Source: an uncultured Actinomycetes bacterium (GTDB lineage Bacteria > Actinomycetota > UBA4738 > HRBIN12). Taken from it: DNA of 64,000 bases. The notes under the pieces were generated by a model. The model was not told where the DNA came from and ran no database searches. It saw only the letters and a program-made list of their open reading frames with translations. How positions within the stretch are numbered: the stretch's first letter is position 1; each line of letters starts with the position of its first letter. The position numbers and the translations under genes were made by a program. The stretch is taken from positions 383 to 64,382 of the forward strand of contig CAWFJU010000028.1 in assembly GCA_963816275.1 (NCBI GenBank), given 5' to 3'. Of the stretch, positions 1 to 64,000 are shown in pieces.

Positions 1-1333
1 TGAACGCTCGGCCAACTCCTCCGGGCCGTCGCCGGGTTCGTCCGAGAGCGACCCGTCGCGCTCGGGATCGCGGGCGCCGGGGATGAACATCAGGAGCACC
101 GTGATCGCTCCGCCGAGGATCCCGGCGCCGATCAGGGTGGCGTCGGCCCCGAAGGTGTCGGCGAGCGGTCCGACCAGCGCGAACGAGATCGGGAGGCCCG
201 CGATCGTGATCATCCAGTCCAGGCTCGAGACGCGGCCCAGCAGCTCGTTCGGCACGAGCCGCTGCATCAGCGTGAGCCAGATCACCACCAGGACGGCGAT
301 CGATGCCTCCGCTACGAAGCCGACCAGCATCGCCTGCCAGACCGAGTGCACGATCCCGAAGAACGCGGTCATGAACATCCCGAGCGCCCAGGCCAGGTAG
401 AGCAGGGTCAGGGGTCGCCGCGGGAGGACCGCCCGCTGCCCGAGGTAGAGCGCGGCGGCGACGGCACCGATGCCCCCGGCGCCGTACACGAGTCCGAGCG
501 CGATCCCGTCGCGCGCGTGGTTCGTGACGAGGTCGTTCTTGACGACATACGGGACGAGGGTCTCCCACGGGCCCCACGTCGCGAGGAGGCTGAGGGTCGC
601 GCCCGAACATCCCGATCAAGAGCCACCGGTGGCTCGCGACGTAGCTAAGGCCTTCCTTCATCTCACGCCAGAGGGACGCATCTGGATCACGGTCGGCCGG
701 GTCGGGCGCGGTGCGGGCCCGTATCCGCCAGATCATGAGCGCCGACCACGCGAACGTGCCGCCGTCGATGAGGAACGCCTGGCCTGTACCGAACGTGCCC
801 GTGATGATGCCGCCGATCATCGGACCGATCAGCATCAGCGAGGCCGGCCGCACGATCTGGCCGAGAGCGTTCGCCTCGACCAGCGCCTCTTCGGGCACGA
901 TCGAGGGCACGATCGCGTGGAACGACGGACCGAAGAGGGCCTGACCGGCGCCGTACACGACCACCAGGCCGATCAGGATCGGCACCGTCAGCACTCCCGC
1001 GATCGAGAGGGCGCCGATCGTGGTGACGGCGGTCAGCCGGATCAGATCCCCCGCGATCATCAGGAGGCGGCGATCGAGCCGGTCGGAGAGGGCGCCGCTC
1101 GCGAGCAGCAGCAGCACCTGTGGCACCGACCAGGCGATGCCCACCAGCGCGAGGGTGCCCGCGCGGTTGTCGAGCTCGAGCACCTGGAGCGCCATCGCGA
1201 CGATGTAGATGCCGTCGCCGATCAGCGAGACGGTCGTGCCGATCCACAGGCGCCGGAAGTCGGGGAACCGGAGCGGGCGGAGCACGCCGACGCGATCGAC
1301 GAGGGTCGGAGAGGTCGCGGGCGGGAGGCTCAC
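1..1333 (-). CDS. MFS transporter (DHA3/EntS-like), runs off the left edge; one apparent frameshift at ~601
   Basis: Manual translation from GTG 1333: MSLPPATSPTLVDRVGVLRPLRFPDFRRLWIGTTVSLIGDGIY..., with hydrophobic helices. The frame shifts at ...LLIGMFG/ATLSLL. Missing from the ORF track because no stop falls in the window. Confidence 0.85.
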   Translation of the reverse strand, partial: MSLPPATSPTLVDRVGVLRPLRFPDFRRLWIGTTVSLIGDGIYIVAMALQVLELDNRAGTLALVGIAWSVPQVLLLLASGALSDRLDRRLLMIAGDLIRLTAVTTIGALSIAGVLTVPILIGLVVVYGAGQALFGPSFHAIVPSIVPEEALVEANALGQIVRPASLMLIGPMIGGIITGTFGTGQAFLIDGGTFAWSALMIWRIRARTAPDPADRDPDASLWREMKEGLSYVASHRWLLIGMFGRDPQPPRDVGPVGDPRPVCRQERPRHEPRARRDRARTRVRRRGHRCRRRRALPRAAGGPPAATPDPALPGLGARDVHDRVLRDRALGLAGDAGRLRSGGIDRRPGGDLAHADAAARAERAAGPRLEPGLDDHDRGPPDLVRAGRTARRHLRGRRHPDRRRDPRRSDHGAPDVHPRRPRSRARRVALGRTRRRPGGVGRAF

Positions 1334-1379
1334 CCGTGGAGGATAGTGAGCCGCGCGGACGACGCGCGAACACCGAGGG

Positions 1380-2786
1380 TCAGCCGGCTCCCAGGTCGAT
1401 CCGGCCGTCGGACATCGTCACGACGCGATCGAGGGTCGGGGTGAGGGCGCGGTCGTGCGTCGCGATCACGCATGTGGTGCCGGTCCCCGTCGCGTCCCGC
1501 ATCACGTCGAGCATGCGCGCGGCCCACCCCGCGTCCTGGTGGGCGGTCGGCTCGTCGGCCACGAGCACCCGGGGTGAGAGCACGAGCGCCCGGGCGAGCG
1601 CGGTGCGCTGCTGCTCCCCGAGGGAGGTCTCCTTGGGGTAGCGGCGCCGGAACGCCGACAGGCCGAGCCGGTCGATCAGGTCCTCGACGAGCTCGGATGC
1701 GTCGGTGAGGCGCCCCGCGAGCCGTGCCGGGTATCGCACGTGCTCCTCCACGGAAAGCTCATCCATCAGCCCGAGCCGCTGCGGCACGACGGCGAGATCG
1801 GCCCACGAGGGCGACGACCCGCCGGGGACTTCGACGGTCCCCTGGTCCGCCCGCTCCCAGCCGGCCACGAGATTCAATAGCGTGGTCTTGCCCGAGCCCG
1901 ACCGGCCGACGACGCCCACGACCTCGCCGGGCGCGAGCGTGAGCGAGACGTCGCGCACCGCGTGCACGACCTCGTCGCCATGCGCGAACGAGCGCGAGAC
2001 GCCGTCGAGCCGGACCGACGCGGGCGCGTCCTCACCGAGCCAGTTCGCGTCGCCCGCGGGCCACCGGATCGGCTCGGTCGAGAAGGGGTCGGCGCGATCA
2101 TCGATCTGCGCACCCTTCACGTGACCGTGCTCCAGCTCGAGGCGTGCGTGTGCGACCGCCATCACGTCAGGGTCGTGCGTCCCGATCACGAAGCCGACGC
2201 CGCGCTCCGACAACGCGCGGATCCGTCCGAGCACGCCCTCGGCGGAGGCGACGTCGAGTTCGGCCGTGGGCTCGTCGGCCACGACGAGCGTCGCGCCGGT
2301 CGCGAGCGCCTGCGCGAACGCCGCGCGCTGCTGTTCGCCCCCTGAGAGCTCGTCGGGGAGATGATCGATGCGGTCCGAGATCCCGAGTTCCCGCAGCAGC
2401 TCGAATGCGTCGACGCCGCTCGCCCCGCCGCGCGAGGCGAGCTCGAGGTGCTCGCCGACGGTGAGGTGCTCGATGAAGTTGTCGGTGGGGCGCTGGTACA
2501 CGTAGGCCACCGACCGATGCCGCAGGCGGCGACGTGCGCGCCCGGAGGCGCGGCCGATCTCGTGCCCGGCCACCGAGATGCTGCCGGCCGTCGGCGTGTC
2601 GAGGCCGGCGATCAAGCGGAGCAGCGACGACTTGCCGCTGCCGGACGGACCGACGACCGCCGTCACCACGCCCGGGGCGATCGAGGCGGTGACGTCCCGG
2701 AGCGCCTGGACCTCCCCGCTCGGGGATCGGTAGGTACGGACGAGGTGCTCGAGTCGGACGGCGTCGCCGGAGGGCTCAGGTCGCAG
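1380..2786 (-). CDS. ABC ATP-binding protein with two fused LolD/MacB-like ATPase domains
   Basis: Two Walker A motifs (GPSGSGKS, GRSGSGKT), LSGGEQQR/SLGEQQR signatures and ADEPT Walker B. The frame stays open up to CTG 2786, behind GGAGG. Confidence 0.9.
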   Translation of the reverse strand: MRPEPSGDAVRLEHLVRTYRSPSGEVQALRDVTASIAPGVVTAVVGPSGSGKSSLLRLIAGLDTPTAGSISVAGHEIGRASGRARRRLRHRSVAYVYQRPTDNFIEHLTVGEHLELASRGGASGVDAFELLRELGISDRIDHLPDELSGGEQQRAAFAQALATGATLVVADEPTAELDVASAEGVLGRIRALSERGVGFVIGTHDPDVMAVAHARLELEHGHVKGAQIDDRADPFSTEPIRWPAGDANWLGEDAPASVRLDGVSRSFAHGDEVVHAVRDVSLTLAPGEVVGVVGRSGSGKTTLLNLVAGWERADQGTVEVPGGSSPSWADLAVVPQRLGLMDELSVEEHVRYPARLAGRLTDASELVEDLIDRLGLSAFRRRYPKETSLGEQQRTALARALVLSPRVLVADEPTAHQDAGWAARMLDVMRDATGTGTTCVIATHDRALTPTLDRVVTMSDGRIDLGAG

Positions 2787-5589
2787 CGCGCATCACCTCC
2801 CCCAGGGAGGCGCGTCGGGACGCGCGCGCGGCGACGGTCCCCCCCACGAACGAGGCCGCGAGGAGCACCACCCCGGCCACGCCGAGCGCGACCCACGGAT
2901 CCGTGATGAGCGGGGGCGGCGGGATCGTCGGCAGCGGATCCAGCGTGGGCACGACGACCGAGACCGACACGATGCCCACGAGGCACCCGAGCACGAGGGC
3001 GAGCCCCAGGATCGCGCCGAGCTCGGCCACGAGAGAGCGGCGGAGCGTCCGCGCGGTCATCCCCATGCGCACGGAGAGGGCGGCCCCGAGCACGCGCGCG
3101 CGCTGCCGTGCCTGCACGTAGACGATCGCGACGACGAGCACGAGCAGGAGCGCCGTCACGCCGAGCAGGTTCAGCATCGCGAACGTGTCGATCGCGGCGT
3201 CGATGTAGGGGATGTCCTTCACCTCGTCGGCCGTGAGCGTGGCGAGGACGAACACCCCGAGCTGGTCCGCCGAGTCCAGCACCTCCGTCGGCGGCCCGTG
3301 GACCCAGAGCTCGGTGGAGCCCTGCGCGACGTTCAGCGGGTTCGGCTGGCCGAGCGCCGCGAAGGTCGCCTCGAGCCGGTCGCGATCGACGACGATCAGC
3401 GGCCGGTCGGCCGACGACGTGCCGGGGAAGCTCGTCGTCGTGCCGACGACGCGGACGGGGACCGTCGCCTGCCCGAGGTCGATCGAGGACACGGCGATCC
3501 CGCGGCCGTTCGAGACCACGATCGGGAGCGGCTCCTCGGGGCCCGAGTCGACCCGGTCGAGCAGCGTCGAGAGGGGCACGTCGGAGAAGGCGTCTCGCCA
3601 GAACGCCGCGCCCTCGAGCGTCGTGGGGTCGATCGCCAGGATGTCGTAGTGCTGCTCCGTCCCGGTGTATGCCCCGGCGTCTCGAACGCGCGACGCCTTC
3701 GTCACCGGGTAGGGGTAGCCGCTCGTGTCGGGCTCCGAGTCGAGGCCGACCCGCAATTGCACGTCGCTACCCACGAAGACGCCCGCCTTCGCGTCGACGG
3801 TCCCACGGAGTGAGGCGGCCATCGCCTGCGCCGAGGCGAAGACCGCGAGCGCGAGCACCGAGGCCACCAGGAACAGCGCGGCCAGCCGCGACGACGAGGC
3901 GAGACGGCGCTCGGCCATGAACCACGCCGAGACGCGAGAACGCTCGCCGGGGCGTCGCCGGAGCAACACCACGACCGCGATCCGGGCGACGAGGATGCCG
4001 ATCCCGAGCGCGAGCGCGAGCGGGAAGAGGAAGACCGCGCCGCTCGGCCGCGTGACCCCCTCGGACTCGACGAGGCCCCCGCCGGTCTCGAGCCGCTGGT
4101 ACAGGATCCAGGCGGCCCCGAACGCGAGTAGCTCCCACGGGAACCAGAGCACCGCGCGCGCGAGCCGGTCGCGGTGCTCGTGCCGAGCGACGTAGGAGGC
4201 CGCCGACACGACCGCGATCAGCAGGAGCGCCGCGCCCGACGCGACGACCGCCCCGCGGATCGCCCGAGCCGTGGCGGCCGGGTCCACCGCCCCGTCGGGC
4301 CCCGCCACGCGGATCAGCACCGTCGCGAGCACGTAGCCGAGCACCGCCCCCACGACGACGGGCGCGAGCGATTCGAGGGCCGCCTTCGCGGCGACCGCCC
4401 CCGGGCCCCATCCGCGGGCGGTGAGCACCCCGATCTCGACGCGCCGCGCCGCGAACGCGAACGACGCGGCGGCCGCCACGACGGCCATCGCGATCGCGAG
4501 CGCGGCGATCGACAGCACGAGGATCGGCGCCTGCGCGGCGTTGCTCCGCTCCTGCACGACCTGCAAGATGTCGTCGATCGAGGTCCGGAAGGTGTTCTCC
4601 CCGGTCGCGAGCCAGGGCAACTGCTCCCCTCCGTACCAGGGACCGCAGCACGGCACCAACTCGCCGAGCGGGGTGGCCGGACGCTGCATCCGCCGCTCGA
4701 GGCGGTCCGCGAACGCCACGAGGTCCTGGGCCTGCTGCAGCGTCGGGAGCGGGTCGTCGACGAGCGGCGCCTGCCAGGCGAACGACGCGTCCGCGGGCTG
4801 GGACTTGCTCGAGAGTGCCTCGGCCACCTCGCGGAACTTCGCGGCGCTCATCACGATCGGCTGCGGTGGCGTCGGGCAGTTGAAGCATCCGTACGCGGGG
4901 ACGAACTCGTCGATGAACGGCTGGAAGTAGCCCACACGCGGCAGCGCGTACAACCCGCGGTAGACGCCGTCGACCGTGACCGTCACGCTGCGCCCGTTCA
5001 GCCGGAGCTCGACCTCGTCGCCGGGGCCGACGCCGGCCGGGTCGGCCGCGAGATCCGGGAGCCAGACGCCGTCGCCCAGCCTGCCCGGATCGCCCTGGAG
5101 CACGCGCAGGTGATCGACCGCGCCGTCGCCCGAGAAGACGGCGCCGTTCACGGGCCCCGACTCCGGGACCACGCCGCCCGGGAGGGTCACGTCGACCGTC
5201 GGGCCGAGCATCTGCGTGACGGTCGGATCGACCTCGGGGGAGCCGGACGCCGCCTGCGCGAACGCGCGACCCCGCTCCTCGGCGAGCGGGCCGCCGCCGG
5301 GCCCCTCGGCGTCGATGGGGAGGTTGGTGCTCTTGTAGGTGAGCCCCGCCTCGTAGCGCGACACCGTGGTGCCGTGGAGGTTCGCCGCGAGCAGCTCGCT
5401 CTGCGACGCGGAGACGAACAGGGGGTACGCGGACGCCGAGACGACCACGAGCAGCGCCCCGACCGCGAGCGCGACGAAGGACACGGGATGGTGGAGGAGC
5501 CGCCCCGGGGCCTTCCGCCAGAGCGGATGGCGATGCGGAACGCGGCGCCGTCGCCCGAGCCGTTCGAACCGTCGCGTCCTCCACCCCAC
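2776..5589 (-). CDS. FtsX/MacB-like ABC permease, 937 aa
   Basis: Two large extracytoplasmic loops, each followed by a TM bundle with RRVEIGVLTARGWG-type motifs. Overlaps the ATPase gene. Confidence 0.85.
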   Translation of the reverse strand: MGWRTRRFERLGRRRRVPHRHPLWRKAPGRLLHHPVSFVALAVGALLVVVSASAYPLFVSASQSELLAANLHGTTVSRYEAGLTYKSTNLPIDAEGPGGGPLAEERGRAFAQAASGSPEVDPTVTQMLGPTVDVTLPGGVVPESGPVNGAVFSGDGAVDHLRVLQGDPGRLGDGVWLPDLAADPAGVGPGDEVELRLNGRSVTVTVDGVYRGLYALPRVGYFQPFIDEFVPAYGCFNCPTPPQPIVMSAAKFREVAEALSSKSQPADASFAWQAPLVDDPLPTLQQAQDLVAFADRLERRMQRPATPLGELVPCCGPWYGGEQLPWLATGENTFRTSIDDILQVVQERSNAAQAPILVLSIAALAIAMAVVAAAASFAFAARRVEIGVLTARGWGPGAVAAKAALESLAPVVVGAVLGYVLATVLIRVAGPDGAVDPAATARAIRGAVVASGAALLLIAVVSAASYVARHEHRDRLARAVLWFPWELLAFGAAWILYQRLETGGGLVESEGVTRPSGAVFLFPLALALGIGILVARIAVVVLLRRRPGERSRVSAWFMAERRLASSSRLAALFLVASVLALAVFASAQAMAASLRGTVDAKAGVFVGSDVQLRVGLDSEPDTSGYPYPVTKASRVRDAGAYTGTEQHYDILAIDPTTLEGAAFWRDAFSDVPLSTLLDRVDSGPEEPLPIVVSNGRGIAVSSIDLGQATVPVRVVGTTTSFPGTSSADRPLIVVDRDRLEATFAALGQPNPLNVAQGSTELWVHGPPTEVLDSADQLGVFVLATLTADEVKDIPYIDAAIDTFAMLNLLGVTALLLVLVVAIVYVQARQRARVLGAALSVRMGMTARTLRRSLVAELGAILGLALVLGCLVGIVSVSVVVPTLDPLPTIPPPPLITDPWVALGVAGVVLLAASFVGGTVAARASRRASLGEVMRAAT

Positions 5590-5595
5590 GAGTAT

Positions 5596-6709
5596 CTACG
5601 TGGAGGTCGTGACCTGAGGCTCCCGGCGCAGATGAATCGCAGGATCGTCGAGCCCCTCGGGCGCCTGGTCCGGCCCGGCCGCAGGGCGGAATCCGGGGAG
5701 TCGAAGGACGAACGTGGTGCCGTGGCCGAGCCAGGCTCCGCACCGACACCGTCCCCCCATGGGATTCGACGATCGCCTTGACCATGGCCAACCCGAGCCC
5801 GGTACCCCCTGCACGGTGCTCACGGGCACGCGGCGTGCGGGCGAAGCGATCGAACACGTGGGGGAGCTGCTCGGGCGCGATCCCGACGCCGGTATCCGAT
5901 ACCTCGATGACCAATGCTTCGTCTCGTGCGGAAGCGGCGACCCGAACGTCGTCCCCCGTCTCGGTGAATCGCAGGGCATTCTCGATCAGTGAATCCATCG
6001 CGAGCTCGAGACGCTCGAGGTCTGCCGAGACCCAGCCGTGCACATCGACGTCGAGCGCCCAGTTGCGTGATGCGGTGACGCTCCAGCGACGGACGGTCCT
6101 CGAGAGGAACGGTTCGACCCGGAACTCGCCGCGGCGCAGGAAGTCGGTGTGCTCCGCGGCGGCGAGGATCAGGAGCCGCTCCGACGCGCGCGTGAGCCGA
6201 CTGAGCTCATCGAGGACGACCTCGGCATCCGCCACGATCTGATCGGACGGCGCCGCCTCGAGGATCAGCTCGGTGTGGCCCCGAGCCACCGTGATCGGGG
6301 TCTTCAGCTCGTGCGATGCGTCCCTCGCGAACTCGGCCTGCCGCTCACGCAGCCGCTGCTCGCTCTCGATCGCCCGCCGGGCCCGCTCCGTGTGCCAGAC
6401 CATGGCCAGGAACATCGCGCCCATCAGCGGGATCTCGGTCATCTCGTCCAACCCCGGTCCACCCGCCGAGGCGGCCGCGTGATAGAGCGACCATCCCGTC
6501 ACGAGCATCACGACGGCGAGCACGAGGATGGTCGATCGGAGGCGCCAGAGTCTGATCCCGTACACGATCGTCAGGCTCACCCAGACGAAGTGGAACGGGA
6601 TCGTCTCCCATCCCGTGATGTCGAGCAGCACGGTGAGGTTCGCGAGGGCGAAGATCGCCCACGCGACCTCGACCCACCGCCTACGCAGCACCGACGCGAT
6701 AGCCGACAT
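5596..6709 (-). CDS. Membrane sensor histidine kinase; frameshift at ~5735
   Basis: N-terminal TM helices, H-box DASHELKTP, N-box ENALRF, G1 DTGVG and G2 GTGLGL. The C-terminus GHGTTFVLRLP is in the 5596..5979 frame. Confidence 0.9.
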
Positions 6710-7353
6710 GGCGCACCGTCTCGATCACGTCGTCCCCAAGCTTCGGACGGAGCCGTCCGATCGTGACGTCCACGACGTTGCTACCGAGGTCGAAGTCCAC
6801 GCCCCATACGTCCGAGAGCAGATTCCTGGCGGGACGCGGGCAATCCCTGCTTGCCCATCAGGTACTGGAGGAGCACGAACTCCCGTTCAGAGAGGCTCAC
6901 GGGACCGCGCCCGGAGTCGGCCACCCGCGTGACGGGGTCGAGGACGATCTTGCCCGCCTGGAGGAACCGCTCGCCCGATGGCGGGCGTCTGAGCCGGGCC
7001 TTCACGCGCGCCACGAGCTCGGAGAGCGCGAACGGCTTCGACAGGTAGTCAGACGCACCGATCTCGAGGCAGCGGACCTTCGATTCGACGTCCCCGAGCG
7101 CGGAGAGGACGAGCACCGCTTGCGACGGATTCCGCTCGATCAACCGCTCGAGGACCTCGAACCCGTCGATCCCGGGCAGCAGAAGGTCGAGGACCACGAG
7201 GTCGTACCTGACCGTGGCAGTCAGCGCGAGCGCCGTGCCGCCGTCGCTCGCACGGTCAACGTCATAGCCCTCCGAACGGAGGGCGCGCGACACGAAGTTC
7301 GCGATCCGCTCCTCGTCCTCAACGACCAGCACCGACGTCATAGTGCCAGCCAT
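6681..7353 (-). CDS. OmpR-family response regulator; frameshift at ~6830
   Basis: VLVVEDE, LDLLLPGIDG and KPF receiver motifs. The winged-helix tail LSDVWGVDFDLGSNVVDVTIGRLR...ETVRHVGY is in the next frame and ends at TAG 6681. Confidence 0.9.
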
Positions 7354-7596
7354 CGTAGGGAGACCTACCTAGCTTGACCAGGGGACATGGGTCGGTAGAT
7401 GCGCTCGGCCGCCCAGCCATCAGACCTAGGGCTTCCGACCGTTCCCGAGTCACCCGCCCGTGCCTAGAGTTGCTCGGTACGTACCGCAGCATCGTTACCA
7501 CGATGGCGGTACACCGTCGTCTCTGGAGGAAACCATGGCGAGCATCGAAACCCGGCGGGAACCACCGTCTCGATCTGCTTCGAGAACACGGACGAC

Positions 7597-7938
7597 GTGA
7601 TCCGGGCACTGGCACGATTCAACGACCCGACCGCGGCACGGTCGACCTCGTTGATGGTGGTCCCGCGCCATCAACGGCGCGGCGCGGGCGACGCGTACGG
7701 ATTCGCGTCGTTGTCGTGGATCGAGGAGCATGCCGAGCTCGTCAGGCGGCTACGTGGACTCGAGCCGCGGGAACGGGAGATGCTCCTGCTCTGCTACACG
7801 GAAGATCGGAGCGTCGCAGAGGTCGCCGAGCACCTCGGCATCTCTCGCGTCCATGGCTACCGCCTCCGACGCCGAGCTCTGGAGCGCATGACGATCGTGG
7901 AGGGTCGGCTCGAGGCGGTCTCCACGGCTGCCGGTTAG
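7597..7938 (+). CDS. Small sigma-70 region-4-like HTH protein, 113 aa
   Basis: LEPREREMLLLCYTEDRSVAEVAEHLGISRVHGYRLRRRALERM matches the region-4 HTH pattern. No region 2 is visible. Confidence 0.7.
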   Translation: MIRALARFNDPTAARSTSLMVVPRHQRRGAGDAYGFASLSWIEEHAELVRRLRGLEPREREMLLLCYTEDRSVAEVAEHLGISRVHGYRLRRRALERMTIVEGRLEAVSTAAG

Positions 7939-8243
7939 TCCAGATCCCGGGCGAGCGCCGCCAGCGCTTCCACCGAGAGGAGCCGCGGCATCCCGCGGAC
8001 GGGCGGCCCGCCGACCTGTGCCTCGAAGCACGATCCCTGACACCGAACGAGGAACGTCGACCCTTCCGTCGCTTCGCGCGCGAACGATCCCAAGGCCTCC
8101 ACGACGTCGGTGCCGAGCAACGTGGCCAGGGTGATCGCCCACCGCCCCAACTCGTACATCACGTCATCGTCCAAGGGGGGCGCGACGGGTCGTTCCGACG
8201 CGGCGGCGCCTGACGGGTCGTCAGGTCGATCCCGGAACGGCAT
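7935..8243 (-). CDS. Hypothetical protein, 102 aa, last gene of the copper-oxidase operon
   Basis: Its ATG overlaps the S8 gene stop (TGATG at 8241-8245). No recognisable motif. Confidence 0.45.
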   Translation of the reverse strand: MPFRDRPDDPSGAAASERPVAPPLDDDVMYELGRWAITLATLLGTDVVEALGSFAREATEGSTFLVRCQGSCFEAQVGGPPVRGMPRLLSVEALAALARDLD

Positions 8244-10365
8244 CAGGGGCGCTCGATCGCGTCGAGGCCCAGGCCGGCCAGCCCGACCGCGGTCCCGTCA
8301 AGGGCCAACGGAGTGGAGAAGGTGCAGGCGGAGGTGGCGCCGAGCGAGGTGGGGTGGCATACGACGGCGTCGTCGCCCGTCCCCGTCGCTCCCGTCACCT
8401 TGACGTCGCCTACGGTCGACAGGACGATCGAGCCGTCGGCATCGATCGTGGCGGCGTCGGTATCTTCCGAGTTCCACGTCGCGAGACCCACGTCAGAGGC
8501 GTCCAGGTACATCGCGAGCGTGCCTGAGGTGCTGCGTCCGAGCGACGTGGCAGCGAGGGCGATGAGGTCTTCGTCCTGGATCGCCGTGAGAGACGACGTC
8601 GACCCCTTGCCCGACAGCGACAGCACGACCCGTCCATCGGGCAGGACGTCGACGGCGTCGACGTCCTCGCCGTCCGCCGTGAGACCCACATCGGATCCAT
8701 CGAGGTACATCGAGAATGTCCCCGCCGTGACGTCGCCCGTCGACGCCGCGTCGAACCGGACGAGATCCGAGTCATCGACCGTCAAGCGACGCCGGGAACG
8801 GATCCCGCCGCCCCCAGCGAGATCACGAAGGAGTCAGCGTCGAGACGCGCGAACGCGTCCACCTCGCCCGTCACGCCGACATCGGACCCGTCGAACACCA
8901 TCGAGTAGCGGCTCCCGTCGAACGCCACGACGTCCTCATCCCGCACCGTGACGGAGCCGAGATCGTGCGAGCCCGCCGCCGAGATCGACAACTCGAAGGA
9001 GGCGGGTGGATGCGTCCCGAGCCATGCCTCGGCGGCCGCGACGTCGAGCCGTCCATAGCCGTACACGTCGTCGGGGCCCGCGGGGCCGAGGTCGGCGGCC
9101 CCGCCCGTCAGCGCGGCGATCGTCCGGTCCACGGTGAGCGAGGGATGAGCCGACACGAGGAGCGCTGCCGCGCCTGCCACATGCGGCGCGGCGATCGACG
9201 TGCCCGTGATCGTCTGGAAGAGACCGAACCGGTCTGCCGTGCTGATGCCCGACCCCCGGCGCGACGAGCTCGGGGTACACGCCCGTCGAGCCGCCGCAGG
9301 TCGTGGGACCACGGCCGCTACCGCTCCACACGGCGTCGCTCGCGTTCACCGCTCCCACCGCGAACGCCTCCGGGTAGTTCGCGGGGCTCACGCTGCTGCC
9401 GGTGCCCGGCCCGAAGTTGCCGGCCGCCACGACCGGGAGGATGTTCGCGGCACGGAGCGCCTGCAGGTCCGGCTCCAGGGAGAGGTCGCATCCCGGCGCG
9501 GTGCCGAGCGACCAGGAGAGGTTCACGATGTCGGGAGCGTCCGCGGTGGACGGGATCGCCGTCGGGGTCGAGCGCCCACTGGAACGCCTGATGGATCGCG
9601 GTGAGGGAGCTGGAACCCGCGTCGTTCCAGATACGCGCCGCGATCCAGTCGAGCCCCGGGTGCCATGCCGATGGCCGTGCCGCCCGAGTCGCCACCCACC
9701 ATGACCCCCACGGTTCCCGTCCCGTGACCGGTCAGGTCGATCGGCGACGTGGTGTGCTGCCCGTACGGATCGAACCAGCTCCCGGGCGTCCCGCGGAACG
9801 AGCCGGCCAGGTCCGGGTGGGAGGCGTCGACCCCGCTATCCAAGCTCGCGACGACGACACCGGACCCGTCGATCCCCTGGTTCCATAGGGTCGGAGCCTC
9901 GGCGGTGGCGATATTGACCTCAGCGGTGGTCGCGGCGGGAACCACGGAGACCGCATCCGGCCGGACCGCTGCGACGTCGGGGCGGCGTGCGAACGATCTG
10001 ATCACGCCGGGCGTCGCGCGCACCGACACCGCGTTGGCGATCCAAAGGGGGGTCGCGCGTCCGGAGAGCCCGGCGCGCCCAGCGGCCGCCAGCGTCGCCA
10101 TCAGGTCGGTCCGCGCCGCGCGCGACGATCGGCGGAGGCTCGGCACCACCGTCGCCGGACTTGCGGCCCGCGTCGCGGGGTCTCGGAGCGTGATGATCAC
10201 ACGGAGGCGCTCCCCGGGCGGCGCCGTCGACAAGGCTGCCCGCAACTCCCCCGAGAGCGGGGCGCGCATCGCCTGCGACCCGCCCGGGGTCGCGCCGGCG
10301 GGGAGGGACGTGCCGAGCGTGGTCAGCAGGACGAGGACCGAGGCGATCCTCAGCGCCCTCCTCAC
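8243..10365 (-). CDS. Secreted S8 (subtilisin-family) serine peptidase with C-terminal acidic repeat domain; several frameshifts
   Basis: Signal peptide, prodomain, triad LDSGVD / GHGTGTVG / GTSIAAPHVAG and oxyanion VAAGN, spread over ORFs 9523..10365, 9318..9695, 8936..9526, 8782..9312 and 8243..8785. Confidence 0.85.
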
Positions 10366-10377
10366 CTCACCCTCCCT

Positions 10378-10956
10378 CTAGATCTGCGCCGTGATGCCGT
10401 CGATCCGCACGTCGTCGATCACGACGGAGACCGTCGTGCCGCCTTGGATCGCGCCTCCGGGGTTGGGGAAGAGGAGGTTCACGCTCTCACCGGCCTTCAA
10501 GCCCACGTGATGCGCCATCCCGCCCGCGACGTGGATCACGGTGTTCGATCCGTCGGGCACGAGGACCGGCATGGCCGCATCTCCATGGGTGTGGCCGGTC
10601 TTCGGCTGCAGGTGGACGCCGAAGAGCTGCGCCGCCTTGGCCGGGTCGATCACGGTCATCCTTAGGTCCAGGAGACCTCCGGATGCCACAACGCCGAGCA
10701 TCGTCAGTCGCATCCCGTACTCGGCCTCGAACGCCTGCGGTGTCATGGCGGTCGAGTTGGCGATCTCGGCCGGAGGGGCCGACGTCGACCGGATGTCGAA
10801 TGCGAGCGCGCCCACGAAGAGCGCGATCACGGCCAGCCCGGCGACGACCGCCGTCCGAGAGGGTCGTCGACGATCCGGACGGAGCGGTTCCAGGTCGACG
10901 GGCGAGCCGAGGTCTTCCGAGGTACCCCGGCTCGCCCGTGTCGTGATCTGGCTCAC
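10378..10956 (-). CDS. Membrane-anchored hypothetical protein with His/Met patches, 192 aa
   Basis: Single TM helix (TAVVAGLAVIALFVGALAF), motifs GHTHGD and GGMAHHVG. GTGA overlap with the upstream gene. Confidence 0.7.
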   Translation of the reverse strand: MSQITTRASRGTSEDLGSPVDLEPLRPDRRRPSRTAVVAGLAVIALFVGALAFDIRSTSAPPAEIANSTAMTPQAFEAEYGMRLTMLGVVASGGLLDLRMTVIDPAKAAQLFGVHLQPKTGHTHGDAAMPVLVPDGSNTVIHVAGGMAHHVGLKAGESVNLLFPNPGGAIQGGTTVSVVIDDVRIDGITAQI

Positions 10957-13900
10957 GGTGTGATCACCGTCCTCCGCATCGACGTGAAGGTGTCGAGGAA
11001 GAGGCGGCCCGTGGCGTTCTGAGTACCGGTATTACCGGTCAGTGCCGCCGCGCCGAACCGGATCGACTCGATCGAGTAGCCACCCGTCTGGGCGCTGTTC
11101 CAGGTGGTCAGGGCTCCTCCTGTGAGGTTGCTCGTGAATGCGGCGCCGTTGACCGAGATCTGCAGCTTCGGCGTGCCGCCCGAGTTGGACGAGAGCCAGC
11201 TGATCTCGATCCGGTTCGCAGCGCTCGGGGTCAGCGCGAACGTGCCGGAGGTCAGAGTGCCGCCGTTCGTCCGCGCCAGCACCATCCGCACCTGGTACGT
11301 GCCCGCGCTGGGTCGGAGGAGCTCGACCCGGAACGCCTGGGTCCCCGAGCCGTTGTTGTTCACCCCCGTGTACCCGGCGAGCAGGGTGATCTGGCGAGTG
11401 TTCGCGAAGGTCACCCCGTTCGGGTTCAGGTAGAACCTGGCGTGGTACGCGGCGTCCTGCCTCGGCGAGTTGTCGGTCAGGTAGCTCGACTGGAAGGAGC
11501 CCGAGGTGTTGCATGAGCTGGACGTGTTGCAGAGCGCCACCTGAAGACCCTGTGTGGAGCCGGTCCCCATCGACGCTGCGGCGACGACGCTCATCCGAGA
11601 GGCACCCGTCGTGGTTCCGAGCCACGCGGAAGTGGTGCCTGACTCGAACCCGTTCGAGAAGATCGTGTTCGGGTAGACGACGCTCACCGGGACCGTCGTC
11701 TTGACGGTGCTCCAGTTGCCGGCTCCATCTCGCGTGCGAACCGAGATCGTGTGGTTCCCCGGGGCCCAGCCCAGCGCGACGTAGTCGATCGTGGCCGTGA
11801 ACGTTTCGGCGGCGTCCCCGAGGGGAGCCGTCGCGGTGCTCATCGGCGTCCCGTGACCGACGCCCGGATCGGTTCCCTCGAACCACTCCGCTCCATACAG
11901 GCCTGAGCTGAAGGCCGGGTCGGTCGCGTTGGCCGTGACCGTGAAGGTCGTGCCTTCGCTCGCTCCTGAGTTCGTTGGGCTCGGGGCGGCCGTCGGTGTC
12001 GACACCGACGGTGCCGCCTTGTCCACGACGAGCGTCACGGTGTTGAAGGTGGTGCTCCAGTTCCCGGCGGCATCGCGGGCATGGATCTTCACCGTGTGGA
12101 GGCCGTCGGTGAGCTGCGTGATCGTCGACAGCGGGATGTCCGCGTACCCCATCTCCGTCGGCGAGTCGAACGCGCCGTCGGAGGGAAGGAACTTGATCCC
12201 GTTGCCGTCCACCGGTGACGCCACGTCGATGAACGCCTCGGCGGCCTTCACGTTGGAGACGTTGCCCGGATCGGCGAAGTTCTGGATCAGCCGGATCGTC
12301 AGGGTGGCCGAGTCCACACCGATCTTGCCGTTGGTCATGGTGGACGGGCAGGGTCGTCCACGTCGTCGACGTCGGAGCGGTCTTGTCGACGACGAGCTGG
12401 ATCGAGCCAGCTCCGACGTTGCCCAAGGCGTCGCTCACCTCGATCTCCACCAGGTACGGACCTTCGGGCGCTCGGGATCGCCGCCGTCGGGATCGAGGCG
12501 CTGAACGCCGAGACCGGGTTCGTCGTGGTGGCGAGGGTCAGGTTGGACCACGCTCCGCCGTTCACGCGGAACCGCGCCTGGGGCGAGTTGGAGATATTGC
12601 TGCCGCCCTTGTTCGTGTCGTTCGCGGTGCCCGACAGGGCGACCGCGGCCGATCCGTTGGTGGGGTTGGAGGTGAGGGTCACGGAATTGATCGCCGGACC
12701 GTCATGGTCGACGGTGAAGCTGTCCGAGTTGAACGCACCCCAGTTGGTGCCGTCGGTCGCCCGGATGATCACCTGATGCGAACCGGTCAGGAGCGCCGGC
12801 GTGATCGGGATGCCCGACCACGTGAGCCCGCCCGGCCCGGCGGCCACGGTCGTCGCCGGGATCGCCGTGCTGCCCGTCGAATCCAGGTAGAGCTCCGCGC
12901 CCGTCGGCAGTCCCGACGCGGTGGCGGTGACGTTCACCGTCGACCCGCTCACCATGGAGGGAGCGATCACGATGCTCGTGACCTTCGGGCCGGTGGCCGG
13001 TGGTGTCGAGGTCGGCGAGACCTCGATGAAGGTCATCATGCCGCCGAAGTCGTAGATCCGGCCGTTGCCGGTGGTCGTGGTACCCGCGTTCGCGTTGTGC
13101 AGCAGGCGGGTCTGGTCGAAGAGCGGGAACCGCATGGTCGAGGGACCCGTGAGGGCAGCGGCAGGGATCGCGATGATCCCGTCGGCCGTCTCGCCGGGGG
13201 CGATCGAACGTGCGACCTCGGTCTCGTGCGCGGTGAGGACCCCTCCGTCGGACGAGACGAACCGCTGCTGGAGTCCGAGCGTGCCCATCGAGTGCGGGAG
13301 CAACCCGCCGTTCACGTACCGCAGGAGCAGGTTCGTGCCGGCGGCCGCCACGATCGGAGCCGTGGTCGGGATAGGCCTGGCCGTTGATCGTGAAGTACCG
13401 TGGCGAGTAGTTGCGGAGGTCGAAGTTCCAGGGTGCCGAGCTCGCGTTCAGCGCCGGATCGATCTCGCCGAGCACGACCACGGCTTCATCGGTGAAGTCG
13501 GTGTTCGTGTTGAGCCCCTGGTCGCTCTGAGCCGTCGTCGCCACCCAGTCGGCGGGACGCACGATCAGGACGCCGACCATGCCGAGCGCCACTTGGTACT
13601 GGGTCCCTGGAAGCAGGCCGGCCTCGTAAAGGTAGGTACCGGGCTTCAGCGGCATGAAGGTGTACGACTTCGTGCCGTTCGGTGCCACGACCCGTGAGGT
13701 CAGGGACCATGCCCTGCGCCTGGATATCGAGCGCGGTGTCCCGGGTCAGGCCGTTGTGGAGCTGGATCGTGCAGCTCGTGCCGACCTTGGCGACGACGAC
13801 GGTGTCCGGGATCGACACAGCACCTCCGGTTGAGGCTGCGTAGCCCCAGACGTTCACCGTCGTGGTCGGTGCGATCGTCTTCGTGCCGGCCTTGGCGTAG

Positions 13901-14037
13901 AGGTCGACCGGACCGGCGGCGCAGTCCAGGCCGCCGACGAGCGCGGCGTGCGCGGCCGGCGGGGCAAGGGTCAGCAGGGTCGCCAGCATCGCCAGCGCGA
14001 GCGCCAGGCTGATGCGGAGACGGGCGGACGGCTTCAT
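10953..14037 (-). CDS. Two-domain cupredoxin (MCO-like) protein 'C' lacking Cu ligands, plus ~4 Ig-like repeats and a C-terminal beta-sandwich; about 4 frameshifts
   Basis: Signal ending AHA; VWGY, PGTYLYEAG...GMVGVLIVRP and YFTINGQAYPD cupredoxin hallmarks; repeats ending HxxxxxxxDxAGNWS; final domain starts IFSNGFESG. Alternative starts at 14055 and 14070. Confidence 0.75.
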
Positions 14038-14066
14038 CGTGTCTCTCCGATCCATCGCGTTCCCTC

Positions 14067-15367
14067 TCATGGACACACCGGCTGGAAGTTGGCGTCGACC
14101 GGGTCGACGCGGGTGTAGGTGATGGGACCGGTCATGACGACCGCGCCCGGTGAGGTGATCTGGTGCAGCGAGTGGTTGTGGGCGAGGATGTAGTACTCGC
14201 CGCATTCGTTCTGCGAGGAGAAGCCCGGAGGCAGGGTGCCCTGCACGCCCAGGTACGGGGTGCCGCCGTAGAACGGACCGACCTCGAGGTTCGGCGAGGT
14301 TCGGCACGATCACGTCGACCGGGTTCTGCGGGCTGTACTGGTTGTCGTCCTGCCAGGTGAAGAGCGCGTCCCACGTCTGGCCGGGTCCCACGGGCACCGA
14401 GAACTTGTCGAAGGGCGGCGCGTGACCAGGTTCCCGTCCCTCCCGACCACGAGGGCGTTGTTCCCGTGCGGGTGGAAGGGGTAGTCCTCCGTGCCGACGC
14501 TGATGAATCGGTCGAGCGACGGGAGCGGATTGTGCGTGGCGTCGTAGGGCAGGATCTCCGACATCGACCCGTAGGGCTGGTTCGGGAGCCACGAGGCCCC
14601 GTTATCGGCGATCGAGTCGGGGAACCCGCGGCCGTTGATCATCCAGTAGCGCGGGTGGTAGTTGTTCATGTTGAACGCCTTGCCCGGCCTCGGCGCGGGC
14701 GTGCAGCGTCGGGTCGATCTCCGAGAGCAGGATCAGGAACTCGGCACCCGGGTTGAATTGGGTCGAGCCGTCGTTGTAGGCGAAGCTCGCGCCCATCGAG
14801 GGCCGCACGACGAGGGCCCCGAACAACCCCATCTGCACCTGCTTCGCGGGATCGGTGCCGCTCTGGTACAGGAAGGTGCCGGGGTGGTCGGCGGTGAATT
14901 GGTAGGTCACCGACCCGCCCACGGCGGCCGTCTGCGCGAACGACGACAGCGAGCCGCCCGCGCCACCGAACTCGGGCTGCGACGGAGCGCCGTCGGCCGA
15001 TGACGTTCGCCTGGCCCGGGAAGACCAGCGAGGTCGCCTCGGGCAGGTTGTTGTTCCTGAGGACGATCGTGACGACGTCACCCTGGTTCACGCAGAGCAC
15101 CGGGCTGGGGTGCTGGAAGGGCTGACCGCTGAGCGCGTAGCCCCACATGAAGGACGTGGCGCCGTCGGGAAGGTTGATGTAGCCCGTCTTCGTCACGAGC
15201 GTGAACGTGGGGTTGTGCTCCCTCGGACGTAGCAGACCATCCCCACGTTGTGAGAGCTGCCGACGGCCGCGCCGGCGGGATCGATCGCCCGACGTCGCGA
15301 CCATCACGGCCAGCGAGGTGAGCAGCACCAGCGCGGCGATCGTCGAGCGCTTGATCGTTCGGGTCAT
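14067..15367 (-). CDS. Two-domain cupredoxin (MCO-like) protein 'B' with His pairs only in domain 2; about 5-6 frameshifts
   Basis: Hydrophobic signal; MWGY, PGTFLYQSG...QMGLFGALVVRP and WMINGRGFPD; FHPHG at 14466-14474 and AHNH at 14172-14180. Ends ...QPVCP-TGA at 14067. Confidence 0.8.
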
Positions 15368-15393
15368 CGGGATGCCTCTCTCGGTCGCGGCGC

Positions 15394-16733
15394 TCACGGG
15401 TTCACCGTGCTTCCGTAGTCGTTGGGGAACCGCTGCGTTGGCAGGATGAAGCTGGGTGGGTACACCCACACCTCGGTGGCCTGTCCGCCGAACCCGCCCG
15501 GCGCAAGGTTGTTCGAGCGCGTGTACGCGCGGTTGTAGAGGACGTAGCGGTCCGGCCCGGGCTGGTTGCCCGAGTGGGGCGGCGCCGTGAAGATCGCCTC
15601 GGTGCTCTCGCCGGCGCCGAGCATCAGCGTGTCGGTGTCGTACGGCGCGGTCAGGAGCGTCGCGTCCTTGCCGACGACCTGCATCGGGATGCCCGTGAGG
15701 GTCATCGCCGACTGCTTGTAGCCGAGGTTCGCGAGCCGGAGCGCCACCCTCTCGCCGGCGTTGCAGGTGATCAGCGACGAGAGCGGCTGGTACTGGAGCT
15801 CGGGACGGCCGGGAGGGGCGAGCAGGTCGCCGTCGGTGTCCTGGCCCACGGCGGTGTTGTGCCCGAAGTGGACGAACCGCCAGCTATTGAATGCGGTCGC
15901 GGTCGGATCGAGCGGCGCGTGAGGGGCGATCGTGTCCGGGTAGACCCGGCCGTTCAGCATCGAGAAGTCGGCGCGGTAATCGGTCCACTCTGGTAGCTGG
16001 ATGTGCGCGTCGGCCCAGTGGGCCTCGGCCCAGACCTCGGACAGGATCATCCCGTACTCGCGGTTGAACTGGGTCGTTCCCCCGTCGTTGTCGTAGATGA
16101 AGTTGTCGCCCTGCGCCGGCTTGATGAACACCAGCCCGGTCATGCCCATCTGGACGTGCTCGGTGTCCTCGACGTGGCAGTGGAACATGTACGTTCCGGC
16201 GTCGTTCGGCTTGTAGACGTAGGTGAACTCGCTGTTGGCGGGGACCGCAACCGAGCCCGACGGCTCGCCGTCGAAGAACGGGATCACGTCGCGGAACCCG
16301 TGGAAGTGCACGGTGTGGGCGTCGAAGAGGTCGGGGCGCTGCGCGAGCCCGAGGTTCGTGAGCTTCACGCGGAACTCCTGGCCCTTCTTCAGCCAGAACA
16401 TCGGCGCGGAGTGCTGCGCCTTGTTCTTCTGGTTCGCGATCTGCGCCGCCGAAAGGCCCGTGATGTTGTGGAACCCGAACATGTAGGTCGTGAACGGCGA
16501 TCCGGGTGCGTAGCTGTCCGGGTGGAACGGCGGGATCGCCGGCGTCTCCGGCAGCCAGATCCAGCCGTCGGTGCCCCCGAAGTGGATGTCGGCGGGGCGT
16601 ACCCGGTGCGGCGGTCGCTGTCGACCGGCATCAGGACGTTCTTGGCGCCGATCGTCACGAGGCCGGCGCCGGCTGCCGCCACGCCGCCCCACTTGATGAA
16701 GTCACGGCGGCTCAGCTTGCTCGTACCTGCCAT
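15394..16733 (-). CDS. Tat-exported two-domain multicopper oxidase protein 'A' with T1 site in domain 1; one frameshift at ~16600
   Basis: Tat motif SRRDFIK; HTVHFHG at 16300-16317; HCHVEDTEHVQMGM at 16141-16182; SD GGAGGA upstream. Confidence 0.88.
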
Positions 16734-16783
16734 GGGGGCTTCCTCCGTCCCGTTGCGGTGTCGTTGGTCGCGAGAAGGAGCCA

Positions 16784-19700
16784 TCAGAGGGTCCCTCCCC
16801 TGAAGGTGTCCGCGGTGGATCCGATGGTGCCGAACCGGATACCGATCCGGCCGGTTCCCGATGGTCCAGGTGTTGGCGCCCGTGGTCGGGAGCTGGACGC
16901 TCCCGAGCGAACGTGGTCGTCGCGCCGTTGATCGAGTAGACGGCGACCATGCCGTCCGAGTACGCGGCCGCGAACAGGACCTCGTTGTCGCTGAGGTTCT
17001 CGTCGAGGTCGGCGTACTGGGTGAAGGCGCCGCCCGCGTTCGTCGTCGTCTCGACGTAGATGCCGTCGGTCCCTTGCGTGTCGAACCGGACCCGGATGTA
17101 GTTCGTCGGGTTCGCCGTCGTCCCGCCGTTCGCCTTGAGGATCAGGACGATTCGTCGCGGTTGCCGCTCGTGTTGGACGTCAGCTGGATCGACGCGGCCT
17201 GGTTCGGTCCGAAGACGGCGAGTTCCAGATCGCCGAACGCCGCCGTCGTTCAACTGGTTCGCGACGACCTGGTTGCCGTTGACGCGAAGGTCGATCGCGG
17301 CGCCGGTGTTGGCCTGGCTCCAGCTGGCGCCCAGGCTGTTCGCGTTGGCGCGGTTGAAGTTGTCGAGCAGCGCGAGCGTCGGAGGCAGCACCAGATCGCT
17401 GTCCGGCGCACTGGTGTTGTTCGCCGGGCTGGGATCCGTCGATGCCGGCAGGCACGCCGATCGTCGCGCAGTTCGTGATCGTCCCGAACCGGGCCGTCAC
17501 GGTGAAGGTCCTCGTGAAGGTGGCCGTCCCGCCCGGGGGCAGGCTGGCCGTGCCGGTGAGGTTCCCAGATCCGCCTGCCATGCAGCCGCCGGCCGGAGCC
17601 GAGCAGGCCCACGTGCCGCCGGTGAGACCGGCCGGAACGGTGTCGGTCACGGGAGCGCTCGTCACGGAGCTCGGTCCGGCATTGGACGCGACGATCGTGT
17701 ACGTGACGGTATCGCCGGTGACCACCGAGGTCACACCGTCGGTCTTCGTGATGCTCAGGTTGGCCTGGCCGAGGATCGGGTCGGTGTCGGTGGCGCTGTT
17801 GTTGCCGCGGGTTCGGGTCGGTGACGCCGCCGGGAGCCGCGATCGTCGCGGTGTTGGCGAGCGACCCTGACGCCGTACCCGACAGCGTGGCGTTGAGCAC
17901 GAAGGTCGCGCTCCCGCCCGACAGCAGGTTGACCGTGGCGTTGATGTTGCCCGAGCCCGTCGCCGGGCAGGTCGAGCCCGCCGACGCCGTGCAGGTCCAG
18001 GACGCACCGGTCAGCGCCGCCGGCACCACGTCCGTCACCGTGGCGCCGATCGCGGCGCCCGGTCCGGCGTTGGTCGCGACGATCGTGTAGCTGATCGCGG
18101 CACCCGCGACCGCGTTGGCCGCCCCGTCGGTCTTCGTGATCGACAGGTTGGCCGGGCAGCCGGTGCTCACGATCTCGTCCGCGCCCTCGTCGAAGCCGAC
18201 CGCCGCGTTGCAGGTCGGTGCCGACGGGCGGACCTGGCCGTCGATGTCGGTCGTCGGGGCGCTCACGCCGGACTTCGACGCCGCCCCGGCGTTGATCGCC
18301 GTGGATCCGGCCGCCAGGTGGAAGTCACCGAGCAGCGACGGCGGCAGGTCGAGACCCACGATGTGCGCGCCGACGAACGCCGGGTTCTGACGCCAGGCGT
18401 TCAGGTTCACCGACACGACGTATGGGTCGGCGAAGCCGGGGTCGACCCCGACCTGGTTCGTCGCGCTCGGGTTCGTCCCGGTCGTCACCTGCAGCATCGT
18501 GTTCGTCGGCGACAGGAGGAAGGTCGGGTCCTCTCCACCCATGTCCCAGTAGTTGATGGGGGACGGGTCACCGGCGAGGCCGATCCCGGTCACCATGCCG
18601 GCCGCGAAGTCGTTCGACGCCAGCTCGGTTGTGCCAGAACACGTTGTTGAACAGCAGCGGGTTGCTGAACAGCGGCGAACCGCCGGGCAGGGTGTTCTGC
18701 AGCGCCGTGCTGTTCCGGCTCGTGGACAGCCCTGCCGCAGCGGCCGAGCCGTTGCTGGTCGACGCGGTCGCGGTCGTGACGTTCTCCGCGACCGTGTTGT
18801 TGAAGATGCGGACGTTGGGCGCGTCGTTGAGCGAGATGCCGCCGCCTTCATGCGCCGACACGTTGTCGACGATCATGTTGTTGAAGACGTTCATCTGGCC
18901 GGTTCCTGCGTTCAGGAACCTGATGCCGCCGCCGTCGTCGCCTCCGAGGTTGCCCAGGATGACGTTGCCGTCGATCGTCACAGGCCCGGAACCGGGCGAC
19001 AGTGCACCGGCGGTTCGCGGGCAGCTGCCCGGCGATCATCACGCCGCCGGCCTCGTCGAAGGCCTGGTTGTAGTAGATGCGGTTGTCGTGGATGCGGCCG
19101 CGTCGGGCTCAGGCCGTAGGCCGAGATCCCGCCGCCGTACTCGGTCGAGTAGTTGCCGCAGATGTCGTTGTTCGCGATCTCGTAGTCGTCCGCGCCCGCG
19201 AACAGCGCGATGCGCGCCGCCGAGGTTCGTGCCGGCGTTCGCGACGATCCGGTTGTGCGCGATGCGCAGGTCGTCGTTGTGGTTGTCGGGGTCGGGCGTG
19301 ATGTGCGGCGTGCCGACGCGGATCGTGCCGTACGCGCCGCCGTTGTGCTCGACGATGTTGTTCGTGACCTGCAGGCTCTGGATGTAGGAGTTGGCGAAGA
19401 TCGCGCCGCCCTGGGTGAGAGCGACCTCTCCGCCGATCTCGCCGAGCTCGCCCGGCAGGCCCTGCTGGTCACCACCGCGGATGTCGAACCCGTCGACGCC
19501 GGCCGGGTAGCCGGAGCCGTACGCGTTGTGTCGACATCGCGAGGAAGTAGAGGACCTGGCCGGTGGAGATGTCGGGGTTGCCAACCCAGCTGGGCGTTCC
19601 GTCCCCATCCAGGAACGTCGAGATCTTGTCCGCCCAGTCGGTTGTGAGCTGGCTGTCACCGGCGAAGGCCGCGCCATCCAGGATCGAGCCACGGACCGAC

Positions 19701-22700
19701 CCGTCGGGGCTGCCCGGACCGACGCCCTGGAGCTTCAGGGGCTCACGTGATGATCAGGTTCTCGTAGTACGCCCCGCGCGGGTTCAGCCGCGGGTTGGCC
19801 GTGGCGGGACCGGGGTAGATCACGATCAGGTCGTCCTGCGCGCTCGCCGCCGCCGCGTCGATCGCGTCCTGGATCGCGTGCGGCGGGGTCGCCTCGTCGA
19901 ACTGCGTGGCGAAGAACGACCGCGGGCCGGGAGTGACCTCGGGCGAGGTTCCCACCTCGTACACGAGCGGCGTGTAGCCGGTGACGTTCCCGCCCCCGAA
20001 GTTGTCGACGCGAAGCTCGGTGCCAGTGGTCGTGCCAGCACCAGCGACCCGGATCCCGAGCCTGCCGCCACCCGTGGCGAGGGCGATCGGCCACGGAGTC
20101 ACGGTTGCGGTCACGTTGACGCTGCCGACGACCTGCGTCTCGTTCTTGTAGACGATCACCGTGCCGTCCTCGAGCGCACGGGCGCCGAGTCGGTCGGTCG
20201 CGGCGAACGTCACGCCGGTGAAGGTGGCCTGGTTGACGATGGTGTTCGTGTTCTGGGCCTTCGTGGAGACCACCACGCGACTGTTCGTGGCGTTGTACGC
20301 GACCTTGATCCAGCCCGAGTTCGAGCTTGATGGGTTCGGGTTACCGCCGCCCGAGAGCTTGAGGTACAGGCCTGCTTCAGTCGCCGCGGTCGCCACTTGG
20401 ACGAACGTGAACGCGGCCTCCTGGTTCGGCCCGTACGTCGGGCCGCCGTTCGTCGAGCCGGTCCACCGCGCGTTCGCGGTCCCTCGGCCCCGAAGGTAGC
20501 CGCCCGTAACGACGAAGGAGTTGGCCCCGCCGTTGTTGTTGTCCAGGGTCCAGTTGTTCCCGTTGGCGAACGTCGAGAGCACGCCCGTCGTGGGGAACGC
20601 GCTGTAACCCAGCACGTGGAACGTCAGACCGTTGATCGTGCGGGCGCCGCTCGCCGTGACGACCGTGAGCTGCTTCGGGCCGCTCGGCGTGCCGGCCGGC
20701 ACGGTGACCTGCAGGTGCGACGCACCCCAGACGGTGGGCATAGCTGTCCCGTCGAGGAGCACCTGACCGGGCGTCGAGCCGAAGCCGAGGCCATCGATCG
20801 TGAAGGTCTGGTTCCCGAGCCGTGTGTCCACGTACGGCTTCGACACACGGTAGAGCTCCGGGGTCGTGGGGGCACCCGCCGGGTCGTTCACCGGGCAGGT
20901 CACCGCACGCTGGGTCTGGGTCCCGGGGATATTGAGCCACACGCCCACCTGCGTCGGGGCGTTGTCGGCCGGGATCATCCCGCCGGGGGTCGCCTCGAAC
21001 TGCGCGGCGATCGGGCGGAACTGCGGGTTGAAGTTCGGGTTCAAGGCACCGGGCACGCCGGGGTCGTTCCCGACGAAGCGGTAGACGTTCTGGCAGACGC
21101 CGGACGGCGTCGGGCAGTTGATGCGGTTCGTCGAAGGCAGCAGCACATCGACGAAGCCGTTGTAGTCCGTCTCGACCGTGGTGATCAGACGGTTCGTGTA
21201 GTCATAGATGCCGACCGGGGCGAAGGCGACGCCGGCCTTCTCGCCGTACATCGTGGACTTCAGGTCGGCCGAGAAGTTCAGGTCATCGATCATGTACTCC
21301 CACAGGCGCGCCGGAAGCGGCACGTCGGTGAACACGTTGAACGTCGGCACGATCGAGCGGCCGTTGTTGAGTGGGACGAGCTTCACGTCGCAGAGCGGCT
21401 TGGCCATGCCTCTCGTATGGAGAGCCGCCGATGTCGACGAACGTCGCGTTCTCGGTGGGGGTCGACGCGGGCACGGAGATGTCCGGACCCCCCAGGCCCG
21501 AGGGGTCGGTCAGGGTCGTCGCCGGGTAGTCGTCGTTGCCGTCCGCCACGTCGACCTGATGGAGCGCCCCGGCGCACGCCGGCGGCACGGCCTGCGGGAT
21601 CAGGGCGTCGCCGTTCCCGATGTTGATGTCCTCTTCCCGCGTGAACTGGTAGAGCGGGTGGCCGGCTTCGTCCTCCTGCGGCACGACGCGGACGAGGTAG
21701 TCACCGGCGGTCAGCGACGTGAACTCCCCTCCCTCGCACAGGGGGTTGGCGGGGTCGTCGGCGACCACGGTTCCGTCGAAGCAGCCGTCGCCGAAGCCGT
21801 AGTTGCCGTCGACGCTCGCGCCGAAGTTGTCGCCGAACTGGACGCCGTACATGTAGCTGTCGATGCATCGGGCGGTCTGGTCCTGGTACCCGGTCTCGGG
21901 TGAGCTCGGGTCGTACGGAAGCGCTGCCTGGTCGATCCCGAACTCGAGCGGGTTGCCTTCGGCGTCCCTCGCGACGCATCCGGACGGGCTGCTCCCAGGT
22001 CTCGGTCACGTAGGTGTTCAGGAGCGGCCCGAACTCGTACCCGCCCGTGGCGGGGTCGAGCGCGTAGGTGCCGTCGGCGTCGCACGGAACGCTCCCGTCG
22101 GCGGGGCAGTCCACGGGCGCGTACAGCTCGACGGTCTGACCGGACACGCCAGGCTGCCAGTCCTCGACGGCGGCGTACCGCGGGTCGAGCTCGTTACGGG
22201 TCGTGTCGTAGCTGACCGTGCCCACGATCCCGCCGTTCCGCGGGTCGAGGCCGCCGGTCGCACCGGTGGCGTCGTAGGCGTGGACGCCCCAATCGACCGT
22301 GCCGGACTGCCCGATCACCGACAGTGTGTTCAGGTCGACGCCTGGGTCGAGGATCGTCGTGGGGTCGGGCTGGTTGTCGGCCTGGTAGGTGACGCCCGTC
22401 GTGAAGTAGGAGTCGCTGTACGCCTCCAACACGACCCAGGTCGTGAAGGGGTACCCGGACTCGAACTCGTAGAAGCCGTTCTGGTCGGTCGTGGCGGTGT
22501 TCGTGCCGCGGTCGGCCAGGGTGTTGTTGCGCGAGCGCAGGGTCAGCGTGAAGTTCGGGACGCCGAGCTCGCCCGGATCACGGACGCCGTTCCGGTTCGT
22601 GTCGCTGAAGACGTAGCCGCTGTAATAGGTCCACCAGCCGCTCAGCGCCATCACGCCGAGGTCGACGGTCTCGCCCGTGAAGGGGGCCGCGCCCTCGCCG

Positions 22701-24089
22701 ACGGTGACGTTCTTCACCATGAGGATGTAGTCCTGGGGCTCGTCCCACCAGGTGATCGTGTAGTTGCCCGGGGCCAGGTTGGGGACCTCGGAAGCGGCCG
22801 CTCGCGTCGCCGCGCCCGATCCACGCCACGTTGTCGTTCAGCTCCATGCTGTCGATCACGATCCACGGCCGGTCGATCGGTCCGGCGAGCTTGCCGCCCT
22901 GGTGCACGCCGATCCCGCCCATGGCGTCGTCGTACTGGGGCGTGTAGTACTGCACCGCGTCGACCACGCCCTTGATCTCGCCGGTACCACCGGGGAGGGC
23001 AGGAGCGCGCCAGCACTTCGTCGTGAACTGACCGCAGGTGCCGGCGGCCGTGCTGAATCCGCCGCGGGCAGACCGGTGCCGGTCATCGTCGCCGTCGGCT
23101 CGGGCACGAACCCGAAGATCGCGATCGGCACGGGCTCGGCGCCGACCGCGAACTCGGTGTCGAGGCCGGTGTCGCCCTCCATCGGCCACACGTCCCAGTC
23201 GTGGTTGCCCTCGAGCGTGGTCGTCTGGATCCACTTCTGACCGTCGGGCGCGATCACCGACAGGGTGTAGCGGTCGGTCCCGAGGTTCGGGATCGTGAGG
23301 ATGCCGTTCGCGTCGCTGTAGCAGCCGTTGCCGACCTGGGCGACGACGGGTCCGCCGTCGACCCACTCGATATCCGTTCGGACCGCTCGGGTCGGCCGCA
23401 CGTAGGTGGTGCAGAGGGGGTTGCCGAAGACGTCGGTGGAGACCTGGCCGAGCACGTCGGCGATCAGGCCCTTGAAGTCGGACAGGACGGGCTCGGTGTC
23501 GTCGAACGCGCCGTTCGTCAGCGTGTCCGCGAAGACCTGCGCCGCGGACCGTCGCCGTCGGAAGCGGCGTCGGCTGCAGCGGGACCTCGACCGGCGTGGA
23601 CTCCTGGAGCGGGATCGAGAAGTGGGCGCCGTCGAGCTTGTAGCCGTCGGCGAGGACGGAGATGAGGTATCGGCCGTTCGGGAGGTCGAGGCCCTGGAGG
23701 TCGTTCAGGTCGGCGTCGGTCCCGATCGCCCAGTTCCCGTCCACGTCCTGCGCGACCGGGCTCGAGCTCGGGATGCCGGCGGTCGACAACCAGTTGCAGG
23801 AATCGGGGTAGCCGGGATCGAGCGCGGAGCAGCCGGAGCCGGGCTCGGCGTTCCGCTGCTCGGTCGTCGCCGTGTTGTCGACGTTGATGATCCAGCGATA
23901 GGACGTGACGGCGTCCCCCTTCGTCACGGGAGCCGAGCCCGATCCGTCCGGGGCCCACGGCTCGGTCCGCGCGCTGACCACGTCGATCGTCAACGTGTTG
24001 GTCGCGGCCTGGGCGGCCTGCATCGGGAGCTGGGTCATCAAGCCCGTCACCATCGTGAGGGCCACGACAACGTGAAGCGTCCTCCGCAT
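16784..24089 (-). CDS. Giant (~2400 aa) secreted multidomain protein: SdrD-B/Cna-like, IPT/TIG, parallel beta-helix, 2x DUF11-like, 2x lectin-like beta-sandwich; many frameshifts
   Basis: SD GGAGGAGAGG, signal MRRTLHVV...AAQA; VFSDTNRNGVRDPGE (SdrD-B-like); FTIDGLGFGSTPG (IPT); Asn-ladder repeats GGGI..NNxIxxN; NLSITKTDG...YTIVAxNAGP twice. Ends ...DTFRGGTL-TGA at 16784. It could be more than one gene if a break is real. Confidence 0.72.
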
Positions 24090-24150
24090 CTGAATTCCTC
24101 TCCTCCGGCGCCTTAGCGCTCGGTTCCTGTCGGGGATGTCCTGATCTGCC

Positions 24151-24302
24151 TCGCTCACCCGCTCACGAGCGGGTGGGCGACGCTGGCGAGGCGGTCGTGG
24201 AGTCGGGCCTCGACCGCCTCGCCAGGTCGTTGCGTCGGTCCCGGGTTGGGCGAACCGGCGGGACCCTGAAACGGAGAAACGGCCCCCGGGAGGGACCGTT
24301 TC
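24151..24302 (-). promoter_or_regulatory. Four consecutive hairpins in the putative 5' leader of the copper-oxidase operon
   Basis: Inverted repeats at 24151-24180, 24183-24225 (perfect 15 bp), 24237-24265 and 24276-24302 (11 bp, followed by a pyrimidine-rich tail on the minus strand). Confidence 0.55.
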
Positions 24303-24398
24303 CGCAGCCGCACTATCGACCGGGTCAGGACGGTGTTCGGGCGACCGTAGCCGTTATCCACCGGACGTGTAACACGAGTCAATACGGCCGGCCCAACA

Positions 24399-24444
24399 TG
24401 ACAAAGGTGTCACCGGCGCAGCGCACGACATGACAGATCTGTCA
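24399..24444. promoter_or_regulatory. Tandem palindromic operator-like sites TGACA-N4-TGTCA
   Basis: TGACAaaggTGTCA at 24399-24412 and TGACAgatcTGTCA at 24431-24444, both preceded by ACA, 32 bp apart. They lie just upstream of a minus-strand TTGACT (24382-24377). Confidence 0.6.
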
Positions 24445-24959
24445 TCGAAACGGCCTGCGAAACATGTCCGAGACCGCGGTTCACCCCCGCGATCGACTCG
24501 GATGTGAACGATCGATCCGCCCCCTGGGATCGCGAACATGCGGACACGTCCTCGCCCAGCTCCGCCATCGCATCTCGCATCGGCGTCAGCGTCGGTCGGT
24601 GCGCCCTTCATCTCCGCGACGGCGTTCCTCGGACGGTATCGCTTTGCGTGCAAGTGTTCGCGACAGCACCCGCCCAGAGCTGGGCGTTACCTCGGCGTAG
24701 AGGTCGAGATCCGACCGCTTCGTAACGGTCAACAACTCTTCGGCCGATAGCGCCTTGCGCGCAGGTGGTTGCGACACTCGCCGGCAAGGAGATGACTCGA
24801 GAGGCGGGCACGTCCTGCGACAGCGTTTCGATCTTTCACGGGGGGACCCTCCGGCAGGTCGGTCCGCATGATCCCGACCGGTAGTCCACCGCGCATGAGG
24901 TCGCGACCCGTGCTCTTTGCCGGTGGACGGGGATGCCTCGTCGGAGTTGAGTACCCGAG

Positions 24960-25712
24960 GTGAGTAGCGAACCGCACGCCGCAGAGCGTGACTCGGAGCA
25001 GAGCCGCCGCGGACTGGCGGTCGTCGTGGGGTTACTGAGCGCGGGGGCCGGTCTCGCCGTCGCGTGGGCGTTCCCGAGGACGGCAGCGATCGGATGCCGC
25101 ATCGGCCATTGTCTCGTCGAGGCGAGACGCCACGTCCCGTGGAAGATCGCCATCGTGTTTGCGGGTTCGGTCGTCGGTCTCGTGTTGTCACGCCTGGCTC
25201 TCCGGGCCGATGTGACCCGCACGACCGTTCGGATCGCGGCCACATCCGGCGTCGTCGCGTGCGCTGCCGCGGTTCTCGTTGCCGTCAGGCTCCGCGGAGG
25301 ATGGGCACCGGTCGACGCCGGGTCCATGACGAGCGATACCTGGATGGCGTTCCGGGTCACCTTGGCCGCTGCGGGCTACACGGTCGCTATCGCGACGGCG
25401 CTCTCCCTCAGGCACGCGTCAGGCGCGCGGGCACGAGCGCGCGCGATGGGCCTGGCCGTGTTCGCCATCGGCATCCTGGTGGCGGTCTTCGTGCCATCGC
25501 ATCTCGTGTGCCCGGTCGACCGGTTCTGGGTCCCGAACGACGAGGCGGGTCGATGCGTCGACATGTCGCGTGGCGCCCTGACCCCCATGCCGCCGGAACC
25601 AGCCAGCGATCGTCAACGTCCTGAGCGATCGATGATCGTGGTGGCCAGCCTGGCGGCCGGCGGCGTGGTTCTCTTCGCAGGTTCTCCGAGATCCACGCGA
25701 CGACCGAGGTAG
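24960..25712 (+). CDS. Hypothetical membrane protein, 250 aa
   Basis: About 6 hydrophobic segments and a Cys pair in a C-terminal loop; GAGG near the start. Confidence 0.5.
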   Translation: MSSEPHAAERDSEQSRRGLAVVVGLLSAGAGLAVAWAFPRTAAIGCRIGHCLVEARRHVPWKIAIVFAGSVVGLVLSRLALRADVTRTTVRIAATSGVVACAAAVLVAVRLRGGWAPVDAGSMTSDTWMAFRVTLAAAGYTVAIATALSLRHASGARARARAMGLAVFAIGILVAVFVPSHLVCPVDRFWVPNDEAGRCVDMSRGALTPMPPEPASDRQRPERSMIVVASLAAGGVVLFAGSPRSTRRPR

Positions 25713-25748
25713 GAGCGGCGTTACGCAACCGGTGCCGACGTTCGCCGT

Positions 25749-25826
<78 letters not shown>

Positions 25827-25910
25827 AGGAGCCCAAGGTTAGCAGCCCGGTTACCCGGTCCCGCCGGACCCCTGCTTGACGGGCCTCGGTCCGACCGCGA
25901 GGCTCGGGAC

Positions 25911-26555
25911 ATGACCGATCGCACGACGATGGCGGGCGAGCCGATCGACCGCTGGCTCGAGGCGCTCGCGTCGGGGCTCGTCGAGCCCGCCGCCGAGGCG
26001 TTCGCGTCCCTCGCGGCCGTCACCGGCGCCGCGCTCGTCGTCGCCGTCGCCCGGCGGGGCGCGATGCACTTCGCCGAGCCTGCCGCGACGCGCATGGCCG
26101 AGATCCAGGTCGAGGCCGAGGGCGCCCGCGACACGCTGTTCCAGTTGGCGGAGTCGAACGCCGCCGCCTACGAGGCGTTCCTCGCGATCCTCCGAACCAC
26201 CGTCGAGCAGGAGGCCGATCGTCCGGCACGCCTCGTGGCCCTCCGCGAGGCGTTGGAGACCACGATCGACGGACAGCTCCAGACCGCCCGGCGAGCCGTC
26301 TACCTGATGGGGATGGCCGACGAGGTCACCCGTGCCGGCGACGCGAACACCGCCGCCGACGGCCTGAGCGCCGCCGCGTCGCTCCACGCGGCCACCGTCG
26401 CCGCGACCGCCGACATCGAGATCAACGCCTTCGCGGTGGCCGAAGCCGGGCGGCGCGCCGAGCTCTCGGAGACCTGCGCCTCACTGAGGGGACGCGCCGC
26501 CGCGCTCCTGGGCACCGTCGAGGACTCGTTCCGGGCCGCGTCGAAACCTGGCTGA
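25911..26555 (+). CDS. Cyclodeaminase/cyclohydrolase (FTCD C-terminal) family protein
   Basis: IDRWLEALAS...PAAEAFASL..GAALV N-terminus, all-helical, NTAADG...A...IEIN tail. The motifs are degenerate. Confidence 0.7.
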   Translation: MTDRTTMAGEPIDRWLEALASGLVEPAAEAFASLAAVTGAALVVAVARRGAMHFAEPAATRMAEIQVEAEGARDTLFQLAESNAAAYEAFLAILRTTVEQEADRPARLVALREALETTIDGQLQTARRAVYLMGMADEVTRAGDANTAADGLSAAASLHAATVAATADIEINAFAVAEAGRRAELSETCASLRGRAAALLGTVEDSFRAASKPG

Positions 26556-26560
26556 GCCCG

Positions 26561-27031
26561 TCAGCGCCTCGCGTCCGGGTTGGGCCAGAGCTGCTCGAAG
26601 ATGTCCAGCACGACAGGGGTGTCCTCCTGAACCGGCCGGCCCTCGCTCGCGAAGAAGCGGATGTGGGCGTCGCGCCAGTGGGCCAGGCTGCGGTCGCCCT
26701 CACCTTCGACCCACGCGAACGCCTCGTCCACCTCACCGAACGGGCGCACCTCCACCGTCACCGTCCGGATCACGCAGAGCGGCTCGCCCCGGCCATCGAG
26801 CACGACGCTGAGGGCACCGACCACCGGCATCGTCTCGTCGTCGTCGGCGTCAGGCCCCTCGTACCAGGAGTGGAGGCTGGTGGTGGCACGCTTGGGGCCG
26901 TCCCGGACGAGCAGGCCCAGCTCGTCGGCCATGTCGGCCGTGTTGCCGAACGCCCAGGCCGAGTACGGCCCGTCGATCCCGGAGGCCTCGACGAAGGATC
27001 GCCAGAAGGTCTCGATCGCAGGTGAGGTCAT
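26561..27031 (-). CDS. ASCH domain protein
   Basis: ADELGLLVRDGPKRATTS and AWVEGEGDRSLAHWRDAH motifs. Confidence 0.9.
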   Translation of the reverse strand: MTSPAIETFWRSFVEASGIDGPYSAWAFGNTADMADELGLLVRDGPKRATTSLHSWYEGPDADDDETMPVVGALSVVLDGRGEPLCVIRTVTVEVRPFGEVDEAFAWVEGEGDRSLAHWRDAHIRFFASEGRPVQEDTPVVLDIFEQLWPNPDARR

Positions 27032-27712
27032 CCCCGCCCCTTCCGGAGGCGGGCGAGGATGTCGCCGACGACCAGACCGGTCGCGCCGCCCACGAGCGAG
27101 CCCGCCACCGTGTCACCCGGGTAGTGCACGCCGGTATGGACGCGGGAGTACGCGACGGCCCCCGCGAGGATCCGCAGCGGGAACGCGAGCACCGGGATCT
27201 CGCGCCCGACCGCCGTCGCGAACGCGAACCCCGACGCCGAGTGCCCCGAGGGGAACGAGGTGGACGCCGGCATCTCGACGTGCCGGTCCACGATCACGCC
27301 GGCGCCGGACCGGTCGGGTCGTTCGCGCGGATACAGCGACTTCATCCCGAGGTTGACCGTGGCGGACGCGACGCCGATCGAGGCGACGCCCGCGACCGCG
27401 GCCCGCCGCCCGGCGCGACCGCCGAGCACGAAGAGCCCACCCGCGATCCCGAGCCAGAGCACCGACCGGTTCGCCGCGTTCGAGAGGCGGCGCATCGGCT
27501 CGTCGAGCGAGGGTGACGGGGTCGAGGCGATGGCGCGGTACACCGCGAGGTCGATCTCGGAGACCTCGCGCAGGACGCGCTCGACGGCGTCACCTCGGGG
27601 CGTGCCGCGCTCGCGCCGCGCGGTCGGCGATCCGCGCCTCGACCGACTCCTCGCCCTCCCCCGGCGAGGGCAGGGCCTCCTCGGGAGACGACGACGCGTC
27701 GCGGTCCGTCAC
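27028..27712 (-). CDS. PAP2-family phosphatase; frameshift at ~27595
   Basis: K..YPRERP, SFPSGHS and SRVHTGVHYPGD motifs. The start GTG overlaps the upstream stop. Confidence 0.85.
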
Positions 27713-29061
27713 GGCCGTCGTCCCATGATGATGCGGCCGAGCTGCGCGAGCGTCGAGGGCGACGTCACGTACACCGCCTTGGCCGCCGGCGAGAGGCCGG
27801 CGCTCTTGGGCAGCCGCACCGTCAGCGCGCCCGGCCTCGCGGTGAACACGAGCGGCGGGTCCATCTCGAGCGCCTCGCCGTCGACCCCGATCTCGACGGG
27901 TCCGGCGGACCGCACTTCGAACGAGGGCGCCGTCCACTCGCGCCACCCCGGGAACTTGTCGAGCTGCCCGCTCGCCTGAAGGGCGACCATCCGCTGGAAT
28001 TCGGAGGCGCTCTCGATCTGCGCCGCGACGACACCGAGCACCCCGTCGTCCAACCGCGCGCGCGTGCCCCGGCCCTTGGCGTGACGGAGCTCGTACTGGT
28101 TGTTCGATACCTGGATCAGCTGAGCCGTGGGGACCTCCTCGCCGTCCGGCCCGTCGAACCGAAGATCGAGCGGCGCGGCATCGGGTCCGACCAGGTCAGG
28201 CAGCGTCGACAGGGTGGTCTGCACCTTCGCGTCCCGGTACTCGGGAGACTGGACGATCTTCGCGTACACCCCGAGCGACGCGTTGTTCACGAAGACCCGA
28301 CCGTTCACCTCGGCCAGGTCGATCGTCATCTCGACACCGTCGGCGTACGCGTCGAGCGCACCCACCACGTCGTCGCGGTCCAGCCCGAGGTCCAGCGCGA
28401 AGTGGTTGCGCGTCCCGGCGGGGATCACGACGTGCGGGATCCCGTGCGTGCTCGCCACCGACGACACGAGCGCCTGGGAGCCGTCGCCGCCCGCCATACC
28501 GATCACATCGGCCCCCGAGGCGATCGCATCCTCAGCGAGCTGCAACAGGTCGTCTCCCTTCTGCAGGACGATCGGCTCGATCCCACGGTCGCGGCACTTC
28601 GACGGCAGGTCGAACTTCTCGACCTTCCCCCCGCCGGACCACGGATTCATGATCAGGACCGGATGGCTCGGCCGCGCGGCGGGCCGCCGGCTGGGCGGCG
28701 GGGTGACGTCCTCCTCCGCCCCCCGCAGGGCGTATCCAGCCGCTCCCGTCGAGATCGCAGCGAGCGCCACGACCAGGACGATGTTGAGGAGGTGCACGTC
28801 TCCCTGGATGACGGCGACCACGAACAGGGCGACGCCGACCACGATGGCCCCGAACGCGAACAGCCGAACGGCTCGCCGCCGGGACAGCGCGTACCAGCCA
28901 CCGACGATCGTCATCGAGACGGCGACCACGCCCAGCATGAGGCTGCCCAGGTTCGAGAGCGCGCCGACGATCAGGATCGTGACGGCGAGGGCGAGGGCCG
29001 CAACGGCGACGATCGCCGAAAGGCGAACGCTCGGTCGGAGTGAGGCAGGGCTCGGGCTCAT
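27709..29061 (-). CDS. Diacylglycerol-kinase-family lipid kinase with N-terminal TM helices
   Basis: MNPWSGGG, AGGDGS, PAGTRNHFA, FVNNASLG and VDGE motifs. True start is ATG 29061 (ATGA overlap). Confidence 0.9.
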   Translation of the reverse strand: MSPSPASLRPSVRLSAIVAVAALALAVTILIVGALSNLGSLMLGVVAVSMTIVGGWYALSRRRAVRLFAFGAIVVGVALFVVAVIQGDVHLLNIVLVVALAAISTGAAGYALRGAEEDVTPPPSRRPAARPSHPVLIMNPWSGGGKVEKFDLPSKCRDRGIEPIVLQKGDDLLQLAEDAIASGADVIGMAGGDGSQALVSSVASTHGIPHVVIPAGTRNHFALDLGLDRDDVVGALDAYADGVEMTIDLAEVNGRVFVNNASLGVYAKIVQSPEYRDAKVQTTLSTLPDLVGPDAAPLDLRFDGPDGEEVPTAQLIQVSNNQYELRHAKGRGTRARLDDGVLGVVAAQIESASEFQRMVALQASGQLDKFPGWREWTAPSFEVRSAGPVEIGVDGEALEMDPPLVFTARPGALTVRLPKSAGLSPAAKAVYVTSPSTLAQLGRIIMGRRP

Positions 29062-30758
29062 GGGATCTCCTTCCCACCCGCAGGATCGAGCGCGGCGAAC
29101 GCCTTCACCGCCGCGCGGATCGTCGGGTAGAAGTGGGTCGGGTCGATCGTACGGGTCAGTTCGTACCGCGTGATCTTCTCGTGGACCGGGTCCTTCATCT
29201 CGGCGAACACGAGCGAGACTCCGCGCTCGTTCAGCCACTCGTCGAGCTCCACCAGCATGTCGGCGGCCGTGGTGTCGACGTCGGTGATCGGCTCGGCGGC
29301 GATCAGGATCCACCGCAGGCCCGGCGCCTCGGCCAGCTCGTGCACCTGCTCGCGGAACGTCCGGGCGTTGGCGAAGATCAGCGGCGCGTCGAACCGGAAG
29401 ATCACGAGGCCGGGTGTCGTCACCCCGTCGGGATGCATCTCGAGGTCGTGGAAGCCCGGCAGATCCGGCGTGTCGCCGAGGATCGCCTGATGCGGCCACC
29501 ACGCCCGCCGGAAGACGTTCAAGATGGAGAGCGTGACCGCGATGCCGATCCCCGGCAGGACACCGAGCAGCGTGACGGCCAGGAACGCGACCAGGGCGAG
29601 CCACGCCTCGGTCCGGCGCACCGTCCAGAGACGGGCGACGCCCGGGACATCGGCGAGGGAGAGCGACGCCGCGATCACGACGGCGGCGAGGGCCGGCTGC
29701 GGGAGGTTCCGCAGGAGCCCGGGCACCGCGACGAGAATCAGCACGATCGCGCCGGCGCCCACGAGCCCGGCGACCTGGGTCTTCGCGCCCGCCTGCTCGG
29801 CGACCGCGGTCCGCGAACCGCTCGTGCTCACCGGGAACCCCTGGAAGAGCCCGGCCGCCACGTTCGCGGTCCCGATACCGATCATCTCCTGGTTGCCATG
29901 GACGCGATCGCCCGAGCGCGCCGCGAAGGCCGACGCCGTCGAGATCGTGTCGGCGAGGGCCACGAAGACGATGCCGAACGCCCCGCCGATCAGCAGCGCC
30001 ACGTCGCTGAGCCCAACGTCGGGGATCGTGAATGGCGGGAATCCGCTCGGGAGCGTCCCGATCACCTTCACGCCGGAGGCCGTGAGATCGAACACCACGA
30101 CGGCGAGGATCGAGAGCACGACGGACACGAGGACCGCGGGGACCTTGGGCATGGCCCGCTGCAGCACGAGGATCACCACCAGGGCGAACGCCCCCACGGC
30201 CAACGCCGCCCCGATCGTCTCGCCGTCCATCACGCCCTGAACGAACCCCTTCAGCTCCGGGATGAATCCGTCGGCGTCCACCGAGAAACCGAAGAGCTTG
30301 GGCAGCTGACCCACCAGGATCGTCAGCGCGAGGCCGTTCATGTACCCGATCTGCGTCGGCTTCGAGAGGAGGTCGGCGATGAAGCCGATCTTCGCCGCCC
30401 CGGCGAGCAGCATGATGACGCCGACGAGGATCGCGAGCATCGAGGCGAGCGCCACCGCCTGCGCCGGATCACCGTTGGCACCGAGGATCGGCAGGATCGT
30501 CGCCGCGATCATCGGGCCGAGCGAGGAGTCCGGGCCGAGCACCAGGATCTTGGATGGGCCCACGAGCGCGTACCCGATCAGACAGAGGATCGAGGTGTAG
30601 AGGCCGGTGATCGGCGGCAGTCCGGCGAGTTCCGCGTACGCCATCCCCTGGGGAACGAGCAAGGCGGTCAGCACGAGTCCGGCGACGACGTCCTTCGAGA
30701 GCCACGCCCGCTCGTAGGTTCGGAGCACCCGCGCGCCCGGCACGGCCGTGAGCCTCAT
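29058..30758 (-). CDS. SulP-family anion permease with STAS domain
   Basis: DVVAGL...VPQGMAYA..AGLPP.TGLY, SGSRT and DAPLIFANA motifs. Confidence 0.93.
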   Translation of the reverse strand: MRLTAVPGARVLRTYERAWLSKDVVAGLVLTALLVPQGMAYAELAGLPPITGLYTSILCLIGYALVGPSKILVLGPDSSLGPMIAATILPILGANGDPAQAVALASMLAILVGVIMLLAGAAKIGFIADLLSKPTQIGYMNGLALTILVGQLPKLFGFSVDADGFIPELKGFVQGVMDGETIGAALAVGAFALVVILVLQRAMPKVPAVLVSVVLSILAVVVFDLTASGVKVIGTLPSGFPPFTIPDVGLSDVALLIGGAFGIVFVALADTISTASAFAARSGDRVHGNQEMIGIGTANVAAGLFQGFPVSTSGSRTAVAEQAGAKTQVAGLVGAGAIVLILVAVPGLLRNLPQPALAAVVIAASLSLADVPGVARLWTVRRTEAWLALVAFLAVTLLGVLPGIGIAVTLSILNVFRRAWWPHQAILGDTPDLPGFHDLEMHPDGVTTPGLVIFRFDAPLIFANARTFREQVHELAEAPGLRWILIAAEPITDVDTTAADMLVELDEWLNERGVSLVFAEMKDPVHEKITRYELTRTIDPTHFYPTIRAAVKAFAALDPAGGKEIP

Positions 30759-30919
30759 CCCAGGGTCCCCTCTCGTACGCCGCGTCTGCGTGGACGCTCA
30801 GCGGGCGAAGCCTACCGCGAGGCTCCGGCAGGCTTCATCCGAGGGTGCCGCGGGACCGGGCGCCGGGCTTGGCATGATGGAAGGGCTCGTTGGAGGCGAG
30901 GCGGATGCGCGAGGCACGG

Positions 30920-32212
30920 ATGACCATCGGTCGAGCGGTGGCGGTGATGCTCGTCGCCGCGGCCTGCTCACCGACCGCGGACGTCACCGAGCCCGTCGCT
31001 CAGGCACCGCCCTCCGTCGCCACCACGACGACGGCCGCCTCACGCACCGACTCGGGGACACCGTCATCGGCACCGATACCCGTGCCGACGCCGACGATCG
31101 CGCTCGACCCGGTCAAGGCGGACTGGACCCGGGCGATCGAGGACGCGATCGGTGGTCGGGACGTATCGGTCGCGGTCGGCGCCGACGACCGCATCCGCTT
31201 CATGCACGCGGGCGCGACGCAGCGGATCCCCGCCTCGAACCAGAAGCTCCTCACCTCGATGGCGGCGCTGGACACCTTGGGGCCGGACCACCGCTTCATC
31301 ACGACGGCGGCAGCGCGGCATCGGCCGAAGGGCGGGACCATCCGGGGCGATCTCTGGGTGGTGGGGTCGGGCGATCCCGAGATCGACGCGGGGGCGATGG
31401 CGCGGCTGGCGGCCGCGGTGCGCAGGGCCGGCATCTCTCGGATCGCGGGCGGCGTGGTCGGCGACACCTCGGCGTTCAGCCGGACCTGGTGGGCGCCGGG
31501 CTGGGTGCCGGGACTCTCCCGCAGCTACGTCACCCGGACGACCGCGCTCGCGTTCGACGGGAACGGAGGGAGCGGGTCGCCGGAAGAGACGGCCGCCGCC
31601 ACTCTGACCGCCGCGCTCCGCGCCGACGGGGTCGAGGTCGCCGCGGAGGCGGCCGCGCGTCCGGCGCCGGCGAGGCTCGAGCCCGTGGCCCGGATCGCGT
31701 CCCGGCCGCTCCGCCGGCTGCTCTCGGTCCAGAACCACGGCTCCGTGAACTTCTACGCCGAGACCCTCCTGAAGGCACTGGGCGCCGGGACGACCGGCGG
31801 CGCCGGTTCGACGGCCGCTGGAGCCGAGGTCGTCGAGGCCTGGGCCCTTCGGCAGGGGGTGACCGCCCAGGTTCGGGACGGCTCCGGCCTCTCCCATCAG
31901 GACCTCGTGTCGACGCGGGGCCTCGCAACGCTGCTGCTGCTCGCGCAGGACGAACCGTGGGGACGGGTGCTGGACGCGTCGCTCGCACCGCCGGGCGACG
32001 GTACGCTTGAGGGACGGCTCCTCGAGATACCGGTGCGGGCGAAGACGGGCACGCTGTTCGAGACACCGGTGTCGTCGCTGTCGGGCTACGTCACCGACGC
32101 CGGCGGCACGCGGGTCGCCTTCTCCGTGATCTCACGGGGCCTCGAGAAGACCACCGCGATCGCGATCGAGGACGCGATCGTGCGGGCATTGGCCGGCAGC
32201 CGCATCGGGTGA
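30920..32212 (+). CDS. dacB: D-Ala-D-Ala carboxypeptidase/endopeptidase (S13, PBP4/DacB-like), probable lipoprotein
   Basis: PASNQK, SVN and AKTGT motifs, GSGDP, DGSGLS; lipobox VAAAC. Confidence 0.85.
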   Translation: MTIGRAVAVMLVAAACSPTADVTEPVAQAPPSVATTTTAASRTDSGTPSSAPIPVPTPTIALDPVKADWTRAIEDAIGGRDVSVAVGADDRIRFMHAGATQRIPASNQKLLTSMAALDTLGPDHRFITTAAARHRPKGGTIRGDLWVVGSGDPEIDAGAMARLAAAVRRAGISRIAGGVVGDTSAFSRTWWAPGWVPGLSRSYVTRTTALAFDGNGGSGSPEETAAATLTAALRADGVEVAAEAAARPAPARLEPVARIASRPLRRLLSVQNHGSVNFYAETLLKALGAGTTGGAGSTAAGAEVVEAWALRQGVTAQVRDGSGLSHQDLVSTRGLATLLLLAQDEPWGRVLDASLAPPGDGTLEGRLLEIPVRAKTGTLFETPVSSLSGYVTDAGGTRVAFSVISRGLEKTTAIAIEDAIVRALAGSRIG

Positions 32213-32262
32213 CGTTCCGACGTTCAACCGTCGCGCCACGGACCTACGTAAGGAAGAACACC

Positions 32263-32466
32263 ATGACCCTTCAGGAGACGGAGGCCCGCTTCCGCGAGGC
32301 TATCGCGCGAGCCCTCTATCGACCGGTCGACGGCGAGGGCACGGGGTACCTTCCGTTCAACGGCGCCCGCAGCTACGCGTGCCTGCGGTGTGGGGCCGCC
32401 GTCGCCGACCGACGCACCCATACCGCCTGGCACGAGCGCCACGGCCAGGCCCACCACGAGCCCTGA
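32263..32466 (+). CDS. Small protein (67 aa) with C2H2-like zinc-finger motif
   Basis: AAGGAAG SD before ATG 32263; YACLRCGAAVADRRTHTAWH. Confidence 0.6.
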   Translation: MTLQETEARFREAIARALYRPVDGEGTGYLPFNGARSYACLRCGAAVADRRTHTAWHERHGQAHHEP

Positions 32467-32467
32467 G

Positions 32468-33154
32468 TCACGACAGACGCGGGAGCGTCACCGTGGAGCC
32501 CACGACGTAGACCAGCATCAGGAAGGCGACCGCGTTGACGCCGAATCGGAGGCCGCGCTTGCGGAAGCGCTGCGCGATCGCCACGAGGAAGAGCACCGTC
32601 GCGAGCAGCACGGTGTTCCGGACGTACTTGTCGGCGATGTCGTCGGCGCTCTTGCCCAGGGCGTAGGCGGCCGACGCGCGAGCGTTGAGTCGCGTCGCCT
32701 CCTGCACGTGCGGGTTGCGATCGAGATCGGGCATGAACCCGAGGTCCCGCTCCGCCGACGAACCGGTGCCGCCGCTCCCCAACCACACCCGGAAGTCCTT
32801 CTCGAAGTCGGGCGTGAAGCGGCCTTCCAACTGGCGGGCCAACGCCGGCGCGTGGCGGTCGGTGGCCTCGAGCCACGCCGTGAACAGGGCCGAGTCCGAC
32901 ACCAGCTCGAGGCCCCCCAACGTGGAGGCCGCCTCGGCTCGGAATCGATCCTGGGTCGCCTGCTGGTAGAGCGCGGACTCCCGACCGTCCCACTTGGCCG
33001 CCTGGTACCCGCTCCAGGCCGTGGCCGTCGCGACGATCGCGAGGAACAGCAGTTCGACGACCTCCGCGAACTGCTCCCACCCCTGCGTGTGGCCTCCGAG
33101 CTCGCTGCGTTCATGGAGCTCTTGGGCCACGTCCGAGTTCAACGACTCCGCCAT
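32468..33154 (-). CDS. Membrane protein (DUF4337-like), 228 aa
   Basis: TM-coiled region-2TM layout; ATAWSGYQAAKW motif. Confidence 0.6.
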   Translation of the reverse strand: MAESLNSDVAQELHERSELGGHTQGWEQFAEVVELLFLAIVATATAWSGYQAAKWDGRESALYQQATQDRFRAEAASTLGGLELVSDSALFTAWLEATDRHAPALARQLEGRFTPDFEKDFRVWLGSGGTGSSAERDLGFMPDLDRNPHVQEATRLNARASAAYALGKSADDIADKYVRNTVLLATVLFLVAIAQRFRKRGLRFGVNAVAFLMLVYVVGSTVTLPRLS

Positions 33155-33195
33155 CGCCCGCCGATCACCCGCCGATATCCGTCACGACCGACGGT

Positions 33196-35553
33196 TCACT
33201 CCCGCGTCAGCATGGCTTCCGCCTGACGCTCCAGGTCGAGGTACGGTTCGCCGCTCACGTCGACGGCCACCCGCTTGATCGTGCCGCCGCTGAACCGGAA
33301 GGGGGCTTCGCCCGGGTAGTCGTCGGTGACCGCCTCGCCGCTGTCGCGGCCCACGCAGAGGCCCTCCCCGGCGAGCGAGAAGTACCCCGGCTGGGTCTTG
33401 ATCCGCCCCTCCCCGACCTTCTGGTCGCCGTGGTACAGGGACAGGATGCCGGTGGCGACGCCGGGCGGATCCTCGCCGTCCTTGTCGAACGCGACCGACA
33501 GGATCAGATCCTCCCCGGTGGGCAGATCGACGGTTCCGTCGATCTTCTGCTCCATCATGCCGACGAAGTTGTAGACGTAGTGCAGTCGGTTCTCCTTCAC
33601 GTAAAGGGCGTGCCCACCGAATCGCGCCCCATGGGCGAAGAGCACCCCTTCGGCGCCGGCCGCAGGGATGTCGACCAGCGCGCCGATCGCGAACGAGCGG
33701 TTGCGGATGTTGACGGACTGCGATTCCGGAACGTCGGCCGTATCGGGGAAGTACACGTAGCGGTCGCGCGGTGGCGAGAGCAGCGGCCGAGGCGTCAGGA
33801 TGATCTCCAGCGCCGAGCGGTCGTCCAGCGGGAAGGCGCCGTTGCGACCCGCCTCGGCGAACCACAGCTGGACCAGTTCCCGGAGCTTCTCCGGCTCCTC
33901 GGCCGCGAGATCGTGGAGCTCGGACCGGTCGACATCGGTGTGGTAGAGCTCCCACACGTCATCGTTGAAGTTGCTCCATCCCGCGATCGTCGGGTGGGTG
34001 GTGATCGCCTTCCAGCCGTCGTGCCAGATCCCGCGGGACCCGAGCATCGAGAAGAACTGCGTGCGCCGTGCCGACGTGGCCGAGGCGTCGTCGAAGCTGT
34101 ACCGCATGCTCACCCCGTCGAACGCGGACTGCACGTGCCCCTTGATCCGCGCCGGCGCCTCCACGCCGAGGCAGTCGAGCACGGTCGGCACCAGGTCGAT
34201 CGCGTGGTGGTACTGGGTCCGGATCTCGCCGCTCGCCTGCATCCCGGCGGGCCACGAGATGATGCACGGGTCCGAGGTCCCCCCGTTGAACTCGTACCGC
34301 TTCCACATCTTGAAGGGCGTGTTGAACGCCATCGCCCAGCCGTTCGAGTAGTGGTTGTAGGTCTTGGGGCCGCCCAGCTCGTCGAGCATCGCGAGGGCCG
34401 AATCCAGGTCATCGGGCATCCCGTTGAAGAGCCGGTTCTCGTTCACCGACCCGTTCGGCCCGCCCTCGCCGCTCGCGCCGTTGTCCGACACGAGGATCAC
34501 GATCGTGTTCTCCCGCTCACCCGAGAACTCCAAGAAGTCCAGCAGCCGCCCGATGTGGTGGTCGGCATGCGCGAGGAACCCCGCGTAGACCTCGGCCATC
34601 CTCGAGAACAGCTCTTTCTCGCCGTCGGAGAGCGAGTCCCACGGCTTCGTGACGTCCATCGACGGGAAGGGCTTGCCGTCGGGACCCGTGCGCGTCTCCG
34701 TCGTGCCGATCGGGTTGATCGGCGGGAGCTCGGTGTCGGGCGGGACGATGCCCAGCTCCTTCTGGCGCGCGAGCGTCTCCTCGCGCAGCGCTTCATATCC
34801 CATGTCGAAACGGCCCTCGAACCGTTCGATCCACTCCTTCGGAGCATGGTGCGGCGCGTGGCAGGCGCCCGGTGCGTAGTAGAGGAAGAACGGCTTCTCG
34901 GGCGCGATCGCCTTCGCGTCCTTGATGAATTCCAGCGCCTTGTCCGTGATGTCATCGGTGAAGTGGTAGCCCTCCTCCGGGGTCGCCGGCGGGTCGACGG
35001 GGTGGTTGTCGTAGACGAGCTCGGGGTACCACTGATTGGTCTCCGCGCCGAGGAATCCGTACCAGCGCTCGAAACCGCGGCCGCTCGGCCAGTTCCGCCT
35101 CGTCGCGGCGAGATTCATCTCGTCGGTCGGGCAGAGGTGCCACTTCCCGACCATGTAGGTGTTCCAGCCGAGCTCGCCCAAGATCTCGGGCAGCATGCCG
35201 TTCTCGGGCGGGATCGTACCGCTCGCGTTCGGGAACCCGATCGCCGCTTCCGTGATGCAGGCCATGGAGTTTCGCGTGTGGTTGCGACCCGTCAGCAGAC
35301 ACGAACGCGTCGGCGAACAGAGCGCGGTGGTGTGCCACTGCGTGTAGCGGACGCCTCCGGCCGCGATGCGGTCGATGTTCGGCGTCTCGATGGGTCCCCC
35401 ATACGTCGACATCGCCGAGAAGCCGACGTCATCGAGCACCATATAGACGACATTGGGTGCGCCGTCGGGCGCCTTGGGCGGTTCGAAGGGATCCCAGTCC
35501 GGCTCGGAATCGCGGATGTCGACGTTGATCGTGCCCTTGAACGGTGTGGCCAT
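33196..35553 (-). CDS. Arylsulfatase (Cys-type, formylglycine-dependent), 785 aa
   Basis: PNVV..VLDDVGF, CSPTRSCLLTGR, GKWHL and SDNG motifs; C-terminal extension; SD GGAGG. Confidence 0.95.
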   Translation of the reverse strand: MATPFKGTINVDIRDSEPDWDPFEPPKAPDGAPNVVYMVLDDVGFSAMSTYGGPIETPNIDRIAAGGVRYTQWHTTALCSPTRSCLLTGRNHTRNSMACITEAAIGFPNASGTIPPENGMLPEILGELGWNTYMVGKWHLCPTDEMNLAATRRNWPSGRGFERWYGFLGAETNQWYPELVYDNHPVDPPATPEEGYHFTDDITDKALEFIKDAKAIAPEKPFFLYYAPGACHAPHHAPKEWIERFEGRFDMGYEALREETLARQKELGIVPPDTELPPINPIGTTETRTGPDGKPFPSMDVTKPWDSLSDGEKELFSRMAEVYAGFLAHADHHIGRLLDFLEFSGERENTIVILVSDNGASGEGGPNGSVNENRLFNGMPDDLDSALAMLDELGGPKTYNHYSNGWAMAFNTPFKMWKRYEFNGGTSDPCIISWPAGMQASGEIRTQYHHAIDLVPTVLDCLGVEAPARIKGHVQSAFDGVSMRYSFDDASATSARRTQFFSMLGSRGIWHDGWKAITTHPTIAGWSNFNDDVWELYHTDVDRSELHDLAAEEPEKLRELVQLWFAEAGRNGAFPLDDRSALEIILTPRPLLSPPRDRYVYFPDTADVPESQSVNIRNRSFAIGALVDIPAAGAEGVLFAHGARFGGHALYVKENRLHYVYNFVGMMEQKIDGTVDLPTGEDLILSVAFDKDGEDPPGVATGILSLYHGDQKVGEGRIKTQPGYFSLAGEGLCVGRDSGEAVTDDYPGEAPFRFSGGTIKRVAVDVSGEPYLDLERQAEAMLTRE

Positions 35554-35782
35554 ACCGTGCCTCCCTGAGCGACGAGCGGGCCGCGTCGGCGATCAGGAAC
35601 TCCGGCGCAGTTGGTCGCTCCCAGGCTAGCCCGACGGCCTGAAGCTCGCACATCCGGCAGGTGAACGGGAGACGGACCGCCGCAGGTCCACCGGCCCAGG
35701 CGGACCGGTCCCTGCGGCCCGACGCCTGTCCGCCGAGGAGGCGGAGGCTGACGGTATCGACCACCGAGAGGGGTGATGCCCG

Positions 35783-37357
35783 ATGCGCACTTCCCTCGCA
35801 CCGGCGAACCAGGGTGAGGAACCGAGTCGGAAGGGCCTGAAGTCCGGTGCCCTCGGCGTCGTGTCGGCGACCGTGATCGGCGTCGCATCGACCGCGCCCG
35901 CCTACAGCCTGGCCGCGACCGTCGGTCTGACCGCGGCCGTCGTTGGCCTGTTCTCCCCGGCGATCGTGCTCGTCGCGTTCATCCCGATGCTCTTCGCCGC
36001 CTCCGCGTACTACTTCTTGAACCGGGTCGATCCCGACTGCGGCGCCACGTTCGCCTGGGTGACGCGGGCGATGGGACCCCACGCCGGCTGGATGGGCGGC
36101 TGGGGCGTGATCGTCGCCGACGTCATCGTCATGCCGAGCCTCGCCTGGGTGGCGGCGGCGTACACCTACTCGCTCTTCGGCCTCGACGGTCTCGCCTCGA
36201 ACACGTGGGCGATCATGGCCCTCGGCTGCGGCTACATCCTGGGGATGACGGTGATCTCGTGGGTCGGGATCGAGCTGTCGGCGCGGACGCAGTTCGTGCT
36301 GCTCGCCGCCGAGATCGTGATCCTGGTCGGGTTCTCGATCTTCGCCCTCGTGAACGTGTTCCTGAACCATCCCGCGGGGTCGGTGACGCCGTCGCTGAGC
36401 TGGATGAACCCGTTCAACCTGTCGGCATCGCAGCTCTCCCAAGGCGTGCTGCTGGCCCTGTTCATCTACTGGGGCTGGGACACGGCGGCCAACGTGAACG
36501 AGGAGACCCGCGGGGCCCGGACCGCATCCGGCGTGGCTACGGTCGCCTCGACGATCGTCCTGGTGTCCACGTATCTCTTCGCCGCGTTCGCGACCACCGC
36601 CTATCGAGGCCCCGGGTTCTTGATCGACAACCCGGACGACGTGCTGACCGGGATGGTCGGACATCCGTGGGACAAGTTGATGATCCTGGCCGTCCTCACA
36701 TCGGCGGTCGCCTGCACGCAGACGACGATCCTGCCGACCGCCCGCACGACGCTGTCGATGGCGGCGCACGGAGCGCTCCCGAGGAAGCTCGCGGAGATCC
36801 ACCCCAGGTTCCTCACGCCGACGTGGTCGACCTGGCTGATGGGGCTGGCCTCGATCGCTTGGTACGCCGTGCTCGTGTTCGTCGACTCGAGCGAGAACAT
36901 CCTGTGGGACTCGATCAGCGGCCTCGGCTTCGCGATCGCCTTCTACTACGGCATCACGGCGCTGGCCTCGCCGATCCTGTTCCGGAAGGTCCTCACGCGC
37001 AGCTGGAAGCATCTCCTGCTGGCCGGCGTGCTCCCGGTCTTCAGCGCGATGAGCCTGCTGTACGTGTTCGTGCGTTCGGCGATCGACTACTGGAACCCGG
37101 CGAACTCCTATACGCCGGCGTGGTTCGCCTTCGGTGACTTCCAGGGGGTCGGACCGGCGCTGGTGATCGGGATCGGGTCACTGCTGATCGGGATCCCGCT
37201 GATGCTGTGGTGGCGGGTCGTGAACCCGTCGTTCTTCCGGCGGAAGGCCGAGGTGGCGGATTCGATCGACGGGCTCCTCTCGGACCCCGACCGGATCACG
37301 GACGACGTGGAGCTCGACCAGCCGGCGCCCCAGGTGCCGGTGCCGTCGGGAACGTGA
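35783..37357 (+). CDS. APC-family amino acid/polyamine permease
   Basis: ASTAPAYSLA and FIYWGWD...EET motifs; about 12 TM helices. Confidence 0.92.
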   Translation: MRTSLAPANQGEEPSRKGLKSGALGVVSATVIGVASTAPAYSLAATVGLTAAVVGLFSPAIVLVAFIPMLFAASAYYFLNRVDPDCGATFAWVTRAMGPHAGWMGGWGVIVADVIVMPSLAWVAAAYTYSLFGLDGLASNTWAIMALGCGYILGMTVISWVGIELSARTQFVLLAAEIVILVGFSIFALVNVFLNHPAGSVTPSLSWMNPFNLSASQLSQGVLLALFIYWGWDTAANVNEETRGARTASGVATVASTIVLVSTYLFAAFATTAYRGPGFLIDNPDDVLTGMVGHPWDKLMILAVLTSAVACTQTTILPTARTTLSMAAHGALPRKLAEIHPRFLTPTWSTWLMGLASIAWYAVLVFVDSSENILWDSISGLGFAIAFYYGITALASPILFRKVLTRSWKHLLLAGVLPVFSAMSLLYVFVRSAIDYWNPANSYTPAWFAFGDFQGVGPALVIGIGSLLIGIPLMLWWRVVNPSFFRRKAEVADSIDGLLSDPDRITDDVELDQPAPQVPVPSGT

Positions 37358-37401
37358 CGATCTGACGACGCGCCGGTGAGGAACGTCGCTATCGTCGCGG
37401 C

Positions 37402-38136
37402 GTGGAACGTACCCAGATGGATAGGTCCGCGCGGACGCGCCGAGACGGCGACCTCGTCCGGGATCCCCGCCGCGCCCTGATCGTGGCGGCCGCGCTGCTC
37501 GCCGGGTTCCTCCTACTCGCGGTCGTCGTGGCGTCCGACGTCGCATCTCCCCCGTTCCTGCAGGGTCTCGACGACGCCTGGCGGCGCCGGGTCCTCGCCT
37601 GGCCCGACTGGACGCGGCGGCTTGGCGAGCTCTTCGAACTCCTCGGGTCCGGCGTCGTGATGGTTCCGCTGCGGATCGGGGTGGCCCTGTGGCTCGTCGT
37701 TCGGCGACGCCGATGGGACCTCGCGGCCTGGCTCCTCGCCTGGCTGCTCGCCGACCTGCTGACCTTCGCGCTGAAGCCGGCGATCGCACGGGCTCGACCC
37801 ACCCCGACCGACCTCTCGAACCCGTTCACCTCGTTCCCGAGCGCCCACGCGAAGACCGCCGCCCAGGTCGCGATCGGGGTCGTCCTGATCGCCACCAGCC
37901 CGTGGCGCGAACGGCGTCTCGGCTACACGCTCGCCCTCGCCTGGATCGTGCTGATGGCCCTCTCACGAACGGTCGTGGACCATCACTGGCTCTCTGACGT
38001 GGTGGCGGGATCGCTGCTCGGCGCGGCCTGTGCGGTGGGCGTGGCGGCGACGACGCAGCGGGTTCGAGACCGCGGGCAGCGGGAGCGACCGGGGACACGA
38101 GCGACGGCACGCGCTCGGCCCGATCCGCAGGACTAG
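37402..38136 (+). CDS. PAP2-family phosphatase
   Basis: KPAIARARP, SFPSAH and SRTVVDHHWLSD motifs; leaderless start (TATCGT-N6-GTG). Confidence 0.88.
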   Translation: MERTQMDRSARTRRDGDLVRDPRRALIVAAALLAGFLLLAVVVASDVASPPFLQGLDDAWRRRVLAWPDWTRRLGELFELLGSGVVMVPLRIGVALWLVVRRRRWDLAAWLLAWLLADLLTFALKPAIARARPTPTDLSNPFTSFPSAHAKTAAQVAIGVVLIATSPWRERRLGYTLALAWIVLMALSRTVVDHHWLSDVVAGSLLGAACAVGVAATTQRVRDRGQRERPGTRATARARPDPQD

Positions 38137-38145
38137 CATGGTCGC

Positions 38146-39084
38146 ATGCACGCGCAACGCGCGATCACTCGGTTCGCGCTGGCGATCGGCCTCGTGACAC
38201 TCGTCCTCGGGTGCACCGGATCCAGCGAGGATGCGGCATCGACGCCGGCGACGACCACGCCCTCGGAGCGACCCTCCCCGACGAAGTCCCGAGCCCCGAG
38301 CAGCCCGACGAAGACCCCCGCGACCCCGACACCGGTCAAGATCCCGCGAACCTTCGACCCGAAGAACTTCGTCCCGGGAGGGTCCGACGTGAACACGTGG
38401 GTCCCTATGGCGCCCGGCGTGCAAACGGTGAACCGGGGCTTCGTCACGGTGGGCGGCCGGCGCATCCCGCACATCAAGGTGACCACGGTCACCGACGTCA
38501 CGAAGAGGATCGACGGGGTGCGCACCATCGTGATCCTCGACCAGGACTTCGACGACGGACAGCTCAGCGAGCAGGCGATCGACTACCTCGCCGAGGACGT
38601 GGGTGGCAACGTCTGGTACCTGGGCTCCTACACGGAGGCCTACGAAGGGGGCCAGTTCCTCAACGCCGAAGATGCGTGGCTCGCCGGCGTGAACGGCGCC
38701 GAGGCCGGCCTGTGGTTCCCCGGTGATCCGAAGGCGGGGAGCCCAGCCTTCTATCAGGTCCAGATCCCGGGCGGCGAACAGTCGTCCGCACAGGTGGTCG
38801 AGGTGGGTGCCAAGACCTGCGTGCCGTTCGACTGCTTCGACGACGTCGTGGTCGTCGAGGAGGGTGGAGCGGAGCACAAGTACTGGGCGCCCGGCGTTGG
38901 CGGCATCCTGACCGAGCCGCTCTCGGGATCCGCGCAGGAGACCGAGGAACTGATCAACGTCAGGGAGCTCAGCGCCACGGCCCTCGCCGAGCTCAGCAAG
39001 GAGACCCTGCGGCTCGACGCGAACGCGGCCCGCACGGTGCCGAGCGTCTTCGGCTCATCCGCGCCGGCCGTCCGAGAGCGTTGA
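38146..39084 (+). CDS. Hypothetical lipoprotein, 312 aa
   Basis: Lipobox LVLGC, Pro/Thr-rich linker and beta-rich domain (DYLAEDVGGNVWYLG; KYWAPGVG). Confidence 0.75.
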   Translation: MHAQRAITRFALAIGLVTLVLGCTGSSEDAASTPATTTPSERPSPTKSRAPSSPTKTPATPTPVKIPRTFDPKNFVPGGSDVNTWVPMAPGVQTVNRGFVTVGGRRIPHIKVTTVTDVTKRIDGVRTIVILDQDFDDGQLSEQAIDYLAEDVGGNVWYLGSYTEAYEGGQFLNAEDAWLAGVNGAEAGLWFPGDPKAGSPAFYQVQIPGGEQSSAQVVEVGAKTCVPFDCFDDVVVVEEGGAEHKYWAPGVGGILTEPLSGSAQETEELINVRELSATALAELSKETLRLDANAARTVPSVFGSSAPAVRER

Positions 39085-39767
39085 CGAGAGCGGGGAGCAC
39101 CGCGGTCGAACCGCTGGTGAGGCTCGACGGCGTCTCCAAGGCGTTCGGCGCCGACCGTCACGTCCTTCGGGAGGTGAGCCTCGAGGTGCGCCTCGGGGAG
39201 ATGGTCAGCCTCACGGGCGTCTCAGGCAGTGGGAAGTCGACGATGCTCGCGCTGCTGGCCGGTCTCGCCGTGCCCGACGGGGGACGGGTGATCTTCGACG
39301 GCGACGATCTGACGGCACTCGATGACATCGGACGGGCACGGCTGCGCGCCCGGCGGATCGGCATCGTGCTCCAGAGCGGGAACCTGATCCCTTTCCTGAC
39401 CGCCGCGGAGAACGTCGAGCTCGCGACCGGGTTCGCCGGTGGGGACGGCGACCACGTTCGAGCGGGGGATCTGCTCGCGGAGCTCGGGGTCGGCGATCGC
39501 GGCCACCACCTGCCTCGGCGGATGTCCGGCGGCGAGGCGCAGCGCGTCGCGGTCGCCGTCGCGCTCGCCAACCATCCTGAGCTACTGCTCGCCGACGAGA
39601 TCACGGGGCAGCTGGACTCGAGGACCGCCGATCAGGTCATGGGAACCATCTTCGACGCATGGCATCGGCGGGGGTTGACGGTGCTGTACGTGACCCACGA
39701 CCAAGAGCTCGCCGACCGGGCCGAGCGTCGACTGACCCTCGAGGGTGGGCAGGTGCGCGAACGGTGA
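39081..39767 (+). CDS. ABC ATP-binding protein (LolD/MacB-like)
   Basis: GVSGSGKS, MSGGEAQR, LADE and VTHD motifs. Confidence 0.92.
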   Translation: MTRAGSTAVEPLVRLDGVSKAFGADRHVLREVSLEVRLGEMVSLTGVSGSGKSTMLALLAGLAVPDGGRVIFDGDDLTALDDIGRARLRARRIGIVLQSGNLIPFLTAAENVELATGFAGGDGDHVRAGDLLAELGVGDRGHHLPRRMSGGEAQRVAVAVALANHPELLLADEITGQLDSRTADQVMGTIFDAWHRRGLTVLYVTHDQELADRAERRLTLEGGQVRER

Positions 39768-40435
39768 GCGAGGGCGTCGGCATCGAGATCGTCGACGTGG
39801 CGAAGCGACACGTCACGTCGGCCGGCACCGTGAACGCCCTGGCAGGGGTGAGCCTTACCGTCGCCCCTGGTGAGAGCCTCGCGATCACCGGCCCCAGCGG
39901 TTGCGGCAAGTCGACCTTGCTCGCCCTCATCGCCGGCCTCGACGTCCCGACCGAGGGACTCGTCTCGGTCGGTGATCGGGAGATCTCGTCGTTGTCCGAC
40001 GAGGATCGAGCCTCCGTGCGGCGACACGAGACGGGACTCGTCTTCCAGTCCGACAACCTCCTCCCGTTCCTCACGGCGACCGAGAACGTGAGCCTCCAGC
40101 TCTCGCTCGACGATCGAGACGGCGCGAACGCGCGCAGCCTCGGGATCCTGACCGAGCTCGGGCTCGCGGACGAGGCGGACAGGTTCCCCGACCAGCTCTC
40201 CGGCGGGCAACGCCAACGGGTCGCCGTGGCCCGCGCTCTGGTCCACCGCCCTCGGCTCATCGTCGCGGACGAACCGACCGGATCGCTCGACCCCGACAAC
40301 GCCTCGGGGGTCGTCGAGCTCATGCTCGCCGCGCAGCGTGCGACCGGGGCCACCCTCGTCCTCGTCACGCACGAGCCGACGCTCGCGAGCACATTGCAGC
40401 GGACCCTCGCGCTGCGGGACGGGCGCCTGACATGA
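39764..40435 (+). CDS. ABC ATP-binding protein (LolD/MacB-like)
   Basis: GPSGCGKS, LSGGQRQR and ADEPTG motifs. GTGA overlap gives the start at 39764. Confidence 0.92.
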   Translation: MSEGVGIEIVDVAKRHVTSAGTVNALAGVSLTVAPGESLAITGPSGCGKSTLLALIAGLDVPTEGLVSVGDREISSLSDEDRASVRRHETGLVFQSDNLLPFLTATENVSLQLSLDDRDGANARSLGILTELGLADEADRFPDQLSGGQRQRVAVARALVHRPRLIVADEPTGSLDPDNASGVVELMLAAQRATGATLVLVTHEPTLASTLQRTLALRDGRLT

Positions 40436-43400
40436 TCCGGTACGCCTGGCGCGACCTCGTACGTAACCCCCGGCGAACCCTCGCGTCGATGATCGGCGTG
40501 GCGCTCGGCATCGGTTTGTTCTCGGGGGTGCTGTTCTTCCTGGACGGGTCGGCCGCGACGATGACGAGCCGGGCACTCGCTCCGCTCGACCTCGATATCC
40601 AGCGCATGGTCACGGCCGACCCCGACGGTCTGAGCCTGACCGAACGGATCACGGGATCGAAGGCGCTCGAGGCCGGCCAGCAGACGACGGTCGAGCTCAC
40701 GGTGAGGAACGGCGGAGTCGCTCCGGCCAACGATGTCGTGGTCCGCGACGAGCCTCCTCAGCCGCTGACCTACGTCGGTCACAGCACGGCGTTGGACGGG
40801 ACCCCGGTGCCCGATATCGGGGGCGAGGGTCCGCTCTCGCACGGGGTCGCCGGCTTCGGCTTCACCGTCGGGCGGATGGAACCGGGCGAGTCGGTCACGA
40901 TCTCGTACACGGCGGAGGCCGCGGAGGCCGTGGCCGACGTCGGCGCACTCGGTCCTCAGGCGACGGTCTCCAGCCGGGAGCTCCCGGTCCCCGTCGAGGC
41001 GAACTCGGAACGGATCCTGACGCTCGACGAGCTGCTCGCGCGGGTCTCGGCGATCCCCGGGGTGGCGGCCGCCGACGGACTGGGCATGGTCGACCTTCCG
41101 GCCGGCGCGCTCACGACCGAGGATGCGGAGGTGCCCGATGCGGTCCGGCTCTTCGCCTTCGACCGGGGCTACCTCGATCACTACCCCTCGATCCAGGTCG
41201 TCGACGGCGCGTTGGACCCTCAAGGAGTCCTCATCAGCGTCGAGGCGGCTCGTTCGCTCGGCGTCGCGCCCGGCGACGAGATCTCGCTGCAGATCCCCGG
41301 GCGTTACGATCCGTTGTCCCTCCAGGTCAGTGGCGTGGTGGATCTGGCACGAGCCGACCCGCTGTTCTCCAGCAGGAAGGCCAGCAAGCTCGAGGCGTTC
41401 CTCTACACGCCGAACTCGGTAGTGATCCCGCTCGAAACGTTCCGCGATCAGGTCATCCCGGCCTTCGGGCGCGAGCGCGCGACGGTCGGCACCGTGACGA
41501 GGACCTTCCCCACCCTCGAGGTGGACGCCCTGGTGGACAGGGATCGACTCCGCGCGGACCCCGCGACCGCTCTCCGCCAGACGACGGCCGTGGCGGCGGC
41601 GATCGATCGGATCGGGCCGGGGCAGGGCTACCTGATCGACAACATCTCCAACACGTTGGCCGTGGCCAGCGAGGATGCCGCCGCCGGGAAGCGGATGTTC
41701 CTGTTCCTGGGGCTGCCGGGCGCGATCCTTGCGGCGTTCCTCGCCGCCTACGCCGGCAGCGTCCTGGCGGCGACCGAGCGTCGAGAGCACGCGACCCTTC
41801 GGGTTCGTGGCGCCCACCGTGGCCATCTGCGCACGATCGCCTTCACGAAGACGCTGGTCATCGCGTGCGTCGGCTCCGCCGTCGGGGTCATCCTCGGCCT
41901 GGCATCCGCGGGGGCCATCCTCGGCTGGAGCGCCCTCCTCGAAGCCTCGGTCGGCGCGCTCCTCCTGTCCGCGCTGATGGCGGTCGGCGTGGGATCGGCG
42001 ATCACCGCGGTCGCCCTGTACCTGCCTGCGCGCCGCTCCGTTCGCCGCGAGGTGAGCGACGAGCGGCATGCGATGCCGGCGTCCACGGTGCCCGCCTGGC
42101 GACGTCTCGGCCTCGACGCGGCGCTCCTCACGGCCGCCGTGCTCATCGAGATCGTCGTCATCAGACGCGGAGGCCTCGACCCCCCGTCGGGGTCGGTGTA
42201 CGCCGGGCTGGCCGTCTCGCTGCCGGTCGGGCTCCTGCCGGCACCCCTGATCGTCTGGGTCGCGGGGCTCCTCGTCTGCGTACGCATCATCCTGGCGATC
42301 GTCGCGCGCGCGCCCGTACCGTCGAGCCGGCACTTCGGCGCGATCGTCCCCGGCATCGCGAGCAGGGGCCTGCGGCGGCGATCCGGCGATCTGGCGAGCG
42401 GGATCGTCGGGCTCGGGCTCGTGGTGGCCTTCGGGGTGGGGCTGGCGTTGTTCGCCGCGACCTACGACGCGACGAAGGCCGACGATGCCCGGTTCACGGT
42501 CGGGGCGGACCTCCGCATCACCCCGAGCGTGCTCAGTGCCGAGCACCCCGGAGCGAGCTACGCCGCCGAGCTCACCGTGCCCGGCGTGTCCGGCGTGTCA
42601 CCCGTCGTCTTCGATCTCGAGAACGCGGTCCTGATCGGGCCGTTCAACCAGCAACGGGAGAACCTCGCGGCGGTCGATCCGACGAGCCTCACTTCGGTCA
42701 CGCCGCTGCCGGATCAGGTGTTCAGTGGCGCAACCGCGGCCGACACGCTGGCCGCGCTCGGAGCGGATCCGCGAGGGGTGTTGGTCGATGAGGAGACGGC
42801 GGACGACCTGTCGGTGGACGTGGGCGACCCCGTCGACATCGTCCTCGCGCTCGGGACGAAGTGGGAGACGCAGGAGCGCTTCCACGTCGTGGGACTCTTC
42901 GCACGGTTCCCGGGCCTGTCGGGCGCGAACCTCGTGGTGAACCTGGATCGCTACCGGGAAGCCACGGGGATCGACACCGTCGACCTCTTCCTCGCCGGTG
43001 TGGACGAACGCAGCCACGCGGGGCTCGCGGGGGCGGTGGCGTCGCTGCGGTCGGGTCCGGGCGCTCGCGATCCGCTCCATATCGAGACCACCGAGACGGC
43101 CCTCGACAAGGACCAGTCGAGCCTCACGGCGGTGAACGTGACCGGGCTCGTTCGGCTCAACACCTTCTTCGCGCTGCTGATGAGCGCGACCGCGATCGCG
43201 ATCTTCGTCTTCGGGTTGATGCTCCAGCGCCGTGGCGAGTACGTCGTCCTTCGGGCGCAGGGACTTCGGTCGGGCGAGTTGCGGGCGCTGGTCCTGCTGG
43301 AGGCGGCGGTCGTCACGGTCGGAGGGCTCGCCGCAGGCGTGCTCGTGGGAACGCTCACCGCGATCCTCTCGATCCGGATCCTGCGCGGGCTCTTCATCCT

Positions 43401-43539
43401 GGACCCGCGGATCACGTTCCCCTTCTGGCACCTCGCGTCGCTCTCGGCCCTGGTGCTGGCGGCAACGATCGTCTCGGGACTGGCCGCGACCGAGCTCCTG
43501 CGCCGTCTCCATCCCGCGGAGATCCTGCGCGAGGAGTGA
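40432..43539 (+). CDS. FtsX/MacB-like ABC permease, 1035 aa, with inserted DUF11-like Ig domain
   Basis: YAWRDLVRNPRRT start; ERREHATLRVRGA and RRGEYVVLRAQG motifs; insert VELTVRNGG..ANDVVVRD...PGESVTISY. Confidence 0.88.
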   Translation: MIRYAWRDLVRNPRRTLASMIGVALGIGLFSGVLFFLDGSAATMTSRALAPLDLDIQRMVTADPDGLSLTERITGSKALEAGQQTTVELTVRNGGVAPANDVVVRDEPPQPLTYVGHSTALDGTPVPDIGGEGPLSHGVAGFGFTVGRMEPGESVTISYTAEAAEAVADVGALGPQATVSSRELPVPVEANSERILTLDELLARVSAIPGVAAADGLGMVDLPAGALTTEDAEVPDAVRLFAFDRGYLDHYPSIQVVDGALDPQGVLISVEAARSLGVAPGDEISLQIPGRYDPLSLQVSGVVDLARADPLFSSRKASKLEAFLYTPNSVVIPLETFRDQVIPAFGRERATVGTVTRTFPTLEVDALVDRDRLRADPATALRQTTAVAAAIDRIGPGQGYLIDNISNTLAVASEDAAAGKRMFLFLGLPGAILAAFLAAYAGSVLAATERREHATLRVRGAHRGHLRTIAFTKTLVIACVGSAVGVILGLASAGAILGWSALLEASVGALLLSALMAVGVGSAITAVALYLPARRSVRREVSDERHAMPASTVPAWRRLGLDAALLTAAVLIEIVVIRRGGLDPPSGSVYAGLAVSLPVGLLPAPLIVWVAGLLVCVRIILAIVARAPVPSSRHFGAIVPGIASRGLRRRSGDLASGIVGLGLVVAFGVGLALFAATYDATKADDARFTVGADLRITPSVLSAEHPGASYAAELTVPGVSGVSPVVFDLENAVLIGPFNQQRENLAAVDPTSLTSVTPLPDQVFSGATAADTLAALGADPRGVLVDEETADDLSVDVGDPVDIVLALGTKWETQERFHVVGLFARFPGLSGANLVVNLDRYREATGIDTVDLFLAGVDERSHAGLAGAVASLRSGPGARDPLHIETTETALDKDQSSLTAVNVTGLVRLNTFFALLMSATAIAIFVFGLMLQRRGEYVVLRAQGLRSGELRALVLLEAAVVTVGGLAAGVLVGTLTAILSIRILRGLFILDPRITFPFWHLASLSALVLAATIVSGLAATELLRRLHPAEILREE

Positions 43540-43662
43540 CCCGCCAGCTGGGTGTTGACCCGTACGACACCACCGGGATACCGTCGGCGCCGTAGGACCG
43601 CAGGATCCTGCGCCCGCTATCTGAGATCCGACAGTTGCATACGCACCATCGGAGGCGAGGGC

Positions 43663-44658
43663 ATGGGCGCGACGGTTACCGACTCCGCGGTCCTTCGGGC
43701 CGAGGGCTTGACGAAGTCCTACGGCTCTTGGACGGCGCTCCAGGAGCTCTCCTTCGAGCTCTGGCCCGGACACGTGATGGGGTTCCTCGGACCCAACGGC
43801 GCGGGCAAGACGACGTCGATCCGCATCCTGACCACGATCCTGCAACCGTCGGCGGGCCACTTCATGGTCGCCGGGATCGGCTCCGAGCGCCCCGCAAAGA
43901 TCCGACCGTTGATCGGCGTGCTCCCGGAGACCCTCGGGCTCCCCAACCAGATCACGGGGATCGAGTACATCACCTACTTCGGTCGGCTCTACGGGCGGAA
44001 GGGGCCGGATGCGCGGCGCCACGGCATGGCGCTGCTCGAGCTCGTGGGACTGCGGGACCGGGCTCGGTCACTCATCCGGACGTACAGCCACGGGATGCGA
44101 CAGCGGCTCGGGATCGCTCGGGCCCTGGTGAACGATCCCGTCGTCCTGTTCCTGGACGAGCCGACCCTCGGGCTCGATCCGCGCGGTCAGCGGGAGCTGC
44201 TCACCCTGCTCCGCGACGTCGCGGCGACCCGTGGCGCCGGGGTCGTCCTGTGCAGTCACGCGTTGACCGAGGTCGAAGGGATCTGCGACGACGTCGTGAT
44301 CCTGTCGTCGGGGCGCGTGGTGGCCACGGGCCCCGTCGCGGATGTCCTCGAGCGCGCCCGGCACGAGGGACCGCCGAGGACCGCGCTCCGCATCCGGGTT
44401 CCGAAGGCGGTGGTCGGGAGGGCCTCGGCGATGCTCGAGCCGCTCCCGGGGGTGACCGGCGTGTCCGCAGGGATCGTCGAGGGCCAGCTGGAGGTGAACC
44501 TCGCCGTCTCGGTCGACCCGTCTTCGTCCGACGATCGAGCGGCGAACGCGATCCTCGATGCCCTCGTGAGCGGCAAGATCCCGGTGCAGAGCTTCGAGAT
44601 CGAGGGCAGCCGGCTGCAGGACGCCTTCCTGCAACTCACGGAAGGGGCCAGTCCATGA
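43663..44658 (+). CDS. ABC-2 type ATP-binding protein
   Basis: GPNGAGKT, YSHGMRQR and LDEPTLGLDP motifs. Confidence 0.92.
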   Translation: MGATVTDSAVLRAEGLTKSYGSWTALQELSFELWPGHVMGFLGPNGAGKTTSIRILTTILQPSAGHFMVAGIGSERPAKIRPLIGVLPETLGLPNQITGIEYITYFGRLYGRKGPDARRHGMALLELVGLRDRARSLIRTYSHGMRQRLGIARALVNDPVVLFLDEPTLGLDPRGQRELLTLLRDVAATRGAGVVLCSHALTEVEGICDDVVILSSGRVVATGPVADVLERARHEGPPRTALRIRVPKAVVGRASAMLEPLPGVTGVSAGIVEGQLEVNLAVSVDPSSSDDRAANAILDALVSGKIPVQSFEIEGSRLQDAFLQLTEGASP

Positions 44659-46106
44659 GCGACGTCGCGGAGGATCGGGTCGCGGTGGACCGGCCGGCGT
44701 CGGCGACACGCGGCGCGTGGATCGCGGTGTTCCGGCAGGAGGTGATCGAGCTCTGGGTCGGCGGGAGGGCCGTCAACCTGCTGATCCTCTACAGCCTCCT
44801 GCTCGGCCTCATGACGTTCCTGCTGGCGACGAACAGCGAGCTGAACCTGATCCCGCCCAAGGAGATGGTGTTCCTGACGCTGATCAACGCGATCTCCTTC
44901 GGCATCTTCATCGGCCTGATCATCGGCGCCGACGGGATCAGCGGCGAGCGCGAGCGGGGGACGCTCGAGGTGCTGCTGCTCACCCCGGCGAGCCGGCGCC
45001 AGATCATGCTGGGCAAGCTCCTGGCCGCGCTCACGCCGTGGCCCGCGGCCTACCTCATCTCCGTGCCGACGCTCTACGTCGTGGCGCAGGGGAACGACGT
45101 CCTGGGCCAGGCCCTGGTGATCGGGGGGATCCTCGGGTCGATCCTGGCGGTGGCGTTCGCCGGGTTCGGACTGCTGGTCAGCGCGTGGTGCAACTCGAAC
45201 AAGACGAGCATGTTCATCAGTCTCGTGGTGTGGCTGCTGCTCTTCCTGCTGACGCAGCTCCCGGGCGAGGCGCAGAAAGGCGACTTCGGCTACTTCGTCC
45301 AACGGATCAACCCGATGCAGGCCAGCAGCGAGTTCCTCGAGAAGGTGCTCGTCAACAACCGAACGGTGTCCGAGAAGCTGCCCTATGCCCGGTCGTCGGT
45401 GATCGCCGCGATCCTGGTGGTGCTCGCCCTCTTCCTGTTCGCCGCGCCACGCTTGCGGCTCGACGCCGGGCGCGCCCGCCGGATGCGCGCGCGATGGGGA
45501 TCCCTCTCAGGCATGGTCCTCGCGGCCTTCCTCTTCCTCTGCCTGGGCGTCCTCTGCCTCGGCGTCGGGCCGGCGGTGGCCGGCGGGAGTCCGCTCCACC
45601 AGGCGGGCTCGGACGCCCTCTCCTTGACGCTCGACGAGACCGTGATGCAGGTGAAGACCGGCGACGAGTTCAAGTTCGACACGCTGCTCGAGAACAACGG
45701 GACCGAGGATTCGCCACCGATCGTCATGGCGATGAACATCATCAAGATCTCGTCATCCGGCGACGTGGTGGACCCGGAGGACTGGTCGCCGCAGCGCACC
45801 CAGTACGTGCCGACGGTCGCCGCCGGCGATGCGGTCCGGCAGTCCTGGACGATCGAAGCGATCTTGAAGGGCGACTACATGGTGTACCTGGTCGCCATCC
45901 CCCAGCCGGCGGACGCGGGCTCCACCAGTCAGCCCGTCGCGAGCTCGGGGCTCCACATGACGGTCGGCGCCTTCTCGAACCTCAATCCCGAAGGCGTGCT
46001 CCCGGTGGTGATCGCCGTGCCGATCGGCGTGACGGTGCTCCTGTTGCTCCTGATCCGATTCCGACTCCGACGGCTCGGGCGCGACGAGCCGACCCAGGCC
46101 GCCTGA
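44655..46106 (+). CDS. ABC-2 permease fused to an extracellular beta domain and C-terminal TM
   Basis: ISGERERGTLEVLLLTP..LGK motif. True start is ATG 44655 (ATGA overlap). Confidence 0.85.
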   Translation: MSDVAEDRVAVDRPASATRGAWIAVFRQEVIELWVGGRAVNLLILYSLLLGLMTFLLATNSELNLIPPKEMVFLTLINAISFGIFIGLIIGADGISGERERGTLEVLLLTPASRRQIMLGKLLAALTPWPAAYLISVPTLYVVAQGNDVLGQALVIGGILGSILAVAFAGFGLLVSAWCNSNKTSMFISLVVWLLLFLLTQLPGEAQKGDFGYFVQRINPMQASSEFLEKVLVNNRTVSEKLPYARSSVIAAILVVLALFLFAAPRLRLDAGRARRMRARWGSLSGMVLAAFLFLCLGVLCLGVGPAVAGGSPLHQAGSDALSLTLDETVMQVKTGDEFKFDTLLENNGTEDSPPIVMAMNIIKISSSGDVVDPEDWSPQRTQYVPTVAAGDAVRQSWTIEAILKGDYMVYLVAIPQPADAGSTSQPVASSGLHMTVGAFSNLNPEGVLPVVIAVPIGVTVLLLLLIRFRLRRLGRDEPTQAA

Positions 46107-46142
46107 GGATGCGGACCTCGCGTCGGTAGCCCGGCCCCGGAG

Positions 46143-46231
46143 CGGAGACGCCGGGATTCGAACCCGGGAAGGAGTGTTATCCCCTTAACCGCTTAGCAGG
46201 CGGCTCCTTTCGGCCACTCAGGCACGTCTCC
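46143..46231 (-). tRNA. tRNA-Ser(GCT), CCA not encoded
   Basis: GGAGACG/CGTCTCC acceptor, GCCGC-CTGCTAA-GCGGT anticodon arm, long variable arm, CCGGG-TTCGAAT-CCCGG T-arm and G discriminator. Confidence 0.96.
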
Positions 46232-46321
46232 GCCGTCGATTCTAGGGAACCGCGACCACTGTGACCGGGAGGCGAGGGAACCGTGGCGCGAGCCGGCTGA
46301 CACCCAACTACCATCGCGGCG

Positions 46322-47992
46322 ATGACGCGCGCGCGGATCGACCGATGGCTCCCCTCATGGGCGACGCTGCGAACCGACGCGGTGGCAGGCATCCCGGGCG
46401 CGATCGCGGGCGTGCCCGACGGCATGGCGGCGAGCGTCATCGCCGGCGTGAATCCGATCCACGGGCTGTACGCGAGCTTCGCGGGGCCGATCTTCGGCGG
46501 TGGCGCCGCGAGCACGCAGCTGATGGTGATCACGACCACGAGCGCCGCCGCGCTCGCCGCCGGGGAGGCGATCTCCACGCTGCCGCCGGACGAACGCACT
46601 GGGGCGCTCTTCCTCCTCACGCTGCTCGCCGGTGCGGCGATGATCGTCGCCGGCATCGTCCGGCTCGGCCGCTACACGCGCTTCGTCTCGCACTCCGTGA
46701 TGGTGGGGTTCCTCTCCGGCGTGGCCGTGAACATCGTGCTCGGCCAGATCCCGGATCTCACCGGCACGCGAGCGGAGGCGACCGGCACCCTCGCGATCCA
46801 GAAGGCGGCCTGGGTCGTGTTGCACCCCCGATCGATCGACCTCCCGACCCTGTTCACGGGCTTGGCCGCGATCGCGATCGTCGTCCTGCTGCGGCCCACC
46901 CGGTTCTCGAGGGTCGGCGCACTCCTGGCCCTCATCGTGCCCACCGCGATCGCCGCCGCGCTCGATGCAGGGGTGACCACCGTCGCGGGCAACGCCGCGA
47001 TCCCCAGCGGCATCCCGCTGCCGGCGATCCCGAACCTCGATCTCTTCTCGATCCATCTGCTGGTCGGAGCGCTCTCGGTCGCGGCGATCGTGCTCGTGCA
47101 GGGGGCGGGCGTCAGCGAATCGGCGCCGAACCTCGACGGCACGCGGACACAGCAGAACCGGGACTTCATCGCGCAGGGTCTCGGGAACCTCGCGAGCGGC
47201 TTGTTCCAGGGCCAGCCCGTCGGCGGGTCGGTCGGACGGACCGCGCTGAACGTGTCGACCGGGGCCCGCAGCCGATGGGCCGCGATCTGGTCGGGGGTTT
47301 GGATGATCGCGATCCTCGTCGCTTTCGGCGGCCTGATCGGGAAGGTCGCCATGGCCACGCTCGCGGGCTTGCTGATCGCCGCGGCCATCGGGGCGCTCCG
47401 GACCGGCGAGATGTGGACGATCATGCGCACCGGACCGATCTCGCAGGTGGTGCTCCTCACGACGTTCATCGCCACGCTGGTCCTCCCGATCCCGGCGGCG
47501 GTCGGGATCGGCGTCGCGCTCTCCCTCCTGCTGCAGCTCAACAAGGAGGCGATGGACCTTCGCGTGGTGGAGCTCGTGATGGCGCCCGACCAGCGGTTCG
47601 AGGAACGACCCGCGCCGACCACCCTCCCCGCCCACCGGGTCACGCTGTTGGATGCGTACGGAAGCCTGCTCTACGCGGGCGCGAAGACCCTCGAGCGGCG
47701 CCTGCCCGATCCGGGCGACGCCGAGACGCCCGTCGTCGTGCTGCGTCTGCGAGGACGAACCACCTTGGGCTCGACGTTCTTCACGGTCGCCAACGACTAC
47801 GCGGCGCGGCTGCACTCGCGCGGCGGTCGCCTCTACCTCAGCGGCGTCTCCCACGAGCTCGCCGAGCAGATGCGGGCGGCGCACGTCGTCGAGCACACCG
47901 AGGGGCTCCACATCGTGGAGGCCACGCCCGTGATCGGCGAGTCGAGCCTCGAGGCGTTCGACCGGGCCACCGCCTGGCTCGCCGGTCGGTAG
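46322..47992 (+). CDS. SulP-family anion permease with STAS domain
   Basis: DAVAG...VPDGMA...GVNPIHGLY, GSVGRT and GSLLYAGA motifs. Confidence 0.92.
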   Translation: MTRARIDRWLPSWATLRTDAVAGIPGAIAGVPDGMAASVIAGVNPIHGLYASFAGPIFGGGAASTQLMVITTTSAAALAAGEAISTLPPDERTGALFLLTLLAGAAMIVAGIVRLGRYTRFVSHSVMVGFLSGVAVNIVLGQIPDLTGTRAEATGTLAIQKAAWVVLHPRSIDLPTLFTGLAAIAIVVLLRPTRFSRVGALLALIVPTAIAAALDAGVTTVAGNAAIPSGIPLPAIPNLDLFSIHLLVGALSVAAIVLVQGAGVSESAPNLDGTRTQQNRDFIAQGLGNLASGLFQGQPVGGSVGRTALNVSTGARSRWAAIWSGVWMIAILVAFGGLIGKVAMATLAGLLIAAAIGALRTGEMWTIMRTGPISQVVLLTTFIATLVLPIPAAVGIGVALSLLLQLNKEAMDLRVVELVMAPDQRFEERPAPTTLPAHRVTLLDAYGSLLYAGAKTLERRLPDPGDAETPVVVLRLRGRTTLGSTFFTVANDYAARLHSRGGRLYLSGVSHELAEQMRAAHVVEHTEGLHIVEATPVIGESSLEAFDRATAWLAGR

Positions 47993-48001
47993 GCTCCCGC
48001 C

Positions 48002-49177
48002 ATGCCCGACGCGTTGATCATCGGGGGCGGCGTGATCGGGGCCGCGTGCGCCGCCGAGCTGGCGCGGCGTGGCGCCGACGTGACGCTCGTCGAGCGCGAC
48101 CACCTCGCGGCGCACGCGTCCGGGCGGAACCAGGGACTCTGGGTGCTCCCCGAGGACGACGCGACCGTCCCGATGGCCACGCGGAGCCTGGCCCGGTACC
48201 TCGCGCTCGCGCCGGACGCGCCGATCGACATCCAGCTCGACCCCGAGCCGATCGGGCTCGTGATGGTCGCCCAGGCCGACGAGGAGCTGGAGGCCGCGAG
48301 GCACGCGGCCGGGGTGGCCGAACGCGCCGGCACCATGGTCGAACGGCTCGATGCGGCACGGCTCGCCGAGCTCGAGCCGGCGCTCACGCCCGGCGTGGCG
48401 GGCGCCTGGCTCGTCCACCACGGCCACCGATTGGACCCGGGGGCGCTCACGGTCGCGATGGCGCTGGAGGCGAGGGACCGAGGGGCCACGATCCGGCACC
48501 ACACGAACGCCCGGGCGCTCGCCGTCCGGGGCGACCGCGTCGTGGGGGCCGTCACCGACGACGGCGTGCTGGAGGCCGACGTCACGATCATCGCCGGCGG
48601 CCCGTGGTCGACACGACTGCTCGACCCGGTCGGCGTGTCGCTGCCCGTCGTCGGCGCCCGCGGCTGGCTCGTGCGCGTCGCCCCCCCACCCGGACTCGTC
48701 CGACATCTCGTCGAGGCCGTCGCCGCCCATGCGGCGCTCCGCCAGGAGAACCCGTCCGGGCTCCCCACCGCCGAGGAGGTCGCGGAACGGGGATTCCCTC
48801 AGGACGTGCTGGGCACGATCATGCACCCACACCCGGACGGCACCGTCGTCGTCGGGTCGTCGCGACAGACCTGGCTCACCCCCGAGCCCGACGACGCGAC
48901 CGTCGTGCGACGGCTCCTCGCGGCGGCGATCGAGCTGGCCCCGGCGCTCGCCGACGCGACGGTCGGGTCCTCGTGGTGGGGGGTCCGGCCCCTGAGTCCC
49001 GACGAGCGGCCCTTCGTGGGGCAGGTGCGGGACGGGCTCTTCGTGGCGACCGGTCACGGCTCCGAAGGCGTGATCCTCGGCGCGGGCACGGCCGAACTGC
49101 TCGGCACACTGATCGACGGCGGCGATCCGCCGTTCGATCCGACGCCGTTCGATCCGCACCGGTTCTCGGTGCGCTGA
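48002..49177 (+). CDS. FAD-dependent oxidoreductase (DAO/glycine oxidase/sarcosine oxidase beta family)
   Basis: IIGGGVIG, ASGRNQG, GVRPLSPD and TGHGSEG motifs. Confidence 0.9.
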   Translation: MPDALIIGGGVIGAACAAELARRGADVTLVERDHLAAHASGRNQGLWVLPEDDATVPMATRSLARYLALAPDAPIDIQLDPEPIGLVMVAQADEELEAARHAAGVAERAGTMVERLDAARLAELEPALTPGVAGAWLVHHGHRLDPGALTVAMALEARDRGATIRHHTNARALAVRGDRVVGAVTDDGVLEADVTIIAGGPWSTRLLDPVGVSLPVVGARGWLVRVAPPPGLVRHLVEAVAAHAALRQENPSGLPTAEEVAERGFPQDVLGTIMHPHPDGTVVVGSSRQTWLTPEPDDATVVRRLLAAAIELAPALADATVGSSWWGVRPLSPDERPFVGQVRDGLFVATGHGSEGVILGAGTAELLGTLIDGGDPPFDPTPFDPHRFSVR

Positions 49178-49187
49178 CGCCGGTCCG

Positions 49188-50459
49188 TCAGACGAGCAGG
49201 TACGCGATCGGCGCCGCGACCATCGCGGCCAACGCCAGCCCGACGAGGACGTTCGACAACCGGCCCGAGCGCCAGCGACCGACCGTGCCCTCGTCGTTCG
49301 CGAGCAGCAGCATCAGCAGGATCAGCGGCGGGGCGACCAGCCCGTTCAGCACGGCGGCGAGGAACAGGCCGTGGATCGGATCGATCCCCACGAAGTCCAT
49401 CGCCAGCCCGGCGAGGACCGCGACCACGATCACGAGGTAGAACCCGCGCGCCTGTCGGAGCGACCGGCTGAGGCCCTCGTGCCACCCGAACGCCTCCGCC
49501 ATCGCGTAGCCGGTCGAGCCGGCGAGGACCGGGATCGCGAGCGCTCCAGTGCCGACGATCCCGAGCGTGAACAACAGGCTCGCGAACCGGCCGGCGGCGG
49601 GTTCCAGCGCGCTCGCCGCCTGGGCGGCGGTCGCGACCTGGCCCCCGTGCGTCCCGTGGAGGGCCGTCGCGGCCGCCACCATGATCGCGAACATCACGCC
49701 GACGGCCGAGATCATCCCCGCGGCGACGTCCCCGCGCATCGCCTCGACGTGCGGCTCGTCGACCGGCTCCTCCGCGGTGCCCTCGAGCTCCTCCTCCTCG
49801 ACCTCCTCGCTCGCCTGCCAGAAGAAGAGGTAGGGCGAGATCGTCGTACCGAGGATCGCGATGATGGCCGCGAGTTCCGGACGCGTCCACGAGACGGTCG
49901 GGACGAAGGTCGCGTGCAGCACCTCCGCCCAGTCGACCTTCACCACGACCAGTACCGCCACGTAGGCGACCAGAGAAAGCGTGAGCCATCGCAGCACCTT
50001 CGAGTACCGCCGGTAGGAGATCCCGACCTCGAGCCCGATCAGCGCGAGCGCCAGCACGAGGAGCACGATCGAGAACGGCACGGGCAGCAGCAGTCGGACG
50101 GCGGCGGCCATCGAGGCCAGGTCGGCTCCGATGTTGAAGACGTTCGCGATGCCGACGAGGGCGACCGCGAACCACAGCACGGGCCGAGGGAACCGCCGTC
50201 CGATCGACGTGGCGAGGCCGTGTCCCGTGGTGATCCCGAGCCGGCCGGCCGTCTCCTGGACCGCGGTGGCCAGCGGCAGGGTGAGCGGCGCCATCCACAG
50301 GAGCCCGTACCCGAAGGCCGCGCCCACCTGCGAGTAGGTACCGATGCCCGAGGGGTCGTCGTCGGCGGCCCCGGTGACGACCGCGGGCCCGAGGCGCGCG
50401 AAGTAGCCGAAGCCTCGCAGGTGCCGTCGGGTCGCGTGGTGTCGTCGGCGAGGGACCAC
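49188..50459 (-). CDS. Nramp-family divalent metal transporter
   Basis: GAADDDPSGIGTYSQ and GTTISPYLFFWQ motifs. Confidence 0.92.
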   Translation of the reverse strand: MVPRRRHHATRRHLRGFGYFARLGPAVVTGAADDDPSGIGTYSQVGAAFGYGLLWMAPLTLPLATAVQETAGRLGITTGHGLATSIGRRFPRPVLWFAVALVGIANVFNIGADLASMAAAVRLLLPVPFSIVLLVLALALIGLEVGISYRRYSKVLRWLTLSLVAYVAVLVVVKVDWAEVLHATFVPTVSWTRPELAAIIAILGTTISPYLFFWQASEEVEEEELEGTAEEPVDEPHVEAMRGDVAAGMISAVGVMFAIMVAAATALHGTHGGQVATAAQAASALEPAAGRFASLLFTLGIVGTGALAIPVLAGSTGYAMAEAFGWHEGLSRSLRQARGFYLVIVVAVLAGLAMDFVGIDPIHGLFLAAVLNGLVAPPLILLMLLLANDEGTVGRWRSGRLSNVLVGLALAAMVAAPIAYLLV

Positions 50460-50484
50460 CCCGCCACCCTATCCCGGGCGCGCG

Positions 50485-51569
50485 CTAGGTCCCGAGGCGG
50501 CCCGCTCGTTCGAGCGCGGCGACCACGCGATCGACCGGCATCGCGTGGAGGGTGTGCCCATCGCGGCCCGTGGTGGTCTCGGCTGCGACGAGGGCGTTCG
50601 CGACCGCCTCCTCCGTAGCCTCGATCGTGGCCCGGAACACCTCGGACAGGAGCCACGGCGCGCCGGTCGGCCCGTCGACGACCACGCGGACCTGCCGCTC
50701 GGGCGCGCCCGGCCCCGATCGGTTGGCCGTCGAGAACGCGAGCATCTGCTCACCGCTGCCGTTCGAGGCGTAGGAACCGGTGGCAGCCAAACCCATCCCC
50801 GCGCGCTGGGCAACCCGCGTGAGCTGGTGCGGCAGGAGAGGTGCGTCGGTCGCCACGACGACCACGCACGACCCTCGGCGTGCTCTTCGGGCATCAGGTC
50901 GGGGATCTCACGCCCTACGGGCACGCCGTCGATCCGGAGGAACTCGCGGTCGCCGTAGTTCGTGAGCACCAGGGCGCCCACGGTGTACCCGCCCGCCGCG
51001 GTTCCGAGCACCCGCGAGGCGGTGCCGATCCCGCCTTTGAAGTCGAAGCACTGCATCCCGGTACCCGCCCCGATGCAACCCTCCTCGACCGGGCCCGGCG
51101 CCGCCGCATCGAGCGCGGCCGCGACGTCGTCATCCCTCAGCGGGAACGAGAGGACATCCGAGAGCCGCGAGTCGTCGCACTCGGTCACGACCGGCATGAC
51201 CTCCCTGGCGCCCTCGGGGTCACGCGTGGCGATCCACCGCACGGTGGCGTCGTACGCCTTCCCGATCTGGAGGGACGACGTGAGCACGATCGGGCTCATC
51301 AGCAGGCCCCACTCGCGCAGCTGGTTCACGCCGATCAGCTCGCCGTAGCCGTTCAGGATGTGGACGCCGGCGTACACCCACTCTCGCCACGGGTCGGCCT
51401 CGGCCGGGAAGACGGCGGTCACGCCGGTGCGGACCGCTCGCGGTCCGTCGCCGCGCACGATCGTACGATGGCCGACCCGCACCCCGGGGACGTCGGTGAT
51501 CGCGTTCATCGGCCCGGGAGCACCGAGGCCGATGCGGATGCCCAGATCGCGCGCACGTGGCTTCGTCAT
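50485..51569 (-). CDS. DmpA/P1-family (S58) aminopeptidase; frameshift at ~50870
   Basis: NAITDVPGVRVGH, GAGTGM..FKGGIG, VVVATDAPL and NGSGE motifs. Confidence 0.9.
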
Positions 51570-51643
51570 GGCGGGGCATGCTACCGGGCGAACGGGTTTC
51601 GGAGGAGCGGTCGAGACGGCTAGACTCCCTGGCCTACCTGCCC

Positions 51644-52919
51644 ATGGCCATCCTCACCCTCGGGATCTCCTTCCGTCGCGCGCCGATCGAGCTGCTCGAG
51701 CGGCTCGCCTTCACCGACGACGACTTCGCGAAGGCGTACCGGCACGCCCTCGACCTGGACGGCATCGACGAGGCCGTGATCCTGTCCACATGCAACCGCG
51801 TCGAGGTCACCGCGAGCGTGCCGAGCTACCACGCGGGCTTCCTGGCGTTGAAGCGCCTACTCACCGAGACCCGGGGCGTGGCGCCCGAGGACCTGGCCGA
51901 GCCGCTGTACTCCCACTGGGAGCAGGACGCCGCCGACCACCTGTTCGCGGTCGCCGCGGGGCTCGACTCGATGGTGCTCGGCGAGACGCAGATCCATGCA
52001 CAGGTCCGTGAGGCCCTCCGCCGCGCCGAGGCCGAGGACGCCGCGGGACCGGCGCTCACGGGCCTGTTCCAGGCGGCGGCCCGTGCGGGACGGCGCGTCC
52101 GCCAGGAGACCTCGCTCGGCGCCGCGCCCGATGCGTTCGTCGCGCTCGGGGCGGACCTCGCGGACGAGGCCCTGGGCGGCCTCGGCGATCGCGACGTGCT
52201 CGTCGTGGGCGCCGGGCAGATGGCCGCGCTCGCCGTGAAGCACCTCCGGCGCGGGGGCGTGGGACCGGTCCGCATCCTGAACCGCTCCCTCGAACACGCT
52301 CGGGCGCTCGCCGAGCGCACGAACGCGGCGCACGGGGATCTCGACGCCCTCCCCGATGCCCTCCGGCACGCCGACCTCGTCGTGAGCGCCACGGGCGCGG
52401 CGGGGATCGTGGTGCACCGCGACGTCGTCGCGCATGCGATGGCCCAGCGCGCCGGGAGACCACTGGTGCTGCTGGATCTCGCGGTGCCGCGGGACGTCGA
52501 GTCCGAGACCGCCTACCTCGACGACGTCCGCGTGATCGACATCGTGTCGCTCCGTGAGCAGCTCGGCCGCGCACGACCCGGCCACCGCCGGCGACATCGT
52601 GCGGGCCCACGAGCTCGTCGCCGACGAGGTCCGTCGATACACGGTGCGGCGACGCGCCGACGACCTCGCCCCGCTGATCCGTGCGATCCGCACCCGCGGC
52701 GACGAGGTGATGCGCGCCGAACTCGACCGGCAAGCCTCGCGCCTGACCGAGCTCACGCTCGATGAGCGCGAGGCGGTGGAGGCCGTCGCGCGCGGCATCG
52801 TCGCGAAGCTCCTGCACGATCCGATCGTGGAGCTGAAGGAGCGGTCGGAGCCGGGCACCGACGGCATCCACGCCCGGGTGCTCGCCGAGTTGCTCGGCGT
52901 CGATCCCGAGGCGGAGTGA
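51644..52919 (+). CDS. hemA: Glutamyl-tRNA reductase; frameshift at ~52565
   Basis: LSTCNRVE, GLDSMVLGETQI, GAGQM and DLAVPRD motifs; tail IVAKLLHDP in the 52554..52919 frame. Confidence 0.95.
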
Positions 52920-53815
52920 CCACGCTCCGCATCGGCACGCGTCGCTCGCCGTTGGCCGTCGCTCAGGCCGAGGAAGTGGCCTCCAGGCTCGGCGCGCACG
53001 GGATCGAGAGCGAGCTCGTCCCGATGCGCACCTCGGGGGACGAGGGCGCGGCGCCGGACACCTCGCCCCAGGGCCTCAAGGGCCTGTGGATCGACACGAT
53101 CCTCGATGCCCTCGAGGCGGGTGAGATCGATCTCGCGGTCCACTCCGCGAAGGACCTCCCCGCCGAGGACGACGACGGGTTCGTGATCGGGGCGGTGCCG
53201 GAGCGCGCCGATCATCGAGACGTGCTGATCACCCGGGAGGAACGCCTGAAGCCGGACGCGGTGATCGGGACCTCGAGCGTCCGCCGGCGAGCGCAGCTGC
53301 TGGCCGCGTTCCCCGGCCTGACCGTCGCCCCGCTCCGGGGCAACGTCGATACGCGGCTCCGCAAGCTCGCCGACGGTGAGGTCGACGCGATGGTCCTGGC
53401 GGCGGCAGGGCTGGCGCGTCTCGGCATCGTGCCCGACCACGCCCGGCCGCTCGAGGCGAGCGAGATGGTGCCCGCGCCCGGTCAGGGCTGTCTCGCGCTC
53501 CAATGTCGTGACGACGACGACCGGACGCTCGAGGCGCTCGGTCCGCTCGACGATCGCACCTCGCACCTCGCCCTCGACGCCGAGCGGTCGCTGATGTGGC
53601 GGCTCGGAGGGGGCTGCGCGCTCCCGCTGGGCGCCTTCGCCTCGGTCGACGGCGACGCCGTGCGCCTGGTGGCGATGATCGCGACGCCGGACGGCGCCCT
53701 CGTCCTCCGTGTCGACGAGACCGCCGGCACCCCCGAGGACGTCGCCGGGCTCGCCGCCCGAGCCCTGATCGCCGCGGGGGCCGAGGAGATCCTCGCCGAG
53801 GTCGTCGCGGAGTGA
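52916..53815 (+). CDS. hemC: Hydroxymethylbilane synthase
   Basis: IGTRRSPLA, AVHSAKD, GTSSVRR, RGNVDTR and GGGC motifs. Confidence 0.97.
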   Translation: MTTLRIGTRRSPLAVAQAEEVASRLGAHGIESELVPMRTSGDEGAAPDTSPQGLKGLWIDTILDALEAGEIDLAVHSAKDLPAEDDDGFVIGAVPERADHRDVLITREERLKPDAVIGTSSVRRRAQLLAAFPGLTVAPLRGNVDTRLRKLADGEVDAMVLAAAGLARLGIVPDHARPLEASEMVPAPGQGCLALQCRDDDDRTLEALGPLDDRTSHLALDAERSLMWRLGGGCALPLGAFASVDGDAVRLVAMIATPDGALVLRVDETAGTPEDVAGLAARALIAAGAEEILAEVVAE

Positions 53816-54579
53816 GCGAGGGCGCGATCCGGCCGCTCGCCGGGCGGACGATCATCGTCACCCGGCCGGCCGACCAGTCCGCCGCGCTCGTGACGCCGCT
53901 AGAACGCCGGGGCGCACGCGTGATCGTCGCGCCCGCGATCGAACTCGTGCCCGCGCGTTCGGCCGCCCTCACCCGAGCCCTGAACGATCTGGCGGCCGGT
54001 CGCTTCACGTGGATCACGATCACGAGCCGCGCGACCGTCGACATGCTCGCGAGCCGTCTGCAGCCGGGCGACGTTCGATCGCGGGTCGCGGCGATCGGCG
54101 AGGGCAGCGCCGCGGCCTTCCGATCGTGGGCGGGGCGCGAGGTGGACCTGCAGCCGACGGCGTTCACGACCGAGGGACTCGCGCGCGCCTTCCCCAAGGG
54201 GATCGGGCGCGTCCTGTGTGCGCGGGCCGACATCGCACCCGAGGGGCTCGAGGCGGCCTTAGGCGCGAAGGGGTGGACGCCGGAACGGGTCGACGCCTAC
54301 CGAACGCGGCTGCCGCGGGCGCTCCCCCCCGACGCGCGAGAAGCGCTCGCCGCTGGCGGGGTCGACGCGGTCACGTTCACCAGCGCGTCGACCGTCCGTG
54401 GCTTCGTTGGGGCGCTCGGCATCGTGCGCGGCGCACCGAAGGTCGTCTGCATCGGACCGGTCACGGCGAAGGAAGCGCGGGAGCACGGGCTCACGGTGCA
54501 CGCGGTCGCGCGCCCCCATACCTTCGAGGGCGTGGTCGACGCGGTGGAGCGGGCGCTCAGGCCGCGACGGCGCCGCTGA
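53812..54579 (+). CDS. hemD: Uroporphyrinogen-III synthase
   Basis: PLAGRTIIVTRP, FTSASTV and CIGPVTA motifs; GTGA overlap with hemC. Confidence 0.93.
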   Translation: MSEGAIRPLAGRTIIVTRPADQSAALVTPLERRGARVIVAPAIELVPARSAALTRALNDLAAGRFTWITITSRATVDMLASRLQPGDVRSRVAAIGEGSAAAFRSWAGREVDLQPTAFTTEGLARAFPKGIGRVLCARADIAPEGLEAALGAKGWTPERVDAYRTRLPRALPPDAREALAAGGVDAVTFTSASTVRGFVGALGIVRGAPKVVCIGPVTAKEAREHGLTVHAVARPHTFEGVVDAVERALRPRRRR

Positions 54580-54640
54580 CCGCGACCCGCTCCGACCCCG
54601 AGACGTGCAGAGGGACGGGGGCTCCCGCTACCCTGCACGC

Positions 54641-55627
54641 ATGTCGTTCCCCGAGTCTCGCCCGCGCCGGATGCGCCGCACACCGGCGCTGCGCGCCCTG
54701 ATCCGCGAGACCACCCTCGAACCACGGCAGCTGATCGCGCCGCTCTTCGCGAAGGAGGGCATCGCCGAGCCGGTCCCGATCGAGTCGATGCCGGGACAGT
54801 TCCAACACACGCTCGAGTCGCTGCGCAAGGAGGCCGTCGAGATCGCCGAGCGCGGCGTACTCGCGTTCATGCTGTTCGGCGTGCCGGCGCGCAAGGACGC
54901 GGAAGGCTCCGAGGCTTGGAATCCCGAGGGGATCGGGCAGCGGGCGATCGCGACCCTCCGTCGGGAGTTCGGCGATGACGCGGTCGTGATCGCCGATCTC
55001 TGCCTCGACGAGTACACGGACCACGGCCACTGCGGCGTACTGAACGATCGCGGCGAGGTCGACAATGATCCGACGGTCGAGCGCTACACGCGGATCGCGC
55101 GGGCGCAGGCCGAGGCCGGCGCCCACATGGTGGGACCGAGCGGGATGATGGATGGCCAGGTCGCGGCGATCCGGGGGACGCTCGACGATGCAGGCGGCTA
55201 CGACGTGGCGATCATGGCCTACGCGGCGAAGTTCGCCTCCGCGTTGTACGGGCCGTTCCGAGAGGCCGCCGAGGGTGCCCCGAGATTCGGGGATCGGCAG
55301 GGCTACCAGCAAGATGTCGCGAACGCCGACGAAGCGCTCCGCGAGATCCACGCCGACATCGAGCAGGGGGCCGACATCGTGATGGTCAAGCCCGCGCTCC
55401 CCTACCTCGATCTCGTGCGCCGGGCGAAGGACGAGACCGGGTTCCCGACGGCCGCCTACCACGTGAGCGGCGAGTATTCGATGCTCAAAGCCGCCGCTGG
55501 GAACGGGTGGATCGACGAACGACGAGCCGTGCTCGAGGTGCTCACCTCGATCCGGCGGGCCGGCGCCGACCTGGTGCTGACCTATCACGCGAAGGACGCG
55601 GCCGGATGGCTGAGGGAGGAGCGCTAG
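54641..55627 (+). CDS. hemB: Porphobilinogen synthase
   Basis: RPRRMRR, CLDEYTDHGHCG, PSGMMDG, MVKPA and YHVSGEY motifs. Confidence 0.97.
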   Translation: MSFPESRPRRMRRTPALRALIRETTLEPRQLIAPLFAKEGIAEPVPIESMPGQFQHTLESLRKEAVEIAERGVLAFMLFGVPARKDAEGSEAWNPEGIGQRAIATLRREFGDDAVVIADLCLDEYTDHGHCGVLNDRGEVDNDPTVERYTRIARAQAEAGAHMVGPSGMMDGQVAAIRGTLDDAGGYDVAIMAYAAKFASALYGPFREAAEGAPRFGDRQGYQQDVANADEALREIHADIEQGADIVMVKPALPYLDLVRRAKDETGFPTAAYHVSGEYSMLKAAAGNGWIDERRAVLEVLTSIRRAGADLVLTYHAKDAAGWLREER

Positions 55628-55629
55628 GC

Positions 55630-56049
55630 ATGTCGAGGGATCGGATCGTGATCGCGGTGGCGGTCGCGGCGGTGGCGATCATCGCGGCCGTCGTATGGGT
55701 TACCGCCGACTCCGGCGATGGGGGCGGCGCGTCGCTCGCCGGCACGGGTTGGATCCTCACCGACCTGGACAGCGGAAGCGTCACCGGTACCGCGCCCACG
55801 CTCGATCTCACGGAGACCGACGTCAGCGGGACCGGCGGCTGCAACACGTTCAGCGGCACCTACACGACCGACGGAGACACGATCTCGTTCGGCCCGCTCG
55901 CCTCGACGATGATGGCGTGCGAGCCTCCGATCATGGAGCAGGAGGCCGTCTACTTCGCGGCGCTCGACGGCGCGACCACGTATACGGTCGACGCCGGTAC
56001 GCTGACGATCTCCGGAGACGCCGGCACCCTGACCTACGCGAAGGCCTGA
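55630..56049 (+). CDS. META-domain (HslJ-like) membrane-anchored protein
   Basis: TM anchor; LAGTGW, SGTGGCNTFSGTY and STMMAC motifs. Confidence 0.88.
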   Translation: MSRDRIVIAVAVAAVAIIAAVVWVTADSGDGGGASLAGTGWILTDLDSGSVTGTAPTLDLTETDVSGTGGCNTFSGTYTTDGDTISFGPLASTMMACEPPIMEQEAVYFAALDGATTYTVDAGTLTISGDAGTLTYAKA

Positions 56050-56085
56050 CGGGGTGGCGCGGCACGGCGACCGGGTGACCGGGCG

Positions 56086-57384
56086 GTGACTCGGTCCGAG
56101 GAGCTCTACGCCCGGGCGGTCGGGGTGATCCCCGGCGGCGTCGACTCTCCGGTTCGCGCGTTCGGCGGCGTCGGCGGCACCCCCCGGTTCGCGGCTCGCG
56201 GTGAGGGCTCGTGGATCGTTGACGTCGACGGGAACCGCTACGTCGACCTCGTGCAGTCGTGGGGGGCGCTGCTCTTCGGTCACGCGCATCCCGCGATCGT
56301 GGAGGCCGCGCGGAGAGCGGTGTCGAGCGGCACGACCTTCGGCGCCCCCACCGAGGGCGAGGTCGAGCTCGCCGAACGGATCGTCGAGGCGGTCCCTTCG
56401 ATCGACGAGGTGCGCCTGGTGTCGAGCGGCACCGAGGCGACGATGAGCGCGATCCGGCTGGCGCGCGGCGCCACGGGACGCGACCTGATCGTGAAGTTCG
56501 AGGGCTGCTACCACGGGCACTCGGACTCGCTCCTGGCGAAAGGCGCGGGCAGCGGTCTGGCCACGCTCGGGATCCCGTCATCGCCCGGCGTCACGGAGGG
56601 CGCCGCGCGGGACACGCTGACCGCGCCATTCAACGACCTCGAGGCGGTGTCGGCCTTGTTCGCGGAGCGAGGGGGCGAGATCGCGGCGGTGACCGTCGAA
56701 CCGGTGGCCGCGAACATGGGCGTCGTCCCGCCGGCCGGTGGGTTCCTCGAGGGACTCCGCGAGGTGTGCGACGCGCACGGCGCACTCCTGCTCTTCGACG
56801 AGGTCATCACGGGGTTCCGGATGGCGTACGGCGGTGCGCAAGCGTTCTACGAGATGACCCCGGACCTCACCGCGCTCGGCAAGGTGATGGGTGGCGGCTT
56901 CCCCTGTGCTGCGTTCGGTGGCCGACGGGATCTCATGGAGCAACTCGCGCCCGTCGGGCCTGTCTACCAGGCGGGAACGCTCAGCGGGAACCCGGTCGCC
57001 GTCGCCGCGGGGATCGCGACCCTGGACCTGGCGCGCACGATGGACCCGTATCCACATCTCCAGGTCACGGCCGACACCCTGGTCGACGGGCTCGCCACCG
57101 CGTTCGCCGAGGCGGCGATCCCCGCCACCGTGAACCAGGCCGGATCGCTCTTCAGCGTGTTCTTCACCGGCGTCGGCGCGGGAGGCGAGCCCGGCACGCC
57201 GGTCGCCGACTTCGCCGGGGCCGCCGCCGCGGACCACGGGCGCTACGCCCGCTTCTTCCACCACATGCTCGCCGGAGGGGTCTGGCTGCCTCCCAGCGGG
57301 TATGAACTGTGGACGTTGTCCGCGACGCTCGGCCCCGACGAGGTCGGACGCGTGGTCGAGACCGCCGCCTCGTTCCGCGACTGA
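56086..57384 (+). CDS. hemL: Glutamate-1-semialdehyde 2,1-aminomutase
   Basis: PGGVDSPVRAF, SGTEATM, GCYHGH, FDEVITGFR, LGKVMGGG and QAGTLSGNP motifs. Confidence 0.97.
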   Translation: MTRSEELYARAVGVIPGGVDSPVRAFGGVGGTPRFAARGEGSWIVDVDGNRYVDLVQSWGALLFGHAHPAIVEAARRAVSSGTTFGAPTEGEVELAERIVEAVPSIDEVRLVSSGTEATMSAIRLARGATGRDLIVKFEGCYHGHSDSLLAKGAGSGLATLGIPSSPGVTEGAARDTLTAPFNDLEAVSALFAERGGEIAAVTVEPVAANMGVVPPAGGFLEGLREVCDAHGALLLFDEVITGFRMAYGGAQAFYEMTPDLTALGKVMGGGFPCAAFGGRRDLMEQLAPVGPVYQAGTLSGNPVAVAAGIATLDLARTMDPYPHLQVTADTLVDGLATAFAEAAIPATVNQAGSLFSVFFTGVGAGGEPGTPVADFAGAAAADHGRYARFFHHMLAGGVWLPPSGYELWTLSATLGPDEVGRVVETAASFRD

Positions 57385-57391
57385 GCGCGGA

Positions 57392-57850
57392 TCAGGCGGC
57401 GTACGCGACGTCGAGCGGGCGCGATGATGGGTCGCGCACGTCGACGTCCTCGACCTCCATCGCGAGGCAGAAGGTGCCGGTCACACGCTCGAGTGCGTCG
57501 TGCGTCGGCGCCACCTCGCATCGCACGGTGCCGCGCTCCCCACGGAGCGTGAACTCCGCGGTCTCCCCGTTCAGCGCGGCCACGTGGGCCTCGAGGATCT
57601 CGAGGTTCGGGCCTTCCATGCCGAACAGCTCGAGCAGGCCCCGTCCTTCGCACTTGTCGAACGGGACCCCGATGATCTCGGTCGCCGCGCCGGTCACGGT
57701 GCGCATCCGCAGGGCGGAATCGGTCGTCCAGAAGAAGACCGGCCTCCCCGCGGCTACCGCCGCGATCGTCTCGGCGCCCTGGAACCGCTTCCGAGGTGGA
57801 GGCGGGGTCGGCACCGTATCGGTGATGCCGAAGAGTTCCCACTGCCGCAT
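57392..57850 (-). CDS. Stand-alone PAS-fold protein, 152 aa
   Basis: FFWTTDSALR...GRGLLELF...AHVAALNGE...VAPTHD...VTGTFCLAME follows the PAS_4-like pattern; GGGAGG upstream. Confidence 0.65.
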   Translation of the reverse strand: MRQWELFGITDTVPTPPPPRKRFQGAETIAAVAAGRPVFFWTTDSALRMRTVTGAATEIIGVPFDKCEGRGLLELFGMEGPNLEILEAHVAALNGETAEFTLRGERGTVRCEVAPTHDALERVTGTFCLAMEVEDVDVRDPSSRPLDVAYAA

Positions 57851-58019
57851 CGATCTCACCCCTCCCGGGTTCGTCGGACTCACTACCTGATTTCGGGTAA
57901 CGGAGGGGTCTGAGCACATAGTGCGTTGTGACCATTTCGAGCGTCGGCCAGCTGCCGCCGTTGACATCGGCGCGGGACCTAGGGCGTGGGGAGCGCCGCC
58001 GAGGCTAGGCTCGGCCACC

Positions 58020-58934
58020 ATGGGTAGTCCGCTCGACGACTTCGCCGGGTTCACCCGCGCGCGCATCGGGCCCGAGGCCGACGAGTGGCTCGGGCGAGTT
58101 CCGGCGTTCCTCCGGGAGCTCACCGCCCGCTGGGACATCACCGTGGGCGAGCCGTTCACGGGCGGGGCCATCGGCTTCACGATGCCGGCCGAGCGCGGCT
58201 CCGACGCCGAGCCGGTCGTACTGAAGCTCGGCTTTCCCGACGGCTGGTTCGGCGACGAGACGCGAGCGATCGCCGAGGTCGCCGGGAACGGGATGGTCAG
58301 GTTACTTGACCACGACCCCAGAGGCGCACAGCTCCTGGAACGCGCGCTCCCCGGGACGTCGCTCCTCGAGTCCCGCGACGAGCCGGAGGGGAACGAGGTG
58401 GCGGCCGGTGTGCTCGAGCGGCTCTGGCGGCCGGCGCCAGCGGGCTTCGTGACGGTCGCCGAGGAGGCGAGCCGCTGGGCCGACACGATGCCGCTCCGCC
58501 ACGTGCGAGAGATGGCGCCGTTCGAGCGCCCGCTGCTCGATCTGGCGGTCGAGACGCTCCGTGACCTCACGGCCACGCAGGGGGAGCCCGTGCTCCTCCA
58601 CGGTGACCTCCAACACGGCAACGTGCTCGCCGCCGAGCGCGAGCCGTGGCTCGCGATCGATCCCAAGCCGCTGGTCGGCGAGCGGGAGTTTGACGTCACC
58701 GCCCTCCTCCGCGACCGCCGTGAGGAGGTGCTCGCCGATCCCGACCCGCATGCTCGGCTGCAGCGCCGCTTCGATCAGCTGACCGAGCTCTTCGGCTGCG
58801 ACCGGCGCCGGCTGCGTGAGTGGTCGTTCGCGATCCTCGTGGACTACGCGCTCTGGGACTTCGAGGTCAACGCCCGATCGACCGCGAACGAGGAGATCGA
58901 GATGGCGCGACTGATGCGGAGCCTCGAGCTCTAG
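58020..58934 (+). CDS. Aminoglycoside/hydroxyurea phosphotransferase family (APH(6)/StrB-like) kinase
   Basis: VLK, LLER, LLHGDLQHGNVL and WLAIDPKPLVGE motifs. Confidence 0.88.
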   Translation: MGSPLDDFAGFTRARIGPEADEWLGRVPAFLRELTARWDITVGEPFTGGAIGFTMPAERGSDAEPVVLKLGFPDGWFGDETRAIAEVAGNGMVRLLDHDPRGAQLLERALPGTSLLESRDEPEGNEVAAGVLERLWRPAPAGFVTVAEEASRWADTMPLRHVREMAPFERPLLDLAVETLRDLTATQGEPVLLHGDLQHGNVLAAEREPWLAIDPKPLVGEREFDVTALLRDRREEVLADPDPHARLQRRFDQLTELFGCDRRRLREWSFAILVDYALWDFEVNARSTANEEIEMARLMRSLEL

Positions 58935-59566
58935 CGCGGCGACGCGCGGCGGGCGGCGAGCCCGTCGAGGATCACGTCGAGCACCTGATCGATCATCGCG
59001 GCGAGCGCCGGCCCACGCGGGACGAGTTCGCTGAGTGGTCCGTCGACCAGCAACACGGACAGCCCGTGGACGGCGGCCCACGCCCCGAGCGCGAGCGCCT
59101 CACGATCGCCCGGAGCGATCGATCCGTCGGCCTGACCGTCGTCGATCGCCGCGAAGAGCGGCCCCTCTGAGGCCATGCCGGCGGCGTGCACCTCGGTCAC
59201 CTCGCCGGCCCGACGCAGTTCCGGCCGGTTCATCACGGTGAAGCGCGCCGGATAGGCAACGGCGAACCCGACGTAGGAGCGTCCGAGGGCCCGGATCCGG
59301 TCGTATACGGCGTCCGACGGATCGATCGCGGCGAGCTCGTCGGCCAGCAACATCTCGTACCCCTCGAGCGCGAGCGCCTCGACGATGGCGGCCTTGTCGG
59401 AGAAGTGGTGATAGGGCGCGTTGTGCGAGACGCCCGCACGTCGGGCGACCTCGCGGAGGGTCAGCCCGTCGACGCCACGTTCCTCGATGAGGGCCATCGA
59501 TGCGTCGAGCAGCGCACGGCGCAGATCCCCGTGGTGGTAGGCGACCTTGGGCGAGGGAGCGGTCAC
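58931..59566 (-). CDS. TetR/AcrR regulator with WHG-type C-terminus
   Basis: YHHGDLRRAL, LTLREVARRAGVSHNAPYHHF and WAAVHG motifs. Confidence 0.93.
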   Translation of the reverse strand: MTAPSPKVAYHHGDLRRALLDASMALIEERGVDGLTLREVARRAGVSHNAPYHHFSDKAAIVEALALEGYEMLLADELAAIDPSDAVYDRIRALGRSYVGFAVAYPARFTVMNRPELRRAGEVTEVHAAGMASEGPLFAAIDDGQADGSIAPGDREALALGAWAAVHGLSVLLVDGPLSELVPRGPALAAMIDQVLDVILDGLAARRASPR

Positions 59567-59586
59567 GGCGACACCTTGGCAGGCGT

Positions 59587-59633
59587 ATCTTGACACTGTC
59601 AACATCCCTCAGCTATCTTGCCACTGTCCAGAT
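59587..59633. promoter_or_regulatory. Duplicated palindromic TetR operator overlapping a sigma-70-type promoter
   Basis: ATCTTGACACTGTCAACAT (59587-59605) and ATCTTGCCACTGTCCAGAT (59615-59633); TTGACA-N18-TATCTT on the + strand. Confidence 0.8.
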
Positions 59634-59653
59634 GAACGGGGAAGAGGCAGGCG

Positions 59654-60598
59654 ATGGCGACGAGGTCGGTGGTGCTGGGGGCGAACGGCGGGACGGGACG
59701 GGCGGTCGTCGAGGAACTGCTCGGACGCGGCCGCGAGGTGCGGGCGGTGACACGTAGGGGAGACGGTCCGGCCGGCACCGAGCAGATCGCGGCCGACGTG
59801 ACGGACGTGGACCTGCTCGGCCGTGCCCTCGAAGGTGCCGACACCGTGTATCACTGCGCCCAGCCCGCCTACGAACGGTGGATCGATGATTTCCCCGCGC
59901 TGAACCGGGCCGTGGCCGAGGCGGCGGCTCGTACCGGGACCAAACTGGTCTTCGCCGACAACCTCTACATGTACGACCCCTCGCAGGGTCCGATGCGGGA
60001 GACCACCCCGGAAGCGCCGCCCACCGCACGCGGGGCACTCCGTCGTGATCTGGCCGACGAGCTGCTGGGGATGCACCGGGAGGGGCGGCTACACGTCGCG
60101 ATCGGCCGCTCCTCGGACTACTACGGACCCCACGGAACGGGCACGAGCCTGGGCGACCGGTTGTTCGAGGCGGTGCTCGAGGGGAAGAAGGCGCAGTGGA
60201 TGGGATCGCTCGACCAGCCGCACACCTGCAGCTACCTCCCCGACATGGCGCGTGCCCTCGTCACCCTCGGGGAGCATGAAGGGTCCGACGGTCGGGCGTG
60301 GGTGCTCCCCGCCGCCCCGGGCATCACCGGTCGGCGGTTCGTCGAGCTTGCCTCGGGGGCCGCGGGAGTCCGGCCCCGGCCGGCCGCGATCTCGGCCCGG
60401 ATGCTAAAGATGGCTGGGATCTTCTCTCCGATGATCCGCGCCTACGCCGAGATGCTCGGTGAGTGGACCGTGCCGTTCACGATCGACGCCGCCGAGTTCG
60501 AGACGGCGTTCGGACCGTTCCCGGTCACGCCACATGAGGACGCGATCGCGGCGACGGTGGCGTGGTTCCGTGAGCGTGCGAGCTCCGCCGCGGCGTGA
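59654..60598 (+). CDS. NAD-dependent epimerase/dehydratase (atypical SDR)
   Basis: VLGANGGTG, DNLYMY and SDYYGP motifs. Confidence 0.9.
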   Translation: MATRSVVLGANGGTGRAVVEELLGRGREVRAVTRRGDGPAGTEQIAADVTDVDLLGRALEGADTVYHCAQPAYERWIDDFPALNRAVAEAAARTGTKLVFADNLYMYDPSQGPMRETTPEAPPTARGALRRDLADELLGMHREGRLHVAIGRSSDYYGPHGTGTSLGDRLFEAVLEGKKAQWMGSLDQPHTCSYLPDMARALVTLGEHEGSDGRAWVLPAAPGITGRRFVELASGAAGVRPRPAAISARMLKMAGIFSPMIRAYAEMLGEWTVPFTIDAAEFETAFGPFPVTPHEDAIAATVAWFRERASSAAA

Positions 60599-60602
60599 GA
60601 CG

Positions 60603-62360
60603 TCACGGGCGCGGCGCGGAAACCGTTCGCGGCACGAGCGAGATCGTCGCAACGGCACCGGTCTCGGGGTCGAGTTCGAGCCGCAGGTCGACGGTCCCCC
60701 GGTCGCCGCGCAGCTCGACCGTCACGTCCCGGTCGCCGTCGCCGCGGATCGCGGGACCGACCGCGAGCGGCCCGAACCCGGTGACGGCCGCCCGGAGCGC
60801 CCGTTCCAGCGCCGCGCGATCCACGCCACCGGCCAGCGGGAGCGCATCCGGCCACGCGGGGACGGGTTCGGCGATCAGTTCGGCCACCCGTCGGATCGCC
60901 TCCGCCATCGCCGGGGACGGGTCGAGGACGGATCGCAGCTCGAAGGACTGTACGCGGGGTGGGCGCTCACCCGTGAGCAGGATCTCGACCCGGACGCGGC
61001 CTCCGCGCTCCCCGCGCAGCCACCACACGAGATGCGCGGACGAGTCGGACTCGGCGGGGAGTTCCTGGTCCGGTGAGAGCATGCCGTGGCGTTCCCGGAT
61101 CCGATCCATCTCGGCACGACGCCGCTCGAACGGGTCGTCCAGGTCAACGTTGAATGCGAACACCTCGGCGGCCAGGTCGTCGTCCCAGGCGCGGAGCAGG
61201 CCTTCCAGTTGCGCCCGGGCGGAGCGCGTGGCCTCCCACGGGACGATGGTCCTCGACGGGGCGGCCCCTCGGGTCACGAGCGCGGTGAGCGCCCGAGCCG
61301 CGTGCGTCGACATCGGCGCGTACGTCCGGTTCCCGAGGGCGATCACGCCGATGCCCGAGGCCGGATGCCATCGCATGTGTGACCCGAACCCCGGGTAGCC
61401 GCCGCTGTGGCCCACGACGTGGCCGAGCCGCAGGTCGTGCGTCACGAAGAGCCCCAGGCCGTAGCCGCCGCTGATCAGCTCCGGCTCCGCGTCGGTCGAG
61501 GCGCGCCGCAACTCCGGGTCGAACGCGCGATGCACCTGCTGCATCTCCCGGCGCGATGCGCGCGACAGCGGATGCGGCCCCTCGGGGTCGTCGCGCGGTG
61601 GGAAGGCGTCGGTGAACCCCGCGACCCAGCGCGCGAGATCGCGGACCGAGCTGAAGATCCCTCCCATCGAGGCAAGCGCCCCGTACCCGTCGAACGGCTC
61701 CTCGACGAAGGCGTCGTCACGCTGGACGTAGCCGATCGCGAGCCGCTCGCTCGGCACCTCCGCGGCCGTGTAGACGGTGCCGTCCATCCCCAAGGGCTCG
61801 AGCAGCCTCCCGCGCACGAGGTCGCGATACTCGGTACGCGCCACGTTGGTCAGGACGCGGCCGAGGATCCCGTAGCCCACGTTCGAGTACTCGAAGGTCG
61901 TCCCCGGCGTCCAGGCGGTGTCGAGCCCCCGCGCGAGCAGTTCGGCGAACCGACCGAGATCCATGCCCTGGAGCCGGTCGCCCCACGGGTCGTCGGTGGG
62001 CAGCCCGCTCGCCATCGTCAACAGGTGCCGCACGGTGATCGGCGGCGAGTCGACCGTGGGCCCGCGCAGATCCGACACCTCCGGTACGTACGTGCCCACC
62101 GGTTCGTCGAACCGGAGGATGCCCTCGTCGCGCAGCAGCACGGCGGCGGAGGCCGTGAAGCTCTTCGTCATCGACGCGATGCGGAAGACGCTGTCGGCGT
62201 CGGGCTGCCGGAGCTCGCCGACGCAGATCGAACCGAGGCCCGCCGCGTGCACCAGCTCGTCCCCGATCACCACCCCGTACGCGATGCCCGGGATCGTGCC
62301 GTCGCCGGCGGCGCGTTCGAAGATCCCATCGACCTCGCCGAGCGCGTCCTCCCTGCCCAT
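60603..62360 (-). CDS. Serine hydrolase, beta-lactamase (class C-like) family, with C-terminal extension
   Basis: FRIASMTK, FEYSN and HSGG motifs. Confidence 0.9.
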   Translation of the reverse strand: MGREDALGEVDGIFERAAGDGTIPGIAYGVVIGDELVHAAGLGSICVGELRQPDADSVFRIASMTKSFTASAAVLLRDEGILRFDEPVGTYVPEVSDLRGPTVDSPPITVRHLLTMASGLPTDDPWGDRLQGMDLGRFAELLARGLDTAWTPGTTFEYSNVGYGILGRVLTNVARTEYRDLVRGRLLEPLGMDGTVYTAAEVPSERLAIGYVQRDDAFVEEPFDGYGALASMGGIFSSVRDLARWVAGFTDAFPPRDDPEGPHPLSRASRREMQQVHRAFDPELRRASTDAEPELISGGYGLGLFVTHDLRLGHVVGHSGGYPGFGSHMRWHPASGIGVIALGNRTYAPMSTHAARALTALVTRGAAPSRTIVPWEATRSARAQLEGLLRAWDDDLAAEVFAFNVDLDDPFERRRAEMDRIRERHGMLSPDQELPAESDSSAHLVWWLRGERGGRVRVEILLTGERPPRVQSFELRSVLDPSPAMAEAIRRVAELIAEPVPAWPDALPLAGGVDRAALERALRAAVTGFGPLAVGPAIRGDGDRDVTVELRGDRGTVDLRLELDPETGAVATISLVPRTVSAPRP

Positions 62361-62470
62361 GGCCGACGACTATCCCAGGTCGAGGGAGCTTGAGCGGCGA
62401 GCAACCGAACGGCAAGGATCGCGCCTTCCGCCCGTTGCATCGTCGACCCACGGCTCGCTACGGTCGAGCG

Positions 62471-63370
62471 ATGAAGCGAGTGCTGATCGTCCTCGCCGGT
62501 CTCGCGTTGGTCGGACCGACGCTCGTCCGGCTCACGGGCGCCTCCCCCGACGTCGCCGCGGCCGGGACGCGGGCGCCGGTGATCGTCGTGATGCTCGAGA
62601 ACGTGGAGGACGTCAAGCTCTCGCCAGCGAACGCCCCGTACCTGATGAGCCTGAAGGCGAGCGGGCGCTACTTCTCGAAGTACTACGGCGTCGTGCACCC
62701 CAGCTTCCCCAACTACCTCGCGTTCGCCGGCGGCGACACGTTCGGTAACACCGGTGGCGGCGCGGCCGCGGGCGCATACTCCGCGAACAACATCTGGAAC
62801 CAGCTCACGAACGCCGGCATCACGTGGGGCGTCTTCCAGGAGCACATGCCCACGCCGTGCTTCTCGAAGAAGAGCAAGGTGGTGTTCGCTCCCACCAAGG
62901 ACACGTACTCGATCGGCCACAACCCGGCGACCGTCTTCCAGAACGTCTTCACCTCGGCGCAGTGCCAGAACGTGAAGCCCCTCACGCAGATGAGCGCGCC
63001 CCTCCCCGACCTGAGCTTCGTGACGCCCGCCTACTGCAACGACATGCACGGGGTGAAGAACGACCTCACGTACCCCGCGGACTGCCAGATCGGAACGCAG
63101 GGGCTCATCACCCGGGGCGACTCATGGCTCGCTGACCACGTTCCTGGCTGGCTGAGCGCCGGCGCGATCGTGATCATCACCTTCGACGAGGGGAACACGA
63201 AGAGCGGCGTGGGCGGCCACATCTACACGGTCGAGGTCGGCGCGGGGATCTCGCCGTCGGTGAACGCGACCACCTTCAACCACTACAGCCTGCTCGCAGG
63301 GCTGGAGGACCGCTTCGGCGTCGCCCGGCTCAGGAACGCCGCCCAGGCGATGCCGCTGCCCGTTGGGTGA
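62471..63370 (+). CDS. Secreted phosphoesterase (acid phosphatase/phospholipase C family)
   Basis: Signal peptide; VMLEN, HPSFPNY, HNP, NDMH, ITFDE and HYSLL motifs. Confidence 0.88.
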   Translation: MKRVLIVLAGLALVGPTLVRLTGASPDVAAAGTRAPVIVVMLENVEDVKLSPANAPYLMSLKASGRYFSKYYGVVHPSFPNYLAFAGGDTFGNTGGGAAAGAYSANNIWNQLTNAGITWGVFQEHMPTPCFSKKSKVVFAPTKDTYSIGHNPATVFQNVFTSAQCQNVKPLTQMSAPLPDLSFVTPAYCNDMHGVKNDLTYPADCQIGTQGLITRGDSWLADHVPGWLSAGAIVIITFDEGNTKSGVGGHIYTVEVGAGISPSVNATTFNHYSLLAGLEDRFGVARLRNAAQAMPLPVG

Positions 63371-63377
63371 CTCCGGC

Positions 63378-64000
63378 CTAGGGCTCCGAGGACGTCGCCC
63401 TGATCCGGGGCGTCGTGAGGAAGACGACGAGCGCGATCGCCATCCATGCACAGAGCCAGAGGAACGCGGCGGTGGGGGATACCGTGGTCCAGAGGATCCC
63501 GGCGACACCGCTCGCCACCAGGTTGCCGAGGCTCTGGCAACCGGCGAGGAGCCCGAAGGCCGATCCGCGGATCGGCTCATCGGCCATCGACGCCACGGCG
63601 GCGGCCTCGGCGGTCTCCACGAAGCCGATCCCGACGCCCGCGAGCAGGAACGCGATGAACAGGACGAAGACCCCGGGACCGGACGCAGCGAAGATCAGAT
63701 ATGCCGCCAGGAAGGCCGCAGCCCCGACGACCAATGAATGGACCGCGCTCCGCCGGTCGCTCAGGTGGCCCCCGGGCAGGCTCGAGAGCGTCCCCGCCAC
63801 GTTGTAGCCCACGTAGAGGAGCACGGCCGTCTGCGCGGCATCGTGCTGCCCGCGTGACGGAGCCAGGAGCTCGGTGGCCCGCAGGATCATCAAGGTCGCC
63901 GCCGCGTTCCCGAACTCGAACGCGCCGATCCCGACGAAGAGCCGTCCGAGGCCGCCCTTCAGGACCGGACGGACCTGGAGCCGTATCGGGCGATGCTCTC
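63378..64000 (-). CDS. MFS transporter, 3' part (runs off the right edge)
   Basis: FEFGNAAATLMILRA, PGGHLSDRR and RGSAFG motifs. Confidence 0.85.
   Translation of the reverse strand, partial: EHRPIRLQVRPVLKGGLGRLFVGIGAFEFGNAAATLMILRATELLAPSRGQHDAAQTAVLLYVGYNVAGTLSSLPGGHLSDRRSAVHSLVVGAAAFLAAYLIFAASGPGVFVLFIAFLLAGVGIGFVETAEAAAVASMADEPIRGSAFGLLAGCQSLGNLVASGVAGILWTTVSPTAAFLWLCAWMAIALVVFLTTPRIRATSSEP

What the first reader, a model, noticed from the sequence alone, without database searches (positions are those of the whole stretch)
7935..24089. 16-kb operon for a secreted copper-oxidase surface apparatus
Seen: seven co-oriented genes with gaps of about 50 bp or less, or overlapping start/stop codons: giant protein, cupredoxins A, B and C, a His-rich anchored protein, an S8 protease and a small ORF. 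Six have export signals or a TM anchor. Inference: an extracellular complex in which the oxidase docks on a large scaffold, is tethered or metallated by the small protein and matured by the protease. Possible roles are Mn/Fe oxidation, oxidative cross-linking of a matrix or sheath, or attack on polymers; the sequence cannot distinguish these.
Basis: partly seen in the sequence, partly recalled or inferred. Interest (0 to 1): 0.85.

Follow-up and report, generated by a model that had tools for sequence, protein, structure and literature searches.

The report
Split multicopper oxidase operon, frameshift-riddled copy
This stretch holds a widely conserved six-gene operon for an exported copper oxidase whose active site seems to be shared between two different proteins, working with a giant secreted partner, but this copy is peppered with one-base frame errors that look like assembly mistakes.

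Summary
However, no large gene is one open frame here. I count at least 23 frame changes; 19 go in the 'one extra base' direction. Short-read contigs from soil runs lack the extra base at all 12 listed indel sites (10 in the operon). I read these as assembly errors rather than gene decay.

The set giant protein, cupredoxin proteins A, B and C, small anchored protein and S8 protease is collinear in 60-80 of 80 fetched loci. These come from Actinomycetota, Chloroflexota, Myxococcota and Methylobacter. The seventh small ORF is found in 0 of 80.

The new point is that A, B and C are paralogues of type-C two-domain multicopper oxidases. A keeps the blue-copper site plus four trinuclear-cluster histidines. 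B keeps only the other four. C keeps none. A complex prediction puts these histidines at an A-B interface (ipSAE 0.87, best control 0.00).

In other phyla the giant protein's core is fused to an A-type subunit.

No curated family matched, and six literature searches found no description. The substrate is unknown. Verdict: a new variant of a known kind, with moderate to high interest.

The parts
16784..24089 (-). Giant secreted protein. Intact orthologues are about 1,960-2,330 aa (1963 aa in L071; 2329 aa stop-to-stop in L015). Signal peptide at 24089. Domains: SdrD-B/CarboxypepD_reg-like, IPT/TIG, right-handed beta-helix and, in this lineage, DUF11. Broken here by at least 13 frame changes.
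   Evidence: fragments and Pfam; frames; start and end; intact orthologue L078:3130-9831 and the conserved ~1,700-aa core.
15394..16733 (-). Subunit A, a two-domain multicopper oxidase. It has a twin-arginine signal. Domain 1 carries HxxHxH and HCH...H..M, which is the T1 copper site plus four trinuclear-cluster histidines. Domain 2 has no HxH motif. One frameshift falls just after the signal peptide.
   Evidence: P0001 is 93% identical and has the same N-terminus.
14067..15367 (-). Subunit B, a two-domain cupredoxin paralogue. Sec-type signal. No ligands in domain 1. Domain 2 carries HPHG and HNH, the other four trinuclear-cluster histidines. Broken by at least 2 frame changes.
   Evidence: (fragments 14602-15087, 14310-14732 and 14067-14309 show YPFHPHG and AHNH).
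10953..14070 (-). Subunit C. Sec-type signal. Two N-terminal cupredoxin domains with no conserved copper ligands, followed by Ig-like domains and a C-terminal jelly-roll-like domain. Broken by at least 3 frame changes.
10378..10956 (-). Small protein with one N-terminal membrane helix and a ~110-aa beta-sandwich. It is the only gene of the set that is unbroken here.
   Evidence: (62 of 80 loci).
8243..10365 (-). S8 subtilase with a signal peptide, a propeptide and a C-terminal repeat module. In orthologues that module is predicted to be a four-bladed propeller. Broken by 4 frame changes.
7935..8243 (-). 102-aa ORF overlapping the S8 stop codon. It is not conserved and probably not part of the system.
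   Evidence: no Pfam match; 0 of 80 loci.
5741..7368 (-). Two-component system downstream on the same strand. The OmpR-type response regulator lies at about 7341-6693, with one frameshift. The histidine kinase lies at about 6676-5741. Both are homologous to the pair upstream of the cluster in Nocardioides taihuensis.
   Evidence: (best NCBIfam model is the heavy-metal response regulator subfamily, below its cut-off).
25749..25826 (-). tRNA-Arg(ACG), 1.7 kb upstream of the operon. It may mark an island boundary.
   Evidence: No att-like repeat of 13 bp or more was found.

Best explanation
**What it is.** The region is one copy of a conserved six-gene operon. A metal-type two-component system sits next to it. 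The operon encodes an exported, obligately heteromeric two-domain multicopper oxidase and its partners.

**How I think it works.**
- *Subunit A.* It is exported folded by the Tat pathway. It carries the blue (T1) copper site and four of the eight histidines of the O2-reducing trinuclear copper cluster.
- *Subunit B.* It is exported by Sec and supplies the other four histidines. The catalytic cluster can therefore only form at an A-B interface outside the cytoplasm.
- *Subunit C.* It is a copper-less paralogue with Ig-like extensions. It most likely occupies the third position of the pseudo-threefold ring that two-domain oxidases form. The ring would then have a single active centre, like the six-domain oxidase ceruloplasmin.
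- *Giant protein.* The oxidase works physically together with this ~2,200-aa secreted protein. Its ~1,700-aa core, which includes a beta-helix, probably binds or presents the still unknown substrate.
- *Accessory proteins.* The membrane-anchored beta-sandwich protein and the subtilase would serve in assembly, copper supply or processing.

**Shown and inferred.**
- Shown: the conservation, the ligand pattern and the fused forms.
- Inferred: the A-B contact (a prediction), the place of C, the roles of the accessory proteins and the substrate.

**This copy.** The genes are interrupted by at least 23 one-base frame errors. These are most likely consensus errors of the assembly, not decay.
For: **Conservation.**
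- 216 of 254 pattern matches in one-genome-per-species contigs encode a relative of A; the best 80 loci were kept.
- Window fragments hit these loci as follows: giant protein 69-74 of 80, A 80, B 77-80, C 74-75, small protein 62, S8 60-62.
- The hits keep the same order and strand. Many of the misses are loci cut by contig ends.
- Of the 67 locus rows in the tree, 43 are Actinomycetota, 21 Chloroflexota, 1 Pseudomonadota, 1 Myxococcota and 1 has no phylum label.

**Ligand pattern.**
- In 67 of 67 A orthologues, HxxHxH, HCH, the distal His and Met are invariant, and all lie in domain 1.
- In 67 of 67 B orthologues, HxH (HPHG) and HNH are invariant in domain 2. B domain 1 has no such motif.
- In 39 C N-termini, no His or Cys is invariant.
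- The window's own fragments show the same motifs.

**Homology.**
- The best solved relatives by sequence are the type-C two-domain oxidases 2zwn and 3g5w.
- A, B and C are paralogues: A-B 24% identity (E 2e-15), B-C 33% (E 2e-34), A-C 22% (E 4e-9).

**Complex prediction, L078 A plus B with alignments.**
- ipSAE 0.87 (three runs: 0.87, 0.86, 0.88); best of 3 controls 0.00.
- The pass mark was reached by 58 of 80 solved complexes and by 2 of 110 mismatched pairs.
- The runs share at least 97% of contacts, and the partner's pLDDT is at least 92.
- The interface lists A residues 100 and 102 and B residues 264, 266 and 368-372. These are the ligand histidines.

**Export signals.** An RRx-hydrophobic motif is present in 65 of 67 A N-termini, 24 of 67 B (1 by the strict pattern) and 8 of 54 C.

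**Giant protein.**
- Mean column identity is 60% over 20 sequences, with hundreds of invariant residues.
- Nine longer database proteins (P0123, P0127, P0137, P0141, P0143, P0156, P0173, P0186, P0191) join a giant-core homologue (28-46% identity) to an A-type domain (32-41%).
- In the six of these nine scanned for motifs (P0186 and P0191 were not scanned and P0173 shows one extra HQH), the A-type domain again has only HxxHxH and HCH.

**Shared module.** A predicted four-bladed-propeller module follows a poly-proline linker on the giant protein, C and S8 in L078. The copies are 50-60% identical to each other. The module occurs in 64 of 80 loci.

**Copper link.** A CopC-CopD fusion gene lies in the cluster in 44 of 80 loci. 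A response regulator closest to the heavy-metal subfamily sits next to the cluster here and in L078.

**Frame errors.**
- 19 of 23 frame changes go in the +1 direction.
- All 12 indels listed against short-read contigs of four soil runs are 'one letter of the window left out'. They include 13367, 14683, 19014, 19104, 19213 and 22788, which sit at frame changes.
- Deleting the ten listed letters inside the cluster merges ORFs: 370 to 469 aa, and 155 to 387 aa.
- No in-frame stop is needed to explain any break.
Against: **The heteromer model.**
- The A-B pass may come from the model's memory of solved homotrimeric two-domain oxidases. It shows likeness, not binding.
- The place of C in a ring could not be tested. 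A+B+C needs at least 1,064 residues, over the 1,000 limit.
- No copper, activity, stoichiometry or transcript data exist for any member.
- The ligand assignments rest on recalled multicopper-oxidase motif rules.

**The partners.**
- The giant protein's function is unidentified. A PDB profile search gives only SdrD and IPT/TIG domains, and the Atlas gives only generic beta-helix clusters.
- The small protein's fold matches are all weak and tied, with Z 6.5 or less.
- Some of the 'fused' proteins could be gene-calling merges. P0121, which is close to this family, is suspect.
- In this window the propeller module is found only on S8.

**The frame errors.**
- The short-read contigs are mostly 95-99% identical, so they may come from related strains with intact genes.
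- 22 further indels were not shown.
- The frame errors are concentrated at about 6.7-24 kb, while the rest of the window has long intact ORFs. A uniform error process does not predict that.
- The listed sites are not homopolymers.
Confidence: 0.6

Rival explanations
1. Real pseudogenisation. This strain acquired the operon, possibly as an island next to tRNA-Arg, and it is now decaying through frameshift mutations.
For: - The frame changes are concentrated in the cluster and its two-component system. The rest of the window has intact ORFs of up to 1,187 aa.
- None of the 18 sampled same-genus genomes has an orthologue of A. Their best match is E 1.1e-10 at 30% identity.
- A tRNA-Arg lies next to the cluster.
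- The window's A falls outside the main actinobacterial clade.
- The short-read contigs differ by 1-5%, so they could be other strains.
Against: - 19 of 23 changes have the same sign, and 12 of 12 listed indels are single extra letters in the window. Natural decay should mix insertions and deletions of varying size and add stop codons.
- GC3 stays at 0.8-0.9, and identity to orthologues is the same in every fragment as in the nearly intact A.
- The genome is 64% 'complete' at 2.83 Mb in 29 contigs, which fits broken marker genes.
- A crude scan finds other patches of the genome with as many frame switches.
Confidence: 0.12
2. Copper homeostasis or resistance system, cop-like. The heteromeric oxidase is a cuprous oxidase at the cell surface, regulated by a copper-sensing two-component system. 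CopCD and the small protein handle copper.
For: - A CopC-CopD fusion lies inside the cluster in 44 of 80 loci.
- The adjacent response regulator scores best against the heavy-metal (CztR/SilR/CopR) subfamily.
- An oxidase plus CopC/CopD plus a two-component pair recalls the copABCD-copRS layout (recalled, not tested).
Against: - The regulator scores are below the family cut-off (142-166 bits against 279).
- CopCD is missing from the window's cluster and from 36 of the 80 loci.
- A copper-resistance role does not explain a ~1,700-residue conserved giant partner or a subtilase.
- No methionine-rich copper-binding stretch is visible in the consensus sequences.
Confidence: 0.2
3. Three independent oxidases or blue-copper proteins. 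This is the first reader's implicit reading: each acts on its own and merely sits in one operon.
For: Each protein has cupredoxin-type Pfam hits and its own signal peptide.
Against: - No single chain has a full ligand set. A lacks the domain-2 histidines, B lacks T1 and the domain-1 histidines, and C has none.
- A homotrimer of A or of B could not build a trinuclear cluster.
- The three genes co-occur in 74-80 of 80 loci.
Confidence: 0.05

Closest known systems
Type-C two-domain multicopper oxidases (Nitrosomonas europaea blue copper oxidase, PDB 3g5w; metagenomic mgLAC, PDB 2zwn)
   Same: - They are the best solved relatives of A and B by sequence.
- They have two cupredoxin domains per chain, with T1 copper in domain 1 and the same HCH-x5-H loop.
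- The trinuclear cluster is built between domain 1 of one chain and domain 2 of the next.
   Different: - Known members are homotrimers in which every chain has all ligands, giving three active centres.
- Here the ligands are divided between two paralogues. A third paralogue has none, so at most one centre can form per A-B(-C) unit.
- The chains are ~400 aa rather than ~300.
- C carries ~700 extra residues.
Six-domain multicopper oxidases (ceruloplasmin; MnxG of the Bacillus Mnx complex). Comparison from recall, apart from weak sequence hits to ceruloplasmin.
   Same: - A ring of six cupredoxin domains with a single trinuclear cluster between the first and last domains is what an A-B-C ring would look like.
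- Mnx also combines an oxidase with accessory subunits.
   Different: - Those enzymes are single polypeptides; here there would be three.
- No sequence kinship beyond the cupredoxin fold was seen.
- MnxE and MnxF have no counterpart in this cluster.
cop operon (CopA oxidase, CopB, CopC, CopD, CopRS). Recalled layout.
   Same: An oxidase together with CopC/CopD and a metal-type two-component system in one neighbourhood.
   Different: - CopA is a three-domain single-chain oxidase.
- The cop operon has no giant protein and no subtilase.
- CopCD is absent from 36 of the 80 loci, and from the window.
Hemopexin-like domains of matrix metalloproteinases
   Same: - In the L078 S8 protease a proline-rich hinge precedes the C-terminal module, which is predicted as a four-bladed propeller.
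- Best fold matches: MMP-12 (Z 9.2, rmsd 4.1, 157 aligned) and the plant PA2 albumin (Z 9.1).
   Different: - Sequence identity is only 8-10%, and the Z-score is just above the tool's noise level of 7-8.
- Here the same module also ends the giant protein and subunit C.

Membership tests
Two-domain multicopper oxidase (2dMCO), type C | Two cupredoxin domains in one chain of about 300-450 aa | tested here: met
   - Pfam Cu-oxidase_3/_2 hits in domain 1 and Cu-oxidase in domain 2 of A.
- PDB alignments of A and B to 2zwn and 3g5w cover both domains.
- The C N-terminus aligns to CueO and NirK models over residues 42-306.
Two-domain multicopper oxidase (2dMCO), type C | T1 copper ligands (His, Cys, His, Met) in domain 1 | tested here: met
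   - Met for A only: H97, C143, H150 and M153/M155 (A1 numbering) are invariant in 39 of 39 and 67 of 67 sequences.
- B and C lack them.
Two-domain multicopper oxidase (2dMCO), type C | Each chain supplies all eight trinuclear-cluster histidines: four from domain 1 and four from domain 2 | tested here: not met
   - A has only the domain-1 set (H100, H102, H142, H144).
- B has only the domain-2 set (H264, H266, H367, H369).
- C has none.
Two-domain multicopper oxidase (2dMCO), type C | Homotrimeric assembly | not testable with these tools
   - Only an A+B pair could be modelled (ipSAE 0.87, best control 0.00).
- The ligand pattern argues for a heteromer.
- The three-chain job exceeded the size limit.
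Three-domain laccase / CueO / CotA / CopA | Three cupredoxin domains and all four copper-binding motifs in one chain | tested here: not met
   NCBIfam CueO, CopA, laccase and ascorbate oxidase models score 15-41 bits against cut-offs of 445-615. Each chain has two domains.
Peptidase S8 (subtilase) | Subtilase domain with Asp/His/Ser motifs | tested here: met
   - L078 orthologue: PF00082, E 2.9e-45, full length.
- Window fragments match both ends of the model. They show the DSG, HGT and GTS motifs by eye.
CopC-CopD copper handling protein | CopC and CopD domains encoded inside the cluster | tested here: not met
   - Present in L078 and in 44 of 80 loci.
- Absent between the small gene and S8 in the window.
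- The window's genome has only a weak hit, on another contig.
PCuAC-type copper chaperone (considered for the small anchored protein) | PCuAC fold with conserved His/Met copper ligands | tested here: inconclusive
   - The PCuAC domain 6p17 gives Z 5.7, tied with many unrelated beta-sandwiches.
- No invariant His or Met in 41 sequences.
Hemopexin-like four-bladed propeller (considered for the shared C-terminal module) | Four-bladed beta-propeller of about 200 aa | tested here: inconclusive
   - Model pLDDT 96.6.
- The top VIA matches are hemopexin domains at Z 8-9.2, little above the tool's noise.
- Foldseek lists 6-bladed Kelch propellers at TM 0.3-0.4.

The most novel reading that the evidence does not exclude
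**The oxidase.** It is a natural three-gene heterotrimer of two-domain subunits (A-B-C) with one T1 copper and one trinuclear cluster split between two polypeptides. That would be a living intermediate between homotrimeric two-domain oxidases and single-chain six-domain oxidases such as ceruloplasmin.

**The machine around it.** The heterotrimer would be the catalytic head of a previously unrecognised extracellular machine. Its substrate-handling part is a ~1,700-residue conserved beta-helix protein. The machine is spread across at least four phyla, and in PVC-group bacteria the head and the giant core are fused into one chain.
Probability: 0.45. Interest if true: 0.75.

Novelty: new variant of a known kind. 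Interest (0 to 1): 0.62.

Why it matters
**If the ligand split means what it seems to mean.**
- This would be a multicopper oxidase that cannot work as a single gene product.
- Six literature searches found no description of one, and Pfam and NCBIfam have no family for it.
- It would give a concrete, testable example of how multi-domain copper oxidases evolved by duplication and loss of sites.
- It raises a biogenesis question. One half is exported folded by Tat and the other unfolded by Sec, so the O2-reducing cluster must be completed outside the cell.

**Reach and tractability.**
- The B-type subunit alone has 455 representatives at E 1e-30 or better in a 50%-identity library.
- The operon occurs in culturable soil and water bacteria, so it can be tested directly. 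Examples are Nocardioides taihuensis, Xylanimonas, Cellulomonas, Cryobacterium, Humibacillus, Intrasporangium and Methylobacter tundripaludum SV96.
- The unknown substrate could bear on metal or organic-matter oxidation in soils.

**A practical lesson.** An apparent operon read from raw sequence may hide dozens of frame errors.

Tried and rejected
**Searches and scans that gave nothing useful**
- RNA evidence: no RNA holder was listed among the 20 runs, so co-transcription was not tested.
- Stretches of the region without contig cover were not interpreted.
- Promoter and terminator scan of 7300-25800: 0 promoter-like sites. There were 4 terminator-like sites, all on the plus strand, against a shuffled mean of 5.5. 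Uninformative.
- Rfam on the whole window found only two tRNAs.
- att-like repeats of the tRNA-Arg region: none of 13 bp or more.

**Giant protein and small protein**
- Giant protein: a PDB profile search gave only SdrD (3.4e-9) and an IPT/TIG protein. The protein Atlas gave generic beta-helix clusters at 0.91-0.94. No function was assigned.
- Small protein: Foldseek's best hit was E 7.8e-4, to an archaeal pilin. That hit probably reflects the helix-plus-sandwich shape. VIA Z was 6.5 or less. A chaperone role was left as speculation.

**Complex and tree**
- A three-chain A+B+C complex was impossible.
- A maximum-likelihood tree with IQ-TREE did not return. A FastTree run was used instead, so branch supports are local values only.

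**Assembly quality**
- A coverage measure of long ORFs did not discriminate.
- A crude genome-wide count of frame switches put the region at 13 per 16 kb. The median is 6 and the maximum 16. It found other patches as high, so it is only weak support for patchy assembly quality.

**Literature**
- Six full-text searches and passages of PMC11761707 were used.
- The 'heterotrimer' in PMC11761707 is one gene product, partly lacking a domain, so it is not relevant.
- Nothing describing this operon or a split two-domain oxidase was listed.
- Subscription journals and supplementary files were not searchable.

Full report
**1. What is in the sequence**

*Composition and ORFs.*
- The window has about 70% G+C.
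- On the minus strand between 24089 and 7935, third-codon-position G+C stays high, but the reading phase changes every few hundred bases.
- The ORF list holds no giant gene. The longest minus-strand ORF in the region is 554 aa.
- Stop-to-stop fragments nevertheless read as pieces of a few large proteins.

*Pfam on the fragments.*
- Giant-protein fragments: SdrD_B, TIG, Beta_helix and DUF11.
- Fragments downstream of the giant gene: multicopper-oxidase domains on three successive groups of fragments, then Ig-like domains.
- S8 fragments: the two ends of a Peptidase_S8 domain.

*Gene starts.*
- The giant protein starts at 24089 with a signal peptide.
- Cupredoxin protein A starts at 16733 with a twin-arginine signal, identical in kind to that of its 93%-identical database relative P0001. 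This signal is out of frame with the body at 16617-15394.
- B starts near 15367 and C near 14070. Both have Sec-type signals.
- The small protein (10956-10378) has one membrane helix. S8 (10365-8243) has a signal peptide.

The genes themselves are not open.

**2. The frame breaks**

*Counts.*
- I ran tblastn with intact orthologues and built a frame track from all intact orthologues of 80 loci.
- These give 13 frame changes in the giant protein, with perhaps two more at its 3' end. They give 1 in A, 2 in B, at least 3 in C and 4 in S8. The small protein has none.
- 19 of the 23 changes go in the direction expected for one extra base.

*Read evidence.*
- Contigs of four soil-metagenome runs from one study hold 17-27% of the sampled words.
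- Laid on the region, they list 12 indels, and all 12 are 'one letter of the window left out'. 22 more were not shown.
- Positions 13367, 14683, 19014, 19104, 19213 and 22788 coincide with frame changes.
- Deleting the ten listed letters that lie in the cluster, in memory only, lengthens a C fragment from 370 to 469 aa. It lengthens a giant-protein fragment from 155 to 387 aa.

*Reading.*
- No in-frame stop is needed to explain any break.
- Identity to orthologues and GC3 are as good in the fragments as in A.
- The genome is 2.83 Mb in 29 contigs but only 64% 'complete'.
- I read the breaks as consensus errors of the assembly.

*Against this reading.*
- The rest of the window has intact ORFs of up to 1,187 aa.
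- The listed sites are not homopolymers.
- The short-read contigs are 95-99% identical and may be other strains.
- Real decay of a recently acquired island therefore remains possible. The flanking tRNA-Arg fits that, as does the lack of an orthologue in the 18 sampled same-genus genomes. I give it about 0.12.

**3. Conservation**

- A search of one genome per species found 216 loci encoding a relative of A, and 80 were fetched.
- Hits per window fragment were: giant protein 69-74 of 80, A 80, B 77-80, C 74-75, small protein 62, S8 60-62.
- The S8 C-terminal fragment hit 19, the 102-aa ORF hit 0, and the response regulator hit 23.
- Order and strand are the same everywhere. Several misses are loci cut by contig ends.
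- In genomes of isolates the genes are intact. In Nocardioides taihuensis (L078) they are 2,233, 470, 435, 995, 187 and 798 aa. In Methylobacter tundripaludum SV96 (L071) they are 1,963, 492, 447, 959, 200 and 883 aa.
- In L071 the six genes sit between housekeeping genes, so six genes are the minimal unit.
- 44 of 80 loci add a CopC-CopD fusion gene between the small gene and S8. The window does not.
- Of the 67 locus rows in the tree, 43 are Actinomycetota, 21 Chloroflexota, 1 Pseudomonadota, 1 Myxococcota and 1 is unlabelled. The window's A lies outside the main actinobacterial clade (FastTree).

**4. The three cupredoxin proteins are one enzyme**

*No curated family.* Pfam and NCBIfam give only weak domain-level hits. 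No curated family matches any of the six proteins.

*Closest solved structures.* By sequence, A and B are closest to the type-C two-domain oxidases 2zwn and 3g5w.

*Paralogy.*
- A-B: 24% identity.
- B-C: 33% identity.
- A-C: 22% identity.

*Conserved ligands.*
- A (67 of 67 sequences): HxxHxH, H-C-H, a distal His and Met are invariant, all in domain 1. Domain 2 has no HxH.
- B (67 of 67): domain 1 is bare. Domain 2 keeps H-P-H-G and H-N-H.
- C (39 N-termini): no invariant His or Cys.

*Interpretation by standard multicopper-oxidase motif rules (recalled, not tested).*
- A holds the T1 site and four trinuclear-cluster ligands.
- B holds the other four.

In known two-domain oxidases the cluster lies between domain 1 of one chain and domain 2 of the next. 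The pattern here therefore predicts an A(domain 1)-B(domain 2) active site.

*Complex prediction of mature L078 A and B, with alignments.*
- ipSAE was 0.87, with a best control of 0.00.
- The pass mark was reached by 58 of 80 solved complexes and by 2 of 110 mismatched pairs.
- The runs agree in at least 97% of contacts, and the partner's pLDDT is at least 92.
- The interface includes A residues 100 and 102 and B residues 264, 266 and 368-372.
- Homotrimeric relatives have been solved, so this pass may reflect likeness rather than proof.

*Place of C.* A ring needs a third two-domain unit between B domain 1 and A domain 2, and C is the obvious candidate. This could not be modelled, because it needs at least 1,064 residues.

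*Export.* A has a Tat motif in 65 of 67 sequences. B and C mostly do not: 24 of 67 and 8 of 54 by a loose pattern. The cluster must therefore be completed after export.

*Family size.* The B-type family has 455 representatives at E 1e-30 or better, 2,359 at 1e-10 and 4,383 at 0.001 in a 50%-identity library.

**5. The partners**

*Giant protein.*
- About 1,700 of its residues are strongly conserved. Mean column identity is 60% over 20 sequences from three phyla, with long invariant motifs in the beta-helix part.
- That degree of conservation fits a working enzyme or a precise binding machine better than a loose scaffold.
- A search for longer relatives of A found 71 proteins at E 1e-20 or better.
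- Nine of the twelve I examined carry a homologue of the giant core followed by an A-type domain in one chain.
- In the six of those nine that I scanned for motifs, the A-type domain again has only the domain-1 ligand set. P0173 shows one extra HQH.
- This is gene-fusion evidence that the giant protein and the oxidase act together.
- Its own activity stays unknown.

*Shared C-terminal module.*
- In L078, and in 64 of 80 loci, the giant protein, C and S8 end in the same ~230-aa module after a poly-proline linker. The copies are 50-60% identical to each other.
- The module is modelled with pLDDT 96.6 as a small propeller.
- Its best fold matches are four-bladed hemopexin-like domains at Z 8-9.2. 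That is a plausible common docking or anchoring module.
- In the window it is found only on S8.

*Small protein.* It is a membrane helix plus a beta-sandwich, and its fold matches are uninformative.

*Two-component system.* A response regulator and histidine kinase homologous to those upstream of the L078 cluster lie just downstream here. The regulator is also frameshifted. It scores best against the heavy-metal subfamily but below its cut-off.

**6. Comparison, novelty and verdict**

- The system works like a two-domain multicopper oxidase, but it fails that family's defining feature that one chain supplies all ligands.
- It resembles six-domain oxidases in having, at most, one active centre per ring.
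- It resembles cop operons in its copper-handling neighbours.
- Six literature searches listed nothing on it. Subscription journals and supplementary files could not be searched.
- I file it as a new variant of a known kind.
- The substrate is open: metal ion, phenolic polymer or matrix cross-linking.
His count of seven intact genes is not.
- Interest: 0.62.

Noticed in passing
window 25749-25826 and the whole region 5700-25750: A tRNA-Arg(ACG) flanks the cluster. None of the 18 sampled same-genus genomes has an orthologue of A. The window's A groups outside the main actinobacterial clade. Together these suggest a laterally acquired island, though no att repeat was found.
   Followed up: partly
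G000 contigs C19 (16-40 kb), C7 (24-48 kb), C8 (280-304 kb), C5 (212-232 and 256-276 kb), C20 and C29: A crude count of same-strand frame switches is as high or higher there than in the cluster (12-16 per 16 kb, against a median of 6). Together with 64% completeness, this hints at patchy frame errors across the assembly.
   Followed up: partly
proteins P0124, P0131, P0133, P0135, P0147, P0150 and others of about 790-810 aa: A separate group joins an A-type oxidase domain (HxxHxH and HCH only) to an N-terminal PAP2-superfamily region (PF01569 or PF22778). Named sources include Planctomycetes and Kiritimatiellia bins. This would be another unexplored partner for the half-site oxidase.
   Followed up: partly
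L028 and L032 (same contig JAWKOU010000001.1, ranges about 19 kb apart); L019 and L066 (same bin, two contigs): Some Chloroflexota genomes carry two copies of the whole cluster. In one Caldilineaceae genome the two copies lie in tandem.
   Followed up: no
L001 (delta-proteobacterial bin): The cluster there is also split into many short ORFs. Its giant gene's longest piece is 671 aa. This suggests the same kind of frame errors in another long-contig metagenome bin.
   Followed up: no
window 7342-7934 and 24090-25750: The 0.6-kb stretch between the 102-aa ORF and the response regulator gave no convincing frame; reads list two more one-base indels there, at 7576 and 7583. Upstream of the operon, a 253-aa multi-helix ORF (24951-25712, plus strand) has no Pfam match.
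   Followed up: partly
window 1380-5595: A double ABC ATPase and a 939-aa FtsX-type permease lie downstream of the two-component system. Both are intact, unlike the cluster.
   Followed up: no

What the first reader, a model, noticed from the sequence alone, without database searches (positions are those of the whole stretch)
10953..16733. Three paralogous two-domain cupredoxins with complementary copper ligands: candidate heterotrimeric 'split' multicopper oxidase
Seen: three adjacent genes share cupredoxin hallmarks (GTY/F..., F...SE/GE linker, NGxx(Y/F)PD). A has HTVHFH and HCH-x5-H-x4-M in domain 1, but its domain-2 motifs are erased (SAMTLTG, VLYNRAY). B has erased domain-1 motifs (ATSLVFPG, LYQSG) but keeps HPH and HNH in domain 2. 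C has lost both sets (DTALDIQAQG, LYEAG, HSMGTLG, LFDQT). Established: two-domain MCOs are homotrimers whose T2/T3 cluster takes 4 His from domain 1 of one chain and 4 from domain 2 of its neighbour, while six-domain MCOs (ceruloplasmin, MnxG) keep a single cluster. Inference: no chain works alone, but A-domain1 plus B-domain2 give exactly 8 His and one T1 site, so an A:B:C ring would have one active site. That is a three-gene equivalent of a six-domain MCO, derived from a type-C 2dMCO. The ligand losses are multi-codon substitutions in clean frames, so indel noise does not explain them. I know of no characterised example.
Basis: partly seen in the sequence, partly recalled or inferred. Interest (0 to 1): 0.93.

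Follow-up and report, generated by a model that had tools for sequence, protein, structure and literature searches.

The report
Three-gene split multicopper oxidase cassette
Three neighbouring copper-oxidase-like genes each keep only part of the copper-binding residues, so that only together can they build one active site, and this division of labour is conserved in many soil and water bacteria but has apparently never been studied.

Summary
On the minus strand lie three paralogous two-cupredoxin genes: A (15394-16733), B (about 14080-15367) and C (10953-about 14037). They are broken here by frameshifts that also affect neighbouring genes, so this looks like assembly noise. A domain 1 keeps the type-1 site and four cluster histidines. 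B domain 2 keeps the other four. C has none. The same partition holds in every relative examined: 80 A, 76 B and 75 C from 80 genome loci of four phyla; 56 A, 78 B and 51 C from metagenome loci seeded with B-C; and two further divergent clades. A, B and C are always adjacent wherever the contig allows. They belong to a larger conserved cassette: a roughly 2200-aa beta-sandwich/beta-helix protein, then A, B, C, a small membrane protein, and in actinobacteria CopC-CopD. Natural B-linker-C fusions and giant-protein-A fusions exist in sister lineages. The closest solved structures are type-C two-domain oxidases, at E about 1e-10. No curated family or paper describes the system. Best reading (0.62): an obligate A:C:B heterotrimeric ring with one copper cluster, tethered to the giant protein. 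The substrate is unknown.

The parts
16790..24158 (-). Giant secreted protein gene (about 2200 aa in intact relatives): N-terminal string of beta-sandwich domains, a TIG domain and a right-handed beta-helix. Here it is broken into at least 9 frame pieces. Both ends are approximate.
   Evidence: tblastn of the intact Xylanimonas protein covers window 24065-18162 in alternating frames. The start is the ORF 22578-24158. The gene is conserved upstream of A in 71-75 of 81 sequences scanned, that is 80 loci plus the window. Pfam finds SdrD_B, SpaA, CarboxypepD_reg, TIG and a weak Beta_helix hit. AF2 model and Foldseek.
15394..16733 (-). Subunit A: Tat-exported two-cupredoxin protein. Domain 1 keeps the type-1 copper site and four cluster histidines. 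Domain 2 has none. There is one frameshift near the signal peptide.
   Evidence: ORFs 15394-16692 and 16389-16784. Pfam Cu-oxidase_2, _3, Cu-oxidase and TAT_signal. The closest relative is 93% identical and 442 aa long. Ligands are invariant in 80 of 80 sequences and 56 of 56.
16300..16317 (-). A domain 1 HxxHxH motif: one type-1 His and two cluster His.
   Evidence: Residues 126-131 of ORF 15394-16692 (my arithmetic). Invariant H93/H96/H98 in alignment A1.
16141..16182 (-). A domain 1 HCH-x5-H-x2-M-x-M motif: two cluster His, the type-1 Cys, the type-1 His and Met.
   Evidence: Residues 171-184 of ORF 15394-16692 (my arithmetic). Invariant H138 C139 H140 H146 M149 M151 in A1.
14080..15367 (-). 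Subunit B: Sec-type signal and two cupredoxin domains. Domain 1 has lost all ligands. Domain 2 keeps two HxH motifs. At least 4 frame changes here. The 3' end is approximate.
   Evidence: ORF pieces 14666-15469, 14602-15081, 14310-14669 and the frame of 13486-14592. tblastn HSPs. B core matches in four pieces on G000.
14466..14474 (-). B domain 2 first HxH (HPH).
   Evidence: Residues 66-68 of ORF 14310-14669 (my arithmetic). Invariant H245/H247 in A2. 76 of 76 and 78 of 78.
14172..14180 (-). B domain 2 second HxH (HNH).
   Evidence: Counted back from the end of the HSP 14696-14088. Invariant H348/H350 in A2. 76 of 76 and 78 of 78.
13019..14037 (-). Subunit C, signal peptide plus two-cupredoxin module, with no HxH pair in either domain. 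At least two frame changes.
   Evidence: ORFs 13486-14592, 12702-13688 and 12335-13351. HSPs. Columns.
10953..13018 (-). Subunit C tail: Ig-like domains (Big_13) and a C-terminal domain. This tail differs from the propeller-like tail of the Xylanimonas C protein.
   Evidence: ORFs 12335-13351 and 10953-12338. Pfam Big_13. tblastn.
10378..10956 (-). Small conserved membrane-anchored protein (192 aa here). Its start overlaps the stop of C. No family assigned.
   Evidence: ORF. No Pfam or NCBIfam family. A homologue follows C in 65 of 81 sequences scanned. 61 intact ORFs extracted.

Best explanation
A, B and C are the three subunits of one obligate heterotrimeric multicopper oxidase. It is built like the homotrimeric ring of a type-C two-domain oxidase but has a single active site. 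A domain 1 supplies the type-1 copper (His, Cys, His, Met) and four histidines. B domain 2 supplies the other four histidines of the trinuclear cluster. In two-domain oxidases the cluster sits between domain 1 of one chain and domain 2 of the preceding chain (recalled knowledge). B must therefore precede A in the ring. C is the only chain that can fill the third place without leaving an orphan half-site, because A domain 2 would face C domain 1 and C domain 2 would face B domain 1, and all four of those surfaces are ligand-free. Electrons taken at the A type-1 site pass through the Cys-His bridge to the A/B cluster, which reduces O2 to water. A is exported folded by Tat, and B and C by Sec, so assembly and copper loading happen outside the cytoplasm. 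The conserved small membrane protein and CopC-CopD probably help. The ring is probably attached to the co-encoded giant beta-sandwich/beta-helix protein. Shown: the ligand partition, paralogy, strict co-occurrence, the fusions, and fold likeness to type-C two-domain oxidases. Inferred: physical assembly, ring order, stoichiometry, copper loading and attachment to the giant protein. The substrate is unknown. My guess is a metal ion (Mn, Fe or Cu) or an extracellular polymer, because three invariant acidic residues flank the type-1 histidine.
For: The partition is invariant. The A ligands are present in 80 of 80 sequences and A domain 2 has no His. The four B His are present in 76 of 76 and B domain 1 has none. 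In 75 C sequences no HxH pair occurs. The result repeats in metagenome loci seeded with B-C: A 56 of 56, B 78 of 78, C 51 with no pair. It also repeats in 4 divergent genomes and in a third clade. hhalign places lost and kept histidines in the same columns. Co-occurrence is strict: C follows B in 72 of 72 genome loci and 47 of 47 metagenome loci, and A lies upstream of B in 55 of 55 metagenome loci. All 5 of the 401 phylum-sample genomes that have A also have B and C adjacent. B is as conserved as A (mean pairwise identity 0.73 against 0.77; C 0.58), and the identity matrices correlate at r 0.71-0.81. Former ligand positions carry new conserved residues. Arg sits at the last ex-His site of A domain 2 in 54 of 56 sequences and of C domain 2 in 39 of 51. 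Glu or Gln sits at the first ex-His of the HCH motif in B domain 1 in 76 of 78 and in C domain 1 in 44 of 51. Nine natural B-linker-C single-chain proteins keep the partition and have no internal signal peptide. At least 11 giant-protein-A' fusions were read. The nearest solved relatives are 2zwn and 3g5w, by sequence and by fold of the B model.
Against: There is no structural or biochemical evidence of assembly. Alone, the B model is confident in domain 1 but poor at the HPH loop and the C-terminal HxH region, which fits a need for a partner but could equally reflect a shallow alignment. A carries a Tat signal in 70 of 72 sequences, whereas B and C have Sec-like signals, so co-export as a complex is excluded. 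Gene order A-B-C is not the inferred ring order A-C-B. The observed B-to-C fusion uses long linkers (130 aa or more) and does not join termini that the model predicts to be adjacent, so it supports a shared complex but not the ring order. None of the 53 metagenome loci holding both B and C was a fusion, and I could not see the contigs of the fused proteins. In clade 1, C domain 2 lacks the Arg. The cassette is rare: 5 of 401 genomes in the phylum sample. An A-only protein search found it in none of 12 congeners sampled. The window copy is frameshifted and I could not show that it is intact.
Confidence: 0.62

Rival explanations
1. A and B form the catalytic pair, but C is not a ring subunit. 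C would be a separate accessory protein whose degenerate cupredoxin module and Ig-like tail serve to anchor, bind substrate or chaperone. The oligomer would then be something other than 1:1:1, for example an AB dimer or a higher-order assembly on the giant protein.
For: C is less conserved than A and B (0.58 against 0.77 and 0.73). Its tail varies between lineages. It shares a C-terminal domain with the giant protein. No multimer model could be made.
Against: C keeps a complete two-cupredoxin module, and its former ligand positions are conserved. It is present in every locus with room for it. It is fused to B in nine protein clusters. A four-domain AB pair cannot close the six-domain ring known for this fold (recalled).
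Confidence: 0.17
2. The three proteins do not form an oxidase. A would be a blue-copper electron-transfer or copper-binding protein. B and C would be pseudo-enzymes with binding or structural roles on the giant surface protein. The histidine sets would bind copper for sequestration or delivery rather than O2 reduction.
For: CopC-CopD and a small membrane protein lie next door, as in copper-handling loci. No substrate or activity is known. The giant protein looks like an adhesin or pilin-type string of beta-sandwiches.
Against: Exactly the eight histidines, the Cys and the Met of a complete oxidase site are the residues kept invariant, in two chains, over three clades down to about 35-45% identity. 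All the other former ligand positions were lost. Such selective retention is hard to explain without a trinuclear cluster.
Confidence: 0.08
3. The copy in this window is a decaying pseudogene cluster, and the frameshifts in A, B and C are real.
For: There are at least 8 frame changes across A, B and C. An A-only search found the cassette in none of 12 congeners. A different cassette type sits in congener G198.
Against: The giant gene (at least 9 frame pieces) and the S8 peptidase are broken in the same way. The genome is 64% complete with 0% contamination in 29 contigs, which is typical of indel-rich assemblies. I saw only two in-frame stops inside aligned stretches, both in out-of-frame runs. 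A is 93% identical to an intact 442-aa protein.
Confidence: 0.1

Closest known systems
Type-C two-domain multicopper oxidases (Nitrosomonas europaea blue copper oxidase 3g5w; metagenomic mgLAC 2zwn)
   Same: They share the two-cupredoxin fold. The type-1 site is in domain 1, with the same HxxHxH and HCH..H..M motifs as A. They are the best sequence matches in the PDB for A, B and C (E 8e-11 to 1.6e-13) and the best Foldseek matches for the B model (E about 1e-14).
   Different: Those enzymes are homotrimers in which every chain carries all four HxH motifs, giving three clusters per ring (recalled). Here the motifs are split between two different chains, a third chain has none, and at most one cluster per ring is possible.
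Six-domain multicopper oxidases (ceruloplasmin, hephaestin, Bacillus MnxG)
   Same: They have a ring of six cupredoxin domains with a single trinuclear cluster at one interface, the other interfaces having lost it (recalled).
   Different: Those are single polypeptides, and MnxG works with the small non-homologous MnxE and MnxF. Here the six domains are encoded by three genes, or by two where B and C are fused. The type-1 site is in a first domain rather than the last.
Activated coagulation factor VIII (A1/A2/A3-C1-C2 heterotrimer)
   Same: It is a heterotrimer of three paralogous two-cupredoxin units, one of which carries extra C-terminal binding domains. This resembles C with its Ig-like tail (recalled analogy).
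   Different: It is eukaryotic, is made by proteolysis of one chain, and is not an oxidase.
MofA of Leptothrix (large extracellular putative Mn oxidase)
   Same: It is a large secreted protein with multicopper-oxidase motifs and a copper chaperone nearby. By size it resembles the giant-protein-A' fusions of 2000-2300 aa.
   Different: MofA is described as carrying all four copper motifs in one chain and as sitting in an operon with mofB (mip-like) and mofC (cytochrome c). I read passages of PMC8218464 for this. The A' module has only the two domain-1 motifs and is followed by B and C. I could not compare sequences.
Copper nitrite reductase NirK
   Same: It is a trimeric two-cupredoxin ring with an inter-subunit copper site. 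It appears among the sequence and fold matches.
   Different: Scores against the curated NirK model are 28-35 bits against a cut-off of 296. The kept motifs are the HxH pairs of an oxidase, eight His in all, not a three-His type-2 site.

Membership tests
Multicopper oxidase superfamily (cupredoxin-domain oxidases) | Cupredoxin domains recognised by the Pfam Cu-oxidase models | tested here: met
   A: PF07731, PF07732 and PF00394 all above cut-off. B: PF07732, 38.8 bits against 21. C: PF07732 40.6 bits and PF00394 22.9 bits.
Multicopper oxidase superfamily (cupredoxin-domain oxidases) | A type-1 site (His, Cys, His, usually Met) and eight His in four HxH motifs within the functional unit | tested here: inconclusive
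   No single chain meets it. A has the type-1 site and two HxH, B has two HxH, and C has none. A and B together meet it exactly, but their assembly is not shown.
Type-C two-domain multicopper oxidase | Two cupredoxin domains with the type-1 site in domain 1 | tested here: met
   Met for A only. The B model's best fold matches are 2zwn and 3g5w.
Type-C two-domain multicopper oxidase | Every chain carries all four HxH motifs (homotrimer with three clusters) | tested here: not met
   A lacks the domain-2 motifs, B lacks the domain-1 motifs and C lacks all of them, in every sequence examined.
Type-C two-domain multicopper oxidase | Trimeric ring quaternary structure | not testable with these tools
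   Complex prediction was busy, and closed. A+B+C cores total at least 1026 residues, above its 1000 limit.
Six-domain multicopper oxidase (ceruloplasmin / MnxG type) | Six cupredoxin domains in one polypeptide | tested here: not met
   Three separate genes with their own signal peptides. At most four domains are joined, in the B-C fusions.
Copper nitrite reductase (NCBIfam TIGR02376) | Score at or above the curated cut-off | tested here: not met
   A 28, B 34.1 and C 35.4 bits against a cut-off of 296.3.
CopA/PcoA copper-resistance oxidase (TIGR01480) and CueO (NF008205) | Score at or above the curated cut-off | tested here: not met
   TIGR01480: 31.7-48.7 bits against 479. CueO: 19-34 bits against 525.
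MofA-type large Mn oxidase | Four copper motifs in one chain, with mofB and mofC as neighbours | tested here: not met
   Feature taken from passages of PMC8218464. Here the motifs are split between chains, and the neighbours are B, C, the small protein and CopCD. No sequence comparison with MofA was possible.

The most novel reading that the evidence does not exclude
This would be a previously unrecognised four-part extracellular oxidase machine. A heterotrimeric, pseudo-six-domain multicopper oxidase (A:C:B) with one active site would be mounted on a giant beta-sandwich/beta-helix scaffold and served by its own copper-delivery proteins. The whole cassette would move between Actinomycetota, Chloroflexota, Myxococcota and methanotrophic Gammaproteobacteria. 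It would be the living intermediate between homotrimeric two-domain oxidases and single-chain six-domain oxidases such as ceruloplasmin. The B-C and giant-A fusions would be steps on the way. It would catalyse an extracellular oxidation, of a metal or a polymer, that is currently unassigned in soils.
Probability: 0.45. Interest if true: 0.88.

Novelty: new variant of a known kind. Interest (0 to 1): 0.82.

Why it matters
Multicopper oxidases are textbook enzymes. Their evolution from two-domain trimers to three-domain and six-domain single chains has been argued mainly from sequence logic. An obligate heterotrimer with complementary ligand loss would be the missing gene-duplication stage, caught alive. 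It would also be a natural experiment on how catalytic sites are pruned to one per ring. The family is not marginal. The search with A returned 3172 proteins at E 0.001 or better (this count includes other oxidases), with about 60% identity across phyla among the best 120. Members occur in cultured Cellulomonas, Xylanimonas, Cryobacterium, Humibacillus, Intrasporangium, Nocardioides and Methylobacter tundripaludum, so the idea is directly testable. Annotation pipelines call each gene a generic 'multicopper oxidase domain-containing protein'. That label hides the fact that none of the three can work alone. Anyone expressing A by itself as a candidate laccase or Mn oxidase would get an inactive protein.

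Tried and rejected
Complex prediction. A+B was sent with alignments A1 and A2 six times. Nothing was folded.

Structure of the giant protein's N-terminal 1089 residues. The model has pLDDT 73.4. Foldseek returned only generic strings of pilin, MSCRAMM, TIE and alpha-2-macroglobulin-like beta-sandwiches with TM-scores at or below 0.10 on the query. No enzyme domain appeared, so this gave no functional clue.

Pfam at loose thresholds on pieces of the giant protein, the C tail and the small protein. This added only a weak Beta_helix hit (E 1.6e-4, below cut-off) and nothing for the small protein.

ESM Atlas. 

I therefore have no earlier notes and no read-level check of the frameshifts.

B-C fusion in DNA. 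The metagenome scan seeded with the fused protein P0121 returned 80 loci. None of the 53 loci holding both B and C has them in one frame. There C has its own signal peptide, and in one subclade B carries a 250-aa tail of its own. The fusion therefore rests on nine database proteins that I read.

Among the long A-like proteins, P0187, P0188, P0190 and P0213 show an internal signal peptide or out-of-frame-looking junk before the A module. I rejected them as read-through of two genes. The 'open_frame_aa 2277' reported for G438 also proved to be two genes separated by stops.

MofA as a relative was considered and rejected on the published description.

Literature. Six searches found nothing on a heteromeric two-domain oxidase. 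They were: heterotrimeric + multicopper oxidase + two-domain (0 papers); multicopper oxidase + heterotrimer (59 papers, the top 25 seen as a listing, none on target); Methylobacter tundripaludum (1 paper); two-domain multicopper oxidase + hetero (14 papers); heterotrimeric + trinuclear copper + cupredoxin (0 papers); and multicopper oxidase + heteromeric (19 papers). Only open-access papers and bioRxiv are covered. Supplements were not opened.

Full report
What is in the window. On the minus strand between about 24158 and 10378 lies a run of co-oriented genes in a 68-69% G+C region.

A is the ORF 15394-16692. Its twin-arginine signal peptide lies in a neighbouring frame (ORF 16389-16784; Pfam TAT_signal), which puts the start at 16733. 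B starts at 15367 and is spread over at least four frame pieces down to about 14080. C starts near 14037 and ends at 10953, with at least three frame changes.

A has HxxHxH at 16300-16317 and HCH..H..M.M at 16141-16182. B has HPH at 14466-14474 and HNH at 14172-14180. The counterpart stretches in A domain 2, B domain 1 and both C domains are histidine-poor. These coordinates come from my own arithmetic.

The frameshifts are not special to these genes. The upstream giant gene is read in at least nine frame pieces and the downstream S8 peptidase in three. The assembly is 64% complete with no contamination.

The three genes are paralogues and the losses are positionally exact. I used intact genes from 73 loci to build alignments of the cores of A (A1), B (A2) and C (A3). 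Profile-profile comparison gives A-B E 2.6e-25, B-C E 2.4e-52 and A-C E 1.8e-22. The three His of the A HxxHxH motif align with Ser/Val/Pro in B and Thr/Leu/Gln in C. The A HCH aligns with Glu-Ser-Gly in B and Glu-Ala-Gly in C. The B HPH aligns with Thr-Leu-Thr in A and with non-His residues in C.

A profile of B against the PDB aligns its domain-1 stretch with the HxxHxH and HCH motifs of a solved archaeal oxidase. It shows the same substitutions.

The pattern is conserved, not a local accident. A scan of one genome per species with A gave 216 relatives, of which 80 loci were kept. They come from Actinomycetota, Chloroflexota, Myxococcota (an Anaeromyxobacteraceae MAG and a MAG labelled 'delta proteobacterium') and Methylobacter tundripaludum SV96. 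The Actinomycetota include cultured Xylanimonas, Cellulomonas, Humibacillus, Cryobacterium, Actinotalea, Intrasporangium, Nocardioides and Lacisediminihabitans.

- The order A-B-C is seen in every locus long enough. C follows B in 72 of 72 loci with at least 2 kb after B.
- All eight A ligands are present in 80 of 80 sequences, and A domain 2 has no His at the aligned positions.
- B has both HxH motifs in 76 of 76 and none in domain 1.
- In 75 C sequences no HxH pair occurs. One relic His upstream of the first domain-2 motif is kept in 68 of 75.

The loci above were chosen through A, so I repeated the test from the other side. A metagenome scan seeded with a B-C protein gave 80 loci of a more divergent clade, about 45% identical. 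A lies upstream in 55 of 55 loci with at least 1.3 kb of room, and C lies downstream in 47 of 47 with at least 2 kb. The ligand table is the same: A 56 of 56, B 78 of 78, C without a pair in 51.

In an even sample of 401 genomes of the phylum, 5 carry A at E 1e-60 or better. All 5 have B and C beside it. The four besides the window's own genome belong to the divergent clade and keep the partition. A third clade, in the methanotroph family of Methylobacter, has a giant gene, then A' with a Sec signal, B' and C', with the same partition.

The subunits are under strong constraint. Mean pairwise identity is 0.77 for A, 0.73 for B and 0.58 for C across four phyla. The three identity matrices correlate at r 0.71-0.81, so the genes travel together. 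B has no type-1 site and only half a cluster, yet it is as conserved as A, which argues against a decaying duplicate.

The former ligand positions are themselves conserved, with new residues. In the metagenome set, Arg occupies the last ex-His site of A domain 2 in 54 of 56 sequences and of C domain 2 in 39 of 51. Glu or Gln occupies the first ex-His of the HCH motif in B domain 1 in 76 of 78 and in C domain 1 in 44 of 51. In the ring I propose, these Arg and Glu would face each other at the two copper-free interfaces. This is an inference and a prediction, not a result. In clade 1, C domain 2 lacks the Arg.

Why a heterotrimer, and why the order A-C-B. From recalled knowledge of two-domain oxidases, the trinuclear cluster lies between domain 1 of one chain and domain 2 of the preceding chain in the ring. 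A domain 1 therefore needs B as its predecessor. The third place must offer a ligand-free domain 1 to A domain 2 and a ligand-free domain 2 to B domain 1. A second A or B there would leave an orphan four-His half-site, and only C leaves none. The pattern of loss is thus exactly the one expected for a 1:1:1 ring with one active site.

I could not test this by modelling. The complex predictor was unreachable and then closed, and three cores exceed its size limit. The B monomer model is confident in domain 1 (pLDDT mostly above 90). It is poor in the HPH loop and in the last 70 residues, which include the second HxH. This is compatible with a surface that orders only against a partner, but it proves nothing.

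Fusions. A search for longer relatives of B found nine protein clusters of 866-1177 aa (P0121-P0129). In each, a B unit is followed by a linker of 130 aa or more, with a small extra domain, and then by a C unit without a signal peptide. Both units keep their ligand states. This Rosetta-stone link supports B and C acting in one complex.

It does not prove the ring order. The model predicts that the termini of B and C are not adjacent, which the long linker could bridge. None of the 53 metagenome loci showed the fusion, so it is limited to one lineage whose contigs I could not see.

A search for longer relatives of A found many proteins of 2000-2300 aa that combine SdrD_B, Beta_helix and related domains with an A-like module at the C-terminus. 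I read 15 of them. Eleven are continuous fusions without an internal signal peptide, among them one from the isolate Methyloprofundus sedimenti (P0207). Four look like read-through of two genes. P0207 aligns with both the giant protein and A of Methylobacter. In a sister clade, then, the giant protein and the type-1-bearing subunit are one chain.

The wider cassette. Upstream of A, 71-75 of the 81 sequences scanned (80 loci plus the window) encode a protein of about 2200 aa. Its first 1140 residues are 47-87% identical to the Xylanimonas protein in a single alignment in 57 other loci. It is all-beta: SdrD_B, SpaA and TIG domains, a weak right-handed beta-helix match, and pilin/MSCRAMM-like folds. 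Downstream of C lies a small membrane-anchored protein without a family (65 of 81; 61 ORFs). In 39 loci, all of them actinobacterial, a CopC-CopD fusion follows.

A has a twin-arginine motif in 70 of 72 sequences, whereas B and C have Sec-like signals. Assembly and copper insertion must therefore take place outside the cytoplasm, which gives the copper-handling neighbours a plausible job.

Comparison with what is known. The nearest solved proteins are the type-C two-domain oxidases 2zwn and 3g5w, by sequence (E 8e-11 to 1.6e-13) and by fold. No NCBIfam model reaches even a tenth of its cut-off. The system shares fold, motif type and type-1 position with type-C enzymes but fails their defining property that each chain carries all four motifs. 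It works like a six-domain oxidase, with one cluster per six-domain ring, but is not a single chain.

MofA, the large Leptothrix oxidase, is described as having all four motifs in one chain and mofB and mofC as neighbours (passages of PMC8218464). A preprint reports MofA homologues in actinobacteria and deltaproteobacteria (passages). I could not compare sequences.

Six literature searches found no heteromeric two-domain oxidase. They cover open-access papers and bioRxiv only.

Distribution. The cassette is patchy. An A-only protein search found no orthologue in 12 congeners. A profile search did find a clade-2 cassette in another congener, G198. It is nevertheless about 60% identical between phyla, which points to lateral transfer as a unit. 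In the window a tRNA-Arg gene lies just upstream (25749-25826), and G+C is slightly lower in the cassette than in the flanks. I did not follow this up.

Verdict. Physical assembly, stoichiometry and substrate remain inferred. I rate it a new variant of a known kind of enzyme, of high interest.

Noticed in passing
window 25749-25826 (-): A tRNA-Arg (ACG) gene sits directly upstream of the cassette. The cassette has slightly lower G+C (0.68-0.69) than the flanks (0.71-0.74). An A-only search found the cassette in none of 12 congeners. It may be a transferred island.
   Followed up: no
window 8782-10365 (-), 16790-24158 (-) and elsewhere: Frameshift noise runs through the whole window. The S8 peptidase is in three frame pieces and the giant gene in at least nine. 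The genome is only 64% complete with 0% contamination.
   Followed up: partly
L087 (G198, same genus as the window's genome): A congener carries a different, divergent type of the A-B-C cassette, about 42-44% identical to the Xylanimonas proteins where the window's A is 62%. Two cassette types therefore circulate in one genus.
   Followed up: partly
L028 and L032 (one Caldilineaceae contig); L019 and L066 (one Ardenticatenaceae MAG); G438 C17 and C46: Some genomes hold two copies of the whole cassette. In the Caldilineaceae MAG the two are about 19 kb apart on one contig.
   Followed up: no
L127, L133, L142, L150 and similar metagenome loci; proteins P0132, P0133, P0138: One subclade of B carries an extra C-terminal domain of about 250 aa. 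In other lineages C has N-terminal extensions of 400 aa or more, made of Ig-like or cadherin-like repeats.
   Followed up: no
L011 6851-7810 and 12500-13470; many other loci: The giant protein and C of many actinobacterial cassettes end in the same repeated, propeller-like domain. The window's C has a different tail.
   Followed up: no
proteins P0190 and P0213: Before the A' signal peptide, the upstream giant-like protein ends in a Gly-Gly-Cys motif followed by a hydrophobic helix and basic residues. This looks like a C-terminal sorting signal.
   Followed up: no
window 10378-10956 (-); L011 13549-14064: The small conserved protein has an N-terminal membrane anchor and a domain of about 110 aa. 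A His-rich loop is present in many members but not all; it is absent in L006. No family matches.
   Followed up: partly
alignment A1 (A core) positions 142, 143, 145, 200, 205: Invariant Glu-Asp-x-Glu lies directly before the type-1 His. A strictly conserved His-containing stretch sits in the inter-domain linker. Either could be a cation-substrate site.
   Followed up: no
window 3767-6709 (-): A large histidine kinase (HisKA plus HATPase_c) lies about 3.7 kb beyond the small protein, on the same strand.
   Followed up: no
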